Assembly (NCBI GenBank): GCA_963726245.1
Contig: CAVSBT010000015.1
Span: 32,001 to 96,000, forward strand
Length of the DNA stretch: 64,000 bases
Origin: an uncultured Chloroflexia bacterium
Lineage (GTDB): Bacteria; Chloroflexota; Dehalococcoidia; DSTF01; JALHUB01
Direction: 5' to 3'
The notes under the pieces were generated by a model. It saw only the letters and a list, made by a program, of their open reading frames with translations. It searched no databases and was not told the DNA's origin. A program made the translations under genes and the position numbers. This document shows, piece after piece, positions 1 to 64,000 of the stretch (positions within the stretch are counted from its first letter, which is position 1; each line of letters opens with the position of its first letter).

Positions 1-631
1 CCTGGCCCGCGGCCGCTACCAGTGGGTCGTCTTCACCAGCGCCAACGGCGTCGACATCTTCTTCCAGCGCCTGAGGGAGGCGGGCCGCGACGCCCGCGCC
101 TTCGCCGGGGCCCGCGTCTGCGCCATCGGGCCGGGCACGGCGGCCGCCCTGGCCGCCCACGGGCTGCGGGCCGACCTGGTGCCGGAGGAGTTCGTGGCGG
201 AGTCGGTGGTCGAGGCCCTGGCGCGTCAGAAGGTGGCTGAGAACCGCATCCTGCTGCCCCGCGCCGAGGGCGCCCGTCGCGAGCTGGTGCGCGGCCTGCG
301 CGCCCTGGGCGCCCGCGTCGACGAGCTGCCTCTCTACGTCGCGGCGCCGCCCGGCGCGCCGGAGCCGGAGGCCCTGCGCCGGCTGCGGGCCGGCGAGGTG
401 GACGTCGTCACCTTCGCCAGCTCGTCGGCGGTCAAGAACCTGGTCAAGCTGCTGGGAGGCGACACGGCGCCCCTGAAGGGCCCCCTCATCGCCTGCATCG
501 GGCCCGTCACGGCGCGCACGGCGCGAGAGGCCGGGCTGGAGGTGGGCGTGGAGTCGAAGGAGCACACCATCCCGGGGCTGGTGCGGGCGCTGGTAGAGCA
601 CTTCTCACCTGCCGGCGACGCAAGACCGTGA
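1..631 (+). CDS. hemD: Uroporphyrinogen-III synthase (HemD domain, possibly the C-terminus of a CobA/HemD fusion), 5' truncated by the window
   Basis: Frame from nt 2 reads YQWVVFTSANGV...CAIGPGTA...ILLPRAEGAR...VVTFASSSAVKN...IACIGPVTA, all HemD motifs. Confidence 0.9.
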   Translation, partial: LARGRYQWVVFTSANGVDIFFQRLREAGRDARAFAGARVCAIGPGTAAALAAHGLRADLVPEEFVAESVVEALARQKVAENRILLPRAEGARRELVRGLRALGARVDELPLYVAAPPGAPEPEALRRLRAGEVDVVTFASSSAVKNLVKLLGGDTAPLKGPLIACIGPVTARTAREAGLEVGVESKEHTIPGLVRALVEHFSPAGDARP

Positions 632-1255
632 CCGAGCTGCGGACGGTTCAGCGCCTCTATGGCCTCGTGGCCCGCATCTACGACCTGCGCGTCGGCCCAT
701 TGCTGCGCCGGCGCAAGACCGCACTCGAGGCCCTGCGCCCTCGACCGGGGGACACGGTGCTGGACCTGGCCTGCGGCACGGGCCTGAACTTCCGCCACAT
801 CATCGAGCGCATCGGCCCCGAGGGCAGGATCGTCGGGGTGGACTGCACGCGCGCGCATGCTGAAGCAGGCCCGGCGCAAGCTCGCCCGCCATCGCTGGGA
901 CGGCGTGACGCTGGTGGAGGGGGATGCCACCCGCCTGCCCCTGGCCAGCGACTCCTGCGACGCCGTCCTCTGCTCCTACGCCATGGCGATCATCCCCGAC
1001 TACCGGCGGGCGATAGCGGAGGCGGCGCGCGTCCTCAAGCCCGGCGGGCGGCTGGTGCTGCTGGAGCCCAAGCGCGGCACCGCGCTGTGGGCCAGGGCCG
1101 TGACCCCGCTGGTGGCCTTGTCCGGTGTCGGCGTGGTCCACCTGGACCGGAGGGCCTGGGAGGAGCTGCCCGGCCTGCTGGAGGACGTTTCCCGTCGTGA
1201 CTACCTGGGTGGGTTGGTGTACATTGCGAGCGGCACGAAGGGGAAGGCGCCGTGA
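628..1255 (+). CDS. Class I SAM-dependent methyltransferase (UbiE/PmtA-like), frameshift near 850
   Basis: VLDLACGTG motif I in ORF 628..1200 joins EGDATRLPL...RVLKPGGRLVLLE in ORF 857..1255. Confidence 0.85.
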
Positions 1256-1381
1256 AGCCCGGGGCACCGCCGACTCGCGGCTGCTGCACGGCTGGCATAT
1301 CAAGGAGCGGTCCCGCCGGCTTTTCAATGTGGCTCCAGTGTCCGCGCGTCGCTTTCTTCGCGTTCTCATACCCACTCCGCA

Positions 1382-2192
1382 TTAATCCTGCCGTATGCCA
1401 TCGATCTCAGCACGCTTGCACACCGTGTAATAGCCTCGCACGGTCCAAGGGCGCTTTGTGGCGACGTGACGGGCGAGGTCATTGAGTCGGTCCAAGAGAG
1501 CGAAGTGAGCTGAGACTTCGAGAACCCCAACCGTCTAGGACCAACGTCAGACCGGACTGCAGTGGCCTCGTCAACATCCGGTTCTCGTCGAGCGATCAGG
1601 ATCGCTCCGATAGTAGGCTGCTACCGGCTGTCTAATCTAGAACTGACCCGTCCTTCGCCTCTAGAGTGACATGCGGATAGGGCTCATCGTCGCCCAAGTC
1701 AAGTGACAACTGTCCGAATCTCCAATGAGTTCTTCGCACAGGCAACAGTGAATCGATGGGCAGCGACTCCAACTCGAGACCTAGAAATCGTCGGAATGTC
1801 GTCGGGTTGCGGGGCAAGTCGGATCGCCCAGTTATGGATGTCTTGAGCGTCCGAATAATATAGCTGCCAATCTGGTAGTTACTGTAAGTGAATGCTGAGC
1901 AGGGTGCTCAGCGTCCCGTACAGTCTCTGTATTCCATCCGTGAGGAACCGTTGCGAAGCGTGTTGCGACTGTTGCTGGATTGGCTGAATATCCAGAGACC
2001 CAGAAGAACTGGCGACCACGGGACCTGCGAAGGTGGCTGACCGCAATCCACAACTGGCGCGTCGACTCCCAGAATTATGACGGAGAAGCGTCCATAGTGA
2101 CCTCTACTGATTCCTGCTGCCAAGGTGGCCGTTCCCGTCGCCAGACCCACCGAGGCATCGACGTTTGGCACTGTGCGCGTGCGTTCGCTCAC
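1382..2192 (-). pseudogene. Low-GC hypothetical gene, fragmented (errors or decay)
   Basis: Lower GC than flanks; TGcTACAAT -10 just before GTG at 2192; protein-like fragments in several frames ending ...RGYYTVCKRAEIDGIRQD* near 1382. Confidence 0.3.
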
Positions 2193-2409
2193 GGCCCGAT
2201 TGTAGCATCTGGCGCCAAACTAGTCGAGCATGAGGTGACAGTCCAGAAGGGACCGTTGACGAGGGTAGAGCCCGGCCATCTGTGCGTGGTCCTCCACTCC
2301 TCGTTCCCACAAAGCCGCCCTTCCCGCCGAGTCGGCCCGACGGTTATAATCGCAGACCGTGGGTGCGGAGGCGCACTCACGTACAGTAGCTCGTGCCCTT
2401 GCGACTGTG

Positions 2410-3730
2410 ATGAAGATCCTCGCCCTCAACTGCGGCAGCTCGACACTCAAGTTCCGGCTCATCGAGATCGATCCGGAGGCTGCGGCCCCTGCGCACGGGC
2501 GGCGGCTGGCCGGCGGAATCGTGGAGCGCATCGGGGAGCAGGCAGCCGTCGACTTCGCCGTCGAGGGCGGCGAACGCCTCCAGCGGACGGCCGCCGTGGC
2601 CGACCACGGCGAGGCGACCCGCCACGTGCTCGACTGGCTGGCCTCCACCGGGCTCTCGACGCCCCGATGCCGTCGGCCACCGCGTGGTGCACGGCGGCGA
2701 CCTGTTCGCCGAGCCGGCGCTCATCGACGACGAGGTCCTGGCCGCCGTCGAGGCGCTGACCGACCTGGCCCCGCTGCACAACGCTCCCTCTCTGAGCGCG
2801 ATTCGGGCCGCGCGGGCGGCGCTGGGCCCCGGCGTCCCCATGGTGGCAACCTTCGACACCGCCTTTCATCGCACCCTCCCCGAGCACGCCTCGCGCTACG
2901 CCATCCCCCTGGAGCTGGCGGACAAGCACCACATCCGCCGCTACGGCTTCCACGGCCTGGCTCACCGCTACATGACCGAGCGCTACGCCGCCATCACCTC
3001 GACGCCCCTGGAGCAGGTGAAGCTGGTGACGCTGCAACTGGGCAACGGCTGCTCGGCCACGGCCGTCGAGGGCGGGCGTTCCGTCGACACGTCCATGGGC
3101 TTCACGCCGCTGGAAGGGCTGGTCATGGGCACCCGCTCCGGAGACGTCGACCCCTCGCTGGCGGGCTTTCTCGCCCGGAGGGAGGCGGTGGACATAACGG
3201 AAGTGGAGGGCTGGCTCAACACGCGGTCGGGGCTCCTGGGGGTGTCGGGGCGCTCCGCGGACATGCGCGAGCTCCTCGAGGCCGAGGCCCAGGGCGACGC
3301 GCGCGCCGCCCTGGCGGTGGCGATGTTCTGCTATCGGGTGCGCAAGTACGTCGGGGCCTACCTGGCTGCCTTGGGCGGAGCGAACGCCGTGGTCTTCGGC
3401 GGCGGCATCGGCGAGAACGCGCCTCCGGTGCGTGCCCGAGTCTGCGCTAACATGGAGTGGTGCGGCCTCACGCTGGACGAGGAGCGCAACGCCCGGACCA
3501 TCGGCTCCGAGGGCCGGATCAGCGCCGGCGATTCCAGGGTTCACGCCTACGTGATCCCGGTGGACGAGGAGGGCGTCATCGCCCAGGATACGGTTCGCTG
3601 CCTGCGCGAGCGGCAGGCCGTGGACCGAGTGGGCGCAGTTCGCGTCCACGCGCGTCAGGGGCGCAGCGAACTGGCTGTCGCCCCTAGCCAAACTGCAACG
3701 TCAGGGGGAAGAGATGCCTCAAAGCGATAA
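2410..3730 (+). CDS. ackA: Acetate kinase, frameshift near 2665
   Basis: MKILALNCGSSTLKF, GHRVVHGG, LAPLHN, FDTAFH, RRYGFHGLAH, DTSMGFTPLEGLVMGTRSGD, FGGGIGEN; TATAAT at 2345-2350. Confidence 0.95.
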
Positions 3731-6186
3731 CGCCGAAGCCATCCGGACGGAGGAATCGGTAGCTCTCTACAGGAAGAAGAACCCGGAGGCGGAGCGCTGG
3801 GCGGTCGGCTACGGGCCCATCCACCACACGGTGGAGACCCAGGCCCGCGTCTTCGCGATGGCGGAGCTGCTGGCGGCCCGCGGGGTGCGGGGAGACGGCG
3901 TGCCACTCTTCGACGCGCTCTACGCGGCGGACCGCGTCGCCAGCGCCGGCATGTGGCTGGTGGTCCACGAGACCTACGCCCACACCGTCTACCTGGACGG
4001 GCGCAACCTCTCGCCCGATGACTTCAAGCCGAACCCGGAGGGACACACGGGCGGCGCCCTCAACATGGTGCCCGCCTACACCGGCTACATGGTCATCGAC
4101 GCCCTCACCGGCCAGACCCGCTCCTGGGTCATGGGCCAGGGCCACACCGTGGCGGCCATCGACTCCGTCAACCTGCTGCTGGACAACATGACCGATGCCC
4201 ACGCCGCCAGGTACTCGCTGTCCGACGAAGGGCTCACCCGCTACGTGCGGGACTTCTACTCCTACCGGCTGCGGCCCGACGGCACTCAGGACTCGCCGCT
4301 GGGCAGCCACGTCAACGCTCATACGGCCGGGGGCCTGGTCGAGGGCGGCTACCTCGGGTTTACCGAGCTCCAGTACGTGCACATGCCCCTGCCGGGCGAG
4401 CGGCTGGTCGTCTTCCTCAGCGACGGCGCCTTCGAGGAGCAGCGGGGGAGCGACTGGGCGCCTCGCTGGTGGCGGGCCGAAGACTGCGGCCTGGTGGCGC
4501 CGATCATGATCAACAACGGCCGCCGCATCGACCAGCGGACGACGATGTCGCAGGAGGGCGGGGTGTCCTGGTTTGTCAAACACCTGGCGCTCAACGGCTT
4601 CGACCCCTTCGTGTTCGATGGCAGGGACCCGGCGGCCTTCGCCTGGGCGATCTTCGAGATGGAGTGCCGGCTCGAGGCCGCCGCCGCGGCCGTGCGCTCG
4701 GGGGCCGACCGCTATCCTCTGGCGCTGCCCTACGGCATAGCCGTCGCGCCCAAGGGGGCCGGCTTCTACGGCGAAGGGACCAACCTGGCCCACAATCTGC
4801 CCCTGGGGTCGAACCCCCACACCGACCTCGTGGCGGCCGAGCGTTTCAACGAGGGCGCCCGCCGTCTTTGGGTGCCCCTGGCAGAGCTGAAGGATGCCAT
4901 CGGCAAGTTGCGCCATCACGAGGACTCCGCCCGGCCGCGGGAGCGAGACCATCCGCTGGCTCGCAGGGACGTGCGCCTGCAGGAGGCGCCGCCGCCCGCG
5001 TTCCGACCGGTGCCCGATGGCCGGCGCGACCCTTCTACCTGGACCACGGCATCGCCGATGGCGGCCGTCGATCAGGGGTTCCTCGCGGTGGTGCAGGCCA
5101 ACCCGCACCTCCGGCCGCGGGTGGGCAACCCCGATGAGATGCGCTCCAACCGGATGCTGCGCACCCTCGACGCCCTCAAGTTCCGCGTGACCGACCCGGA
5201 GCCCAGCGTCCCGGAGGCGATCGACGGCGCCGTGATCACGGCCCTCAACGAGGAGGCCGTGGCCTCGGCTGCCCTGGCGAACAAGGGCGGCATCAACATC
5301 ATCGTTACCTACGAGGCGTTTGGCGCCAAGATGCACGGCGTGGTGCGCCAGGAGATCATCTTCGCCAACCACCAGCGGGCGGCGGGATGCGAGCCTGGTT
5401 GGCTCTCCGTCCCCCTGGTGCTCACCTCCCATGTCTGGGAGAATGCCAAGAATGAGCAGTCTCACCAGGACCCGGCCATGGCCGAGGCGATGATGGCGGA
5501 GCCGTCGAACGTCTCCAGGGTGCTGTTCGTCGCCGACTACAACACCGCCTCCGCCGCCATTCACGGCGTCTACCAGACGCAGGGCCAGGTCTGGACGCTG
5601 GTGGTGCCGAAAGCCGACATCGTGCCCGATCTCTTCACCCCTGACGAGTCGGGCCGTCTCCTGGAACAGGGCGCCCTGCGACTGGACTGGGCGGGCTACG
5701 AAGCGCCCCGGCAGCGGGTCGTGCTGACTGCCATCGGGGCCTATCAACTGCTGGAGGTCCTGCGGGCCTCGCGCAGACTGGCCGAGAAGGAAGTCCCTCA
5801 CTCCGTGGTCTACATGCTGGAGCCGGGGCGGTTCCGCGCCCCTCGCAGCGACGGCGAGCGGGCCCACGCAGCGCCCGCCGCCCTCTCGGCTGAGCTCTAC
5901 CCGGAGTCCGTCGCCGGCCCGCGTGTTCGTGACCCACACCCGGCCGGCGCCTCTCTTGGGTGCGCTTCAACCGCTCAACACGGGCCGTCAGACGTCCGCC
6001 CTGGGCTTCGTGAATCAGGGCGGCACCCTGACGACCGCCGGCCTGCTCTTCGTCAACCGATGCACCTGGGCCCACGTGCTGTCGGAGGTCGCGCGGGTCC
6101 TCGGTCTGTCCCGGGAGGACCTCCTTAGCCCGCAGGAGCTCATGGCGCTGGACGGCAAGGTGTCGCCAGAGGGAGTGATCATCTAG
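3714..6186 (+). CDS. Phosphoketolase-like ThDP enzyme (XFP family; often labelled xylulose 5-phosphate 3-epimerase), frameshift near 5920
   Basis: EGHTGG, GQGH, SHVNAHTAGGLVEGGYLG, SDGAFEE...INNG ThDP motif, NPDEMRSNR, ALNEEA, TYEAF, NEQSHQDP; C-terminus in ORF 5923..6186. Confidence 0.8.
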
Positions 6187-6281
6187 GCCGGCGCGGGCCT
6201 TGTCGCTTCGGCCGTCCTGTTGGGCGCCCGATACTTGAGTACGAATCGAGAAGGAAGCAGAGAGATCGATAGGGAGTAGAC

Positions 6282-8000
6282 ATGGTCACGCCCGAGCCTG
6301 AGACACGAGTTCAGCCGCCTGCGGTCGCCTATTTCTCCATGGAGGTTGGGCTTGACCCGGCCATGCCCACGTACAGCGGTGGCCTGGGCGTGGTGGCCGG
6401 GGATACCTTGCGTGCCGCCGCCGATCTGGGGGTGCCCATGGCAGGCGTCACGCTCCTGCACCACAAGGGCTACTTCGACCAGCACCTGGATGCCAAAGGG
6501 AACCAGACCGAGAGCCCCTCCGTCTGGTCTCCGGAGGCGTTCCTAGAACCTCTAACGCCCCGCGTGTCCGTGACCATCGAGGGACGGCGGGTGCAGGTGC
6601 GGGCGTGGCGCTACCTTGTGCAGGGGGTTTCCGGTCACTCCGTGCCCGTGTACTTCCTGGATACCGCCCTGCCGGAGAACGACCCCTGGGATCAGACTCT
6701 CACTGACCAGCTCTACGGCGGGGACGAGCGCTATCGCCTCTGTCAGGAGACCGTGCTGGGTTTGGGTGGCGTCGCCATGTTGCGCGCCTTGAGGCACAAA
6801 GGAGTGCAGCTCTACCACATGAACGAAGGCCACTCTGCTCTGCTCGTCCTGGCCCTCCTGGAAGAGGAGACTGCAAAGCGTGGTGTCGCCGATATCACGG
6901 AGGCAGACAAGCAGGCCGTCCGCAAGCGATGCGTATTCACCACCCACACCCCTGTGCCTGCCGGCCAGGACCAGTTCTCCCCCGATCTGGTCCGGCAGGT
7001 GCTGGGCGAGAAATGGGTGACCGTCCTCCACGCGGCCGGGTGCTGCCCAAGCGGCGTCCTGAACATGATCTACCTGGGGCTTTTCTTCTCCCACTACATC
7101 AACGGGGTCTCCATGCGTCACGAGGAGATCTCACACAACATGTTTCCGGGCTACCCTATCGACTCCATTACGAACGGCGTGCACGGCGTGACTTGGACAG
7201 CGCCGGCTTTTCAGAGCCTCTACGACCGCCTTATCCCCGAGTGGCGCGCCGACAATCTGTACCTGCGTTACGCTGTGGGCATTCCGCTTGATGAGATCCA
7301 GGAGGCCCACGCTCAGAGCAAGCGGGAGCTGCTGGCAGAGGTGGAAAGGCGGACCGGTGTCCATCTGCAACCGGCGGCGATGACCCTCGGCTTTGCGCGG
7401 CGCGCCAGCGCCTACAAACGGGCCGACCTGCTGATCTCCGACATCGACCGTCTGAAGAGGATCGCAGCTCAGGTCGGCCCCTTGCAGGTCATCTACGGGG
7501 GCAAGAGCCATCCCCGTGACGAAAGCGGCAAGGCCATGATCCGGCGCGTCTTCGAAGCTGCCGCTGCCCTGGGGGACGCTTTGCCTGTCGTCTACCTGGA
7601 GGACTATGACATGGAGCTGGCCAGGTGTCTTTGCGCCGGCGTGGACCTGTGGCTGAATACGCCGCTGAAGCCGCAGGAGGCCTCCGGGACCAGCGGCATG
7701 AAGGCCGCCCTGAACGGGGTGCCAAGCTTGAGCGTCTTGGACGGCTGGTGGATTGAGGGGCACGCGGAAGGTGCGACCGGCTGGGCCATCGGCGATGATT
7801 CGGAACCCGAAAGCGATCATTCCGGGGAGATCGCCTCCCTCTACGACAAGCTGGAGTACGTGATCCTCCCCATGTTCTACGGACGGTCGACGGCGTATGC
7901 TGCGGTCATGCGCTCCACCATTGCCCTCAACGCCTCCTTTTTCAACGCGCAGCGCATGATGCTCCAGTATCTTACCAACGCCTATCAGATGCCCGGGTAG
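6282..8000 (+). CDS. glgP: Alpha-glucan (glycogen) phosphorylase, short form
   Basis: AYFSMEVG, YSGGLGVVAGD, HMNEGH, FTTHTPVPAG, ITNGVH, GFARR..YKR, PLP-lysine motif EASGTSGMKAALNG. Confidence 0.93.
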   Translation: MVTPEPETRVQPPAVAYFSMEVGLDPAMPTYSGGLGVVAGDTLRAAADLGVPMAGVTLLHHKGYFDQHLDAKGNQTESPSVWSPEAFLEPLTPRVSVTIEGRRVQVRAWRYLVQGVSGHSVPVYFLDTALPENDPWDQTLTDQLYGGDERYRLCQETVLGLGGVAMLRALRHKGVQLYHMNEGHSALLVLALLEEETAKRGVADITEADKQAVRKRCVFTTHTPVPAGQDQFSPDLVRQVLGEKWVTVLHAAGCCPSGVLNMIYLGLFFSHYINGVSMRHEEISHNMFPGYPIDSITNGVHGVTWTAPAFQSLYDRLIPEWRADNLYLRYAVGIPLDEIQEAHAQSKRELLAEVERRTGVHLQPAAMTLGFARRASAYKRADLLISDIDRLKRIAAQVGPLQVIYGGKSHPRDESGKAMIRRVFEAAAALGDALPVVYLEDYDMELARCLCAGVDLWLNTPLKPQEASGTSGMKAALNGVPSLSVLDGWWIEGHAEGATGWAIGDDSEPESDHSGEIASLYDKLEYVILPMFYGRSTAYAAVMRSTIALNASFFNAQRMMLQYLTNAYQMPG

Positions 8001-8024
8001 GGGGCGTGCGCGAGGCGGCCCCTA
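7997..8024. repeat. Degenerate GTAG-type REP palindrome supplying the glgP stop codon
   Basis: gtagggggcg...cggccccta resembles the cleaner copies at 10671 and 59421. Confidence 0.45.
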
Positions 8025-8185
8025 TGCACGGCGCCAGTCGCGTGGCCGAGACCGCCAGTCAGCGGGGCATAGACCAGGGCTCGGGACCAACGCCGTCTCC
8101 TCGCTGAGTGCGGCCCCCGTGAAGAGAAGTGCGCTATAATGCTCGCGGAGCGCGCGGTGCAAGCGCGCGGGAGAAGGTGACGGCG

Positions 8186-9178
8186 ATGGTCCAGGCGGAG
8201 CGCGACACGGAACGGAAAGTCATCTCCATCCTCAAGATCCTCTCCGAGTCCTCGGAGCCCCTCGGATCGACCACCATCGCCCGCGAGCTGGAAACCCACG
8301 GCGTCTACCTCAGCGAGCGCACCGTCCGCTACCACCTGAGGATCACGGACGAACGGGGTTTCACCCGCGCCGCGGGCCGCGACGGTCGTGCCATCACTTC
8401 TGAGGGGATGGAGGAGTTGAAGAACGCCCTGGCTCCCGAGCAGGTCGGCTTTGTCATCGAGCGCCTCAACCTGCTGGCCTACCAAACCACCTTCGACCCT
8501 CGTACACGCACCGGCCAGGTGCCCATCAACACGTCCCTCTTCCCCGTCGCCCGCTTTCGCGAGGCGATGGAGGCGATGAAGGAGGCCTTCGCGGCCGGTT
8601 TCTGCGTCTCGGACCGCGTGGCTCTGGCGCAGGCCGGCGAGAAGCTGGGCGACGTGGTCATCCCCGAAGGGCAGGTGGGCTTCGCGACCATGTGCAGCGC
8701 CGTCATCAACGGCGTGCTGCTCAAGTCGGGCGTGCCTGTGGACTCCAAGTTCGGCGGACTCATGGAGATGCGGAACGGCAAGCCCCGACGCTTCGTAGCC
8801 ATCATCAACTACGCCGGCACGTCCTTGGACCCGTCCGAAGCCTACATCCGGGCTCGGATGACCACTGTGCGGCGGGCGGCCGCCACCGGCGCCGGGCGCA
8901 TCCTCGCCAACTTCCGCGAGATGCCGGCGCCTGCGCGGCCCGTGGTCGAGACCATCGTCGCCGATCTGAAGCGATCCGGCATCAGTGGGGTCCTCCTCAT
9001 GGGCGAGGCCAGCGAACCGCTCAGCCAGATGCCTGTTGGGCTGAACAAGATCGGGATGGTGCTGCTGGGCGGGCTAAACCCGGTGGCCGCCGCCGAGGAA
9101 GCGGGCATCGAGGCGGACAGCATCTCCGAGAGCGGGACCATCGACTTCCGCCAGCTCGTGAGCTACCAGGAGCTGTAG
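8186..9178 (+). CDS. nrpR: NrpR-family nitrogen regulator (wHTH + single NRD/DUF128 domain)
   Basis: ILKILSESSEPLGS..IAREL...SERTVRYHL HTH; TFDP..TG.VPINTS, GFATMCSAVINGVLLKSGVP, GTSLDPSE, GGLNPVAAAEEAGI; TATAAT at 8135-8140. Confidence 0.85.
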   Translation: MVQAERDTERKVISILKILSESSEPLGSTTIARELETHGVYLSERTVRYHLRITDERGFTRAAGRDGRAITSEGMEELKNALAPEQVGFVIERLNLLAYQTTFDPRTRTGQVPINTSLFPVARFREAMEAMKEAFAAGFCVSDRVALAQAGEKLGDVVIPEGQVGFATMCSAVINGVLLKSGVPVDSKFGGLMEMRNGKPRRFVAIINYAGTSLDPSEAYIRARMTTVRRAAATGAGRILANFREMPAPARPVVETIVADLKRSGISGVLLMGEASEPLSQMPVGLNKIGMVLLGGLNPVAAAEEAGIEADSISESGTIDFRQLVSYQEL

Positions 9179-9302
9179 CCCTCAGGCCGGCCGCGCTCCC
9201 TGGCCCGCACACATCGATAGACCCCCGGTCGCACCGCTGGCACCGCCATCTGCCGCCCTCCAAGCGGACCGCCCACTACCGTCCACGTCTTCCGTCAATC
9301 AA

Positions 9303-9354
9303 CCACAAAATATAGTGCCAGCCCTCTTGACAGATACTAGATGTAGTGTACACT
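9303..9354 (+). promoter_or_regulatory. Sigma70 promoter overlapped by tandem NrdR boxes
   Basis: ccacaaaatatagtgc (9303-9318) and atactagatgtagtgt (9334-9349), 31 bp apart, fit acaCwAtATaTwGtgt; TTGACA 9327-9332, TACACT 9349-9354. Confidence 0.85.
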
Positions 9355-9418
9355 AGCCGGTGCGGCTAGTGTACACCGGCCGTTGCAGCCATAGGTGTTA
9401 CGGCGAGCCAGGAAGAAC

Positions 9419-10063
9419 ATGCGCTGCCCTTACTGCGGATTTGAGGACACCAAGGTCATCGACTCCCGCGACAGCGAGGAGGGCATCCGGCGCCGCCGCG
9501 AGTGCCTGTCCTGCGCCGAGCGCTTCACCACCTTCGAGCGCGTCCAGACCGTCGGCCTCCAGGTGGTGAAGAAGGACGGGCGCCGCGAGGACTTCTCCCG
9601 CGAGAAGCTCCTCCTGGGCATCCGCCGCGCCTGCGAGAAACGGCCCCTGCCCGTCGGCGCCATCGAGGCCGTGGTGGACGACATTGAGGCCACTCTCCAG
9701 GGTCAGGGCAAGGCCGAAGCCCCGAGCAGCCTGATCGGCGAGCTGGTCATGGACCACCTGCGGGACCTGGACCACATCGCCTACATCCGCTTTGCCAGCG
9801 TCTACCGCGCCTTCGCTGACGTCGACTCGCTGCGGGAGGAGCTGGAGAGCCTCTCCGGGGTGAGCCCGCGGGAGGCGACTCGACTGGCCGGCCAGCTCAC
9901 ACTGATCCCGGACGAGGTCCTTAGCCAGCTCGAGCCATCCCTACGCCCCGCCCCCAGGCGCGGCCGGCCGGGACGAAAACCCCTGGTCCGGCCGCGCCCC
10001 GATCTTATCTCGCCGGGATCAATGTCGACCGTCGAGCGGAAGGACCGCCGGGCGTCGTCGTAG
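9419..10063 (+). CDS. nrdR: Transcriptional repressor NrdR with C-terminal extension
   Basis: MRCPYCG..DTKVIDSR...IRRRRECLSC..RFTTFE zinc ribbon, ATP cone VVKKDGRRE, IAYIRFASVYR. Confidence 0.96.
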   Translation: MRCPYCGFEDTKVIDSRDSEEGIRRRRECLSCAERFTTFERVQTVGLQVVKKDGRREDFSREKLLLGIRRACEKRPLPVGAIEAVVDDIEATLQGQGKAEAPSSLIGELVMDHLRDLDHIAYIRFASVYRAFADVDSLREELESLSGVSPREATRLAGQLTLIPDEVLSQLEPSLRPAPRRGRPGRKPLVRPRPDLISPGSMSTVERKDRRASS

Positions 10064-10104
10064 GGAGGCGAAGACCCGTTAGGGTCGGCGAAAAGGAGGT
10101 CGCG

Positions 10105-10509
10105 TTGCGCCAGCGGGGGAAGCTCTACAACGGGGACGGCGAGATGATCGCCGAGGGCTTCTGCGAGCTCGGCGAGGAGGGCTCGCAGGTCACCATGTGG
10201 CCCGCCCTGGAGAAAGGCCTCTTCGAGCGGGAGCGCGGGGTCTTGATATTGGAGCTCGAGGGTAGCGCCGCCCCCCTGCGCATCTCCGAGCGGCGCCTCC
10301 GGCTCAGGATCAACCCGACTCACGGCCCCCGCACCTTCATCTACCGCATGCGCATCGAGCAACCGCCTGCCGGCGACGTAACGCCCCCGGCCAGCGGAGA
10401 GGCCGAGGCTGTGCCTGAGCACCTCCTCCGCGCCGGCCCGCCTGCCGGCCAGCCGGACACGGGCGCCGGACAGGCAGCTTCGCCGGGAGGCCTATCGACA
10501 GCCCCCTAG
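10105..10509 (+). CDS. Hypothetical protein (beta-rich ~85 aa domain + Pro/Ala tail)
   Basis: AAGGAGGT RBS before TTG; genome-like codon usage; lies between nrdR and nrdJ. Confidence 0.7.
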   Translation: MRQRGKLYNGDGEMIAEGFCELGEEGSQVTMWPALEKGLFERERGVLILELEGSAAPLRISERRLRLRINPTHGPRTFIYRMRIEQPPAGDVTPPASGEAEAVPEHLLRAGPPAGQPDTGAGQAASPGGLSTAP

Positions 10510-10524
10510 TTAGAGGGAAACGCT

Positions 10525-10566
10525 GGGACACCGCCTGCCGCCCGGCGGGCGGTGTCCCTTGTTCTT
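10525..10566 (+). terminator. Intrinsic terminator-like hairpin before nrdJ-1
   Basis: gggacaccgcctgccg / cggcgggcggtgtccc stem (one G-U) followed by ttgttctt. Confidence 0.6.
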
Positions 10567-10628
10567 GAAGGCCCCGGGCGGGGTGAGAGCGCGAGCCAGA
10601 CTGACGACTAGGAAGGAAACCCGAGGCC

Positions 10629-13526
10629 ATGGTGACCACCGACACTGACCTCCTCGCCCAAGCCACCCCCGTAGGGGCGCAAGGCCTTGCGCCCTTAGGA
10701 CCCCGCGACCCCTCCGCCCGCCTGCCCATCGAGCGGTTCTTCACGAGGCCTGACGCGGACGGGCAGGTCGTCCACCCCTACGACGGCGTGGAGTGGGAGA
10801 CCCGCGGCGCCGCCATACTCGCCGAGGACGGCAGCATCGTCTTCGAGCAGAAGGACGTGGAGGTGCCCGCCTTCTGGTCGCAGACCGCCACCAACGTCGT
10901 CGTCTCCAAGTACTTCCGCGGGCCGCTGGCCGGCCTCGTCGTCCACCACGAGAAGGGCGAGATCCGGCGCGAGACCTCCGTCCGCCAGCTCATCGACCGC
11001 GTGGTGGGAACGCTGAGGGACTGGGGCCTGAAGGATGGCTACTTCGCCGACGAGGAGGAGGCCTGCGTCTTCGCCGACGAGCTCACGCACCTGCTCCTCC
11101 ACCAGAAGGCCTCCTTCAACAGCCCTGTCTGGTTCAACGTGGGGGTGGAGGAGAAGCCCCAGTGCTCCGCCTGCTTCATCCTCTCCGTCGAGGACAATAT
11201 GGAGTCGATTCTGGACTGGTGCCGCACCGAGGGGATGATCTTCAAGGGTGGCTCCGGCTCCGGCGTCAACCTTTCGCGGCTGCGCTCCGGGCGGGAGCCC
11301 CTTTCGTCGGGAGGTCTGGCCTCGGGCCCCGTGTCCTTCATGCGCGGCGCCGACTCCATCGCCGGCTCCATCAAGTCGGGCGGCAAGACGCGTCGCGCCG
11401 CCAAGATGGTCATCCTCAACGCCGACCACCCGGACATCCTCGAGTTCATCGAGTGCAAGGCGAAGGAAGAGCGCAAGGCGCACGCCCTGGGCGAGGCGGG
11501 CTGGGACATGTCCCTCAACGGCGAGGCCTGGACCTCCGTCCAGTTCCAGAACGCCAACAACTCGGTGCGGGCCACCGACGAGTTCATGCGCGCCGCCATC
11601 GAGGACTGCGACTGGCCCCTGCGCGCCGTCACGAGCGGCCAGGTGCTGGAGACGATGCGCGCCCGCGACCTCCTGCGCCGCATCGCGCAGGCCACCTGGG
11701 AGTGCGGCGACCCCGGCATGCAGTTCGACACCACCGTCAACCGCTGGCACACTTGCCCCAGCAGCGGTCGCATCAACGCCTCCAACCCCTGCTCCGAGTA
11801 CATGCACGTGGACAACTCGGCCTGCAACCTGGCCTCCCTCAACCTGATGCGGTTCATGGACGACGAGGGCAGTTTCGATATCGAGGCGTTCCGGCGCGCC
11901 GTGGCCGTGGTCATCCTGGCCCAGGAGATCATCGTCGACAACTCCAGCTACCCGACGCCGCGCATCACGGAGAACGCCCGCGACTTCCACCAGCTCGGCC
12001 TGGGCTACGCCAACCTGGGCGCCCTCCTCATGTCACTGGGCATCCCCTACGACTCCGACGCCGGTCGCGCTTACGCCGCCGCCCTCACCGCCATCATGAC
12101 CGGCCATGCCTACGCCGTCTCGGCCCGTATCGCCGCCCGCATGGGGCCCTTCGCCGGCTACGAACTGAACCGGGAGCCCATGCTCGCGGTCATCCGACAG
12201 CACCGGGACGCGACGGGAAGACTTGTGCAACAAGCGGCAGGCAAGAAGCAACAAGGGGAGGCGGCGGACCCGGTTCCTGGTTCCCAGTTCCCGGTTCCTG
12301 GGGAGGTTCCCGGCGGTGAGGGGCTGCTGGCGGCGGCCCGGTCGGCCTGGGACGAGGCCCTCTCCCTGGGCGAGGCCCACGGCTATCGGAACGCCCAGGT
12401 CAGCGTGCTCGCCCCCACGGGTACCATCGCCTTCATGATGGACTGCGACACCACCGGCGTGGAGCCCGACATGGCCCTCATCAAGTACAAGAAGCTGGTG
12501 GGCGGCGGCGTCCTCAAGATGGTGAACCAGACGGTGCCGCGCGCCCTCCGGACACGCTGGGCTACGCGCCCGAGGAGATCGAGGCCATCGTTGCCCACCT
12601 GGACGACACGGGCACCATCGAGGGGGCGCCCGGCCTGCGACGAGGAGCACCTGCCCGTCTTCGACTGCGCCTTCCGGCCCGAGAACGGCTCTCGCTCCAT
12701 CACGTCCCTGGGCCACATACGGATGATGGGCGCCGTCCAGCCCTTCATCTCCGGCGCGATCTCGAAGACGGTGAACCTGCCCAACGACGCCGGCGTCGAC
12801 GATGTGATGGAGACCTTCGTCCAGGCGTGGCAGCACGGCCTCAAGGCGATCGCCATCTACCGCGACGGCTCCAAGCGCACGCAGCCCCTATCGACTTCGG
12901 CTGGCGAGCACAAGGCGGCCGCGTCCGCCGCTGAGGCGAGCACGAAGCCGGAGCCGGTGCGACGGCGCCTCCCCGAGACGCGCGACTCGACCACCCACAA
13001 GTTCTCCATCGAGGGGCACGAGGGCTACATCACCGTCGGCATGTACGAGGACGGGTCGCCGGGGGAGATCTTCGTCACCATGGCCAAGGAGGGGAGCGCC
13101 ATCTCCGGCATGATGGACGCCTTCGCCACGTCCATCTCCCTGACCCTCCAGTACGGCGTGCCCCTGGTCGACCTGGTGCACAAGTTCAGCCACATGCGCT
13201 TCGAGCCGGCGGGCCGCACCGAGAACCGTGAGATCCCGGTGGCGCAGTCGGTGGTCGACTACATCTTCCGCTGGCTGGCCTCGCGCTTCTTGAGCGAGGA
13301 GGAGAAGGCGGAACTGGGCATCCTCTCGGAGGAGGTGCGGGCGCGTCTCTCGGCCGAATACGGCACTCAGGGCCAGTTCCGGATAGAGGTGGACAAGGGC
13401 AACGGCAAGTCGTCGCGCAACGGCGAGAGCGACGCGCCGCCCTGCATGAACTGCGGCTGGATCATGACCCGCTGCGGATCGTGCTATCGCTGCGAGAACT
13501 GCGGGAGCACCAGCGGGTGCTCATAG
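10629..13526 (+). CDS. nrdJ: Class II (adenosylcobalamin-dependent) ribonucleotide reductase, copy 1, with C-terminal TSCPD-like domain and zinc ribbon
   Basis: FNSPVWFN, QCSACFI, IKSGGKTRRAAKM, INASNPCSEY thiyl Cys, APTGTI, SGAISKTVN, YRDGSK, CMNCG..CYRCENCG; compensating frameshifts at about 12550-12640. Confidence 0.95.
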   Translation: MVTTDTDLLAQATPVGAQGLAPLGPRDPSARLPIERFFTRPDADGQVVHPYDGVEWETRGAAILAEDGSIVFEQKDVEVPAFWSQTATNVVVSKYFRGPLAGLVVHHEKGEIRRETSVRQLIDRVVGTLRDWGLKDGYFADEEEACVFADELTHLLLHQKASFNSPVWFNVGVEEKPQCSACFILSVEDNMESILDWCRTEGMIFKGGSGSGVNLSRLRSGREPLSSGGLASGPVSFMRGADSIAGSIKSGGKTRRAAKMVILNADHPDILEFIECKAKEERKAHALGEAGWDMSLNGEAWTSVQFQNANNSVRATDEFMRAAIEDCDWPLRAVTSGQVLETMRARDLLRRIAQATWECGDPGMQFDTTVNRWHTCPSSGRINASNPCSEYMHVDNSACNLASLNLMRFMDDEGSFDIEAFRRAVAVVILAQEIIVDNSSYPTPRITENARDFHQLGLGYANLGALLMSLGIPYDSDAGRAYAAALTAIMTGHAYAVSARIAARMGPFAGYELNREPMLAVIRQHRDATGRLVQQAAGKKQQGEAADPVPGSQFPVPGEVPGGEGLLAAARSAWDEALSLGEAHGYRNAQVSVLAPTGTIAFMMDCDTTGVEPDMALIKYKKLVGGGVLKMVNQTVPRALRTRWATRPRRSRPSLPTWTTRAPSRGRPACDEEHLPVFDCAFRPENGSRSITSLGHIRMMGAVQPFISGAISKTVNLPNDAGVDDVMETFVQAWQHGLKAIAIYRDGSKRTQPLSTSAGEHKAAASAAEASTKPEPVRRRLPETRDSTTHKFSIEGHEGYITVGMYEDGSPGEIFVTMAKEGSAISGMMDAFATSISLTLQYGVPLVDLVHKFSHMRFEPAGRTENREIPVAQSVVDYIFRWLASRFLSEEEKAELGILSEEVRARLSAEYGTQGQFRIEVDKGNGKSSRNGESDAPPCMNCGWIMTRCGSCYRCENCGSTSGCS
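10671..10698. repeat. GTAG-type REP palindrome inside the nrdJ-1 5' coding region
   Basis: gtaggggcgcaaggccttgcgccctta; near-identical arms to 59421-59448. Confidence 0.7.
12227..12300. repeat. Heptamer-repeat element, in frame within nrdJ-1
   Basis: GCAACAA GCGGCAG GCAAGAA GCAACAA ... CGGTTCC TGGTTCC CAGTTCC CGGTTCC. Confidence 0.8.
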
Positions 13527-13641
13527 GTTAGGCGTATCGCGACGGGTCTACCCCGCCCCGCCTGCCTGCTGGCAGGCAAGCCGGTCGATTCATGATTCCC
13601 CGCCACCAGCCATCGACCGGCAAGGACTCGTCGTGAGAGCA

Positions 13642-13676
13642 GTGGCGGCGGGCTCCCCGTCGGGGTCCGCCGCCAC
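13642..13676. terminator. GC-rich hairpin between the two nrdJ genes (no clear U-tract)
   Basis: gtggcggcgggctcc ccgtc ggggtccgccgccac. Confidence 0.5.
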
Positions 13677-13691
13677 AATGCCTCAGCGCTT

Positions 13692-13722
13692 TCGACACGC
13701 GCTCGGACAGACGTGCTAAAAT
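13692..13722 (+). promoter_or_regulatory. Extended -10 promoter for nrdJ-2, probably leaderless
   Basis: tcgaca...TGcTAAAAT ending 8 nt before the ATG at 13731. Confidence 0.55.
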
Positions 13723-13730
13723 GAGGTGCC

Positions 13731-16252
13731 ATGACCGCTACCAGGCGCACCTCGACCCGTTCTCCGAGGAAGCCAGGCCGCCCCAAGCTGCCTCTCTCGA
13801 CTAACGCCCGCGTCGTCCTCGAGAGGCGCTACCTGGCCCGGGACGAGAGCGGCCGCCTGATCGAGAAGCCGGAGGACCTCTTCCGGCGGGTGGCCCACAA
13901 CATCGCCCTGGCCGAGAAGGGCTACGGCGCCTCCAAGGAGCAGGTGGCGGCCTGGGAGGAGCGTTTCTACCCCCTCCTCACCTCGCTGCGCTTCCTGCCC
14001 AACTCCCCCACCCTAGGCAACGCCGGCCGCCCCCTCCAGCAGCTTTCGGCCTGCTTCGTCCTCCCCGTCGAGGACTCCATGACCGGCATCTTCGAGACCA
14101 TCAAGGACACGGCGCTCATCCACCAGAGCGGCGGCGGCACCGGCTTCGCCTTCAGCCGCCTGCGCCCCGCCGGCGACCGCGTCCAGTCGACGGGCGGCAT
14201 CGCCAGCGGGCCCGTCTCCTTCATGCGCGTCTTCGACGCCGCCACCGAGGCCATCAAGCAGGGCGGCACCCGCCGCGGCGCCAACATGGCCATCCTGGCC
14301 GCGGAGCACCCCGACATCGAGGAGTTCGTCAACCTCAAGTCGGACATGGTCACCCTCACCAACTTCAACATCTCGGTGGCGGCCAGCGACGCGTTCATGG
14401 GCGCCGTGGAGCGCAACGACGGAGTACGAGCTGGTCAACCCCCGCAACGGCCAGGTGGTGCGCCGCCTCAACGGCCGCCACGTCTTCCGCCAGATCGTGG
14501 AGAACGCCTGGAAGAACGGCGACCCCGGCCTGGTCTTCCTGGACCACGTCAACCGGGACAACCCGACGCCTCAGTTGGGCCGCATCGAGGCCACCAACCC
14601 CTGCGGCGAGCAGCCCCTCCTGCCCTACGAGTCCTGCAACCTGGGCTCCCTGGACGTGTCGAAGTTCGTGCGGGAGGAGCAGGCGACAAGCGGACAGGCA
14701 TACAGGCGGGGCGGCGGGGCCCAGTTCCCGATTCCCAGTTCCCGGTTCCCGGCGCGGAGCGTGGACTGGGAGGGGCTGGCGGACGTCATCCCCCTCTGCG
14801 TGCGCTTCCTCGACGACGTCATCGACATGAACCTCTACCCCATCCCCGAGATCGAGCGGATGACGAAGCTCACCCGCAAGATCGGCCTCGGGGTCATGGG
14901 CTGGGCTGACCTGCTGTTCCGGCTGGGCATACCCTACGACTCGGAGGAGGCCTCTGAGCCTCGGCGAGCGCCTGATGACCTTCATCCAGGAGCACGCCGA
15001 CCGCGCCTCCGAGGAGCTGGCCCGCGAGCGAGGCGTCTTCCCGGCCTGGGAGGGCTCAGTCTACGAGAAGGCCGGCCGGCGGCTGCGAAACGCTACCCGC
15101 ACGACGGTGGCGCCTACCGGCACCCTCTCCATCATCGCCGACTGCTCGGCGGGCATCGAGCCCGTCTTCGCGCTGGCCTTCGTCCGACAGCACTTCCTGG
15201 ACGCCAAGGACCCGGGCCGGGTCAGCCAGCTTTCGCAGGTGGACAGGTGCTTCGAGGAGACGGCGCGCCGGCTGGGCTTCCACTCGCCGGAGCTGATGGA
15301 GGAGCTGGCGCGGGTGGGCAGCCTGAAGGCGCTGTCGGCCAGCCGCCGCCGCTCGATACCGGCCGCTGTGCGGAAGGTCTTCGTCGCCGCCCACGACATC
15401 GCCCCCGAGTGGCACGTGCGCATGCAGGCCGCCTTCCAGCGCCACACCGACAACGCCGTCAGCAAGACGATCAACTTCCCCGAGACGGCCACGCCCGACG
15501 ACGTGGAGAAGGCCTACCTCCTGGCCTACCGCGAGGGCTGCAAGGGCATCACCATCTACCGGGACCGCTCGCGGGAGATGCAGGTGCTGTCTCACGCCAC
15601 CGATGCGCGGCCCCGAGCAGGCCGAGGCCGCCGCCGCCGAGGTCGCGATGGCCCTGCCGCCCGGCGTCCTGCCGCCCGCGGGCCGGGCCGCCGTCCCCTA
15701 CCGGCGCCGCCTGCCCGGAGGAGCGTCGCTCCATCACCCACAAGTTCCGCGTGGGGGAGCAGGAGGGCTACCTGACGGTGGGCCTCTTCGAGGACGGCTC
15801 GCCGGGGGAGGTGTTCATCACCATCTCCAAGGAGGGCTCCACCATCCGCGGGCTCATGGACTCGCTGGCGGTGATGACGTCGCTGGCCCTCCAGTACGGC
15901 GTCCCCATCGAGAACCTGGCCGCCAAGTTCAAGAGCGTCCGCTTCGAGCCGCACGGCTTCACGAGCAACCCCGAGATCCCGCAGGCGAGCTCGCTGGTGG
16001 ACTACATGTTCCGCTGGCTGGAGCTGAAGTTTGCGAGCAAGGAACCAGGAACCAGGAACCCGAGCAAGGAACCAGGAACGCAGGGACCGGAACCGGGGAG
16101 AGGGCGGACGGCCCGCTGGTTCCCGGCATCTGGTTCCTGGTTCCTCCTCCGACGTCTCCACCGGCCTCCTCTGCCCGGAGTGCGGCGCCATCCTCGTCTT
16201 CGCCGAGGGCTGCCTCATCTGCCGCCGCTGCGGCTACAACAAGTGCGGGTGA
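13731..16252 (+). CDS. nrdJ: Class II ribonucleotide reductase, copy 2 (LSxNAxxVLExRYL type) with TSCPD-like domain; several frameshifts
   Basis: [94 protein letters not shown]...[12 protein letters not shown] across ORFs 13731/14455/14975/16031. Confidence 0.92.
14677..14755. repeat. Heptamer-repeat element, in frame within nrdJ-2
   Basis: GCGACAA GCGGACA ... CCAGTTC CCGATTC CCAGTTC CCGGTTC. Confidence 0.75.
16035..16144. repeat. Inverted heptamer-repeat element in the nrdJ-2 C-terminal linker
   Basis: GGAACCA GGAACCA GGAACCC ... GGAACCA ... GGAACCG versus TGGTTCC CGGCATC TGGTTCC TGGTTCC; gagcaaggaaccaggaac occurs twice. Confidence 0.8.
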
Positions 16253-16302
16253 GGGCGACCGACAGGCATGTCGGGCCGAACCTGAGCCGCCTAGCGCACG
16301 AA

Positions 16303-16355
16303 GTAGCTGCAGACCTTCAGGTCTGCATTGGGCAGGGCTGAAGCCCTGCAGCTAC
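16303..16355. repeat. REP doublet (REPIN-like), GTAG...CTAC
   Basis: gtagctgcagaccttcaggtctgc attgg gcagggctgaagccctgcagctac. Confidence 0.75.
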
Positions 16356-16459
16356 GGCCAGAACGGATTGCTCGTCTTCGCACGCCATGTGAGGACGCGG
16401 TGAATCTCCTCTAAAGACTAGTTGACAGAATCACGCCCTCGATTTAATCTGCGGGGGCC

Positions 16460-17891
16460 GTGCACCCCGCCAGCATCTCTCGCCCCGGCCTGACTGCACC
16501 ACGCCGCCCAGCGGCGGCAGCCCGCTGTCCGGCGGGCAGGCTGGCTTCTCCTCTTGGTCGCCCTGGCCGTTGTCCTGCCTCACTTCCCGGCCGGGCCCTG
16601 GCGCAGCCCGTCGCGCCCTGCTCGGTCAACGTATCACCAAACCAGAGCCTGCAGGCGGCCATCGCCTCCGCGCCGGCGGGCGGCGTCATCTGCCTGTCCG
16701 GCGGCCTCTACGTGGAGACGCCCGTCTTCGACCAGACGACGCCTCCCGGCCTCACCCTGCGCGGCGCCGGACCCGACGCCACCGTCATCGACGGCCTCGG
16801 CGCCCGCGACGGGGTGCTCATCCTCAACGCCAGCGGCACCACGCTGGAGGACCTGAGCGTGCGAGGCGGCGTCCCCGCCAACGTCTACGTCTTCAACTCC
16901 ATTGACGTCCGGCTGCGGAACGTGGTCGTGTCCGGGGGCGGCGTCGGCATCCACATCGACGCCGGCAGCAACGCCGAGGTGAGCGGCGCGCTGGTGACGG
17001 GCGTCTCGGGCGACGGCGTCCTGATCCGCAACGGCTCCAGCGCCGCCGTCATGAGCAGCGAGATACGGGGCAACGGCGGCGTGGGCGTGTCGGCGGTAGG
17101 CAACGTGGGCCGGGTCCAGGTATCGACGAGCGAGGTGGCGTCGAACCGGGGGCCGGGCTTCTTCGCCGGCCAGACGCCCTGCCAGCTCCTGCCCCCGGCC
17201 ACCGTCGAACCCCCGCCCTGCTTCCTGGCCAACCCCGCGCGCCTTCGTCGCCAGCGGCGAGTTCCACCTGAACGAGAACACCATCGAGGACAACGGCAGC
17301 ACCGGGCTGGTCTTCTTCCCCGGCACGAAGGCCACCCTCATCAAGAACAAGATCAACGACAACCGCCTGACGGGGCTCTTCGTGTGGGGCGCCGACGTCT
17401 CCGCCCTCCTCAACCGCTTCGAGCGCAACCAGGAGCACGGCGCCGAGTACCGCGCCTATCCGGCGCCGCGACTGCCCGGCCAGCCTCAGGGCACCATACC
17501 GCGGCGGGCGACGGGCTCCTTCCTGGGCAACGTCGTGCAGGACACCGCTCCCCTGGGCCGCATACTGGGCGGCGGCCTCCTCTCGCAGGGCGGCAAGCTC
17601 ATCGTGCGCGACAGTAGCTTCGTTGACAACGCCGGCATCGGCGTCTCATTCGTCAACGGCGCCGAAGGAGACGTTATCTCCAACCACATCATGTGGAACA
17701 AGGGCTCCGCCATCTGTCTCTGGTACGCCGGCTCGGTGAAGACCGACGGGAACACCGTCGGGGGCAACATGGCCGACCGGGTTGGCGTCTGCGCCGAGCG
17801 GGCCACTGATACGCACGATGGGAGCGGTGGCCCCTCCGCCCGCCCGGCACCGCCCCGCCGCGGGTGCTCACAGCGGATGTCGAACGGATAA
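16460..17891 (+). CDS. Secreted right-handed parallel beta-helix repeat protein, frameshifted
   Basis: Hydrophobic signal in the alternate frame (WLLLLVALAVVL), SLQAAIASAPAGGVICLSGGLY, LTLRGAGPDATVIDG, repeated N..G.GV/GI coils; continues in ORF 17382..17891. Confidence 0.75.
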
Positions 17892-17942
17892 ACGGATGAG
17901 GATGGGGACGCATCCGCGTATCCGTTCCCTATTCGTTGTGAG
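17867..17942. repeat. Imperfect inverted repeat of ACGGAT units
   Basis: ctcacagcggatgtcgaacggataaacggatg ... catccgcgtatccgttccctattcgttgtgag. Confidence 0.55.
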
Positions 17943-17980
17943 CACTGCCACGCGGTCGCGCCGGGTGCTATGCTCGCCGC

Positions 17981-18691
17981 GTGGGTATCGCCGACAACCT
18001 GCGGTCGGTGCGGGAGCGCGTGGCGGCGGCCTGCGAACGGGTGGGCCGCTCTCCCGATGAGGTCACACTCGTCGGGGTGAGCAAGGGCTTCCCGGCGGCG
18101 CTGGTCGTCGAGGCCTGCCGCGCCGGTCTGACCGACGTCGGAGAGAACCGGGTGCAGGAGGCGGCCGCCAAGATTCCCGCGGTCGAGGCGCTCGGGACGC
18201 GCCCGCGCTGGCACCTCGTGGGTCACTTGCAGACGAACAAGGTCAAGACAGCACTGGGGCTCTTTGCTATAATTCACAGCGTCGATTCCGAGCGCCTGGC
18301 TGAGTTCATCGGCCGCCAGGCGGCGAGCTTTCCCGTAGCCGGGCCGGCGCCTATCCTGCTGGAGGTCAACGTCGCCGGCGAGGCCGGCAAGTTCGGCTTC
18401 AGGCCGGAGGACACGGGCCGGGCACTGGACCGGATCGCCGGGCTGCAGGGCCTTACCGTGCAGGGGCTGATGACGGTGGCCCCGATGGTCGACGATCCGG
18501 AGGAAGCGCGGCCCGTCTTTCGTGAGCTGCGCCGCCTGCGGGACGCGTTGGGGCTGCGGCACCTGTCCATGGGCATGACGGACGACTTCGAGGTGGCCAT
18601 CGAGGAGGGCGCGACGATGGTCCGCATCGGACGCGCCATCTTCGGGCCCCGGGAGCCGGCCTGGGAGTGGGCGCGACCTAAGGAGGAGTAG
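17981..18691 (+). CDS. yggS: PLP homeostasis protein YggS/PROSC
   Basis: [67 protein letters not shown]; TGcTATGCT just upstream suggests leaderless mRNA. Confidence 0.95.
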
Positions 18692-18692
18692 A

Positions 18693-19499
18693 ATGGCGGT
18701 TCGGCTGGGACTGATCGGTGGCGGCCTCATGGGCGAGGCTATAGTGGCTGCCGTCTTGAAGAAGGGCGTCCTCTCGCCTTCCGACATCGTGGTCAGCGAC
18801 CTGAGGCCTGAGCGACGGGACCTGATGGCCCGTCAGTACGGCCTCGCCACCACCGACGACAACGCCCGCGTGGCCGCCGAGTCGGACATCGCTCTCCTGG
18901 CCGTTAAGCCCCAGGAGTTCGGAGGCGTCGCCAAGGTCATTCAGGGCCACCTGGACTCCCGTCAGACAGTGGTCTCCATCATGGCGGGCGTGCGCATCGA
19001 GCGCCTGTGCAGCACTCTAGACCACTCGATGGTGGTGCGGGTCATGCCCAACACTCCGGCCATGGTCGGCGAGGGCATGAGCCTGTGGACGGCCACCGAC
19101 GCCGTCACTGAGGAGGCGCGCGAGAGCATACAGAAGCTCCTGGCGGCTATGGGCCGCGAGCTGTACATGGCCGACGAGAAGTATCTGGACATGGCGACCG
19201 CCGTCTCCGCCAGCAGCCCGGCCTTCATCTTCCTGGTGATGGAGGCGTTAACCGACGCCGGCGTGCACATCGGGCTGCGACGTGACCTGGCCATCGAGAT
19301 GGTGACCCAGACGGTGCTGGGGACGGCGCGCCTGGCCCAGGAGACGGGCACGCCCTTCTCCGAGCTGCGGCACATGGTAACTTCGCCCGCCGGCACCACC
19401 GCCGAGGGGCTGCGCGTGCTGGAGAACGCCCGCATGCGCGCCGCCGTGATTGAGGCCATCATCGCCACCTACGAGAAGGGGAAGACCCTGGGAGGGTAG
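18693..19499 (+). CDS. proC: Pyrroline-5-carboxylate reductase
   Basis: [39 protein letters not shown]. Confidence 0.95.
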
Positions 19500-19749
19500 C
19501 GCCATCCTAGCCAACATTGTCCTCGTCCTGACCCAGGTTCTTTCGATTGCCATCTTCGCGCGGGCCATCCTCTCCTGGTTCGCTCTCGACGCGCGCAACC
19601 CGCTGATCGAGATGCTGGACCAGATCACGGAGCCCATCCTCTCGCCGCTGCGACGGATCGTGCCCCGCATGGGCATGATCGACATCACGCCGCTGGTGGC
19701 CATCATCCTTCTCCAAGTATTGGGGCAGGCCGTAGCCGGGAGCCTCTAG
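19498..19749 (+). CDS. yggT: YggT family membrane protein (start codon unclear)
   Basis: RAILSWF...NP....L.QITEPILSPLRRIVPRMGMIDITPLVA. Confidence 0.88.
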   Translation, partial: SAILANIVLVLTQVLSIAIFARAILSWFALDARNPLIEMLDQITEPILSPLRRIVPRMGMIDITPLVAIILLQVLGQAVAGSL

Positions 19750-20035
19750 GCTCGCGGCTCGAGGTTCGAGGATCGAAGTTCGAGGCGGCGGTGCACCTCC
19801 GCCGCGTCCAGGCTCTCCACTGACACCAGCTTCTGGCGGCTTCGCTGCCCGCGCACGATGCGCAGGGAGGACTTCGGGACGCCGAGCGCCTCGACAGCAA
19901 GCGCAGGAGGGCCTCGTTGGCGCGGCCCTCCACGGGCGGCGCCGTCACCCTCGCCCGCAGGACGTCGCCCTCCAGGCCCAGCACCTCATCTCGTGCCGAG
20001 CGCGGCGTCAGGTGGACGCGGAGGGTGGTGGGCAT
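19746..20035 (-). CDS. yggU: DUF167/YggU family protein, frameshift near 19890
   Basis: LRVHLTPRSARDEV...LRARVTAPPVEGRANEAL...LGVPKSSLRIVRGQRSRQKLV. Confidence 0.88.
19750..19785. repeat. Heptamer tandem repeat forming the yggU C-terminal codons
   Basis: GGCTCGC GGCTCGA GGTTCGA GGATCGA AGTTCGA pattern. Confidence 0.6.
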
Positions 20036-20069
20036 GGCTGCCTTACGCTCTCGGGCGCTTGCAGTCCGG

Positions 20070-20980
20070 CTAAGAGCCGTGGTGGGCTTGCTGCGTACCC
20101 AGGTTGGCGAAGTCGGCGTAGCTCTTGCTTCGAGCAAGGGCCTGAAATCACCGACCGTCGCGAGGCGCCCTGAACCCGGGCTTGCCTCCAAAGGTCGTCG
20201 GGGGAGACGGGCACCACTTGTCAGGGTCCTCGAATCTGACCTGCGCCTCGATCTCCCGCACCAAGACCGGTCTTCGGGTAAGCCCAATCCGCTGAACGCC
20301 GCACCACCATCTTCGTCCACTATCACGCCGCGCCTTCGCGTCGATCTCAAGACGCCAGTTCTGGCAGCGCATGGACAACTGTCGAATGTGTAAATCCGTG
20401 GGGGGGTGGACTCGCAAGGCCAGGCGATCCGTCCAGGAGCCTGGCGAATCACTCAGATCCCGGCCTGTCAGCTTAGGACGATCCCAGTTGTCGGGACGTA
20501 CGAGGATCACGTTCTCTTCAACGACGACCGTTTCGGCGCCGGCGAGCATCAAAGAAGCGTCCCGAGACCACTGGGACACCGTCGCCTATGATTCGAAGAG
20601 ATAGTACAGCAACATCGCCCACCGTGATCAGCGGCCCCTGCCCCAGCAGCATGATGGTGCCGACCACCGTCACGGCAGGAGCCTTCATGGCGAAGGGGAT
20701 GCTGGTCAAAGGGCTCTCGGTGGCTCGGCGCTTGTCAGCCTCCGCTACTTCTCGAGGGCTGATGACCCCACGTGTCTTTCTTGTCATGGCACAATCCGCA
20801 GAGGAGCGTGATGCCCTTTGGCGCGTGCCTGTGGGCGGCAGGGAACTCAGGTGCAAAGTGATGGTACTGAATGGGAAACGCGCCGCAAATGACGCAACAG
20901 AATTTGCACCTCTGCCGCACGGCGCGCTTCACGGCGTCAGGAATCTCGCGGCTCAGGCCGTGGGCGTTTGATTCAGCCAT
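20070..20980 (-). CDS. HNH-type endonuclease with beta-rich C-terminal domain, frameshifted, lower GC; 3' end approximate
   Basis: MAESNAHGLSREIPDAVKRAVRQRCKFCCVICG...YHHFAPEF..AHRH.PKGITLLCGLCHDKK; continues in ORFs 20518..20856 and 20148..20579. Confidence 0.7.
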
Positions 20981-21242
20981 GGCGCTGGCCTTGACCCGAC
21001 CATCCAACCACTCCATACTAGGACCTCATTTCTCAGCACTCTGTGCGGCTCGGAATGTAGAAGGGCACGATACCCCTCGTCAATGATGGCGCGTAGAACC
21101 CCGTGCCACATCGGCCGGCGGACGCCTATGTGTTCCCGGTTCCCAATTCCTTCGTTTTCTCCCTTGCAGAGCCCCCAGCCCTGTGCTATCATGCCGCAGA
21201 AAGTAGAACACATGCGCCAAGATGCGCTCAGGGAGGGCTCTC

Positions 21243-22316
21243 ATGACTACGGATCAGTCCACCGCACAATCCGCCCCGGCCACCACGGAGAGGCAGCGAT
21301 CTCTCGAGCTGGCGATCGGCCAGATAGAGAAGCAGTTCGGCCGGGGCGCCATCATGCGCCTCGGCGAGGCCTCGGCCCATCTCCAGGTCGAGACCATCCC
21401 CACCGGCTCCCTGGCCCTCGATATGGCCCTCGGCGTGGGCGGCATCCCTCGGTCCAGGGTGACCGAGATCTTCGGGCCGGAGTCTACCGGCAAGTCTACC
21501 CTTGCCCAGCACATCATCGCCGAGGCCCAGAAGATGGGCGGCATGGCGGCCTACATCGACGTGGAGCACGCCCTGGAGCCCTCCTACGCCGGCGCCCTCG
21601 GCGTCAACATAGAGGACCTCCTGATCTCCCAGCCTGACACCGGCGAGCAGGCGCTGGAGATCGCCGAGGCCCTGGTGCGCAGCAACGCCGTGGACGTCGT
21701 GGTGGTGGACAGCGTCGCCGCCCTGGTGCCCCGGGCCGAGATCGAGGGGGAGATGGGCGACTCGCTTCCCGGTCTGCAGGCGCGCCTCATGTCCCAAGCC
21801 CTGCGCAAGCTGTCGGCGGCCATCGCGCGCTCCCACACCGCCGTCATCTTCATCAACCAGTTGCGGGAGAAGGTGGGCATCGTCTTCGGGAATCCGGAGG
21901 TGACGCCGGGGGGCCGCGCCCTCAAGTTCTACAGCTCGGTCCGCATCGACCTGAGGCGTGTGGAGTCCATCAAGCAAGGGCCGCAGGTCATCGGGAGCCG
22001 CGTGCGGGCGAAGGTGGTGAAGAACAAGGTGGCGGCGCCCTTCCGCACGGCCGAGTTTGACATAATGTTTACGGGCAAGAGCCTGGGGATTAGCCGCGAG
22101 GGCGACATCATCGACCTGGGGGTGGAGATGGCGGTGCTCAAGAAGATGGGCGCCTTCATCAGCTACGGCGACCTGCGCCTGGGGCAGGGCCGCGAGGCCG
22201 CGAAGGAGTACCTGCGCCAGAACCCCCAAGTGGCCATCGAGATCGAGCAGCGGATCCGGGACAGCGCCGGCGGCCACGCGGCAGCGGCCCCTGGCGAGGG
22301 GGGAGACGAGGCCTAG
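21243..22316 (+). CDS. recA: Recombinase RecA
   Basis: [64 protein letters not shown]; TTGCAG..TATCAT promoter upstream. Confidence 0.99.
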
Positions 22317-22342
22317 CCGTCCGTCGAGAACGCTGAGGAACC

Positions 22343-22379
22343 AGGAGGCCCGGCCCACCTGGGCCGGGCCTCCTTGATT
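22343..22379 (+). terminator. Terminator-like hairpin between recA and recX
   Basis: aggaggcccggccca cc tgggccgggcctcct tgatt. Confidence 0.65.
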
Positions 22380-22387
22380 AGCAGTCG

Positions 22388-23020
22388 ATGATCATCTCCT
22401 CCATCGAGAAGCAGAAGCGGCGCCCGCGGGTCAACGTCTACGGCGACGAGGGCCGCTTCGCCTTCGCTCTCGCCCTGCACCTGGCCCAGGACGCCGGCCT
22501 CCACACCGACATGGAGCTCAGCGAGGCGCAGGTGGGCGCCCTCCAGGAGGCCGACGCCCAGCACTTGGCCTACGACGCCGCGCTGAGGCTCCTCTCCTAC
22601 CGGCCGCGCAGCGAGAAGGAGATGCGCCGCCGCCTGGCCCGCCGGGGCATCGGCCTGCGGCACATCGACGAGACGGTGCGCCGGCTCAGGGAGCGGGGCT
22701 ACTTGGACGACGAGGCCTTCGCGCGCTTCTGGACGGAGAGCCGGGAGGCCACCAGCCCCCGAGGTCGACGCCTCATCGTCCAGGAGCTGCGGGCCCAGGG
22801 GGTGGCCGCTGAGACGGCCGCTGCCGCCACGGCCTCCGTCGCCGATGAAGAGGCCGCCTATCGCGCCGCCGGCCGCCGCCTGAACGCCTTCCGCGGCCTT
22901 GACTATGAGACCTTCCGGCGTCGCCTGGGCGGGTTCCTGGTGCGCCGCGGCTTCTCCTACGAGGTGGCCCGTCGCACGATGGACCGCTGCTGGCAGGAGG
23001 CCGGCGAGAAGGAGCAATAG
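22388..23020 (+). CDS. recX: Regulatory protein RecX
   Basis: ALRLLSYRPRSEKEMRRRL, GYLDDEAFA, RG.RLI.QELRAQGV, FLVRRGFSYE. Confidence 0.93.
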   Translation: MIISSIEKQKRRPRVNVYGDEGRFAFALALHLAQDAGLHTDMELSEAQVGALQEADAQHLAYDAALRLLSYRPRSEKEMRRRLARRGIGLRHIDETVRRLRERGYLDDEAFARFWTESREATSPRGRRLIVQELRAQGVAAETAAAATASVADEEAAYRAAGRRLNAFRGLDYETFRRRLGGFLVRRGFSYEVARRTMDRCWQEAGEKEQ

Positions 23021-23087
23021 GCAACAAGGAACAGGCAACAAGGGGGTGGACCTTGTTGCTAACCGCTTGTTGCTGGTTGCTCTCCGC
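23014..23087. repeat. Inverted heptamer-repeat hairpin; first unit supplies the recX stop
   Basis: GCAATAG GCAACAA GGAACAG GCAACAA ... TTGTTGC TAACCGC TTGTTGC TGGTTGC TCTCCGC. Confidence 0.8.
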
Positions 23088-23100
23088 CTCGCTCGATTCC

Positions 23101-23130
23101 TTGACACCCTAGCTGAGCTGCCCGTATCAT
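23101..23130 (+). promoter_or_regulatory. Sigma70 promoter for rny
   Basis: TTGACA-N18-TATCAT. Confidence 0.6.
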
Positions 23131-23232
23131 GAATCTGAAAATCGGTCCCGCCGGTGGCGGGTTCAACATTTGATGGATCAACCAAGACATAATCGAGACA
23201 AGGAGAACGCCTAAACAGAAAGAGAGGTTGCA

Positions 23233-24768
23233 ATGCCCGTAGCCATAGTCTTGGGCGTCGTCATGGGCGTCCTGGGGCTGGCGATCGGGGCTCTTCTCGG
23301 CAACACCATAAGACGGAGGATCGGCCAGGGGCGTTTAGAGGCAGCGGAAACAAATGCTGCCAAGATCCTCGCAGAAGCTCAGACCAGACAAAAGGAGATC
23401 CTTCTAGAGGCAAAAGAAGAGGCAATTCGACTGCGGGCCCAGGTTGAGGCCGAGCTCAAGGAGCGAAGAGCCGAAGTCCTGAAGCTGGAGCAGCGTGTTA
23501 CCCAGCGAGAAGAGAACCTGGATCGCAAGCTAGAGGCCCTGGACCGCCGCAATCAATCCGTCGACGAGAAGGAAAAGGAGTTAGCCAGCACCAGGGCAGA
23601 CCTAGATGAGCTGCGCAAGAAGCAGCTTGAGGAAATAGAAAGGATATCAGGCTTAACCAGCCAGGAGGCCCGTGGCATACTCCTGGCGGAGGTGGAGAAG
23701 GAGGTCCGGGACGACGCCAACCGCCGCGTTCGCGCCGTAGAGGCGGAGGTAAAAGAGGAAGGCGAGGCGCGCATCCGTGACACCCTGGCCACCGTCATGC
23801 AACGGTTGGCCACTGACGTTGTCGCCGAATCCACTGTCTCTGTAGTGCCCATCCCCAGCGATGACATGAAGGGCCGGATTATCGGTCGCGAGGGCCGCAA
23901 CATCCGCGCCCTCGAGGCCGCCACCGGCGTCGACCTCATAATCGACGACACTCCGGACGCCGTCACCCTCTCCGGCTTCGACCCGGTGCGACGGGAGATT
24001 GCCCGCGTCGCCCTCACCAAGCTGGTGACCGACGGGCGCATCCATCCCACGCGCATCGAAGAGGTGGTGGAGAAGGCCCGCCAGGAGGTGGAGGTAGGCA
24101 TCAAGGACGCCGGCGAGGAGGCGGCCATCGAGGCGGGCTGTCCCGGTTTTCACCCCGAGCTCCTGAAGACCCTGGGCCGCCTCAAGTTCCGCACTAGCTA
24201 CGGACAGAACCAGCTCATGCACGCCGTGGAGAGCGCCCACATCGCCGGCCTCCTCGCCGAGGAGATCGGCGCCGATGTCAACATCTGCCGCCGGGGCGCC
24301 CTTCTCCACGACCTGGGGAAGGCCATCGACCACGAGGTTGAGGGTACCCACGCCGTCATCGGCGCAGAGCTGGCCCGTCGATTCAGCGTCAGCCCGGCGG
24401 TGGTCCACTGCATCGCTGCTCACCACGAAGAGGAAGAGCCGAAAACGGTGGAGGCCGTTATCGTCCAGATCGCTGATGCCATCAGCGGCAGCCGCCCCGG
24501 GGCGCGCATGGAGACGCTGGAGCACTACATCAAGCGGCTCGAGGCGCTGGAGAGCCTGGCCATCGGCTTCGAGGGCGTCGAAAAGGCCTTCGCCATCCAG
24601 GCCGGCCGTGAGATCCGCATCATCGTCAAGCCCGAGGAAGTGGACGACCTGGCCTCGATGCGACTGGCCAGGGACATTAGTCGCAAGATCGAAGAGAGCC
24701 TGGAGTACCCCGGGCAGATCAAGGTGACCGTGGTCCGCGAGACGAGGGCCGTAGACTACGCCAAGTAG
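23233..24768 (+). CDS. rny: Ribonuclease Y
   Basis: N-terminal TM + coiled coil, KH motif [16 protein letters not shown] motif [31 protein letters not shown]. Confidence 0.98.
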
Positions 24769-24843
24769 ATAAGCGATGGGGAGCGGCGAGGTCCACAGAA
24801 GCGAGGATGGCCGCTCCTCATTGCATGTCCTAGAGGAGGCGCC

Positions 24844-25623
24844 GTGAAGGTGCTGATGGTGGGCGACGTGATGGGACGGCCCGGCCGGCGGGCTGTGGCT
24901 GCCCTCTTGCCCGGCCTGCGACAGGAACTGGGCGTGGACCTGACCATCTGCAACGGCGAGAACGCCGCCGCCGGCCGTGGCCTCACCCTGGCCACGTCGC
25001 GCGAGCTGTTCGACGCTGGGGTGGACGTCATCACCTCCGGCAATCATATCTGGGACCAGAAGGAGATCATCCCCTGGCTGGATGAGGACGCCCCCATCCT
25101 TCGCCCTCACAACTACCCTCCGGGGACGCCGGGGCGCGGCGTCATGACCTGCAATGGGCTGACCATTGTCAACCTCCAGGGCCGCACGTTCATGCTCGCC
25201 CTGGATTGCCCCTTTCGTGCCGCTGATGCTATCTTGAAGCAACTGCCGGCGAGGTCCGCTGTCTTCGTCGACCTGCACGCGGAAGCCACGAGCGAGAAGG
25301 TAGCCCTGGGCTGGTACCTGGACGGCCGCGTCTCCGCTGTCGTGGGCACCCACACGCACGTCGGCACCATCGATGCGCGCGTCCTGCCCAAGGGCACGGC
25401 CTTCGTTTGTGACGTGGGCATGGTGGGAGGCCGGGACTCTGTGATCGGCGACGACGTAGATTCGGTTCTCTCCCGCTTCCTTCATCAGCTCCCCCACCGT
25501 CTCACCGTCGCCGAGAACAGCCGCGTCCTCCAGTTCAACTCCGTCCTCGTCGATATCGACGAGGCCACCGGGCTGGCGCGCAAAATCGTGCGTGTGGATC
25601 GGGAGATAGAGCGCCGTGAGTAG
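24844..25623 (+). CDS. ymdB: YmdB/TIGR00282 metallophosphoesterase
   Basis: GDVMGRPG, NGENAAAG, ITSGNHIWD, DLHAEATSEK, VGTHTHV, DVGMVG. Confidence 0.92.
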   Translation: MKVLMVGDVMGRPGRRAVAALLPGLRQELGVDLTICNGENAAAGRGLTLATSRELFDAGVDVITSGNHIWDQKEIIPWLDEDAPILRPHNYPPGTPGRGVMTCNGLTIVNLQGRTFMLALDCPFRAADAILKQLPARSAVFVDLHAEATSEKVALGWYLDGRVSAVVGTHTHVGTIDARVLPKGTAFVCDVGMVGGRDSVIGDDVDSVLSRFLHQLPHRLTVAENSRVLQFNSVLVDIDEATGLARKIVRVDREIERRE

Positions 25624-26464
25624 CCGGGCCAATCTCCACACCCACAGTAACTGCTCCGACGGCGTCTTGAGCCCTGCGGCCCTGGTCGAACTGGCCGCCT
25701 CGCGCGGCGTCGAGATCATGGCCCTCACGGACCATGATTCGATGGAGGGTCTGCCCGAGGCCGCGCAGGCGGCGGCCCGGTATCCGGGCTTCACGCTCAT
25801 CCCTGGCGTGGAGATGAGCACCGACATCGCGGGCGGCGAGGTGCATGTGCTGGGCTACTTCCTGGACCCGAAGGACGCCCATCTCCAGGAGGAACTCGCC
25901 CGCCTACGCGACTCGCGGTGGGACCGCGGCCGTCGCATGGTAGAGAAGCTGCACGACCTGGGCGTGAACGTCAGTTGGGAGAGGGTGCAGGCGATCGCCG
26001 GTGGCGGGGCCGTCGGGCGCCCCCACGTGGCGCAGGCTCTGCTCGAGAAGGGGCACGTAGGCACCGTCCAGGAAGCGTTTGACCGCTACATCGGTCGCAA
26101 CGGCCCCGCCTACGCCGACCGCACCAAGATGACACCCGCCGAGGCCGTGGCCTTCCTTCAACAGAGGGGGGCTTTCCCGGTCTTGGCCCATCCCAGGGAG
26201 ACCGGGGACCTCGAAGACCTGCTGCTGGCTCTCCAGGAAGCCGGCCTGGGCGGCATGGAGGTCTACTACCAGGACTACGACGAGGCCAGTGTCGAACGCC
26301 TGCTGACGATAGCCCGCAGGCGTGGCCTGTTGCCCACGGGCGGCAGCGACTATCATGGCCTCGGCGGCGAGCACCAGCGTTTGCCCGGCGACATACCATT
26401 GCCCGACGAAGCCATCGACGCCTTCATGACCCTGGCCGAGAGATACGTCATCCACAGGGCCTGA
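25616..26464 (+). CDS. PHP-domain phosphoesterase (TrpH/YciV-like)
   Basis: LHTHSNCSDG, ALTDHD, PGVEMST, VHVLGY, GRPHVA, LAHP, GGSDYHG. Confidence 0.92.
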   Translation: MSSRANLHTHSNCSDGVLSPAALVELAASRGVEIMALTDHDSMEGLPEAAQAAARYPGFTLIPGVEMSTDIAGGEVHVLGYFLDPKDAHLQEELARLRDSRWDRGRRMVEKLHDLGVNVSWERVQAIAGGGAVGRPHVAQALLEKGHVGTVQEAFDRYIGRNGPAYADRTKMTPAEAVAFLQQRGAFPVLAHPRETGDLEDLLLALQEAGLGGMEVYYQDYDEASVERLLTIARRRGLLPTGGSDYHGLGGEHQRLPGDIPLPDEAIDAFMTLAERYVIHRA

Positions 26465-26485
26465 GGTTGGCCGTCCACCAGTCGT

Positions 26486-26968
26486 ATGCAGTGTGCCACC
26501 CACCCCTCGGTTGAGACCGAGCTGACCTGCAGTCGCTGCGGCAAGCCCATCTGTCCGCGATGCCTCGTGATCACGCCCGTGGGCGCCCGATGCCGTGAGT
26601 GCGCGCGATTACGGCGTCTGCCCACGTATCAACTGGGCGCTGCCTTCGTGATGCGCGGCCTGGGCGCCGCGGTGGCCGTAGGCGCTGCCGTGGGGGCTCT
26701 TTGGGGATTCCTCGTCCCATTCAACGTCGGCGTCTTCATAGGCCTCTTCCTGGGGCTGGGCCTGGGCTACGCCGTCGGCGAGTCAGTAAGCTGGGCATCC
26801 AACCGCAAGCGAGGTCCCACGCTTCAGGGAATGGCCGTGGTGGGAGTGCTGCTCGCCTACGCGGTCAGAAACTTGGTGGAGGGAGCCGGCGTCTTCTCGG
26901 CCAACGATGTCTTCGGCTACGTGGTGGTAGGCGTCGCCGTCTTCACAGCCATCGGACGCCTTCGCTAA
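26486..26968 (+). CDS. B-box zinc-finger membrane protein
   Basis: CATHP..ET.LTCSRCGKPICPRC..TPVGARCREC followed by four hydrophobic segments. Confidence 0.8.
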   Translation: MQCATHPSVETELTCSRCGKPICPRCLVITPVGARCRECARLRRLPTYQLGAAFVMRGLGAAVAVGAAVGALWGFLVPFNVGVFIGLFLGLGLGYAVGESVSWASNRKRGPTLQGMAVVGVLLAYAVRNLVEGAGVFSANDVFGYVVVGVAVFTAIGRLR

Positions 26969-26985
26969 GTGACGGGCGGCCCCTG

Positions 26986-27273
26986 CTAGCGGAGCACGAA
27001 GGAGATGATGACGACGAGGAGCATCGCACCGCCGCCGATGATGGCGATGCGCCGCAGTTCGCGCAGCACATAGCCGTAGTCGTAGATGCGCGCTTGGGGT
27101 GGCGTGGCGGTAGCCTGCACTATCGGTCGGCGAGGAGCGAAGGGCACCACCTTGGGCCTGGCCGCTCCGCCGGTCTCTGAAACAGGGGCAGCCGGCGCCA
27201 GCAGAGTGCGGCGGCGTGGTCTCTTTCGCGATACGGTTTGTGGCCTGGTGCGAGGGCGCGGTTTTCTTGGCAC
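26986..27273 (-). CDS. Small membrane protein, basic disordered N-terminus + C-terminal TM
   Basis: DYGYVLRELRRIAII...IISFVLR; TATAAT at 27315-27320 on the minus strand. Confidence 0.7.
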   Translation of the reverse strand: MPRKPRPRTRPQTVSRKRPRRRTLLAPAAPVSETGGAARPKVVPFAPRRPIVQATATPPQARIYDYGYVLRELRRIAIIGGGAMLLVVIISFVLR

Positions 27274-27368
27274 TTCATTCCTCGGGCCCGCAGTCGCGGG
27301 CCAAACTCGCCGCTATTATAGCCGCCCACCGAGCTAGCCACAACGACGGCGGGAGGCAGATCGATTCG

Positions 27369-27397
27369 TTGACAGCGGCCGGCCGCAAGGCTAGAAT
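27369..27397 (+). promoter_or_regulatory. Sigma70 promoter for tRNA-Asp
   Basis: TTGACA-N17-TAGAAT. Confidence 0.7.
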
Positions 27398-27451
27398 CAG
27401 ACAGGCCCGACGGTCGCGCGTGCGCGTGGCGGCGGGCTCCACATCGCGGGC

Positions 27452-27528
27452 GGCCCCGTGGTGTAGCGGTCTAACATGCCACCCTGTCACGGTGGAGATC
27501 GAGGGTTCGAATCCCTTCGGGGTCGCCA
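27452..27528 (+). tRNA. tRNA-Asp (GTC)
   Basis: Acceptor ggccccg/cggggtc, anticodon arm ccacc-ctGTCac-ggtgg, T-loop gttcgaatc, encoded CCA. Confidence 0.97.
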
Positions 27529-27697
27529 ACAGCAAACACAGACCAACCCGCCTGCCTCTTCTGCCAAGTACCCGGAACAGAGGGGCAAAGGCTGGCTTCG
27601 TCAGTATCCCCTTCACCTCTCCCGTGTCGACAGCGACCTCAGCGAGAACCAGCCTCACCAGGTCGCGCCGCTCCTCGCGAGTGATGCGAGGCCAACT
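27529..27697 (-). pseudogene. Probable C-terminal remnant of a large serine recombinase reading into the tRNA
   Basis: WPRITREERRDLVRLVLAEVAVDTGEVKGILTKPAFAPLF...LATPKGFEP; no catalytic N-terminus upstream; recognised by eye. Confidence 0.55.
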
Positions 27698-27845
27698 CGT
27701 GTCTCGACCATATGGCGCTAGTGTGCGGTGAAGTCGAGTCAGGGCGCTGGAGAGCCAAATGAGTGGGCCGGTTCTGCGGGGGGGACCAGGCGCCTGACGA
27801 TACTAGGCAGGTGCTCTGTTGCGGCCGTGATCACGCGGGGCGAGA

Positions 27846-28232
27846 TCAGGCCGGGCGCCGGTGGGAATAGTATGATGCGATGCCTGAGCGAGGCGACGTC
27901 TCCATGTGCAGGCACGGACCAATCCGGGTGCTAACTCCGTCCGAGGAGGTGAGGAGTTGACCGCTCCGGCTATAGAGGCGGTACTGGATGTCCGCATCGA
28001 GTTCAGCGGGCATATCCAGCAACAGCTCGCCGTCGCTGGACTGGACTCTGACCCCGTCAGGCAAGGGCGAGATGCCCGCTGATTCGCCGGCCGGACAGCC
28101 ATTGGAATCATACAGATGAAAGCCGATCAGGAAGCAGCCATCTGGGGCCAAGCCGATCTTCAGGACGACCTCGCCGCTTGGCGCGTCCACGAAGGAGAGC
28201 GATGTGCCCAGGCGCCGCATTCCTAGCCTCAT
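27846..28232 (-). CDS. Hypothetical beta-rich protein with two internal repeats
   Basis: GGGGGAG RBS; SGEVVLKI...FHLYDSNG and DGELLLDM...YRLYSRSG repeats. Confidence 0.6.
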   Translation of the reverse strand: MRLGMRRLGTSLSFVDAPSGEVVLKIGLAPDGCFLIGFHLYDSNGCPAGESAGISPLPDGVRVQSSDGELLLDMPAELDADIQYRLYSRSGQLLTSSDGVSTRIGPCLHMETSPRSGIASYYSHRRPA

Positions 28233-28253
28233 GAGTCACTCCCCCGTCTTGCG

Positions 28254-28583
28254 CTACGCCTTCGACTTATGCGAATGGGCAGGCAGCGTGGGTTTTCGCT
28301 GAGTGCGCCCCGTGCGCGCGGCCTGCCGCCTCACGACCGGCAAAGGACGATTCACGGCGACACTCATCATTCGTCCTTTCAGTTCCGCGCCCTTCAGGGA
28401 TTGCAGGGCGATAGCCGCAGCCCTGTCTTCAAGTTCAACAAGGGCGAAGCCGCGGGTGCGGCCGGCATGATCGCAGGCGACCCGCATTGAGCTGATCTCC
28501 CCGAAAACCGAGAAGACGGTCCGTAAGTCACTAGCTTTGGTCTTAGAGGATAGGTTTCCCACAAGTAGCGTGGTCACTGGCAT
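28254..28583 (-). CDS. RRM (RNP) RNA-binding protein
   Basis: RNP2 LLVGNL, RNP1 RGFALVEL, L.G.ELKGR.M.V; GAGGAGG RBS. Confidence 0.88.
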   Translation of the reverse strand: MPVTTLLVGNLSSKTKASDLRTVFSVFGEISSMRVACDHAGRTRGFALVELEDRAAAIALQSLKGAELKGRMMSVAVNRPLPVVRRQAARTGRTQRKPTLPAHSHKSKA

Positions 28584-28676
28584 TCCTCCTCTGCTGGGCG
28601 CGTTCAACCGTCGAGCCGTCGAAGCTCGCATCCGACGCCCTTATGAAGGGCTGTGTGCCAGGGTCAGCGGCTGAGT

Positions 28677-29000
28677 CTAGTAGCGGCTGCGAACAGGTGC
28701 GCGCTGGGCGTAGCACTCCCTGCAATAGACGGGCCGGTCACCCCGTGGTTCGAATGGGACCTCGGCGTTCTTGCCGCACTGGGCACAAACGGCAGTGTGC
28801 ATCTGGCGGGGGGACGAGCTGTAGCCATCCCCATAGCCACGGCCTTCGCCACGCTCTGACCTACGGGCGGCGCGACAACCGGAGCATCGCTTGGGCTCGT
28901 TGGTGAAGCCGCGGCTGGCGTGGTACTCCTGGTCCTCAGCCGAGAAGGTGAATTGGGTACCGCAATCAAGGCACGTTAGGGTTCTGTCTGTGTAAGACAC
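28677..29000 (-). CDS. Zinc-ribbon protein (zf-trcl-like + CxxC-x17-CxxC)
   Basis: DRTLTCLDCG..FTFSAEDQEYH..RGFTNEPKRCSGCR and AVCAQCGK.AEVPFEPRGDRPVYCREC. Confidence 0.9.
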   Translation of the reverse strand: MSYTDRTLTCLDCGTQFTFSAEDQEYHASRGFTNEPKRCSGCRAARRSERGEGRGYGDGYSSSPRQMHTAVCAQCGKNAEVPFEPRGDRPVYCRECYAQRAPVRSRY

Positions 29001-29287
29001 TCGACGACCTCCTTCAGGGGTCTGCTATTCCGCGTCGTCGAGTGCAAGACAAAATGGGGCTCTGAGTTGCAGATCGAAGACAGGGACTCGTTCTTATGGC
29101 TACTCTAGCACACTTGGCCCCTGCTGTCACGCAAGAGCGCCAAGCCCACCAACTTCTGGTAGCCTGAATCAATTGTCGGTAATTCTTGGGAGAATCACGA
29201 GGGGGATGCCTTCAACGGTCCTGTCTTGGGAGCCTCGCAGGCCGCCAGCACCGGCAGAGGCCGCGAGCACCCTTCGCCGGCGGAGTC

Positions 29288-29872
29288 CTATAGCGACGCC
29301 CCGCAAGTCATGCAGTAGCGCCAGTTGGGGCGAATTGGGGAGCCGCAGCGAGGGCACTGCCCTCCCGAGGCTACGGTCGCGGGCGCGGGCCGGCCCTGGG
29401 CCGGGGCCTGCGTGGGGCGGACGGCGACACGGCGGACCAGCAGGAGGACGCTAGCGGCAACAGCGAAGGCAGTCGCCGCATGGAGGGCCGCGAAGCTGAG
29501 AATAATCCCGTCGACAGATTCGCGTACTCCCATGACCTGGAAGGCGGCGATGGCCGCGGCGGGCAGCGCCAGGTGCCAGCCTGCCGCCCTGCAGAGGACG
29601 CTGTCCCCTCGCCGGTAGAGGGGGATCTTCGTGCCGAGGAAGGCTCCCGCCAGGGCGCCACCGGCCAGGAGGCCCCAGGTCGCCTCCTCCTTCAGGTCGA
29701 TGTCAACGATCAGGATGAGGATCACCAGGCTGAGTGCCGCTCCCGCCCCGGCCATGAGGGTGCCGAGCGAGGAGAAGGGGCGCTCCCTTTGGAGTCTCAC
29801 CACGGTCCACAGGGCGCTGATTAGGACGAGGGCCGCCCCTGCGATGGCAACACCCCGATAGAAGTCGTCCAT
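29288..29872 (-). CDS. Cassette gene C: five-TM membrane protein with C-terminal double-CxxC zinc ribbon
   Basis: Hydrophobic segments followed by CPRCG...WRYCMTCGASL. Confidence 0.75.
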   Translation of the reverse strand: MDDFYRGVAIAGAALVLISALWTVVRLQRERPFSSLGTLMAGAGAALSLVILILIVDIDLKEEATWGLLAGGALAGAFLGTKIPLYRRGDSVLCRAAGWHLALPAAAIAAFQVMGVRESVDGIILSFAALHAATAFAVAASVLLLVRRVAVRPTQAPAQGRPAPATVASGGQCPRCGSPIRPNWRYCMTCGASL

Positions 29873-29876
29873 ACCC

Positions 29877-30575
29877 TCAGCCTTCCAGCGTGGCGCCGCA
29901 GCCGGTGCAGAAGCGCTGCTGCGGCTGCGCCTGCCTGCCGCAGCTCGGGCAGAAGCGCGATGGAGCGGCGGCGGGCGCAGGAGCGGCCGGAGCCGGTGGA
30001 GGCGCGGGTGCCGGCGTCACTGTCGCGGCAGGGGCCGAGGCAGGAGTATCGGCCTCGCGGCCCGTCTTGGCGACCCGAGGCAAAAGCGCCCGCCTGCTCA
30101 ACGATGGCTTGCACCTCAGACAGAACCTCTGCACTCGCGGACAGCCCTTCCAGCTCCCAGGCGATGACTGCGGATGACCTTCCTCAGTCCTCGTCAAGGC
30201 GGTAAGGAAGCTCTGTTTGTTGAGACCGTCCTCGTGCAATATGATCACGACGACTTCTGCCGGCTTCCCATCTGGTCGAGATGGGTGACATTCAACGAGA
30301 CCTGAACGGCTGGCGGCCACCCGCTCCAGCAGCATGGCGATCCGCTGCGGCCCCTCTGGGTCCGCGGCCATCTCCGGTTGAACGGGCAGATCGAAGGTGC
30401 AGGCCAGGAGGAGGCGGCTGGGCTGCTGGCCGGAGGCCCGCACGCTGACGCTGAGCGAAGGCTCGCCCGGGAGAGAGACGGTGCAGGCAAGGCCCGCCTC
30501 GTCGTCCTGTTCGACAACGACTGAGAGCGATTCCTCCTGGCACCAGCGCTCGATTCTGTCTCCGAGAACCGTCAT
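29877..30575 (-). CDS. Cassette gene B2: possible T3SS-chaperone/DUF2299-like domain + Pro/Ala linker + zinc ribbon; internal frameshifts
   Basis: Paralog of 31972..32651; LHEDGLNKQSFLTAL; ends RFCPSCG..QQRFCTGCGATLEG. Confidence 0.7.
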   Translation of the reverse strand: MTVLGDRIERWCQEESLSVVVEQDDEAGLACTVSLPGEPSLSVSVRASGQQPSRLLLACTFDLPVQPEMAADPEGPQRIAMLLERVAASRSGLVECHPSRPDGKPAEVVVIILHEDGLNKQSFLTALTRTEEGHPQSSPGSWKGCPRVQRFCLRCKPSLSRRALLPRVAKTGREADTPASAPAATVTPAPAPPPAPAAPAPAAAPSRFCPSCGRQAQPQQRFCTGCGATLEG

Positions 30576-30624
30576 CGCGTTCAGTGCTCCCTCGCCGGAC
30601 AAGGGCCTGTCTATATCCGGCGTG

Positions 30625-31864
30625 CTACTGGCCCTGACCGGTGCTTCTCGCTTCCTCGGCCGCATGCGTTCGCTGCGAACGGAGGTCGATCCACCCGTTT
30701 TGTGGTCGCTTCTCTAAGCGCATGTTTGCCTCGTCATAGGCGGCCCCTGTTGAGTCCAATTTCTACCCTGGACCCTGCCCTGCAGAGTGCCGCGTTGGCC
30801 TTCGTCTGCGACTAAGTGGCGTCCTTCAGCTCCGTCCATCCCTGGGCCGGCCCGACTAACGTGAGACCAGCGCACGGTGAGAGTCCCCGAAGCCCAGAAA
30901 CGTGAGTTGAGAGCGCCTGTCTTGACGCCAGCCCAAGCCGCCTCCGCTGCGGCTGCTGCCCCAGGGGCCCAGTCGTGTCGCGCTCGCGGCTGCATAAGCG
31001 CCGAGCGCGCTCGCAACCGCCGCCGCCCCGATGCAGATACCGGAGATGGCCCACTGCCGGCTTGGCGATGTCTGCGATTTGGAGGTTGGCCTGAGCTCTC
31101 GCGATTTGCTCCCCCAGGCGGGCCAGTTGCCAGTTTGCCCTCTCGGCCGCCATTTCCATGGCCCTGCGTCTCTGATAGAGCGACTCGCGGGCCTCCCGCG
31201 CTGCCTCCAGCTCACGCAGCGCCTCCTCGAACTGCCGGTCCAGGTCGCGCACGTGGCCCAGTGCGGCTCGAGAAGCCGGATTCGCTGAGATCCCGCTGCC
31301 CACGATGGTCGACCCGGCCAGGAGGGTCAGGGCGGCGCCACCCAGCAGTGCGCCCGTCGCAGCGAGATTGCCAGGGGATGCCCCTGACCCACCCGCAAGA
31401 AGCGCCTTGCTGGCATCGCGTATCGCCTTCTCTACCGGATTACCAGTCGAACCGCCGCTGCTTGCCGCACCACTGCCGCCCGTCACCGCGCCAGCGCTGC
31501 TCTCCTGCTGCTGAATTGCTCGTACTCCTCCGGCGTGAGGCACTTCTCAAGGAAGGCGAAGGACGTGTAGCCGGGGCAACCCGGAGGTCCTTTGCCGTCT
31601 GTCGTCTGCCGATGGTCGTAGACGCCAAGGTAGCCCTCGATGCAAAGACTGTCACCGACGTAGCCGATCTTCCCGTTCGCGCGGGAGGGTCTCGCGGTCC
31701 TGTACGCAGCAGATACCGGACATGCGCTCCCAGTGAAAGCCCGTCGGGCAGTTCTCCCTCGCCACCTGAGCCGACGATGAGTTCCCTGCGACGAGCCAAA
31801 GGAGGGCCGCCAGGGTGAAGCTCACACCTACTACGAACGTGGTCAGCAGCAGTCTCCGCAGCAT
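30625..31864 (-). CDS. Cassette gene A2: signal peptide, 6-Cys domain, TM, coiled coil/hydrophobic/coiled coil; frameshifted
   Basis: Paralog of 32697..33878 along its length: CPTGFHWERMSGICCVQD...SLCIEGY...PPGCPGYTSFAFLEKC; C-terminus reconstructed across frames to TAG at 30625. Confidence 0.7.
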
Positions 31865-31907
31865 GGCGCCGAGAGCATACCATCGCTGGACGCGAGCCGC
31901 CAGAGCG
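31770..31907. repeat. Direct repeat (about 138 bp) of 33784..33921 covering promoter and signal peptide of gene A
   Basis: About 6 mismatches by eye; contains TGgTATGCT 9 nt before the ATG on the minus strand. Confidence 0.9.
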
Positions 31908-31914
31908 GGCACCG

Positions 31915-31967
31915 GTTGCGACCGAGGCGGCCCCGCCGGTGGCGACAACCCGATAGAAGGCGTCCGT
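31915..31967 (-). pseudogene. 5' remnant of cassette gene C with ATG changed to ACG
   Basis: acggacgccttctatcgggttgtcgccaccggcggggccgcc versus atggacgacttctatcggggtgttgccatcgcaggggcggcc at 29872. Confidence 0.7.
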
Positions 31968-31971
31968 ACCT

Positions 31972-32651
31972 TCAGCCTTCCAGCGTCGCGCCGCAGCCGG
32001 TGCAGAAGCGTTGCTGGGGCTTGCTCTGCTTCCCGCAGCTCGGGCAGAAGCGCGATTCGGCGGCGGAAGCGGGTGCGGGACCGGCCGGGGCGGGTGGAGC
32101 CGCGGGGCGGCGCTGGCTGCGCTTCCACAGGCGCAGCAGCAGCCTGCGCCAAATCCGAGGCGAAAGCGCCGGTCTCCTCCGCAAGCGCTCGCACGCCAGA
32201 CACGATGTCTGCGGCCACAGATATCCCTCAATCTCCCACCCAATCACACGGACAACCTTCCTCACCTCCTCGAGCGCGGTGAGGAGGTTCTGTTTGCTGA
32301 CCCCGTCCGCGTGCAGCGTGACCGCCACCTCCGCCGCCAACTTGCCCCTTGTGCCACTGGGCGACACTCAACGAGTGCCGAGCGGCTGGCCGCCACCCGC
32401 TCCAGAAGTGCTGCTATCCGTTGTGGTCCCTCCGGGTCAGCGGCCATTTCAGCCGACAGAGACAGCTCAAAGTTGCACCCCAGCACGACCCGGGCTGGTT
32501 GGGGACCGGTGGCGTGCACTGCGATAGAGAGTGGAGGATCGCCCGAAAGGGAGACAACGCAGGCTAGAGCACTTTCCTCGTCCCGTTCAACCACGACCGA
32601 CAGGGATTCCTCCTGACTCCAGCGGCTGATGCTGTCACCCAGGAGCGTCAT
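31972..32651 (-). CDS. Cassette gene B1: possible chaperone-like domain + zinc ribbon; frameshifted
   Basis: MTLLGDSISRWSQEESLSVVVE...EMAADPEGPQRIA.LLERVAASRS.LVEC...LHADGVSKQNLLTALEEVRK...RFCPSCG..QQRFCTGCGATLEG. Confidence 0.72.
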
Positions 32652-32696
32652 CGTCGCTAATCCTTTCCGGCAGAGGGGCCTAGCCCGCCCGACCTT

Positions 32697-33878
32697 CTAC
32701 GCGCCTTCGCGGGCCCGCTGCAGTTCTTCGTTCACTTGCACCTGTTGTGAGCGAATCTCATTTACGCGGGCCAGGGCTTCATCTTGCCGCCTGGTGGCCT
32801 CTTCGTATTCGGCGGGGATCCGGTTCAGCTCACCGCGAATCTGGCTCTGGAGCTGCGCAGTTCTCGCCTTGGCATCCGAGAAACCGTCCCCTATATTCTT
32901 CCATACGTCAGACTGGATGCTCCTCAAGCCCCCAGCCACGGCCGCCGCCAAGGCGGCGCAGAGCCGAAGAGCAGCCGATCTGATTGACAGTGCGGTAACC
33001 TCCATTGCCTTCGCTTCCAGACCCAGGCCCGCCAGAACGCCTATTTGAGGGATAATCGCCGGCGCGGCCAAAAGCCCTGCCAGCCCTGCCAACGCGGCGC
33101 TGATGGAGAACATCGCTCTACTCGTGTTCAGGCTCCCACGGTAGGCCTCAATTCGGGCCATTATGCCGTCCAGGCGTGTCTGCTGCGACTGGAACGCGCC
33201 AGCCAATGCCTCCAGCACTTTGCGTTCCTGCTCGAGTGCTTCGCGGTCCTGATGCGCTTTGTCCAGGGCTTGCGCCGCATCCGAGTACTGGCGGTCCAAC
33301 GCCGCAAGGCGCTCCGTCAGCTGCTTGATTCGCGCATTCGCCGCGCCGGGGCCCGATAGGCGGCCGCGCGCCAGCGCCGCCGCGCCTGCCGCTGCGCCCA
33401 TGGTTCCCGTTATGGCGCCCGCCGTCGCCAGGTCCCGATTCGAGGGTCCCCCACCGCCCTCATAGACCGCCTCGCTGGCGTCCCGTATGACGCCACCGCC
33501 GCCGAGGGTGCTCCCTCCGGGCACGGCGGCGTCTGCACCACCGTTCTTCTTAGTGCATTCCGTGAGAAAAGCAAAGGAGGTGTAATTGGGGCAGCCCGGA
33601 GGGCCCTTGCCATCTGTCGTCGGCCGGTGTACGTAGACTCCCGCATAACCGTCGTCGCAGAGGCTGTTGCCGGTGTAGCCGATGTGCCCAAATCGGGGAA
33701 TGGTGTCCTCATCCTGCACGCAACATTGCCCGGACATGCGCTCCCAGTGGAAGTCTGCCGGGCAGTTCTTCTTCTCCACCTGGGCCGACGATGAGTTCCC
33801 TGCGACGAGCCAAAGGAGGGTCGCCAGGGTGAAGCTCACACCTACTACGAACGTGGTCAGCAGCAGCCTTCGGAGCAT
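32697..33878 (-). CDS. Cassette gene A1: signal peptide, 6-Cys domain, Gly linker, TM, coiled coil, hydrophobic hairpin, coiled coil
   Basis: Intact 393-aa ORF; architecture read from residue composition. Confidence 0.8.
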   Translation of the reverse strand: MLRRLLLTTFVVGVSFTLATLLWLVAGNSSSAQVEKKNCPADFHWERMSGQCCVQDEDTIPRFGHIGYTGNSLCDDGYAGVYVHRPTTDGKGPPGCPNYTSFAFLTECTKKNGGADAAVPGGSTLGGGGVIRDASEAVYEGGGGPSNRDLATAGAITGTMGAAAGAAALARGRLSGPGAANARIKQLTERLAALDRQYSDAAQALDKAHQDREALEQERKVLEALAGAFQSQQTRLDGIMARIEAYRGSLNTSRAMFSISAALAGLAGLLAAPAIIPQIGVLAGLGLEAKAMEVTALSIRSAALRLCAALAAAVAGGLRSIQSDVWKNIGDGFSDAKARTAQLQSQIRGELNRIPAEYEEATRRQDEALARVNEIRSQQVQVNEELQRAREGA

Positions 33879-34019
33879 GGCGTCGAGAGCATACCATCGC
33901 CGGACGCGAGCCGCCAGAGCGAATACGGATCGAGAACGTCGCAGTGCATCTGCAATGTGTGTTGCACGTTGCGGGCCGGTCGCCCATCATGCTGGCGAGA
34001 GTCTGACAGGAGAACGGCC

Positions 34020-34784
34020 ATGCCGTACTGCCCCAACTGCGGCTCCGAGACCGAAGCCGGCGCTGCCTTCTGCGGCTCCTGCGGTGCGCAACTGGAGGGT
34101 GAAGCGCCGCCACCTCCGCCTAGCCCTCCGGCACGTCAGGGATCACGGTGGGCTGGCTTTGCCGGGCTGCTTGCCTTGATATTGCTGGTGGCGGGCGGGG
34201 TCGCCCTCTACGATCAGGTTGGCCGGGACGGAGAGTGGCGTCATCGCCTGTTCGGCGGCGAGGAAGACCAGAGAGTCGTGGCAGGGCCGTCTCCCACGAT
34301 GTCGGCTGCCCCCACGCCCACGGCCGCCGTGCCGTCGCCCACTGCATCGGCGCTTCCCGAGCCCACCAGGGCCCCCGCTCCCACCGCGACCGCCAGGCCC
34401 ACCACGCCCCCTGAGCCCCCGCCGCGACCCACGCCCACGACACCCTCCGAGGCCACACCCACCGCCGTTCAGGCGCCAACCGCCGTCCCGCCTGCCCCAG
34501 GCTACACCACCCCGGAGGAGGCCATTGGCGCCTATCTCGAGCAGTACGGGGTGTCCTATGCCGGTGATTGCGCGTCAGCCGACCTGCAAACGGACGTTGG
34601 GTCTTTCTGCTCCACCATGTGGGAGAAGACGGACACAGGCCTCGTATACCTTGCCGGCCTGGCGTTCTCGGAGCCCGAGTCCTGGTTGCTGCTGGCCGAC
34701 CAGGGCGGAGGTAGCGGCTGGCTGGTCGTGGATCAAGCCGAGGTTGTGCCTGGACCCCAAGGCCTCGTGTCGCCCTGGCCCTGA
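34020..34784 (+). CDS. Gene D: N-terminal zinc ribbon, single TM, Pro/Thr linker, extracellular 2-Cys domain
   Basis: AGGAGA RBS; MPYCPNCG......FCGSCG; FAGLLALILLVAGGVALY; PT-rich stretch; YAGDC...GSFCS. Confidence 0.8.
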   Translation: MPYCPNCGSETEAGAAFCGSCGAQLEGEAPPPPPSPPARQGSRWAGFAGLLALILLVAGGVALYDQVGRDGEWRHRLFGGEEDQRVVAGPSPTMSAAPTPTAAVPSPTASALPEPTRAPAPTATARPTTPPEPPPRPTPTTPSEATPTAVQAPTAVPPAPGYTTPEEAIGAYLEQYGVSYAGDCASADLQTDVGSFCSTMWEKTDTGLVYLAGLAFSEPESWLLLADQGGGSGWLVVDQAEVVPGPQGLVSPWP

Positions 34785-35033
34785 ACACCAGAGGTTGCTG
34801 GGCGCCCCAGCGTAGACTGCTTCTGGCATCACCCTCAAGATGCCCCGCCTCCCCTGGCGGGTCGCAGATTCCCCAAGGCTGGCAGTTCCTCGATATTGAT
34901 CGCGCCCTGTGAGTTGACGCCCCTGGGGGCGAGCGGTAAGCTTGATTTATAGCATGCAATGCATCCCGCTCGTACAGGGCTGCTCGCGGTCGCTGTCTGA
35001 TTCTCACCCGCAGATACGCAGAGAGACGACAAC

Positions 35034-36113
35034 ATGAAATCAGGGAATGGTACCCAGCACGGGATCAAAGAAAGGGTGGCTGGCTCCGGACAGGTTCTGG
35101 ACCGCCCGTCACACGATGTGGCCGGCCAGCACTCAGAGAGCGCTCGTAGCGTGGCGGCGCCCAACGCGGCCGAACCAGCCGCCATCCGGACACATGGTCT
35201 GGTGAAGCGCTACCCGCCGGACACATTGGCCGTCGACGGGCTTGATCTCGAGGTCGGGCGCGGAGAGTTCTTCGGGCTCCTCGGGCCCAACGGAGCAGGC
35301 AAGACGACGACCATCGGCATGCTTACCACCAGGGTCATCCCCACGAGCGGCGAGGCGGCAGTGGCTGGGCTCGACGTTCGGACCCACGCCGTGGACGTCA
35401 AGCGGATGATCGGGGTCGTGACACAGGATAACACGCTTGACAGGCGTCTGACGGCCTGGGAGAACCTGTACTACCACGGCCGGTACTTCGGGCTCAGCCG
35501 CTCTGTAGCCCGCGATGAGGCCGAGCGGTCGCTCCGCATGGTTCGCTTGGAGGACCGGGCACGCTACTTCGTCGACCAGCTTTCGGGTGGCATGCAGCAG
35601 CGATTGCTCATCGGGCGGGCGCTGGTTCACCGGCCGCAGGTGCTGTTCCTGGACGAGCCAACAGCAGGGATCGATCCGCAGGGGCGTCTGGCGCTCTGGG
35701 AGATCCTGCAGGGCCTTCACAATGACGGGCAGACAATACTGCTCACAACCCACTACATGGAGGAAGCCGACGAGCTCTGTCAGCGCGTAGCGATCATGGA
35801 TCACGGACGAATTCTCGCGATGGGTTCCCCGGAGGAGTTGAGGCGTTCGGTCGGAGCGGAGACGGTCCTGAGCTTTCAGTTTGAGCCGGTAACGGATCAC
35901 TTGGTGGCGACGCTGGAAGCTCTCCCGGGTGTGAAGGGATTGGAGAGCGGATCAGGCGGACTGAGGGTGTATGCCGACGGTAACCACGGGCTGTTACCGC
36001 AAGTGGTCCAGACAATCCTGGCCGAGGGCGTGACGCTGCGGGACGTGTCTGTCAGTACGCCAACCCTGGAAACCGTGTTCATAAAGCTGACCGGAAGGGA
36101 GCTGCGGGAATGA
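35034..36113 (+). CDS. ABC transporter ATP-binding subunit (DrrA/NodI-like); start uncertain
   Basis: GPNGAGKTT, LSGGMQQR, LFLDEPT, LLTTHYMEEA, C-terminal TLETVFIKLTG. Confidence 0.93.
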   Translation: MKSGNGTQHGIKERVAGSGQVLDRPSHDVAGQHSESARSVAAPNAAEPAAIRTHGLVKRYPPDTLAVDGLDLEVGRGEFFGLLGPNGAGKTTTIGMLTTRVIPTSGEAAVAGLDVRTHAVDVKRMIGVVTQDNTLDRRLTAWENLYYHGRYFGLSRSVARDEAERSLRMVRLEDRARYFVDQLSGGMQQRLLIGRALVHRPQVLFLDEPTAGIDPQGRLALWEILQGLHNDGQTILLTTHYMEEADELCQRVAIMDHGRILAMGSPEELRRSVGAETVLSFQFEPVTDHLVATLEALPGVKGLESGSGGLRVYADGNHGLLPQVVQTILAEGVTLRDVSVSTPTLETVFIKLTGRELRE

Positions 36114-36934
36114 CGGCAGAGGCTACAGCAGTTGCGCTGCCGCTCCAGCGGCGTCGACCTTGGTTGGCATGGGCGCAGACGTTCTTCGCCCTCATGGAGC
36201 GAGACGCGCGGGTGTTGCGGCGCGACATTGTTCCCTTCCTCTTGAGGACAGTGATGCAGCCGCTGATGTTTGTCTTCGTCTTCGCATACCTCCTTCCCAA
36301 GATTGGGGAAGGGTCAAGCTCGTTCGGCAACATCCTGGTTCCCGGCCTCATCGCTTCCGCTCTCTTTTTCCAGGGCATCCAGGCTGTTGCCCTCCCTTTG
36401 GTGCAGGAGTTCAGTCAAACCAAGGAGATCGAGGACCGGGTAATGGCGCCCCTTCCGGTGGCGGGGGTGGCTATAGAGAAGATCTTCTTCGCATTACTGC
36501 AGGCGCTGCTTTCGGCGCTGGTGGTGTTCCCGCTCGTGTACATTATTCCGCTGCAGAGGCCCGACCTTCATGTCGACCCCGTCGTTCTCGTGACCGTGCT
36601 GCCTCTAGCCGCGCTCGTCTCCGCATCGCTTGGGCTCCTCATCGGAACCGTGGCTGGTCCGCGTCAAATCCCGCTCGTGTTCTCGGTAATCGTTCTGCCC
36701 GTAGTCTTCCTGGGCGCGGTCTACTACCCTTGGTCGCAACTTGAATCCCTCCGCTGGCTCCAGGTGCTCATCCTGCTCAACCCGCTCGTGTACATGAGCG
36801 AGGGGCTTCGGGGAGCGCTCACCCCCCAATACGGGCACATGAACTACTTGGCGGTGTACCTCGGGCTGATGGTCGGTGCTGCTGTCTGCACCTACCTCAG
36901 TGTCCGGCGCTTCATCAACCGCGTGCAGTCCTGA
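36110..36934 (+). CDS. ABC-2 type permease
   Basis: Six hydrophobic segments, LNPLVYMSEGLR; ATGA overlap with the ATPase. Confidence 0.9.
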   Translation: MTAEATAVALPLQRRRPWLAWAQTFFALMERDARVLRRDIVPFLLRTVMQPLMFVFVFAYLLPKIGEGSSSFGNILVPGLIASALFFQGIQAVALPLVQEFSQTKEIEDRVMAPLPVAGVAIEKIFFALLQALLSALVVFPLVYIIPLQRPDLHVDPVVLVTVLPLAALVSASLGLLIGTVAGPRQIPLVFSVIVLPVVFLGAVYYPWSQLESLRWLQVLILLNPLVYMSEGLRGALTPQYGHMNYLAVYLGLMVGAAVCTYLSVRRFINRVQS

Positions 36935-36966
36935 CTTCGGTAGATCCCGCGCGAGCCACGACTCGG

Positions 36967-37695
36967 TTAACGCAGGCCTTTCATCCACTCGTGGGCAAAC
37001 TGCTCCGGTTGCCCGGTTGTTACCGCTTCCAGCACCCTTTCAGCCATGAACTCGGCTGAATCAGGGGGTCGAAGAGCGCTATCTCCTCCCTCTTCGTATT
37101 GGGTGTCAGGGCCGTCTTTGATTGTTCTCTCTTCAAAATCAGTCAGTGTCATGTACGGGTACACGACGCTCACCACAATGTTGTCTTCCTGCAGTTCTTC
37201 GCGGGCAATGAGGCTAAGCGCATTTAGCGCGCGCTTTACAGAGGAGTATGGGCTCATATTCGGCAGGTGCATGAGTGATGCGCCAGAGCTGATGTTCACA
37301 ATCGTGCCACCGCCCTGCTTTCTCATTGCTGGGATGACAGCCTGCATGGCAACTAACGGTCCGACGACATCCAGTTCGAAAAGCCGGCGGTACTTGACGA
37401 TGTCTATATACTCCAGAGGCGCATCATATCCTTGGCCGGCGCAATTAACGAGAATATCAACGCGGCCGTAGTGCTTAAGCACTTCCCCCACCATCTTCTT
37501 GATGTCCTTCTCTTGACTCATGTCGGCCGGAGCTACAAAGGAGTTCGGAAGCTCTCTCGAGAGCTCGATGAGCTTGTCGACTGATCGCGCCACCAGAGCC
37601 ACCCTGGCGCCGCGTTGCGTCAAGAGTCTGGCGGTTGCGAGACCAATGCCGGACGAGGCTCCGGTAACTATCGCGACTTTGTCTTTGACAATCAT
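36967..37695 (-). CDS. Short-chain dehydrogenase/reductase, low GC
   Basis: VTGASSGIG, DILVNCAG, IVNISS, YSSVK catalytic motif. Confidence 0.92.
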   Translation of the reverse strand: MIVKDKVAIVTGASSGIGLATARLLTQRGARVALVARSVDKLIELSRELPNSFVAPADMSQEKDIKKMVGEVLKHYGRVDILVNCAGQGYDAPLEYIDIVKYRRLFELDVVGPLVAMQAVIPAMRKQGGGTIVNISSGASLMHLPNMSPYSSVKRALNALSLIAREELQEDNIVVSVVYPYMTLTDFEERTIKDGPDTQYEEGGDSALRPPDSAEFMAERVLEAVTTGQPEQFAHEWMKGLR

Positions 37696-37794
37696 ACAAA
37701 ACACCACCACAGAAAGTTCGAATCAGATTCTCGATTCGGTGGCCTCACGATCCGCGAGGATAATACATCAACGCCTCTAGCGAGAAACAGCATG

Positions 37795-37855
37795 AAAGAA
37801 AAGCGACCCGCCCCGCGGCAAACGTCATCTCCCCAACCGCTTGCCGGGGGCGGGC
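37795..37855 (-). terminator. Intrinsic terminator of the dcw/ftsZ transcript
   Basis: Minus strand gcccgcccccggcaagcg...cgtttgccgcggggcgggt then cgcttttcttt. Confidence 0.7.
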
Positions 37856-37965
37856 CTGAGCGACCCCTCTTCTGGAAGGGTGCTATCCCGGTCCGTCCGG
37901 GGTCAATTTGACTGCTCGGCTAGACAGACACCTCCTCTCTTTGGCTTCTTCATGGCACACCTTCC

Positions 37966-39032
37966 TCAGCGCGCCGCGACCGTGCGGCGCAAGAAGGTGG
38001 GCAGCTCGGTGTCGGCCACAGCGGCCATGGCTTCGGGCCGGATGGTGCGGAAGCGTTCCTCTTGCGCCTCCCGCATCTCGTGCGTCACGAAGCCGGTGGC
38101 GATGACGGTCACCTTCACCTCGTCGCCCAGGTCGGGGTCGGTGGCGGTGCCGAAGATGATCTCCGCGTCCGGGTCCACGATCTCGGCGATGACCTGGGCC
38201 GCCATGTTCAGCTCGTGGAGGCCCAGGTTGCGGGCGCCGGTGATGTTGAAGAGAACGCCTCGGGCGCCGGCGATGCTGACATCCAGCAGCGGGCTGCTGA
38301 TCGCCGCCTTGGTGGCCTCGACGGCCCGGTTCTCGCCGCTGGCCCGGCCGATGGCCAGCAGGGCCTGGCCCGCCTCGCTCATGATCTTGCGCACGTCGGC
38401 GAAGTCCAGGTTGATCTCGCCGGGCAGCGTGATGATCTCGGCGATGCCCTGGATGCCCTGGCGAAGGACGTCGTCGGCGGTGCGGAACGCCTCGTCCAGC
38501 GTCGTCTTGACGTCGCAAACGGCGAGGAGGCGGTCGTTGGGGATGACGATAAGCGTATCGACCTTGCTGCGGAGCTGGTTGATGCCCTCCTCGGCCTGGT
38601 GGCGGCGCTTCGAGCCTTCGAAGCCAAAGGGCTTGGTGACGACGCCGATGGTGAGGGCGCCCGTCTCCCGGGCTATCTCGGCCACGACGGGTGCGGCGCC
38701 GGTGCCGGTGCCGCCGCCCATTCCGGCCGTAACGAAGACCATCTCCGCGCCGCGAGATGGCGTCGTAGATCTCGTCGCGGCTCTCCTCGGCGGCGCGCTG
38801 CCCCTTGCCGGGGTCGCCGCCTGCCCCGAGACCCTTCGTCAGCTTCTCGCCGATGCGGATGCGCACGTGCGCCTCGGCGCCGGCCAGGGCCTGGGCGTCG
38901 GAGTTCACGGCCACGAGTTGGACGCCCGGCGCCCGTTCGCCCATCATGCGCGTTAACAGCGTTGCAGCCGCCGCCACCGACGCCGACCACCTTGATGGGT
39001 GGGAGTCCCTCCAGGTTCGATTTAGCGGTCAA
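37966..39032 (-). CDS. ftsZ: Cell division protein FtsZ, frameshifts near 38955 and 38750
   Basis: [51 protein letters not shown]-terminal ELPTFLRR; AGGAGG RBS before TTG. Confidence 0.97.
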
Positions 39033-39125
39033 ATGTGTCCTCCTTTCCCCCTCATTTGTGTTCTCTTGCGGCAAGCCTGCTGCCATCACCTCCCCCTGGT
39101 CCGCCCGTCGGCGGACGGGCTGCCC

Positions 39126-40373
39126 CTACTCGGGCAGCAGAACTTTGGCCCAGTTGGTGAACCGCTTCAGCCAGCCCCCGAACGGCGTCGGCGGGCGCAG
39201 CTTCGTGGATTGGTAGCCGTGCGCGCTTTCGCGGACGGCCCATTGCAGGAGGCCGACGCTGGCGGCGTAAGCCGGGTCGGCCAGGGTGTCGGATAGGCCC
39301 TGGAGGTTGCGCGGCCGTCCCACGCGGGCCGGCAGCCCCGTCACCTGCTCGGCCAGGATGTCGATGCCGCTCAGCTTGGCCGAGCCGCCGGTGAGGACGA
39401 GTCCCGCCGATACGATGTCGCCCTGGACGGAGCGCTTCACCTCCATGACGATCAGCTCCAGGATCTCTTCCATACGCGCCTGGAGGATCTCGCAGAGCTG
39501 ACGGCGGTGGATGGTCCGGCGCCTCTCGCTGCCGAAGGCGTCCAGCTCCACCGTCTCGTCCGGATCGATGCTGCTTGGAATGGCGTGGCCGAGGCTGGCC
39601 TTAGCTTCCTCGGCGGCTTGGTAGGGGCAGCGCAGGCCAATGACCACGTCTCTCGTCAGGTGGTGGCCGCCCAGCGCCAGGACGGCGGTGTGGTAGACGG
39701 CGCCGTCCAGGAAGAGGGCGATGTCGGTGGTGCCGCCGCCGATGTCCGCTACCACCACGCCCTGCCGCTTCTCCTCGTCCTCCAGCACCGCCTCGGCGCT
39801 GGCCAGTGGCTGAAGGATGAGGCTGTCCACCTGCACGCCGATGCCTTCGATGCAGCGCGAGAGGTTCTGGATAGCGCTGACGGCGCCTGTCACGATGTGT
39901 GTCTCGACGTCCAAACGCTGGCCGTACATGCCCAGGGGATCGCTGACGCTGTCCTGGCCGTCCACCACGTAGTAGCGAGGGATGACATGCAGGATCTCCC
40001 GGTTGGCGGGCAGGCTGACCACGCGGGCGCCGTCGAGGGCGCGGGAGACGTCATCGGGCGTGATGGGGCGCTGGCGTTCGGGGATGGCCACTATGCCGCG
40101 GTTGTTCAGCGATTGGATGTGGCTGCCGGCGATGCCAACGTGGGCGGAGAGGATACGCGTAGCGCTCGATCGCTCCGCCTTCTCCACCGAGGCCCGTATG
40201 CATTCGCTGGCGTCCCGGATGTTGTCGACCATGCCCCGGCTGAGGCCGGCGGCGGGAGCGACTCCTACCCCGAGGATGCGCATCTCGCCCTCGCCGGCGA
40301 TCTCAGCCACCAGGGTGCAGATCTTGGTGGTGCCTACGTCTATGGAGGCAAAGGTGCTGCCTTTAGCTGCCAC
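39126..40373 (-). CDS. ftsA: Cell division protein FtsA
   Basis: IDVGTTKIC, DIGGGTTD, VLTGGSAKL. Confidence 0.96.
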   Translation of the reverse strand: MAAKGSTFASIDVGTTKICTLVAEIAGEGEMRILGVGVAPAAGLSRGMVDNIRDASECIRASVEKAERSSATRILSAHVGIAGSHIQSLNNRGIVAIPERQRPITPDDVSRALDGARVVSLPANREILHVIPRYYVVDGQDSVSDPLGMYGQRLDVETHIVTGAVSAIQNLSRCIEGIGVQVDSLILQPLASAEAVLEDEEKRQGVVVADIGGGTTDIALFLDGAVYHTAVLALGGHHLTRDVVIGLRCPYQAAEEAKASLGHAIPSSIDPDETVELDAFGSERRRTIHRRQLCEILQARMEEILELIVMEVKRSVQGDIVSAGLVLTGGSAKLSGIDILAEQVTGLPARVGRPRNLQGLSDTLADPAYAASVGLLQWAVRESAHGYQSTKLRPPTPFGGWLKRFTNWAKVLLPE

Positions 40374-40403
40374 CTCGACCCCTCCTTCCTCACAGCGGGT
40401 CCC

Positions 40404-42270
<1,867 letters not shown>

Positions 42271-42271
<1 letters not shown>

Positions 42272-43195
42272 CAGAAGCCCTCCCCCACCAGCGCCACCTC
42301 CAGCTCGAGCTCGATGCCGAAGCGGGCCATGACCCGCTCTCGCGCCAGCTCGATGAGGGCTTTCACGTCGGCGGCGCGGGCATGGCCGGCGTTGATGAAG
42401 AAGTTGGCGTGCTTGGGCGAGATGACGGCCTCGCCGATGCGATGTCCCTTCAGTCCTACCTGGTCGATGAGCCACCAGGCCGGGTGCTCCGGGGCGTTCT
42501 TGAAGATGGAACCGGCGTTGCGGCCTCGAGGCTGCGCGGCCAGCCGCCGGCGGTCCAGCTCCGACTACCCGCTCCACGAGCTGAGCGGCGTCGCCGCGCA
42601 GGAGGCGGAAGGTCGCGGAGAGGACGGCCTTGTTCTCCAGGAGGCCGCGGGTGAAGGCGCTGCCCCGGTAGGCCAGCTCCAGGTCGGCGGCGGGCACGTC
42701 ATGCTCGCCGTTGCTGTTGGCGATGCGGACGCTGAGCAGGATGTCGGCCAGGCAGCCGCCGTAGGCGCCGGCGTTGTAGACGACGGCGCCGCCGACAGTG
42801 CCGGGGATGCCGCCCGCCCACTCGAGGCCGGCCCAGCCCTGACGTGCCAGGCTGCGGGCCAGGGCGGCGAGGCTGACGCCGGAGGCCGCTTCGAGCAAAG
42901 CGCCGTCACCGTCCGGGCGTGGACCCTCGACCTGGGTGGCGCGGTTCTCGATCACAACCCCGCGGATGCCCAGGTCGCCGACCAGGATGTTGCTGCCCGA
43001 CCCCAGGACGAAGAAGGGCGTCCGGTAGCGATGGCAGAGGGCGAGGGCCCCGGCCAGCGCCTCCGGCGAGCCGGCCACGACGTACACGTCGGCGGGCCCG
43101 CCGATGCCGAAGGTGGTGTGGCGGGCCAGCGGCTCCTCCTCTCGGACCGGGCCCAGCGCGGCCAGCTCAGCTACGAGTTCGCGCGCTATCATCAC
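42271..43195 (-). CDS. murB: UDP-N-acetylenolpyruvoylglucosamine reductase, frameshift near 42565
   Basis: HTTFGIGGPA, LGSGSNIL, GIPGTVGGAVVYNAGAYG, NAGSIFKN, KHANFFIN. Confidence 0.95.
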
Positions 43196-44614
43196 GCCTT
43201 CCTGCTCCGCAGGCGCTCCAGCACCATGGGGCCTACCTGGTCCACGTCGCCGGCGCCGATGGTGAAGAACACGTCGCCCGGCTTGAGCAGCGCGGCGACC
43301 GTCTCCGCCGCCTCCTCGAACGTGGCGACGAAGCGGGCGCGCGGCCGCTCGATGGCCTCGGCCAGTTGGCGGCCGTCCATGCCGGCGTCGGGCGTCTCGC
43401 GGGCGGCGTAGGTGTCAGCGATCAGCAGCTCGTCCACGTCTTCGAAGCAGGTACGGAAGCCCTCCAGCAGATAGCGCGTGCGGCTGTAGGTGTGGGGCTG
43501 GAAGAGGCACACCAGCCGCCGGCCGCGGAAGCGCTGGCGGGCGGTGGCCAGGGTGGCGCGCACCTCCGTCGGGTGGTGGGCGTAGTCGTCCATGACGGTG
43601 ACGCCGCCGGCCTCGCCCACCAGCTCGAAGCGCCGGTGGACGCCCCGGAAGGCGGCCACGGCCTCCCGCACCGTCTCCAGCGGCACGTCCAGGGCGTGGG
43701 CGGTGGCGATGGCGGCCAGGGAATTGGCAACGTTGTGGCGGCCGGGAATGCCGGTGTGGAACGCACCGTGGACCTGCCCCTGACGGAGCGCCCGGAACGA
43801 GTAGGAGCCGTCGGGCTGGGGCTCCAGGGCCTCGGCAGTCCAGTGGGCAGGGCCGTCCAGGGCGTAGGACTCGACATAACGTGCGACGACATGAGCCGCC
43901 GGCGGGCTGCCGTCGAACCCGAGGAGGCGGCGCACTGTCGCGTTGTCGGCGCAGCCGATGATGCGCCCGTCGGCGGGCACCTGGCTCAGGAAGCGGCCGA
44001 AGGTCTCGGTCAGGCGCTCCAGGGAGCCGTAGATGTCGAGGTGGTCGGCCTCGACGTTGGTGACCACGGCTAGCTGCGGGTGGTAGCTCGAGGAAGGCGG
44101 CGTCGAACTCGTCGGCCTCCACCACGACGTGGCGGCCGCTGCCGGCGGCGGCGTTGCCTCCCAGGTCGGGTACCTCGCCACCGATCAGGTAGGTGGGCGA
44201 GAGGTCGGCCCGCTTCAGGATGAAGGCGATGAGGGCGGAGGTGGTGGTCTTGCCGTGGCTGCCGGCAACGGCGACGGCGTAGCGGCCCTCCATGAGGCGG
44301 GCGACCATCTCGGCGCGCTTGATGACGGGCAGGCCGCGACGGCGAGCCTCGGCGATCTCGGGGTTGTCGTCGCGGGCGGCGGACGTGATCACCACCAGCG
44401 CCGCCTCGCCCACGTTCTCTGCACGATGCCCTTCGAAGAAGGAGGCCCCCTCGGCGGCCAGGCGGTCGGTGAGCGACGACGGCCGCAGGTCGGAGCCGGT
44501 GACGGTGTGGCCCCAGGTCAGCAGGATGTGGGCGATGGCGGACATGTGTATCCCGCCGATGCCCACCAGGTGCACTCGCTGGGGGATTTGCTGGCCGACC
44601 GGTGTTTCTGTCAT
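43192..44614 (-). CDS. murC: UDP-N-acetylmuramate--L-alanine ligase, frameshift near 44090
   Basis: HLVGIGGIHMSAIA, AGSHGKTTT, VEADE, NVEADHLD, DDYAHHPTE, FQPHTYSR, GAGD. Confidence 0.96.
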
Positions 44615-44625
44615 CGTCCTCACGT

Positions 44626-45736
44626 TCAGGCTGCCGCCTCCAGCACCAGCCGCGCGATATCGCGGGCCGCCTCTGGCCGGGCGGCGCCGCGCAGGGCGGC
44701 GGCCATGGAATCCAAGCGTGGCCGGTCGCCCAAGAGCTCGCGCACGCGCTCGAACAGGCTGGGCAGGTCTTCTTCTTCCAGGACGACGGCCCCGCCCAAG
44801 TCCGCGAGGTAGCGGGCGTTGGCCCGCTGGTGGCCGCCGGCGTAGGGATAGGGGACCAGGATGGCGGGCAGGCCCACGGCCGTCAGCTCGCCCAGCGTCG
44901 AGGCGCCGGAGCGCATGACCGCCAGGTCGGCGGCGGCCATCGCCCACGGCATCTCCTCGTGGAGGTAGTCGTGCAGGTGGTAGGCGGAGCGCGGGGCGGG
45001 CCGCGGGCGGGCAGGCAGGCTGTCGCGGGCCTTGGCCAGCCAGCCATGGTCGGCGCGACCGGACACGTGCACCACCTGGCACACCTCCAGCAGCCGCGGG
45101 AGCTGTTCGGCCACGGCCTGATTGATGGCGCGTCCGCCCTGACTGCCGCCGCTGACGAACAACGTCGGGAGCTGCGGCTCGAGGCCAAGGCGGCGGCGCC
45201 CTTCGTCCTTCTGAGTATCGAAGAAGGCGCGTCGCACCGGGTAGCCGGTGACCACGGCCTTGCCCGACGGTAGTCGCGCCACCGCCGGCTCGGCCGTGAC
45301 GGCTATCCGGCGCGCCAGACGGGCCATGAGGCGCACGGCCCAGCCGGGCACCAGGTCCGGTAGGTACACGACCAGTGGTCGCCGTCGTAGGGCGGCTGCC
45401 AGAGACACCGGCACGCTGGCGTAGCCGCCGGTGGCGAAGACGACGTCGGGCCGGAAGCGGCCGAGCGGCGCGTGTGGCCTGGAGAGCGCCGGCCGTCAGG
45501 TTGGCGAGGCCCTTCGCCAGGTTCCACGGCGTGGCGCCGCGAAGCGCGCCGGCCCTGATTGGCTGGAAGTCCAGGCCCTCACGCCGCACCAGTTCCTCCT
45601 CGCCGCGCGCCCTGGGGCCTACGAAGAGCAGGTCCACCGGACGCTCCGCCGTCGAGAGCTCACGAAGGGCGGCCGCGACGGCCAGGGCCGGGTACACGTG
45701 TCCGCCGGTGCCGCCGCCGGTCAGCATCACTTTCAC
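44626..45736 (-). CDS. murG: Undecaprenyl-PP-MurNAc-pentapeptide GlcNAc transferase, frameshift near 45470
   Basis: TGGGTGGHVYPA, TGGYASVP, GGSQGG, RSGASTLGE, HQRANA. Confidence 0.95.
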
Positions 45737-46941
45737 CGGCGTCCTTTCTTGCTTGCGGGGCGGGCGGGCCAGCCCGCCCGCTTAGCACGCGGCAGCACCT
45801 GCCTCTCGCGGTCCAGGTAGCCCTTGTCGCGCCCATAGCGCGATACGCTGAGGACGATGCCGATGCCGGCGAGGATAGCCGCCAGCGCCGAGCTGCCATA
45901 GCTCAGGAAGGGCAGCGGCACGCCCGTCAGCGGTATGGAGCGGGTGATGCCGCCTATGTTTATCAGGCTCTGGTAGGCGATCCAGCTAATCACGCCCACC
46001 GTCAGCAGGGCCCCGAAGTCGTCGCGGGCGTTCGCCACCGTCCGAAAGCAGCGGTAGATGAGGAAGGCGAAGAGGGCTATGACCACCACGGCGCCGATGA
46101 AGCCCATCTCCTCGCCGATGATGGCGAAGATGCCGTCGGTGTGGGCGCCGGGCACGTAGAAGAACTTCTGGCGGCTGGCGCCGATGCCCAGACCGTGGAT
46201 GCCGCCGCTGCCCAGGGCGATGAGGAGCTGGAGGATGTGAAAGCCGCGGCCGGAGGGGTCGTCCTCGGCGGAGGTGAAGCCTATGATGCGGTCCAGCCGG
46301 TACTGGCCGGCCAGGATGAGGAAGCCGCCCATGACGGCCCCAATCGGCAGTAGAGCCGACAGGTGGGTCAGGGAGCCGCCGGCCACGAAGAAGAGGGTGA
46401 CCATGACGAGGGTGATGATGAGGGTGGTGCCCATGTCGGGCTCAAGCATCACCAGGCCTCCCACGAGCCCCACCAGCAGAACGAAGGGCACGAAGCTCAT
46501 GGCGAAGCTCTTCACCTCGAGCTTGGGGGAGGTCAGCCAGGCCGAGACGTAGACGATCAAGGCCAGCTTGGCGAACTCGCTGGGCTGCACCGGCGGCAGG
46601 GGCCCGAAGGCGATCCAGCGCGTGGAGCCGTTGGCCTCGAAGCCGATGCCGGGTACCAGGACCGCGACGAGCCCCAGCAGAGCGGCCGCCATCAGGAACG
46701 GGCTCACCTGGCGCAGCAGGTGGTAGTCCATGCGCATCAGTATCACCAGGGCCGTCAGCCCCAGGAGAGCCCCACCGACCTGGCGGACCACGAAGTAGGT
46801 GACGTCGTTATACTCGACCTGGCCCAGGGCGAAGCTGGCGCTGTAGACGGTGATCAGGCCCAGCACCAGCAGCGCCATCACCAGAGCGAGGATGACGTAG
46901 TCCGGCTGGCCGGCGCGGAGGCGGCTGGTCTGCGTGGCCAC
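45733..46941 (-). CDS. ftsW: SEDS peptidoglycan polymerase FtsW
   Basis: NGSTRWI, QPSEFAKL, EPDMGT, HTDGIFAIIGEEMG, TGVPLPFLSYG. Confidence 0.95.
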   Translation of the reverse strand: MATQTSRLRAGQPDYVILALVMALLVLGLITVYSASFALGQVEYNDVTYFVVRQVGGALLGLTALVILMRMDYHLLRQVSPFLMAAALLGLVAVLVPGIGFEANGSTRWIAFGPLPPVQPSEFAKLALIVYVSAWLTSPKLEVKSFAMSFVPFVLLVGLVGGLVMLEPDMGTTLIITLVMVTLFFVAGGSLTHLSALLPIGAVMGGFLILAGQYRLDRIIGFTSAEDDPSGRGFHILQLLIALGSGGIHGLGIGASRQKFFYVPGAHTDGIFAIIGEEMGFIGAVVVIALFAFLIYRCFRTVANARDDFGALLTVGVISWIAYQSLINIGGITRSIPLTGVPLPFLSYGSSALAAILAGIGIVLSVSRYGRDKGYLDRERQVLPRAKRAGWPARPASKKGRR

Positions 46942-46943
46942 GA

Positions 46944-48356
46944 CTACTGCCCTCCTCGTCCGCCCGTGGCGGAGCGAAGCGCCAGGACCAGGCGGCGGAA
47001 CTCCTCGCCCCGCTGCTCGAAGTTCTCGAAGGCGTCGAAGCTGGTGCAGGCCGGCGAGAGCAGGACGACGTCGCCCGGACGGGCGGCGCCGCCGGCAGCC
47101 GACACCGCCTCGGCCAGCGCGCCCGCCTTCAGTACTGAGGCCTCTCCTCCGGGGCGAGCTCGCGGCTGGCGGCCTGCAGCGCACCCTCCATCACCGCCGC
47201 CGCCTCGCCGAAGACGACCACGGCCCGGCAGCGCCGGCAGGCCTCGGCTGCCATTTCCTCCAGGGGCAGGTGCTTCTCGCGCCCGCCCAGCAGCAGCACC
47301 ACCGGCTCCTCGAAGGAGCGCAGGCCGGCCAGTGTGCGCTCCGGCGTCGTGGCGATGGAATCGTTGTAGTAGTCGACGCCTCCCACGCGGGCGACCAGCT
47401 CCAGGCGGTGGGGCGCCGGCCGGAAGGCGCGTATGGCCGCGGCCATGTCGGACGGCGGCAGGCCGCAGGCGGCGCCCACTGCTACCGCCGCCACGACGTT
47501 GTTCAGGTTGTGCCGCCCGCGCAGCGGCACCTCCGATGCCTCCAGGACGGCCGTCTCGCGGCCACCGCGCCGGCAGATCACGACTCCATCGCGCAGGAAG
47601 GCGCCGTCGCCGGGAGGCTCGGCGTCAAGGGCGAAGAAGAGCACCTCGCCGGCAGCGTCGCCGGCCGTCTTCCGGGCCACCTCGTCCTCGTAGTTCAGGA
47701 CTGCCAGATCACCCGTCCGCTGGTAGGCCAGTATCTTGCGCTTGAGCGCCACGTAGTCGGGCCAGGTGTAGCGGTCCAGGTGGTTGGGCGTGATGTTGAG
47801 GATGCAGGCCACGTGCGGGCTGCGGTCCATCAGCTCGAGCTGGGTGTGGCTGATCTCCAGCACTACCCAGGTTTCGGGCGTCAGCCGGTCGAGGAGCGCC
47901 AGCAGGCCGACGCCGATGTTGCCGCCCACGGCGTGCGGCCGGCCGGCGGCGGCGAACATGCTGCCGACCAGGCCGGTGACGGTGGTCTTGCCACTGCTGC
48001 CGGTGATGCCGACCACCGGCCCCGGACAGAGCTCCAGGAAGAGACGCATCATGGAGCTGAAGGGGATGCCCTTCTCCTGGGCCGCCCGCAGGGCCGGGAT
48101 GTCCAGCGGCACCCCCTGGGAGACGAAGACCACGTCCGCCGACACGGTATCGGCGACGGCGTTCTCGCCCAGATGAGAGGCGCACCGGCACGCCGTTCAA
48201 CTCCTTCAGGCGGTGGGCCAGCCGATCGGCGGGCCTGGCGTCGCTGGCCGTGACTTCGGCGCCCTGGGCCGCCAAATAGCGCACCAAGTCGACCCCTTCG
48301 ATGCCGAGACCGACCACCGTCACTTTCTTGCCCCGGAAGTCCGGATAAGCGGTCAT
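46944..48356 (-). CDS. murD: UDP-MurNAc-L-Ala--D-glutamate ligase, frameshifted
   Basis: [56 protein letters not shown]. Confidence 0.94.
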
Positions 48357-48362
48357 AGCATT

Positions 48363-49337
48363 TTAACTAATTGTCAAGGCCAATGCTATACCCAAAAGGC
48401 CCCCAACCATGCCGATTAGCCAAAATCTGGTCACAACCTGCGGCTCAGACCAGCCCAGAAGCTCAAAGTGGTGGTGAAGGGGCGTCATGCGAAAGACGCG
48501 CCGCCCTCCCGTGAGCCGGAAGACGGCGATCTGGATGACGTCGGACAGGGCTTCTATGACAAAAACGACCCCTACCACGGGCAGAAGCAGCCACTGGCCG
48601 GTCATGAGGGCCACCACCGCCAGGGCCGAACCCAGGGCCATCGCCCCCGTGTCGCCCATGAAGACGCTGGCCGGGTGGGCGTTGTACCAGAGAAAGCCCA
48701 GGGTTGCTCCCACCACCGTGAAGCTGAACGTGGCCAGGAAGGTCTGCTCCTGGAGAAAGGCGATGACTCCGTAGGCGCCGAAAGCCAGGGCGGCGGTGCC
48801 GCCGGCCAGCGCGTCGAGGCCGTCGGTGACGGCGACGGCGCTGGTGGTGCCGACGAAGATGGCTACCGCCAGGGGGATATAGACCAGCCCTATCTCGTGC
48901 TTCCCGAAGTGGGGCACGTTGATGCTGCGGGCATCCAGGCCGTAGTAGAGGACCAGGGCGGCGGTCAGCCCCAGGGCCGTCAAAGCACCCAACTTGGCGA
49001 TCATGTGGACGCGGGCGTGCGCTTCGATGCGCTCGTTGCGTTCCAGGGTCAGGTAATCGTCGACGAGGCCGAGGAGCCCGGCGGCGACGATGGCGCCCAG
49101 CGGCAGGAAGATTGAGCGGTGGCCTGTGAGGTTGGTGGGCGCCGTCACCAGGAACACCGCCCCGAAGATGAGCAGGCCGCCCATGGTGGGGGTGCCGGCC
49201 TTGACGGCGTGCGAGGCGGGCCCGTCGGCGCTGATCGCCTTGCCCAGGCCGCTCCGTCGCAGCAAGGCGACCACTGGGCCTCCCGCTGCAAGCGAGAGCA
49301 CGAAGGCCGCAGACCCGACAACGAGCGCGTAGACCAT
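48363..49337 (-). CDS. mraY: Phospho-MurNAc-pentapeptide transferase
   Basis: KAGTPTMGG, DDY, TDGLDALA, FMGDTGAMALG, MTPLHHHFE. Confidence 0.96.
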   Translation of the reverse strand: MVYALVVGSAAFVLSLAAGGPVVALLRRSGLGKAISADGPASHAVKAGTPTMGGLLIFGAVFLVTAPTNLTGHRSIFLPLGAIVAAGLLGLVDDYLTLERNERIEAHARVHMIAKLGALTALGLTAALVLYYGLDARSINVPHFGKHEIGLVYIPLAVAIFVGTTSAVAVTDGLDALAGGTAALAFGAYGVIAFLQEQTFLATFSFTVVGATLGFLWYNAHPASVFMGDTGAMALGSALAVVALMTGQWLLLPVVGVVFVIEALSDVIQIAVFRLTGGRRVFRMTPLHHHFELLGWSEPQVVTRFWLIGMVGGLLGIALALTIS

Positions 49338-49338
49338 C

Positions 49339-50700
49339 TCAATCCACCAGCAGGGGCAGCACCGTCTCCAGGGCCATGGCCCGCGACGCCTTCAGCAGGA
49401 CGACATCGCCGGGCTCCAGGCGCTGGCGCAGGTCCTGGGCTGCCTCTTCCTTCGAGTTCCAGAAGCTGACGTCGCTGTGGCCGGCCTGGCGGGCCGCCTC
49501 TCCTGTCAGGCGGCCCAGGTCGCCCACGGCGTAGATGAGCTCGGCGACCTCAGCGGCGCGCCGGCCCACCGAGCGGTGTCCCTGCTTCTCCAGGGCACCC
49601 AGCTCCCGCATGTCTCCCAGCACGGCGATGCGACGCCCCGGCAGCTCGGCCAGCAGGTCCAGCGCCGCCATCATGGATGACGGGCTGGCGTTGTAGGTGT
49701 CGTCCAGGATGGTGGCGCCGCAGCGAGCGCGGTGCACGCTGAGCCGCAGCGACACCTGGGCCTTCGCCAGGGCCGAGACCACCTCGTTGAGGGCCAGGCC
49801 TTCCACGAGGCCGGCGGCGGCGGCGGCCAGGGCGTTGTGGAGGAGCTGCCGCCCCGGCAGGTGCGTCTGGACGCGGATGCGACGGCCGCCGCACTCGATG
49901 GTGAAGGCGATGCCCTCCAGTCCACGGCCCTCCACGTCGAGGCCACGCACGTCGCAGCCCGGCGATGTCCCGTAGTGGAGGACGCGCGCGCTGGTGCGCT
50001 TGGCCATGGCGGCCACCCGGGGGTCGTCGCCGTTGAGGATGGCGGTCCCTTCGGGCGGCAGGCTCTCCACCAGCTCAGCCTTGGCATCGGCGATGGCCTC
50101 CAGGCTCCCCAGGCGCTCCAGGTGGGAAGGTCCCACGTTGGTGACTATGCCCACCCGCGGCCGGGCGATCTGACAGAGCAGGCGGATCTCCCCCAGGCCG
50201 TACATGCCCATCTCCAGTACGGCCCTCTCGTGCTCGGGGCGGAGATCGAGCAGGGTCAGCGGCAGCCCAATTTCGTTGTTGTAGTTAGCCTCGTTCTTGA
50301 GGACACGGTAGCGGGTGCCGAGGACGGCCGCCGTGATCTCCTTGGTCGTCGTCTTGCCGACGCTGCCCGTGATGCCGATGACCTCCACCGGGGATCGCTC
50401 GCGGCGGGCGGCGGCCAGGCGCTGGAGGGCGGCCAGCGAGTCGGGCACGACGTAGGCGGCGACGCCGTTGGCCAGGGCTTCGGGCATGTGCTGGACGAGG
50501 AGGCCGGCGGCGCCGCCCGTTATCGCTTCCTGGAGAAAGGTATGGCCGTCCTCGTGCTCGCCGCGCAGGGCCACGAAGAGGTCGCCCCGCTGCACCTGGC
50601 GGGAGTCCGTGACCACCCGCCGGAAGCTGCGAGCGCGGCCGGGACGGCTCTCCAGAAGAACGGGCTTGAGGCTGCGGGCCACTTCCGCGGCGCTAATCAT
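49339..50700 (-). CDS. murF: UDP-MurNAc-tripeptide--D-Ala-D-Ala ligase
   Basis: TDSR, GITGSVGKTTTKE, NNEIGLP, DDTYNASP, LGDMRELG, LLKASR. Confidence 0.95.
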   Translation of the reverse strand: MISAAEVARSLKPVLLESRPGRARSFRRVVTDSRQVQRGDLFVALRGEHEDGHTFLQEAITGGAAGLLVQHMPEALANGVAAYVVPDSLAALQRLAAARRERSPVEVIGITGSVGKTTTKEITAAVLGTRYRVLKNEANYNNEIGLPLTLLDLRPEHERAVLEMGMYGLGEIRLLCQIARPRVGIVTNVGPSHLERLGSLEAIADAKAELVESLPPEGTAILNGDDPRVAAMAKRTSARVLHYGTSPGCDVRGLDVEGRGLEGIAFTIECGGRRIRVQTHLPGRQLLHNALAAAAAGLVEGLALNEVVSALAKAQVSLRLSVHRARCGATILDDTYNASPSSMMAALDLLAELPGRRIAVLGDMRELGALEKQGHRSVGRRAAEVAELIYAVGDLGRLTGEAARQAGHSDVSFWNSKEEAAQDLRQRLEPGDVVLLKASRAMALETVLPLLVD

Positions 50701-50741
50701 AGCTTTGCTCTCTGCCCCTCGCCCTTCTCCGCCCTGCCGGT

Positions 50742-52475
50742 TCACGGCTCCTGCTGGACCATCTCTGACGCGTCGGGCTGCACGTTCAGGTAGGACAGGA
50801 TCTTGGGGGCCAGGGTGCCGAACACGGGGGCTGCCACCCGGCCGCCCAAGGGATCGTCCTTGGGCTGGTCGATCTTCACCAGCATGATCATCTGCGGGTC
50901 CTGGACGGGCGCGAAGCCCACGAAGGAGGCGATGGTGGAGTTCAGGTCGTAGCCGCCGGGGATGGAGACAATGGTAGTGCCTGTCTTGCCGGCCACGTGA
51001 TAGCCGGGGACCCGCGCCAGGTGGTAAGGCACGCCCTCCACCACCTGGTTCATCATCTGAGCGACGGTCCTCGCTGTGGCCTCCGAGATGGCCTGCCTGA
51101 CGACCACCGGCTCGTACACCCGGCGGCCCTGAGGCCCCGACACCTCCTGCACGATGTAGGGTCGCATGAGCTTGCCGCCGTTGGCAATCGCCGCCACGGC
51201 GGTTATGACCTGAAGAGGGGTGGCGGCGACGCCCTGTCCAAAGCTGTTGGTGGCCAGGTCCACCGGATACCAGCCATCCTCGTCGCTGCTGCGCACCAGA
51301 CCCTCGGCCTCGCCGCCCAGGCCCGAGTTGGTGGGCTCGCCGAAGCCGAAGCGCTGCAGGTAAGCGTAGAAGTTGTCCGCTCCGATGAGGCCGGAGAGCC
51401 AGACGGCGCCCGTGTTCAGGCTCTTCTGCAGGAGCTCCGTCGCTGTCTGCGTACCGTTGGTGCTGTAGTCCCAGTTGGTGATGGTGGAGCCGCCGATGGT
51501 GACGGAGCCGGCGTCGTAGTAAGTCGTGTCGGGGTTCACGAGGCCGAGGTCGACGGCGGTGGACATGGTGATAACCTTCATGACAGAGCCGGGCTCGTAG
51601 ACGTCGGTGACGGCGCGGTTGCGGAACAGGCTCTGGTCTAGCTTGCCGGACAGGTCCAGGTGGCTGAGCTGGAAGCTGGGGCGGCTCGCCATAGCCAGGA
51701 TGGCGCCGGTCTTGGGGTCCATGACGATGATCGTGCCGCCGCTGGCGCTGTGCTTCTTTATGTCCTGGTCCAGCTCCTCTTCCACCAGCCGCTGGATGTA
51801 GCGGTCGATGGTGAGGCGGACGTCGCCGCCCGGCACAGCGGGCTGGCCCCGTTGGGTGCCCAAGGGAATGGGGTTACCCAGGCTGTCCCGCTCGAAGTAG
51901 AGGTCGCCGGGCGTGCCGGACAGCTCGTCCTGGAGGTCCGCCTCCAGGCCGGCCAGGCCCACGTGGTCGCGGCCGGTGAAGCCCAGGAGAGCGGAGGCCA
52001 GGTCGCCTTCGGGGTAGAAGCGGCGGGTCGAAGGGACGGCCTTCAGGCCGGGCAGTCCGAGGTTGATGACGCTCTGGCCTTTGTTGTAGTCGATCCCCAG
52101 GGCGAGGGTGTAGTCGCCGTCGGGCTCGCCGGCGATGCCGGCCACGATGTCATCCACCCGCTTGTTCACCAGCGGGGCCAGGGTTTGAGCCCACCGGCGG
52201 AGCGAAGTCGGGTCCTGCCAGGAGCGGCGCTCGATGTAGAGGTCATAGGCGTCGAGGCTGGTCGCCAGGGGGTAGCCGTTGCGGTCCAAGATGGCGCCGC
52301 GGGTGGGGCTAACCGTCTGGCGGCTCAGATGTTCCTGCTGAGCCTCAACGGCGTAGTAGTGGTGATGCACGATCTGGAGATAGGCAAGGCGACCCACCAG
52401 GCCCAAAGCGCCGATTGCGAAGACCAGCGCCAGGACGATGAGCCGCCACGATACGCGACCCGCGCGTCCGGACAT
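50742..52475 (-). CDS. ftsI: Class B penicillin-binding protein (FtsI/PBP2 family)
   Basis: N-terminal TM, RGAILDRNG, YEPGSVMK (SxxK), KSLN (SxN), GKTGT (KTG). Confidence 0.93.
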   Translation of the reverse strand: MSGRAGRVSWRLIVLALVFAIGALGLVGRLAYLQIVHHHYYAVEAQQEHLSRQTVSPTRGAILDRNGYPLATSLDAYDLYIERRSWQDPTSLRRWAQTLAPLVNKRVDDIVAGIAGEPDGDYTLALGIDYNKGQSVINLGLPGLKAVPSTRRFYPEGDLASALLGFTGRDHVGLAGLEADLQDELSGTPGDLYFERDSLGNPIPLGTQRGQPAVPGGDVRLTIDRYIQRLVEEELDQDIKKHSASGGTIIVMDPKTGAILAMASRPSFQLSHLDLSGKLDQSLFRNRAVTDVYEPGSVMKVITMSTAVDLGLVNPDTTYYDAGSVTIGGSTITNWDYSTNGTQTATELLQKSLNTGAVWLSGLIGADNFYAYLQRFGFGEPTNSGLGGEAEGLVRSSDEDGWYPVDLATNSFGQGVAATPLQVITAVAAIANGGKLMRPYIVQEVSGPQGRRVYEPVVVRQAISEATARTVAQMMNQVVEGVPYHLARVPGYHVAGKTGTTIVSIPGGYDLNSTIASFVGFAPVQDPQMIMLVKIDQPKDDPLGGRVAAPVFGTLAPKILSYLNVQPDASEMVQQEP

Positions 52476-52544
52476 CTTCCTGCTTTCGCTAGATGCTGTT
52501 GTCGCCCGCCGGTCCGCCGAGCCGAGGCCGAGGGGCGATATTGA

Positions 52545-52967
52545 CTAGTAGAAAGGCAGGAGCTTTAACAGGGCCTGCCACCAGGAGGTGCCGGATTCAT
52601 CGACGCCGGGCTTGGAGGCGGAGAAGCGCCGCGGCAGCAACTGCTGCTGTGGCGGCGGCGTGTCCACCTGCAGGTAGAGGACCTTCTCGGCCGGCACCAT
52701 GCCGAGGCGGTCCCGGGCCTCTCTCTCCACCCGATCCAGGGAAGTCAGGGTCGCCACTTCCGCTTCCAGGCTGTGCACTTGCGCCGACCAGTCCTGCCGC
52801 TCTTGCTCCAGGTGCTGGATGTTGTAGCTGGTGCTGGTCGCGCCGCTGGTCTGAATGACCTGGAGCAGACCCAGGAGGGCCACGGCGCCGAACGCGAGGG
52901 CAAGGATGCGCCGCAGGCTCCAGGGCCGGGAACTTGGTCGAGCGACGGGCCGTCCGATGGCTGACAT
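52545..52967 (-). CDS. ftsL: FtsL-like septal protein
   Basis: TM + heptad repeat + SLDRVEREARDRLGMVP; position between rsmH and ftsI. Confidence 0.75.
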   Translation of the reverse strand: MSAIGRPVARPSSRPWSLRRILALAFGAVALLGLLQVIQTSGATSTSYNIQHLEQERQDWSAQVHSLEAEVATLTSLDRVEREARDRLGMVPAEKVLYLQVDTPPPQQQLLPRRFSASKPGVDESGTSWWQALLKLLPFY

Positions 52968-52983
52968 GGCTCTCTCCATCGGA

Positions 52984-53937
52984 CTAGGTTGACGCCAGGG
53001 GCAGCCGTTCGGCGGCCCGGAGGCGGGCGCTGCGGGCGCGCGGGTTGGCGGCCACTTCGTCGGCCGACGGCCGGGTGACTCCTCGGGCAACCAGCCTGAG
53101 GGTGGCGCGGTGGCCGCAGACGCAGACGGGCGCTTCCGGCGGACAGATGCAGTCTCGTGTCTCCCGCGCCAGGAAGCTCTTGACTATGCGATCCTCGAGG
53201 GAGTGGTAGCTGATCACGACAAGTCGTGATCCAAAGCCGAGCAGGCCGTGGGCCTGGATTAGCGCTGTCCCCAGGTGCAAAAGCTCCTGGTTAACCGCGA
53301 TCCGAAGGGCTTGAAACGTCCTGGTGGCGGGGTGGATTACGCCTCGAGCCCTCCTGCCCACGGCCTGCTCAACGGCTTTGGCTAGTTGGGTGGTGGTACG
53401 AAGAGGCCGCTCCTCGACAAGCCGCCGCGCGATGCGACGGCTCCGGCGCTCCTCACCGTACCTCCAGAGCAGGTCGGCCAGATCCTCCTGGCTGTACGTG
53501 TTGACGATTTCGGCGGCGGTCAGCTCCTGGCTAGGGCTGAAGCGCATGTCCAGCGGCCCCTCGCGCTGGAAGCTGAACCCCCGCGACTCCTCCTCCAGTT
53601 GAAGTGACGACAATCCAAGGTCGAAGAGGACGCCCTGCACGGGCGCGAAGCCGCGCTCCCGGCAAAGGTCCCCCACCTGGCTGAAGTTCCCCTCCGCGAA
53701 CGTGACGCGCCCGCCAAAGGCCGCCAGCCGCTCGCGGGCGGCAGCGAGGGCCTCGGGGTCCAGGTCAATGCCCAACAGCTCGCCGTCCGGCGAAGCGGCC
53801 TCCAGGATGGCCTGGCCGTGGCCGCCGCCGCCCAGGGTGCAGTCCACGTAGCGGCCGCCGGGGCGGACAGCCAGGGCCTCCACCACTTCCCGTAGGAGGA
53901 CCGGTATGTGTTGTCTCATCATGACGGCGATGCTCAT
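52984..53937 (-). CDS. rsmH: 16S rRNA m4C1402 methyltransferase
   Basis: [64 protein letters not shown]. Confidence 0.97.
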
Positions 53938-54365
53938 GCTCGCTCTTCCAGGGTCTCGAGAGCCGCCTCGTACGCCTCGTCGACCAGCGCCTCCTCGGCC
54001 TCCCAGCGATCGGGGTTCCAGATCTCCAGGCACTCGTTGCGTCCTACCATGAGGACGGTCCCCGACAAGCCGGCGTGCTGGCGAAGCAAGGGAGGCACCA
54101 GGAGGCGGCCCTGGCGGTCCAGCTCGGCGTCCATGGAGCTCCCGAAGAAGCGGCGGCGCAATCTCCGGCCGCGCTGCCGGTTGGGCTTCTCCTTGGTGAG
54201 GAAGCTGGCCCAGGCTTCGTATCCGGAAGGGGTGTAAACTTCGACGCACCCCTCGAGGCCCTGCACCAGGATCACGCCGTCGGCGAAGGCGTCGCGGTAG
54301 CGGGCGGGAATGGGCAGCCTGCCCCGCCCATCGATGGCGTATTCGTAGGTGCCGCGAAAAACCAT
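53934..54365 (-). CDS. mraZ: dcw cluster regulator MraZ
   Basis: [34 protein letters not shown]. Confidence 0.96.
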
Positions 54366-54403
54366 GCCAAAAGAGGGCCGAGCCTACCGCCGGGCCTTGG
54401 TCA

Positions 54404-54455
54404 CCACTTCTCACCACAAGCCCCCACATATTACCACCAACCGGCCGGATGTCAA
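54404..54455 (-). promoter_or_regulatory. mraZ promoter with four GTGG repeats at 10-bp spacing (MraZ sites)
   Basis: CCAC at 54404, 54414, 54424, 54434 on the plus strand; minus-strand TTGACA-N16-TAATAT. Confidence 0.85.
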
Positions 54456-54764
54456 CAGTTTTTCCCCAAGAAGGCGGTTTTTTCAGGGCAAAGCAGCCGA
54501 AAAGAGGAGGGGGCTGGACTGGCCAGCCCCCTCTGCTCGATGGCGGCGGGTGCGCCGTGTGGCCGTAGCTTGTTCGGTCAGCCAAACAGCCCCTCCTCAG
54601 TCTGCCGTCATGTTACGGCAACATTATTAGTATTTCAAGTACTCGCGTGAACATTTTTCTGGCTATTTGTGGATTCGGGGGCTGACCGTGGCTTCCTTCA
54701 CCCTGATGGTGCCCTGTGCTATCATAACCGCGGGCTGGGGTATTCCCCGGCCCTGGAGCTTACT

Positions 54765-55295
54765 ATGGAGATGCGCATCGGCGTGCTCACGGTCAGCGAC
54801 AAGGGCTACCGGGGCGAGCGCCGCGACACCAGCGGCCCCGCCATCGGCGAGATGATGGCCACCATCGGCGGCCGCGTGGAGCGCTACGAGGTGGTGCCCG
54901 ACGAGGCGGAGGCCATCGCCGGCCGGCTGCGCGACTGGGCCGACGAGGAGGGCCTGGATGTGGTCCTCACCACGGGCGGCACCGGCCTTACACCGCGCGA
55001 CGTGACGCCCGAGGCCACGCTATCTGTCCTCGACCGGCTGGTGCCCGGCGTGGCGGAGGCGATGCGCCAGGGCGGCATGCAGAAGACGCCTCTCGCCATG
55101 TTGAGCCGGGCCGTGGCCGGCGTCCGCGGCCATACGCTCATCGTCAACCTGCCCGGCAGCGAGAGAGCCGTGCGCGAGAACCTGGCCTTCGTCCTGCCAG
55201 CCCTCGGCCACGCCGTCGAGTCGTTGCAGGGGCGAACGGGGGACCACCGCGCGGCCGGCGCCGCCGTGGAGCGCGTGCCGGAGGGCGGTGGCTAG
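54765..55295 (+). CDS. mog: Molybdopterin adenylyltransferase (MogA/MoaB family)
   Basis: [39 protein letters not shown]. Confidence 0.93.
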
Positions 55296-56088
55296 GGTGC
55301 GCATCGATATCCTGACGCTGTTCCCGGAGGTGTTCCGGGGCCCGTTCGAGGCCAGCATCATCGGTCGCGCCGTGCAGTCGGGCCTGGTAGAGTTCTTCGT
55401 GCACGACATCCGTGACTACGCCGAGGGCCGCCACAAGGTGGTCGACGACTACCCGTTTGGCGGCGGCCCAGGGATGGTGATCAAGCCGGAGCCCCTCTTT
55501 CAGGCCGTGGAGTCGGCGGCGGCCCAGGCCCCACAGAGGGGCCGTGTCGTGTTGCTGACGCCCCAGGGCCGGCTGCTTAGCCAGTCGGTGGCCGAAGAGC
55601 TGGCGTCCGAAGAGCGCCTCATCCTCGTCTGCGGCCACTACGAGGGGGTCGACGAGCGGGTGCGTGAGCACCTGGTAGACGACGAGGTCAGCATAGGCGA
55701 TTATGTGCTATCGGGCGGCGAGTTCCCCGCCCTGGTCGTCGTGGATGCCGTCGTGCGCCGGCTGCCGGGTGCCCTGGGCTCGGAGCTGTCATTGGAGGAG
55801 GAGTCGCACGCCGGGGGGCTTCTGGAGTATCCTCAGTACACGCGCCCGGCTGAGTTTCGCGGCTGGCCGGTGCCGGAGGTGCTCCTCTCCGGCCATCACG
55901 CCGAGGTAGCTCGCTGGCGCCGGCAGCAGAGCCTGCTGCGCACGGCGCGCCGCCGGCCTGACCTTCTGGCCCGCGCCGAGCTGGCGGATGCGGAGCGGCG
56001 CTGGCTGGAGGAGCGGCTGGCTGGAGAGGAAGATCTGCCTCTGGAAGAGGTTATCGGGCGGAAGAAATCCAGGACGGCATCGTCCTGA
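55288..56088 (+). CDS. trmD: tRNA (guanine37-N1)-methyltransferase
   Basis: [49 protein letters not shown]. Confidence 0.98.
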
Positions 56089-56103
56089 GAGCAGGATAGG
56101 CCA

Positions 56104-56454
56104 ATGGACGCCAAGAGCGCTGTCGAGCTGAAAGAGAACCCCAACATCCCTGGCTTCAAGCCCGGAGACACCCTGCGCGTCAGCGCTAAGGTGGTGGAGG
56201 GGGACCGCGAGCGCACCCAGACCTTCCAGGGAGTGGCCATACGGGTGCGGCGCGGAGGCCCGGCCTCCACTTTCACGGTGCGACGCATCTCCCACGGGGT
56301 TGGGGTAGAGCGCACCTTCATGTTCCACTCGCCTCGCCTGGAGAAGGTGGAGGTCCTTCGAGAGGGCCGGGTGCGCCGTGCCAAGCTCTACTACCTGAGG
56401 GGTCTGACCGGCAAGGCCGCCCGCATCAAGGAGAAGGGGCGCGCCCCCAAATAG
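56104..56454 (+). CDS. rplS: 50S ribosomal protein L19
   Basis: [35 protein letters not shown]. Confidence 0.98.
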
Positions 56455-56477
56455 GGTGTCGGCCAGTCTTTCCGGTG

Positions 56478-56549
56478 TGTCACCCTGAGCGAAGCGAAGG
56501 GTCTCGCCGAACCGGATTCTTCGTCCGCCTCGGCGGACTCAGAATGACA
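56478..56549. repeat. TGTCA...TGACA palindromic element (CTGAGC-N4-CGAAG family)
   Basis: tgtcaccctgagcgaagcgaagggtct...gattcttcgtccgcctcggcggactcagaatgaca. Confidence 0.75.
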
Positions 56550-56565
56550 GGCGCGCGGCGGAGCC

Positions 56566-59344
56566 ATGCCCTACGCTGAAGTGGCCGTCAACGCCGCCAT
56601 TCCTCACCGACGCGCCTTCAGCTACTCGGTGCCGGCAGGAGATGCGCCTTGATGTGGGGCAGGCCGTCTACGTCCCTTTCGGCCGTCGCACCCTCCAGGG
56701 CATCGTCCTCGAACTGCCGGAGGTCCCCTCTTACCCGGAGACGCGTGACGTCCTGGCGCCCCTGACAGAAGGGCCTATCCTCTCGCCGGCACAGGTCGCC
56801 CTCGGGCGCTGGATCAGCGAGGAGTACCTGGCGCCGCTCTTCCTGTCGCTGGCCCTCATGCTGCCCCCGGGATTCGAACAGAAGCCCCTCACCTACGTCG
56901 TGTCCCTGGTCGGCGACGAGGAAGTCGCGGCACTCGACCTGTCGCTCCGGCAGCGGGAGGTGCTCGCGGTGCTGCTGGCGGATGGCCGCCAGGAGGTCGA
57001 GGAGCTTCGGAAGCGGGCGCGTGTGCCCGCCCTGGCGGCCATCCTGGGCCAGTTGGAGAAGCGAGGCCTCGTGGAGCGGAGCTATGGCCTGGCGCGCTCC
57101 GCATATGCGGCCCAAGGTGCTTGGTCTACTACCGCCTGCTGGTCTCGGCAGAAGAGACCCTCGCCCGCGCCCAGGCGCTCCCCGGCAGCCGGCCTTCGCG
57201 CCGCGCCGAACTCCTGGAGCGCCTGGCTGAAGTCGGCTCACTGCCGCTGGACGTCGCCCGGCGACTGGCCGGCGGCGAGCCGGGCCTGCGCGCCCTGGAG
57301 CGCGCCCGCCTGCTGTCCGCGAATGAGAAGACGGGCGTCGTGAGCCTGTTGGTGGCAGCGGAGCGGGCCCGCGCCGGGGCCCTGGCCCTGCGACGCACGG
57401 CCGTCGAGAGAGCGCAGGCCGCCGCCCTGCGGCTCCTGGCCGTCGAGGGCCCGTCGCTGCCGGCGAGCCAGGTGCGGGCCCGCACCGGGCCTCACCGCCG
57501 CCGCTGCCGCGCCCCTGGTCGAGCAGGGCCTCATCGCCCTCGAGGAGGTGCCGGTGGAGCGCGACCCCCTGGCCGGGCACCACTATCCTCACCGGCCGCC
57601 GCCGGTCCTTACGCCGGAGCAGCAGGGGGTCTACGGCGCCATCGAGGAAGCGCTGGAGGCCTCGGCCCGCGGCGACGGTGCTTCGACAGGCTCAGCACGC
57701 GGCGGCGCCGCCTTCCTGCTGCACGGGGTCACCGGCAGCGGCAAGACGGAGGTCTACCTGAAGGCGCTGGAGAAGACGGTGGCCCTGGGCCGGCGGGGCA
57801 TCGTGCTGGTGCCGGAGATAGCCCTCACCCCCCAGACGGTGCGTCGCTTCGCCGAGCGCTTCCCGGGCCAGGTGGCCGTCATTCACAGCGGCCTCTCCGA
57901 GGGGCAGCTCTTCGACCAGTGGCAGGGCATCCGCCAGGGCCGCTATGCCGTGGTCGTGGGCAGCCGCTCCGCCCTCTTCGCGCCGCAGCCGGACCTGGGC
58001 CTCATCATCATCGACGAGGAGCACGAGTGGACCTACAAGCAGGAGCAGTCGCCCCGCTATCACGCCCGCGAGGCGGCCAGGATGCTGGCCGAGCTAACAG
58101 GCGCCGTCCTTCTGCTCGGCAGCGCCACCCCCGACGTGTGCACCTACCAGCAGGCCCTCGGGGGACAGTATCGCCTCCTTACCCTGCGCCAGCGGGTGCG
58201 GCCCCAGGTGGCCGCCGGAGGCAGCGTCACCCTCGCTACCTCGGAGGCGATGCCGTCCGTGGAGGTGGTGGACCTGCGGGAGGAGCTGATGGCCGGCAAC
58301 CGCAGCATCTTCAGCCGGGCGCTGGCGCAGGAAGTGCGCGCCGTTCTCTCCGCCGGCGAGCAGGCCATCCTGTTCCTCAACCGTCGCGGCGCCGCCAGCT
58401 TCGCCCAGTGCCGCGACTGCGGCTACGTCCCTCACTGCTCGAGCTGCGCTGTGTCCCTCACCTACCATCGCCAGCAGGACCGCCTCGTCTGCCACCAGTG
58501 CAACCGGGGGCGGCGTATGCCCGCTGTTTGCCCTCAGTGCCGGAGCCGCCGGCTGCGGCTGGTCGGCATCGGCGTGGAGCGGGTGGAAGAGGAGGCGATA
58601 AAGACGTTTCCGGGGGCCCGCCTGTTGCGCTGGGACCGCGACGTGACCCGCGGTCGGGGAGCACACGAGCGCATCCTGGCGCGTTTCCTGGCCCGCGAGG
58701 CCGACATCCTGATCGGCACGCAGATGGTGGCCAAGGGGCTGGACATGCCCGCGGTCACCCTGGTCGGCGTGGTGAGCGCCGACGTGAGCCTCCACCTGCC
58801 CGACTTCCGGGCCGGGCGAGCGCACCTTCCAGCTCCTGACGCAGGTGGCGGGACGCGCCGGCCGCGCCCAGACGGGCGCCCGTCCGGGCGCCGGCTCAGG
58901 CAATGGAGAGCGGCCGTCCGGCGACGGGGGCAGCCCGCCGGAGCTGGGGCGCGTCGTCATACAGACCTACACGCCGCAGCACTACGCGATTGTGGCCGCC
59001 GCCCAGCACGACTTCGAGTCCTTCTTCGCCCAGGAGATTGAGCTGAGGCGGCAGCTCGGATACCCGCCCTTCGGCCGCCTGGCCCGGCTGGTCTACTCCC
59101 ACACCAACTCCGCCTACGCCTACCAGGAGGCGGCCCGTCTGGTGCGTGTCCTCCTCAGCAGCGTGACACCCGCGGCCTGCCTGACCTGGAGGTCATGGGC
59201 CCTTCGCCGGCCTACATCGCGCGGCTGCGAGGGCGATACCGCTGGCAGGTGCTGGTGCGCGGTCGCCACCCGGCCGAGCTGCTGGCTGAGGTCTCCCTGC
59301 CCCAGAACTGGGTGCTGGACATCGACCCGGTGACCGTGGCCTGA
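56566..59344 (+). CDS. priA: Primosomal protein N' (replication restart helicase), multiple frameshifts
   Basis: MPYAEVAVN, VPFGRR, LHGVTGSGKTEVY, VPEIALTPQ, IIDEEHE, GSATP, FLNRRG, four CxxC, GTQMVAKGLD, QVAGRAGR, YPPF, LDIDP. Confidence 0.95.
57678..57698. repeat. In-frame fragment of the CTTCG-N4-GCTCAG palindromic family inside priA
   Basis: gtgcttcgacaggctcagcac; the reverse complement contains ctgagcctgtcgaag, as in the 56478 element. Confidence 0.55.
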
Positions 59345-59420
59345 GGAGCTTAGGTTAGCTTCCCGAAGACAGCAGGCGAGGGCATGGGATAGAATAGTTG
59401 CGCAAGAGTGCGCTTGCTGC

Positions 59421-59448
59421 GTAGGGGCGCAGCATGCTGCGCCCCTAC
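59421..59448. repeat. Perfect GTAG-type REP palindrome
   Basis: gtaggggcgcagcatgctgcgcccctac. Confidence 0.8.
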
Positions 59449-59462
59449 AAAGTGGTGAACGC

Positions 59463-60023
59463 TTGGCTGTGCTGACCATTCGCGTTCTTGGGGACCCCGT
59501 CCTGCGCCGCAAGGCCGGGAGGGTGGCCAAGATAGACGCGTCCATTCAGAAGCTGATCGACGACATGATCGACACGATGCACGCCGCGGGCGGCGTCGGG
59601 CTGGCGGCGCCCCAGGTCGGGCGGCCCCTTCGGGTCGTCGTCATCGAGGTGCCTGCCACCGGGCAGGAGGCGGCGCCCTCCGAGGAGCAAGCCCGGCCCC
59701 GCGGGGAGGTCATCGTCCTCATCAACCCGCAGATTGTCCGCCGGTCCGGCCAGAGGCAGGTAACGGAAGGCTGCCTTTCCGTCCCCGGCTACTGGGGCGA
59801 GATCAACCGCTCTCTGAAGGTAACCGCCAAAGGCCTGAACCGGGAGGGGCGCGAGGTTCGCATCAAGGGCGAAGACCTGCTGGCCCAGGCGCTGGAGCAC
59901 GAGCTCGACCATATCAACGGCGTTCTCTACATCGACCACCTGGAGAGCATCGACCAGTTGGTCAAGATCGAGCCTGAGGAGGAGGAGTCAGGACTGTCTG
60001 AGGCAGCCCGGACAGGTCCCTGA
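59463..60023 (+). CDS. def: Peptide deformylase
   Basis: GVGLAAPQVG, EGCLSVPG, HELDHING. Confidence 0.97.
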   Translation: MAVLTIRVLGDPVLRRKAGRVAKIDASIQKLIDDMIDTMHAAGGVGLAAPQVGRPLRVVVIEVPATGQEAAPSEEQARPRGEVIVLINPQIVRRSGQRQVTEGCLSVPGYWGEINRSLKVTAKGLNREGREVRIKGEDLLAQALEHELDHINGVLYIDHLESIDQLVKIEPEEEESGLSEAARTGP

Positions 60024-60026
60024 GGG

Positions 60027-61574
60027 ATGAGGCCCCCGCAGAGAATCTCTCTTTCCCTGGAACCCCCGGTCGAGGCGCTGGTGGGCAGGCTGGCTCACTG
60101 TCTGGCCTTGCGTGGAGTGTCCGCCTATCTTGCCGGCGGCTCCCTCCGCGATGCCATGTGCGGCCGGCCGGTCCGTGACATTGATCTGGCTGTCCAGGGT
60201 GACTCTCTCGCTATTGCCCGCTCCGCCAGCGAGGAGCTAGGCGCGACGTACGTGCCTCTGGACCGGGAGCGTGGCATCGCCCGGCTGGTCTTTCCTGCCG
60301 AGGAGGACGAGGTCCGCTACGTGGACTTCACCCCTCTGCGGGGTGACATCATCGCGGATCTGGCCCTCCGCGACTTCACCATTGACGCCATGGCCGCGGC
60401 TCTGCTTGCCGGCCATGACCTGGAGCTCGTCGACCCGTTCGGCGGGCGCGAAGACCTGGCGAAGGGCGTCGTGCGGGCAGTGGCGCCCACCGCCTTCGAG
60501 GCCGACGGCCTCCGGTTGCTGCGCGGCGTCCGCATCGCGGCCGAGTTGGTCTTCCGCCTGGACAACGTCACGCTGGCCTGGATGCGGGAGCGGGCGGGCC
60601 ACCTGGAGGGCGTGGCGCCCGAGCGCCAGCGCGAGGAGCTGGTGCGCATGCTGGCGACGGGCCGGGGCTCCTTGTCCCTTCGCACCTTGGATGAGCTGAC
60701 GCTCCTGGAACGCATTCTCCCGGAGCTCGCCGCCGCCCGTGGCGTCGAGCAGCCCAAGGAACACTACTGGGACGTCTTCGATCACTCTCTGGAGACGGTG
60801 GAGGCCCTGGATTTCCTGCTGGCCGAGCGTCCGCCGGAGGAGACACGCTGGGCTACCCTCTGGCGGGAGCTTTGGGGGCCCCTGGGCTGGCTTCCGGGCG
60901 GCCGCGCCCACTTCCGAGAGGAGGTGTCGGAAGGGCACCCGCGGCTGGCGATCCTGAAGCTCGGCGCCCTCCTCCACGACATCGCCAAGCCGCAGACCAA
61001 GGCCGCAGACAGCAGAGGGCGGATCCGCTTCCTCGGCCACGCCGCCGCCGGCGCCGACATGGCGAGGAGCATCATGGAGCGGTTGCGCTTCAGCGCTCGA
61101 GAGGTGCGCCTGGTGGCGCTGCTGGTGGAGGAGCACCTGCGCCCGGGCCAGCTCAGCAGCGATGGCGGGCCGCCCAGCAGCCGGGCTCTCTTCCGCTATT
61201 TCCGTGACACCGGCGAGGCAGCCCTCGACGTCCTTATCCTGAGTCTGGCCGACCACCTGGCGGCCCGCGGGCCGAGGATGCGCGTCACCAGTTGGCGCAA
61301 CCATGTCGCCTACGTTAACCACGTCATGGCCCGGCGCCATCAGGAGGAGAGCCTGGTGGAGCGCGTGCGGCTCGTCACCGGCCACGACGTCATGGAGACG
61401 CTGGGCATAGGGCCGGGGCCCGAGGTCGGCCGCCTGGTGAAAGCGGTAGAGGAGGCGCAAGGCGCGGGCGAAGTCCGCACCCGCGAGGAGGCGCTGGCGC
61501 TCATCCGCCGGCTGGGCGGCGTCGTAGTATCGGATGTGGGAGTGGAGGGGACGCCGCCGGCGTCGCGAAGTTAG
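60027..61574 (+). CDS. CCA-adding/poly(A) polymerase family nucleotidyltransferase with HD domain
   Basis: YLAGGSLRD, DIDLAV, DLALRDFTIDAMA, LLHDIAKP, FLGHA, GPGPEVG. Confidence 0.9.
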   Translation: MRPPQRISLSLEPPVEALVGRLAHCLALRGVSAYLAGGSLRDAMCGRPVRDIDLAVQGDSLAIARSASEELGATYVPLDRERGIARLVFPAEEDEVRYVDFTPLRGDIIADLALRDFTIDAMAAALLAGHDLELVDPFGGREDLAKGVVRAVAPTAFEADGLRLLRGVRIAAELVFRLDNVTLAWMRERAGHLEGVAPERQREELVRMLATGRGSLSLRTLDELTLLERILPELAAARGVEQPKEHYWDVFDHSLETVEALDFLLAERPPEETRWATLWRELWGPLGWLPGGRAHFREEVSEGHPRLAILKLGALLHDIAKPQTKAADSRGRIRFLGHAAAGADMARSIMERLRFSAREVRLVALLVEEHLRPGQLSSDGGPPSSRALFRYFRDTGEAALDVLILSLADHLAARGPRMRVTSWRNHVAYVNHVMARRHQEESLVERVRLVTGHDVMETLGIGPGPEVGRLVKAVEEAQGAGEVRTREEALALIRRLGGVVVSDVGVEGTPPASRS

Positions 61575-61677
61575 CGCTTTGAGATAGGTGATGAGGACTT
61601 GACCTCTAGGCCTTTCATGGCTAACGTCAAAGAGGTTAGTTGGCGCGGCGCGGCTGCGGCCGCAGCGGCGCTAAGGA

Positions 61678-63262
<1,585 letters not shown>

Positions 63263-64000
63263 ATGTTCGACTTCGTAAAGCGGCGCGATTTCTACTATCT
63301 GCTGTCCTTGCTCGTGCTGGTGCCCGGCATTATCTCGCTGATCATACCGCCCTCCCTGAAGCCCGGCATCGAGTTCACGGGGGGAACCACCTTCACGGTG
63401 CGCTTCGCCCAGACCGTGCACCAGGACGCGCTGCGGACCGCCATATCAGAGCTGGGTCACCCTGAAGCCATCGTCCAGAGCACGGGCGGGAACCAGTTCC
63501 TGGTGCGGACGAAGGAGCTCACGGGAGCGGCGGCGGCGCCCGAGGTGGGTCCGGCGCCCCCTTCGGAGCGGGATACGATCGAGGCCGGGCTTCGACAGCG
63601 GTTCGGCGATTTCCTGGATGCCAACGGCAACGTCAGCAACCGTTTCCTCGACTTCTCCAGCGTCTCGGGGACGGTGTCCGAGGAGATCGGCCGCAGCGCC
63701 GGCATTGCCGTGGTCGCGGCTTCGGTGGCGATTCTTCTTTACATAAGCTGGGCGTTTCGAGCCGTGCCCAAGCCGTTCTTGTACGGCGCGGCGGCCGTCA
63801 TTGCGCTTCTTCATGACGCTCTCCTGGTGCTGGGCATGTTCTCGATCTTCGGGAAGGTGTTCGGTATCGAGATCAACACGATGTTCCTCACGGGACTGTT
63901 GACCGTGATGGGCTTCAGCGTGCACGACACCATTGTGGTCTTCGACCGCATCCGCGAGAACCTCCGCCGTGGTGAGGGGAAGGACTTCAGCGAGTGCGTG
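63263..64000 (+). CDS. secF: Protein translocase subunit SecF, 3' truncated by the window
   Basis: [43 protein letters not shown]. Confidence 0.94.

Follow-up and report, generated by a model that had tools for sequence, protein, structure and literature searches.

The window, that is, the whole 64,000-nucleotide stretch of DNA from an uncultured Chloroflexia bacterium that was analysed, contains within 5.5 kb a set of genes arranged as D on the plus strand and A1-B1-(C remnant)-A2-B2-C on the minus strand. The D gene (34020-34784, plus strand) is intact; its start codon is the ATG at 34020 rather than the GTG at 33957. It diverges from A1 (32697-33878, minus strand; 393 aa, intact) across an intergenic region of ~140 nt (33879-34019) in which no consensus sigma-70 promoter was found. 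Downstream of A1, all on the minus strand, lie B1 (31972-32651), which is split over two or more frames; a C remnant (~31907-31967) comprising the first ~20 codons of the C gene; A2 (~30625-31864), with ~7 frame changes relative to the intact ortholog P0004; B2 (29877-30575), whose reading frame is open and partly out of register; and C (29288-29872; 194 aa), which is intact. Between D and ftsZ the window has only two ABC transporter genes, forming a pair, and one SDR gene.

The order of these genes is that proposed in the initial annotation, and it is borne out both by the gene coordinates and by a tandem repeat with a unit of ~2.05 kb, whose repeat families show 71-85% identity across 125-296 nt and a spacing of 2014-2095 nt. 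Repeat D2 pairs 33694-33938 with 31680-31924 (85% identical), repeat D3 pairs 31907-32066 with 29812-29971 (82% identical), and the A-proximal part of the D/A1 intergenic region is duplicated upstream of A2. The C remnant, which has ACG instead of ATG as its start codon and is fused to the sequence type found upstream of A, is the junction of the tandem duplication. The locus thus defined holds two different A/B alleles in tandem; no independent contig bridges the tandem form, and single-copy joints, in which D stands beside the A2 type, are present in X3 and X4.

Architecture of the A proteins

The N-terminus of A1 is signal-like and is followed by a Cys-rich beta domain with six cysteines within residues 39-108 (DNA 33528-33776), modelled by AlphaFold2 with a pLDDT of 83-94. 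A Gly-rich linker with an IRDASEA motif and a weak transmembrane (TM) segment come next, and then two long helices (180-250 and 322-390), both confidently modelled, between which residues 252-321, hydrophobic by hydropathy, form a Gly/Ala-rich hairpin. A1 is 75% identical to P0002 over 100% of its length, and A2 is a second, different allele of the P0004/L023 type. The small beta domain that A displays on the cell exterior is disulfide-bonded. By hydropathy and the positive-inside rule, the TM segment is placed after this ectodomain and the helix/Gly-Ala hydrophobic hairpin/helix module on the cytoplasmic side. Cys52 and Cys96 are jointly lost in all six distant-clade sequences and jointly kept in the other 22 of 28.

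The Cys domain has no Pfam model and no sequence relative in the PDB. It is a new disulfide-rich extracellular binding or sensing module, because a Ser/Thr kinase also has it on the outer side and secreted proteins have it at the N-terminus. The kinase is encoded at L047:4458-5858 (P0039), where a Hanks-type Pkinase domain (E 1.7e-57) is followed by a TM segment, a linker and the A-type domain in the extracellular sensor position. Weaker relatives of the domain carry GH43_C2/ConA-like or cohesin and dockerin domains. Monoderm receptor Ser/Thr kinases with extracellular sensor domains, such as PASTA-type PknB, are one point of comparison, since the Cys domain holds the place of the sensor in L047/P0039; unlike them, A has no kinase or other catalytic domain, and its Cys domain is not PASTA.

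The B proteins and their chaperone-like fold

B consists of an N-terminal YbjN/T3SS-chaperone-like domain, a 52-residue helix, a Pro/Ala linker and a C-terminal zinc ribbon. Its fold was modelled with AlphaFold2 on the L023 ortholog (pLDDT 87), whose N-terminal domain is 76% identical to that of B2 in the window. Foldseek matched the model to PDB entry 3cxj (E 4.9e-5), YbjN 6vu7 (1.7e-4), AmyR (2.9e-4) and ExsC (9e-4), and also to SycN/YscB, as the suggestion of a T3SS-chaperone-like partner had led one to expect. For the N-terminal domain of ~120 residues the matches to YbjN and T3SS chaperones range in E from 4.9e-5 to 1.4e-3, with target-normalised TM-scores of 0.60-0.70, and the order of secondary-structure elements, H-E-E-E-E-H-H-E-E-H, fits the YbjN/class I T3SS chaperone fold, an alpha-beta-beta-beta-(beta)-alpha-beta-beta-alpha arrangement of ~120-140 residues. 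In Pfam there was no YbjN match, and the only match was to DUF2299 (E 0.03, 14.5 bits), under its 22.8-bit cut-off.

On this model B is a cytoplasmic protein with a YbjN/T3SS-chaperone fold, a helix and a zinc ribbon. Its N-terminal domain shares the alpha-beta fold of YbjN/AmyR and the class I T3SS chaperones (PDB 6vu7, 5fr7, 3kxy, 1xkp; PMC5398634); the helix, the Pro/Ala linker and the zinc ribbon are what B adds to that fold. No T3SS component was found among the cassette proteins or the neighbours inspected.

C, D and the zinc ribbons

C has five hydrophobic segments by hydropathy and a C-terminal zinc ribbon. It is the best conserved of the four proteins, with a full-length identity of 84-86% to C of L022, L023, L027 and L028, and with residues 1-155 as query all 54 cluster representatives fell within 106-340 aa. 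D has a zinc ribbon at its N-terminus, followed by one TM segment, a linker rich in Pro and Thr, and a ~95-aa extracytoplasmic domain in which two cysteines are invariant; its full-length identity to D of L021, L022, L025, L027 and L033 is 58-68%. The D ectodomain is modular, and it also terminates an ORF for a trypsin-like protease elsewhere in the same genome. Taken with hydropathy, AlphaFold2 and Pfam, the architectures of A to D are as the initial annotation had them, and the zinc ribbons of C and D are placed by hydropathy and the positive-inside rule on the cytoplasmic face.

The double-CxxC ribbon ascribed to four proteins is present as a motif in all of them, at 34029-34085 in D, 31990-32046 in B1, 29895-29951 in B2 and 29300-29356 in C. 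As a match to Pfam Zn_Ribbon_1 (PF13240) it stands for C (30.4 bits) and D (30.7 bits), over the 25-bit cut-off, and not for B2 (22.8 bits) and B1 (21.0 bits), although both CxxC pairs are present in each. Read in six frames, the 2.68-Mb genome contains the pattern CxxCG-x6-11-[FYHW]CxxCG 12 times. Four of these occurrences fall in the cassette region, although a stretch of 5.5 kb would be expected to have 0.025, and among the four there are two that are mutual copies.

Linkage and distribution of the cassette

The genes had been proposed to act as one system, and their linkage agrees with this, A-B-C being conserved wherever it is testable and D being often linked. Among close-clade loci with >200 nt downstream, 24 of 24 have B after A; C comes next in all 17 loci that reach beyond B, and the A-B-C order is also kept in two other genera of the family. 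D lies divergently upstream in 16 of 29 testable loci and not upstream in the other 13; in G003 it is on another contig. Five of six testable distant-clade loci have C directly after a long A (A-C without B). The cassette is a real, conserved and so far undescribed membrane gene set, not a chance cluster of ORFs, with a core of A-B-C, often accompanied by divergent D upstream, that belongs to one family of uncultured Chloroflexia, and with an A-C form in a more distant clade.

Of 41 related genomes, just 3 carry A. L022 and L027 both run from ftsA-ftsZ through D and A-B-C to nrdR, with an FtsQ-like fragment before ftsA in L027, the neighbour genes of both loci having been named by eye from their translations. 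This ftsZ neighbourhood is limited to close relatives; the neighbours differ in L007 and L008, and G001, a genome of the same genus that is 89% complete, has no A and other DNA after its ftsZ. The carriers form a small group among uncultured Chloroflexia of soils and sediments.

Replacement of the central module between strains

L027 and L022 share two stretches, one of 1420 nt at 93.2% identity and one of 1030 nt at 94.0%, and BLASTN finds no match in the ~1430 nt that separate them. Where C is 96-99% identical, the cytoplasmic part of A is only 30-34% and the N-terminal domain of B 26-53% identical. The three unrelated types of A-cytoplasmic region retain one plan of helix, hydrophobic Gly-Ala hairpin and helix. 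These sequence comparisons show that the segment from the cytoplasmic part of A to the N-terminal part of B has been replaced as a unit between close strains, a feature that is newly seen here. The type of the A-cytoplasmic region matches that of the B N-terminal domain in 20 of 20 loci, which are related and not independent; since co-replacement is expected from adjacency alone, this agreement is no proof of contact between the two proteins.

Frameshifts in A2, B1 and B2

The advice to polish the assembly was apt, for A2, B1 and B2 are all frameshifted. The two ends of B1 are held by ORFs 32262-32651 and 31972-32367 and its helix segment by ORF 31652-32218 in the third frame, and B2 is out of frame for ~residues 127-180 when compared with 20 homologs. 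The window differs by 1-nt indels from contigs of two to three independent runs at 30584, 30811/30813/30817, 30969/30972 and 31055 in the A2 region, and by a 1-nt difference at 30170 in B2 from contigs of three runs; the X1, X3 and X4 contigs mutually agree against the window at these indels. Compared with the same-genus genome, in which ftsZ reads in one frame, the ftsZ of the window carries a single additional base at 38755. Because the contigs of three independent runs are without the indels and the nearby ftsZ is frameshifted too, the frameshifts are more likely to be assembly flaws than biology.

It is possible, if doubtful, that A2, B1 and B2 are true pseudogenes that arose after the tandem gain of a second allele, with D, A1 and C remaining; if the indels are real, the genome retains no intact B. 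Consistent with decay are the ~12 frame-breaking indels in A2, B1 and B2 as against none in A1, C and D, which are of similar total length, the location of the cassette indels away from homopolymers, and a syntenic alignment with G001 (4.26 kb, 23097-27348) that has just six gap openings. However, the amino-acid identity of the frame-shifted pieces to intact orthologs is high, with long near-identical stretches to P0004, which old pseudogenes would not be expected to show; a frameshift also affects ftsZ, a presumably essential gene; and the breakage coincides exactly with the segment in which co-occurring strains differ, so that a mixed-strain consensus could be garbled there.

Possible roles of the cassette

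The absence of a recognisable enzyme, as first remarked from the sequence, was upheld in that none of A, B, C and D has an enzyme or known-system match in Pfam, NCBIfam, PADLOC or PHROGs; A, C and D match no known family there. Band-7, TPM, AAA+ and transcription factor domains were likewise not found among the Pfam matches of the cassette proteins. The closest architectural parallel is with PSP-type systems (CesT/Tir-PspA, B. subtilis ydjFGH), in which, according to PMC11237479, a chaperone-fold gene stands beside a gene for a membrane-associated long-helix protein and zinc ribbons occur on membrane partners with no enzyme, the proposed role being assembly of sub-membrane complexes upon envelope cues. 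Similarly, chaperone-fold B adjoins the coiled-coil membrane protein A at 24 of 24 testable close-clade loci, and D combines one zinc ribbon, one TM segment and a small extracytoplasmic domain, a set of parts comparable to that of such membrane partners. Unlike these systems, the cassette is without PspA/IM30, Band-7, TPM and AAA+, its A is TM-anchored with an extracellular Cys-rich domain, and the chaperone-fold B itself bears a zinc ribbon. A search for PspA/IM30 (PF04012) gave no match for the cassette proteins A1, A2, B, C and D (E <= 0.1), for 43 members of the A family (E <= 0.001) or for the genome, which is 83% complete; a control was positive in 9 of 14 known genomes. The PspA/Band-7 parallel drawn in the initial annotation holds as an analogy and not as shared domains, the resemblance being one of architecture.

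The best explanation, to which we give a probability of roughly 0.4, is that this conserved and undescribed cassette connects a cue from outside the cell with a non-enzymatic assembly beneath the membrane; the mechanism is drawn from architecture and analogy, and an envelope-sensing, sub-membrane scaffold is a best guess at the role. The ectodomains of A and D would read the cue and pass it to the assembly, B may serve the helical-hydrophobic module of A as chaperone or adaptor, and three zinc ribbons could gather B, C and D at the inner face of the membrane. The cassette might then be a functional analogue, not a homologue, of CesT/Tir-coiled-coil-zinc-ribbon phage-shock-type neighbourhoods.

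Replacement of modules such as that seen between strains with 93-94% identical flanks and unrelated central modules is typical of loci under diversifying selection, and T3SS class I chaperones, the fold of which B has, mask membrane-localisation regions of effectors. These observations, together with the hairpin plan common to the three unrelated A-cytoplasmic types and the lack of an enzyme, which makes a membrane-level output plausible, suit a conflict-type system of phage defence or programmed membrane damage: the hairpin of A would be a latent membrane-permeabilising effector masked by B and freed by a cue at the A/D ectodomains, and the swapping of effector/chaperone alleles would reflect an arms race. 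We consider this unlikely, as PADLOC-DB 2.0 gives only weak coiled-coil/low-complexity matches (E >= 9e-5; SMC-like proteins and others), the PHROG matches are only coiled-coil, low-complexity or zinc-ribbon noise, no relative was found on viral contigs, and the neighbours in relatives are ftsQ/ftsA/ftsZ and nrdR rather than defence genes. Moreover, variability is predicted to lie on the cytoplasmic side and conservation on the extracellular side, which is the opposite of what most receptor arms races show.

That same neighbourhood invites the idea that the cassette assists cell division or envelope growth, as a membrane scaffold peculiar to the lineage that would work next to FtsZ in a DivIVA- or SepF-like manner. 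Other monoderms encode coiled-coil membrane proteins of the DivIVA or SepF type downstream of ftsZ, L022 and L027 place the cassette between ftsA-ftsZ and nrdR, in the window just the transporter pair and the SDR gene intervene between D and ftsZ, and family member P0021 is named 'DivIVA' by one source. The proposal is nonetheless improbable, given that L007 and L008 are otherwise placed and the ftsZ setting belongs to close relatives only, that 43 A proteins gave no match to DivIVA or another division Pfam family at E <= 0.001, and that A is missing from G001 and found in no more than 3 of 41 related genomes.

Contact-dependent inhibition and polymorphic toxin loci carry orphan CT-immunity modules, and the cassette is like them in its conserved 5' part, its exchanged 3' part and next gene followed by conserved sequence, and its second tandem module joined via retained conserved sequence. 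A toxin-immunity array, with A as a conserved N-terminal part and variable C-terminal toxin, B as cognate immunity protein and A1-B1/A2-B2 as tandem 'orphan' modules, is nevertheless very improbable, for the cassette has no toxin domain or secretion/delivery gene in Pfam or NCBIfam, the variable part of A comes after a TM segment with positive flanking residues and by prediction stays on the cytoplasmic side in the producer, its three types have a common architecture and are not different toxin folds, and the zinc ribbon of B and all of C are conserved, not cognate-variable.

Genomic setting

The cassette had also been supposed to be carried on an island, a reading for which no support was found. 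Its GC is 0.65-0.66 against 0.58-0.72 across the window, and its position in relatives is between ftsZ and nrdR. No integrase or transposase was noticed among the ORFs of 26-38 kb, some of which were scanned against Pfam. C and a tRNA-Asp are 1.8 kb apart and separated by three genes.

Organization and linkage of the cassette

The genes A, B and C form a compact cassette whose order is conserved wherever the flanking sequence of a close relative is long enough to reveal it. In the window the cassette occupies the minus strand as C (29288-29872), B2 (29877-30575), A2 (about 30625-31864), a 61-nt remnant of the C start carrying ACG instead of ATG (31907-31967), B1 (31972-32651) and A1 (32697-33878), with D (34020-34784) divergent on the plus strand. 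The repeat unit is about 2.05 kb, as judged from four repeat families of 125-296 nt and 71-85% identity spaced at 2014-2095 nt. This layout and the zinc ribbons had been proposed in the initial annotation, and both are confirmed by the open reading frames, the tandem repeat, Pfam scores and a genome-wide motif count; support for the further proposal that the genes are carried on an island was not found.

Forty loci were examined, 38 from metagenomes and two from genomes, with 31 falling into a close clade and nine into a distant one. Among close-clade loci with more than 200 nt of sequence downstream of A, B follows in 24 of 24, the remaining seven contigs stopping no more than 164 nt past A (on L025 B is seen to begin), and C follows B in all 17 loci extending past B. 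D is divergent upstream of A in 16 of 29 testable loci and is missing there in 13 loci whose upstream sequence extends for 1000 nt or more; in G003, another genome, the D ortholog resides on a different contig. A scatter of homologs without conserved linkage, the outcome that the initial annotation held would speak against a common system, is thus not what these relatives present. Three loci (L007, L031 and L034) have a different protein with two zinc ribbons after C. In the distant clade A is longer (530-740 aa) and C directly follows it in five of six testable loci, the sixth match being weak (E 2.3e-4), and one member, L047, represents a kinase fusion rather than a cassette. The B profile finds the B N-domain in none of the nine distant-clade loci, and the idea that B is fused into their long A was dropped on this ground.

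The genome itself is a metagenome-assembled genome of 46 contigs, 83% complete. A was found in three of 41 related genomes, all three in one family, and in two of 401 genomes sampled across the class; it was not found in the same-genus genome (89% complete). Among the 5.8 billion covered by a word-index protein search there are 24 A-family clusters, and the same search returned 12 clusters for the D ectodomain and 54 for C residues 1-155. The narrow range in the related genomes and the class sample limits the impact of the cassette for now.

Zinc ribbons and protein architecture

Aside from coiled-coil noise in A, the only Pfam matches in the cassette are zinc ribbons. C and D score 30.4 and 30.7 bits against PF13240, over the 25-bit cut-off, with B2 (22.8) and B1 (21.0) under it, and the three proteins B, C and D share the same ribbon type. 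A six-frame search of the 2.68 Mb genome finds the motif CxxCG-x6-11-[FYHW]CxxCG 12 times, and four of these occurrences, two being copies of one another, lie in the cassette region, for which 0.025 would be expected per 5.5 kb.

B was modelled on the L023 ortholog, whose N-domain is 76% identical to that of the window. In the model (pLDDT 87) an alpha/beta domain leads into a helix of 52 residues (123-174), after which come a disordered Pro/Ala linker and the zinc ribbon. Foldseek matches of the model in the PDB are 3cxj (E 4.9e-5), YbjN (1.7e-4), AmyR (2.9e-4), ExsC (9e-4) and SycN/YscB (1.4e-3). The A1 model has a pLDDT of 68 overall, with the hydrophobic stretches at low confidence; it is confident for an all-beta Cys domain (residues 40-112, pLDDT 83-94) and for helices at 180-250 and 322-390. 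Nothing in the PDB matches the full-length A1 model at E <= 0.001 in Foldseek, and the matches that do appear are generic coiled coils such as those of Smc, the RipA N-domain, chemoreceptors and Tc-toxin helices. All A types share one plan, in which a signal-like N-terminus is followed by the Cys domain, a transmembrane segment, a helix of about 70 aa, a Gly/Ala-rich hydrophobic hairpin and a second long helix.

Among 1.84 billion proteins, a profile of the Cys domain picks out 101 cluster representatives at E <= 0.001, including 24 at E <= 1e-30, and in most the domain sits at residues 35-115 behind a signal-like segment. Cys52 and Cys96 are jointly lost in six of six distant-clade sequences and jointly kept in the other 22, a pattern that fits a disulfide and an extracellular location. 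The domain also recurs outside A, most clearly in P0039, the representative of a protein cluster encoded at L047:4458-5858 (+), a 466-aa Hanks-type Ser/Thr kinase (Pkinase E 1.7e-57) in which the kinase is followed by one transmembrane segment and an A-type Cys-rich domain as the extracellular C-terminus. Weaker relatives carry ConA-like or cohesin/dockerin domains. Against PDB sequences the Cys-domain profile gives three matches, the best at E 0.14, and a scan of viral contigs gave 28 pattern stretches and no relatives. In three further cluster representatives of 539-866 aa (P0077, P0078 and P0081) a variant of the Cys domain stands behind five or six hydrophobic segments and is followed by a transmembrane segment and a long helical region, an arrangement suggestive of a fusion between a polytopic membrane domain and an A-like protein. 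That this membrane domain is C was considered and dropped, the C profile having no match there.

The D ectodomain has two invariant Cys residues. Its profile has no match in PDB sequences at E <= 10, and the ESM Atlas yielded no usable match and no model. On contig C17 of the window's own genome (117293-117502, minus strand, locus L063) a D-type ectodomain forms the end of an ORF that spans at least 583 aa and encodes a secreted, trypsin-like protease. More copies of this ectodomain lie on contig C27 of the same genome and in the genomes G003 and G010, and a 315-aa D homolog at L029:3059-4006 (-) carries the ectodomain twice in tandem. The Cys domain of A, the 5-TM domain of C and the D ectodomain add three protein families for which there are no Pfam models.

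Exchange of the cytoplasmic module

The predicted cytoplasmic part of A and the N-domain of B are swapped as a module between closely related strains, a finding new in this analysis. Loci L027 and L022 share two conserved flanks. The first, 1420 nt at 93.2% identity, covers D and the 5' part of A as far as the Cys domain's end; the second, 1030 nt at 94.0% identity, starts shortly ahead of the B zinc ribbon and extends past C. In the roughly 1430 nt between these flanks BLASTN gives no match. The same mosaic pattern is seen in L022 versus L023. Across 14 loci, at a C identity of 96-99%, the A cytoplasmic parts are 30-34% identical and the B N-domains 26-53%. Clustering resolves three A-cytoplasmic types (25 sequences) and two B-N types (24 sequences), and the two are concordant in 20 of 20 loci having both; since the segments are adjacent and the loci related, this concordance reflects co-inheritance and not necessarily contact. 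When residues 190-406 of L023 A, its cytoplasmic part, were paired with residues 1-176 of B in a complex prediction, the scores were 0.13 and 0.01, the mark being 0.32, and the result weighs neither way on binding. Replacement of a cytoplasmic-module allele among otherwise near-identical strains is a population-level signal of selection for diversity.

The tandem pair in the window consists of two distinct type-I alleles linked via conserved sequences. In contigs from two independent sequencing runs, X3 and X4, position 31879 is joined to 33958 and 31908 to 33934, so a single-copy form, with D adjoining the A2 type, exists elsewhere. No independent contig from the sequencing runs bridges the tandem junction; contig cover is absent over most of 32065-33975 in X1 and X3, and each run contained a fraction of at most 0.17 of the sampled words.

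A1, C and D are unbroken, and each can be aligned end to end with relatives: A1 is 75% identical to P0002 (another cluster representative), and C and D are 84-86% and 58-68% identical to the corresponding proteins of other loci. A2 aligns piecewise to P0004, an intact protein of 402 aa, with about seven frame changes, B1 is spread across at least two frames, and B2, its ORF being open, is nevertheless out of frame at residues ~127-180 relative to 20 homologs. These breaks are probably assembly errors, because independent contigs oppose the indels of the window and ftsZ is frameshifted too. At 30170, 30584 and 31055 the contigs of X1, X3 and X4 agree with one another and differ from the window by 1-nt indels, and at 30811/30813/30817 and 30969/30972 two runs agree against it. 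Compared with the same-genus genome, in which ftsZ is continuous, the copy of this gene in the window (37883-38977, minus strand) carries a single surplus base at 38755 and is split in two frames, a sign that the assembly contains indel errors. Real decay of A2, B1 and B2, to which the clustering of the indels in these genes and their position outside homopolymers lend some weight, is rather unlikely.

Possible functions

Monoderm bacteria very commonly encode membrane proteins tipped with zinc ribbons and proteins of the YbjN fold, almost none of which has an assigned function. The cassette is a compact, strictly linked set that brings together a shared ribbon, a chaperone fold and a new Cys-rich domain also present in a receptor kinase, and it offers a small testable model for the role of zinc ribbons and YbjN-like domains at the membrane. 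Pfam and NCBIfam give no enzyme, ATPase or DNA-binding domain match in A-D. The reading we favor, at a probability of roughly 40%, is by analogy that of an envelope-sensing, non-enzymatic sub-membrane assembly, in which A and D would supply extracellular modules, B would act as a chaperone-fold adaptor for the helical-hydrophobic module of A, and the three zinc ribbons would sit at the inner membrane face. The phage-shock-like neighbourhoods of CesT/Tir, coiled-coil and zinc-ribbon proteins described in PMC11237479 are a parallel to the cassette and are not homologous to it; their PspA was not found in the cassette proteins or in the 83%-complete genome. No paper pairing YbjN with a zinc ribbon was found in the literature, and nothing on this cassette was found among the listed papers on Chloroflexi zinc-ribbon/coiled-coil membrane operons; the supplementary tables of PMC11237479 might list related neighbourhoods.

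A triggered membrane effector of the conflict type is an unlikely reading, and A-D have no match to a defence model or phage family in PADLOC, PHROGs or viral contigs, the NCBIfam, PADLOC and PHROGs matches being coiled-coil, low-complexity or zinc-ribbon noise only. Somewhat more doubtful is a new type of membrane effector system that would be polymorphic and gated by a receptor. The conserved disulfide-rich A ectodomain, with that of D, would be an extracellular sensor governing a cytoplasmic helix and glycine-alanine hairpin effector, which the YbjN-fold, zinc-ribbon-tethered chaperone B would restrain; strains would trade whole effector-chaperone alleles via recombination in the conserved flanks, and alleles could stack in tandem, as in the window. 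If true, this would be a conflict or self/non-self system without a described counterpart. A division accessory, as the order ftsZ, D, A-B-C, nrdR in close relatives might suggest, is improbable, and a toxin-immunity array is very improbable indeed.

Upstream sequence and surroundings

Just 5' of both A starts lies a conserved stretch (31876-31900 and 33890-33914, minus strand) with TGGTATGCT about 15 nt before the ATG, and in other samples the gene as called (P0006 and P0007) runs through it, which makes A about 40 codons longer. This TGGTATGCT may be the extended -10 element for a leaderless mRNA. Scanning 28900-35100 revealed neither a consensus promoter between D and A1 nor a terminator after C, and the promoter scan did not flag the TGGTATGCT stretch.

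Synteny with contigs C61 and C146 of the same-genus genome ends after about 27350 and restarts at about 37797. The DNA beyond ftsZ in that genome matches window 9269-10755, which indicates a rearrangement between the two genomes. GC falls to 0.584 at 36001-38000, over a short-chain dehydrogenase-like gene (36967-37710, named by eye) that sits between an ABC transporter and ftsZ; the ftsZ-D interval of L022 and L027 is without the low-GC stretch and the ABC transporter. Adjoining C, 28677-29000 (minus strand) encodes a protein of 107 aa that contains two zinc fingers of the treble-clef type (PF13451 E 3.8e-19, PF23477 E 3.4e-20), and three places on other contigs of the same-genus genome match this segment at 72-74% DNA identity. 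Beyond it lie an RRM-type RNA-binding ORF (28254-28631, named by eye) and tRNA-Asp (27452-27528). The cassette has another small membrane protein with a zinc finger in its vicinity: at 26486-26968 (plus strand), a 160-aa product in which an N-terminal B-box-like zinc finger (PF00643 E 6.4e-4, under the cut-off) precedes hydrophobic segments.
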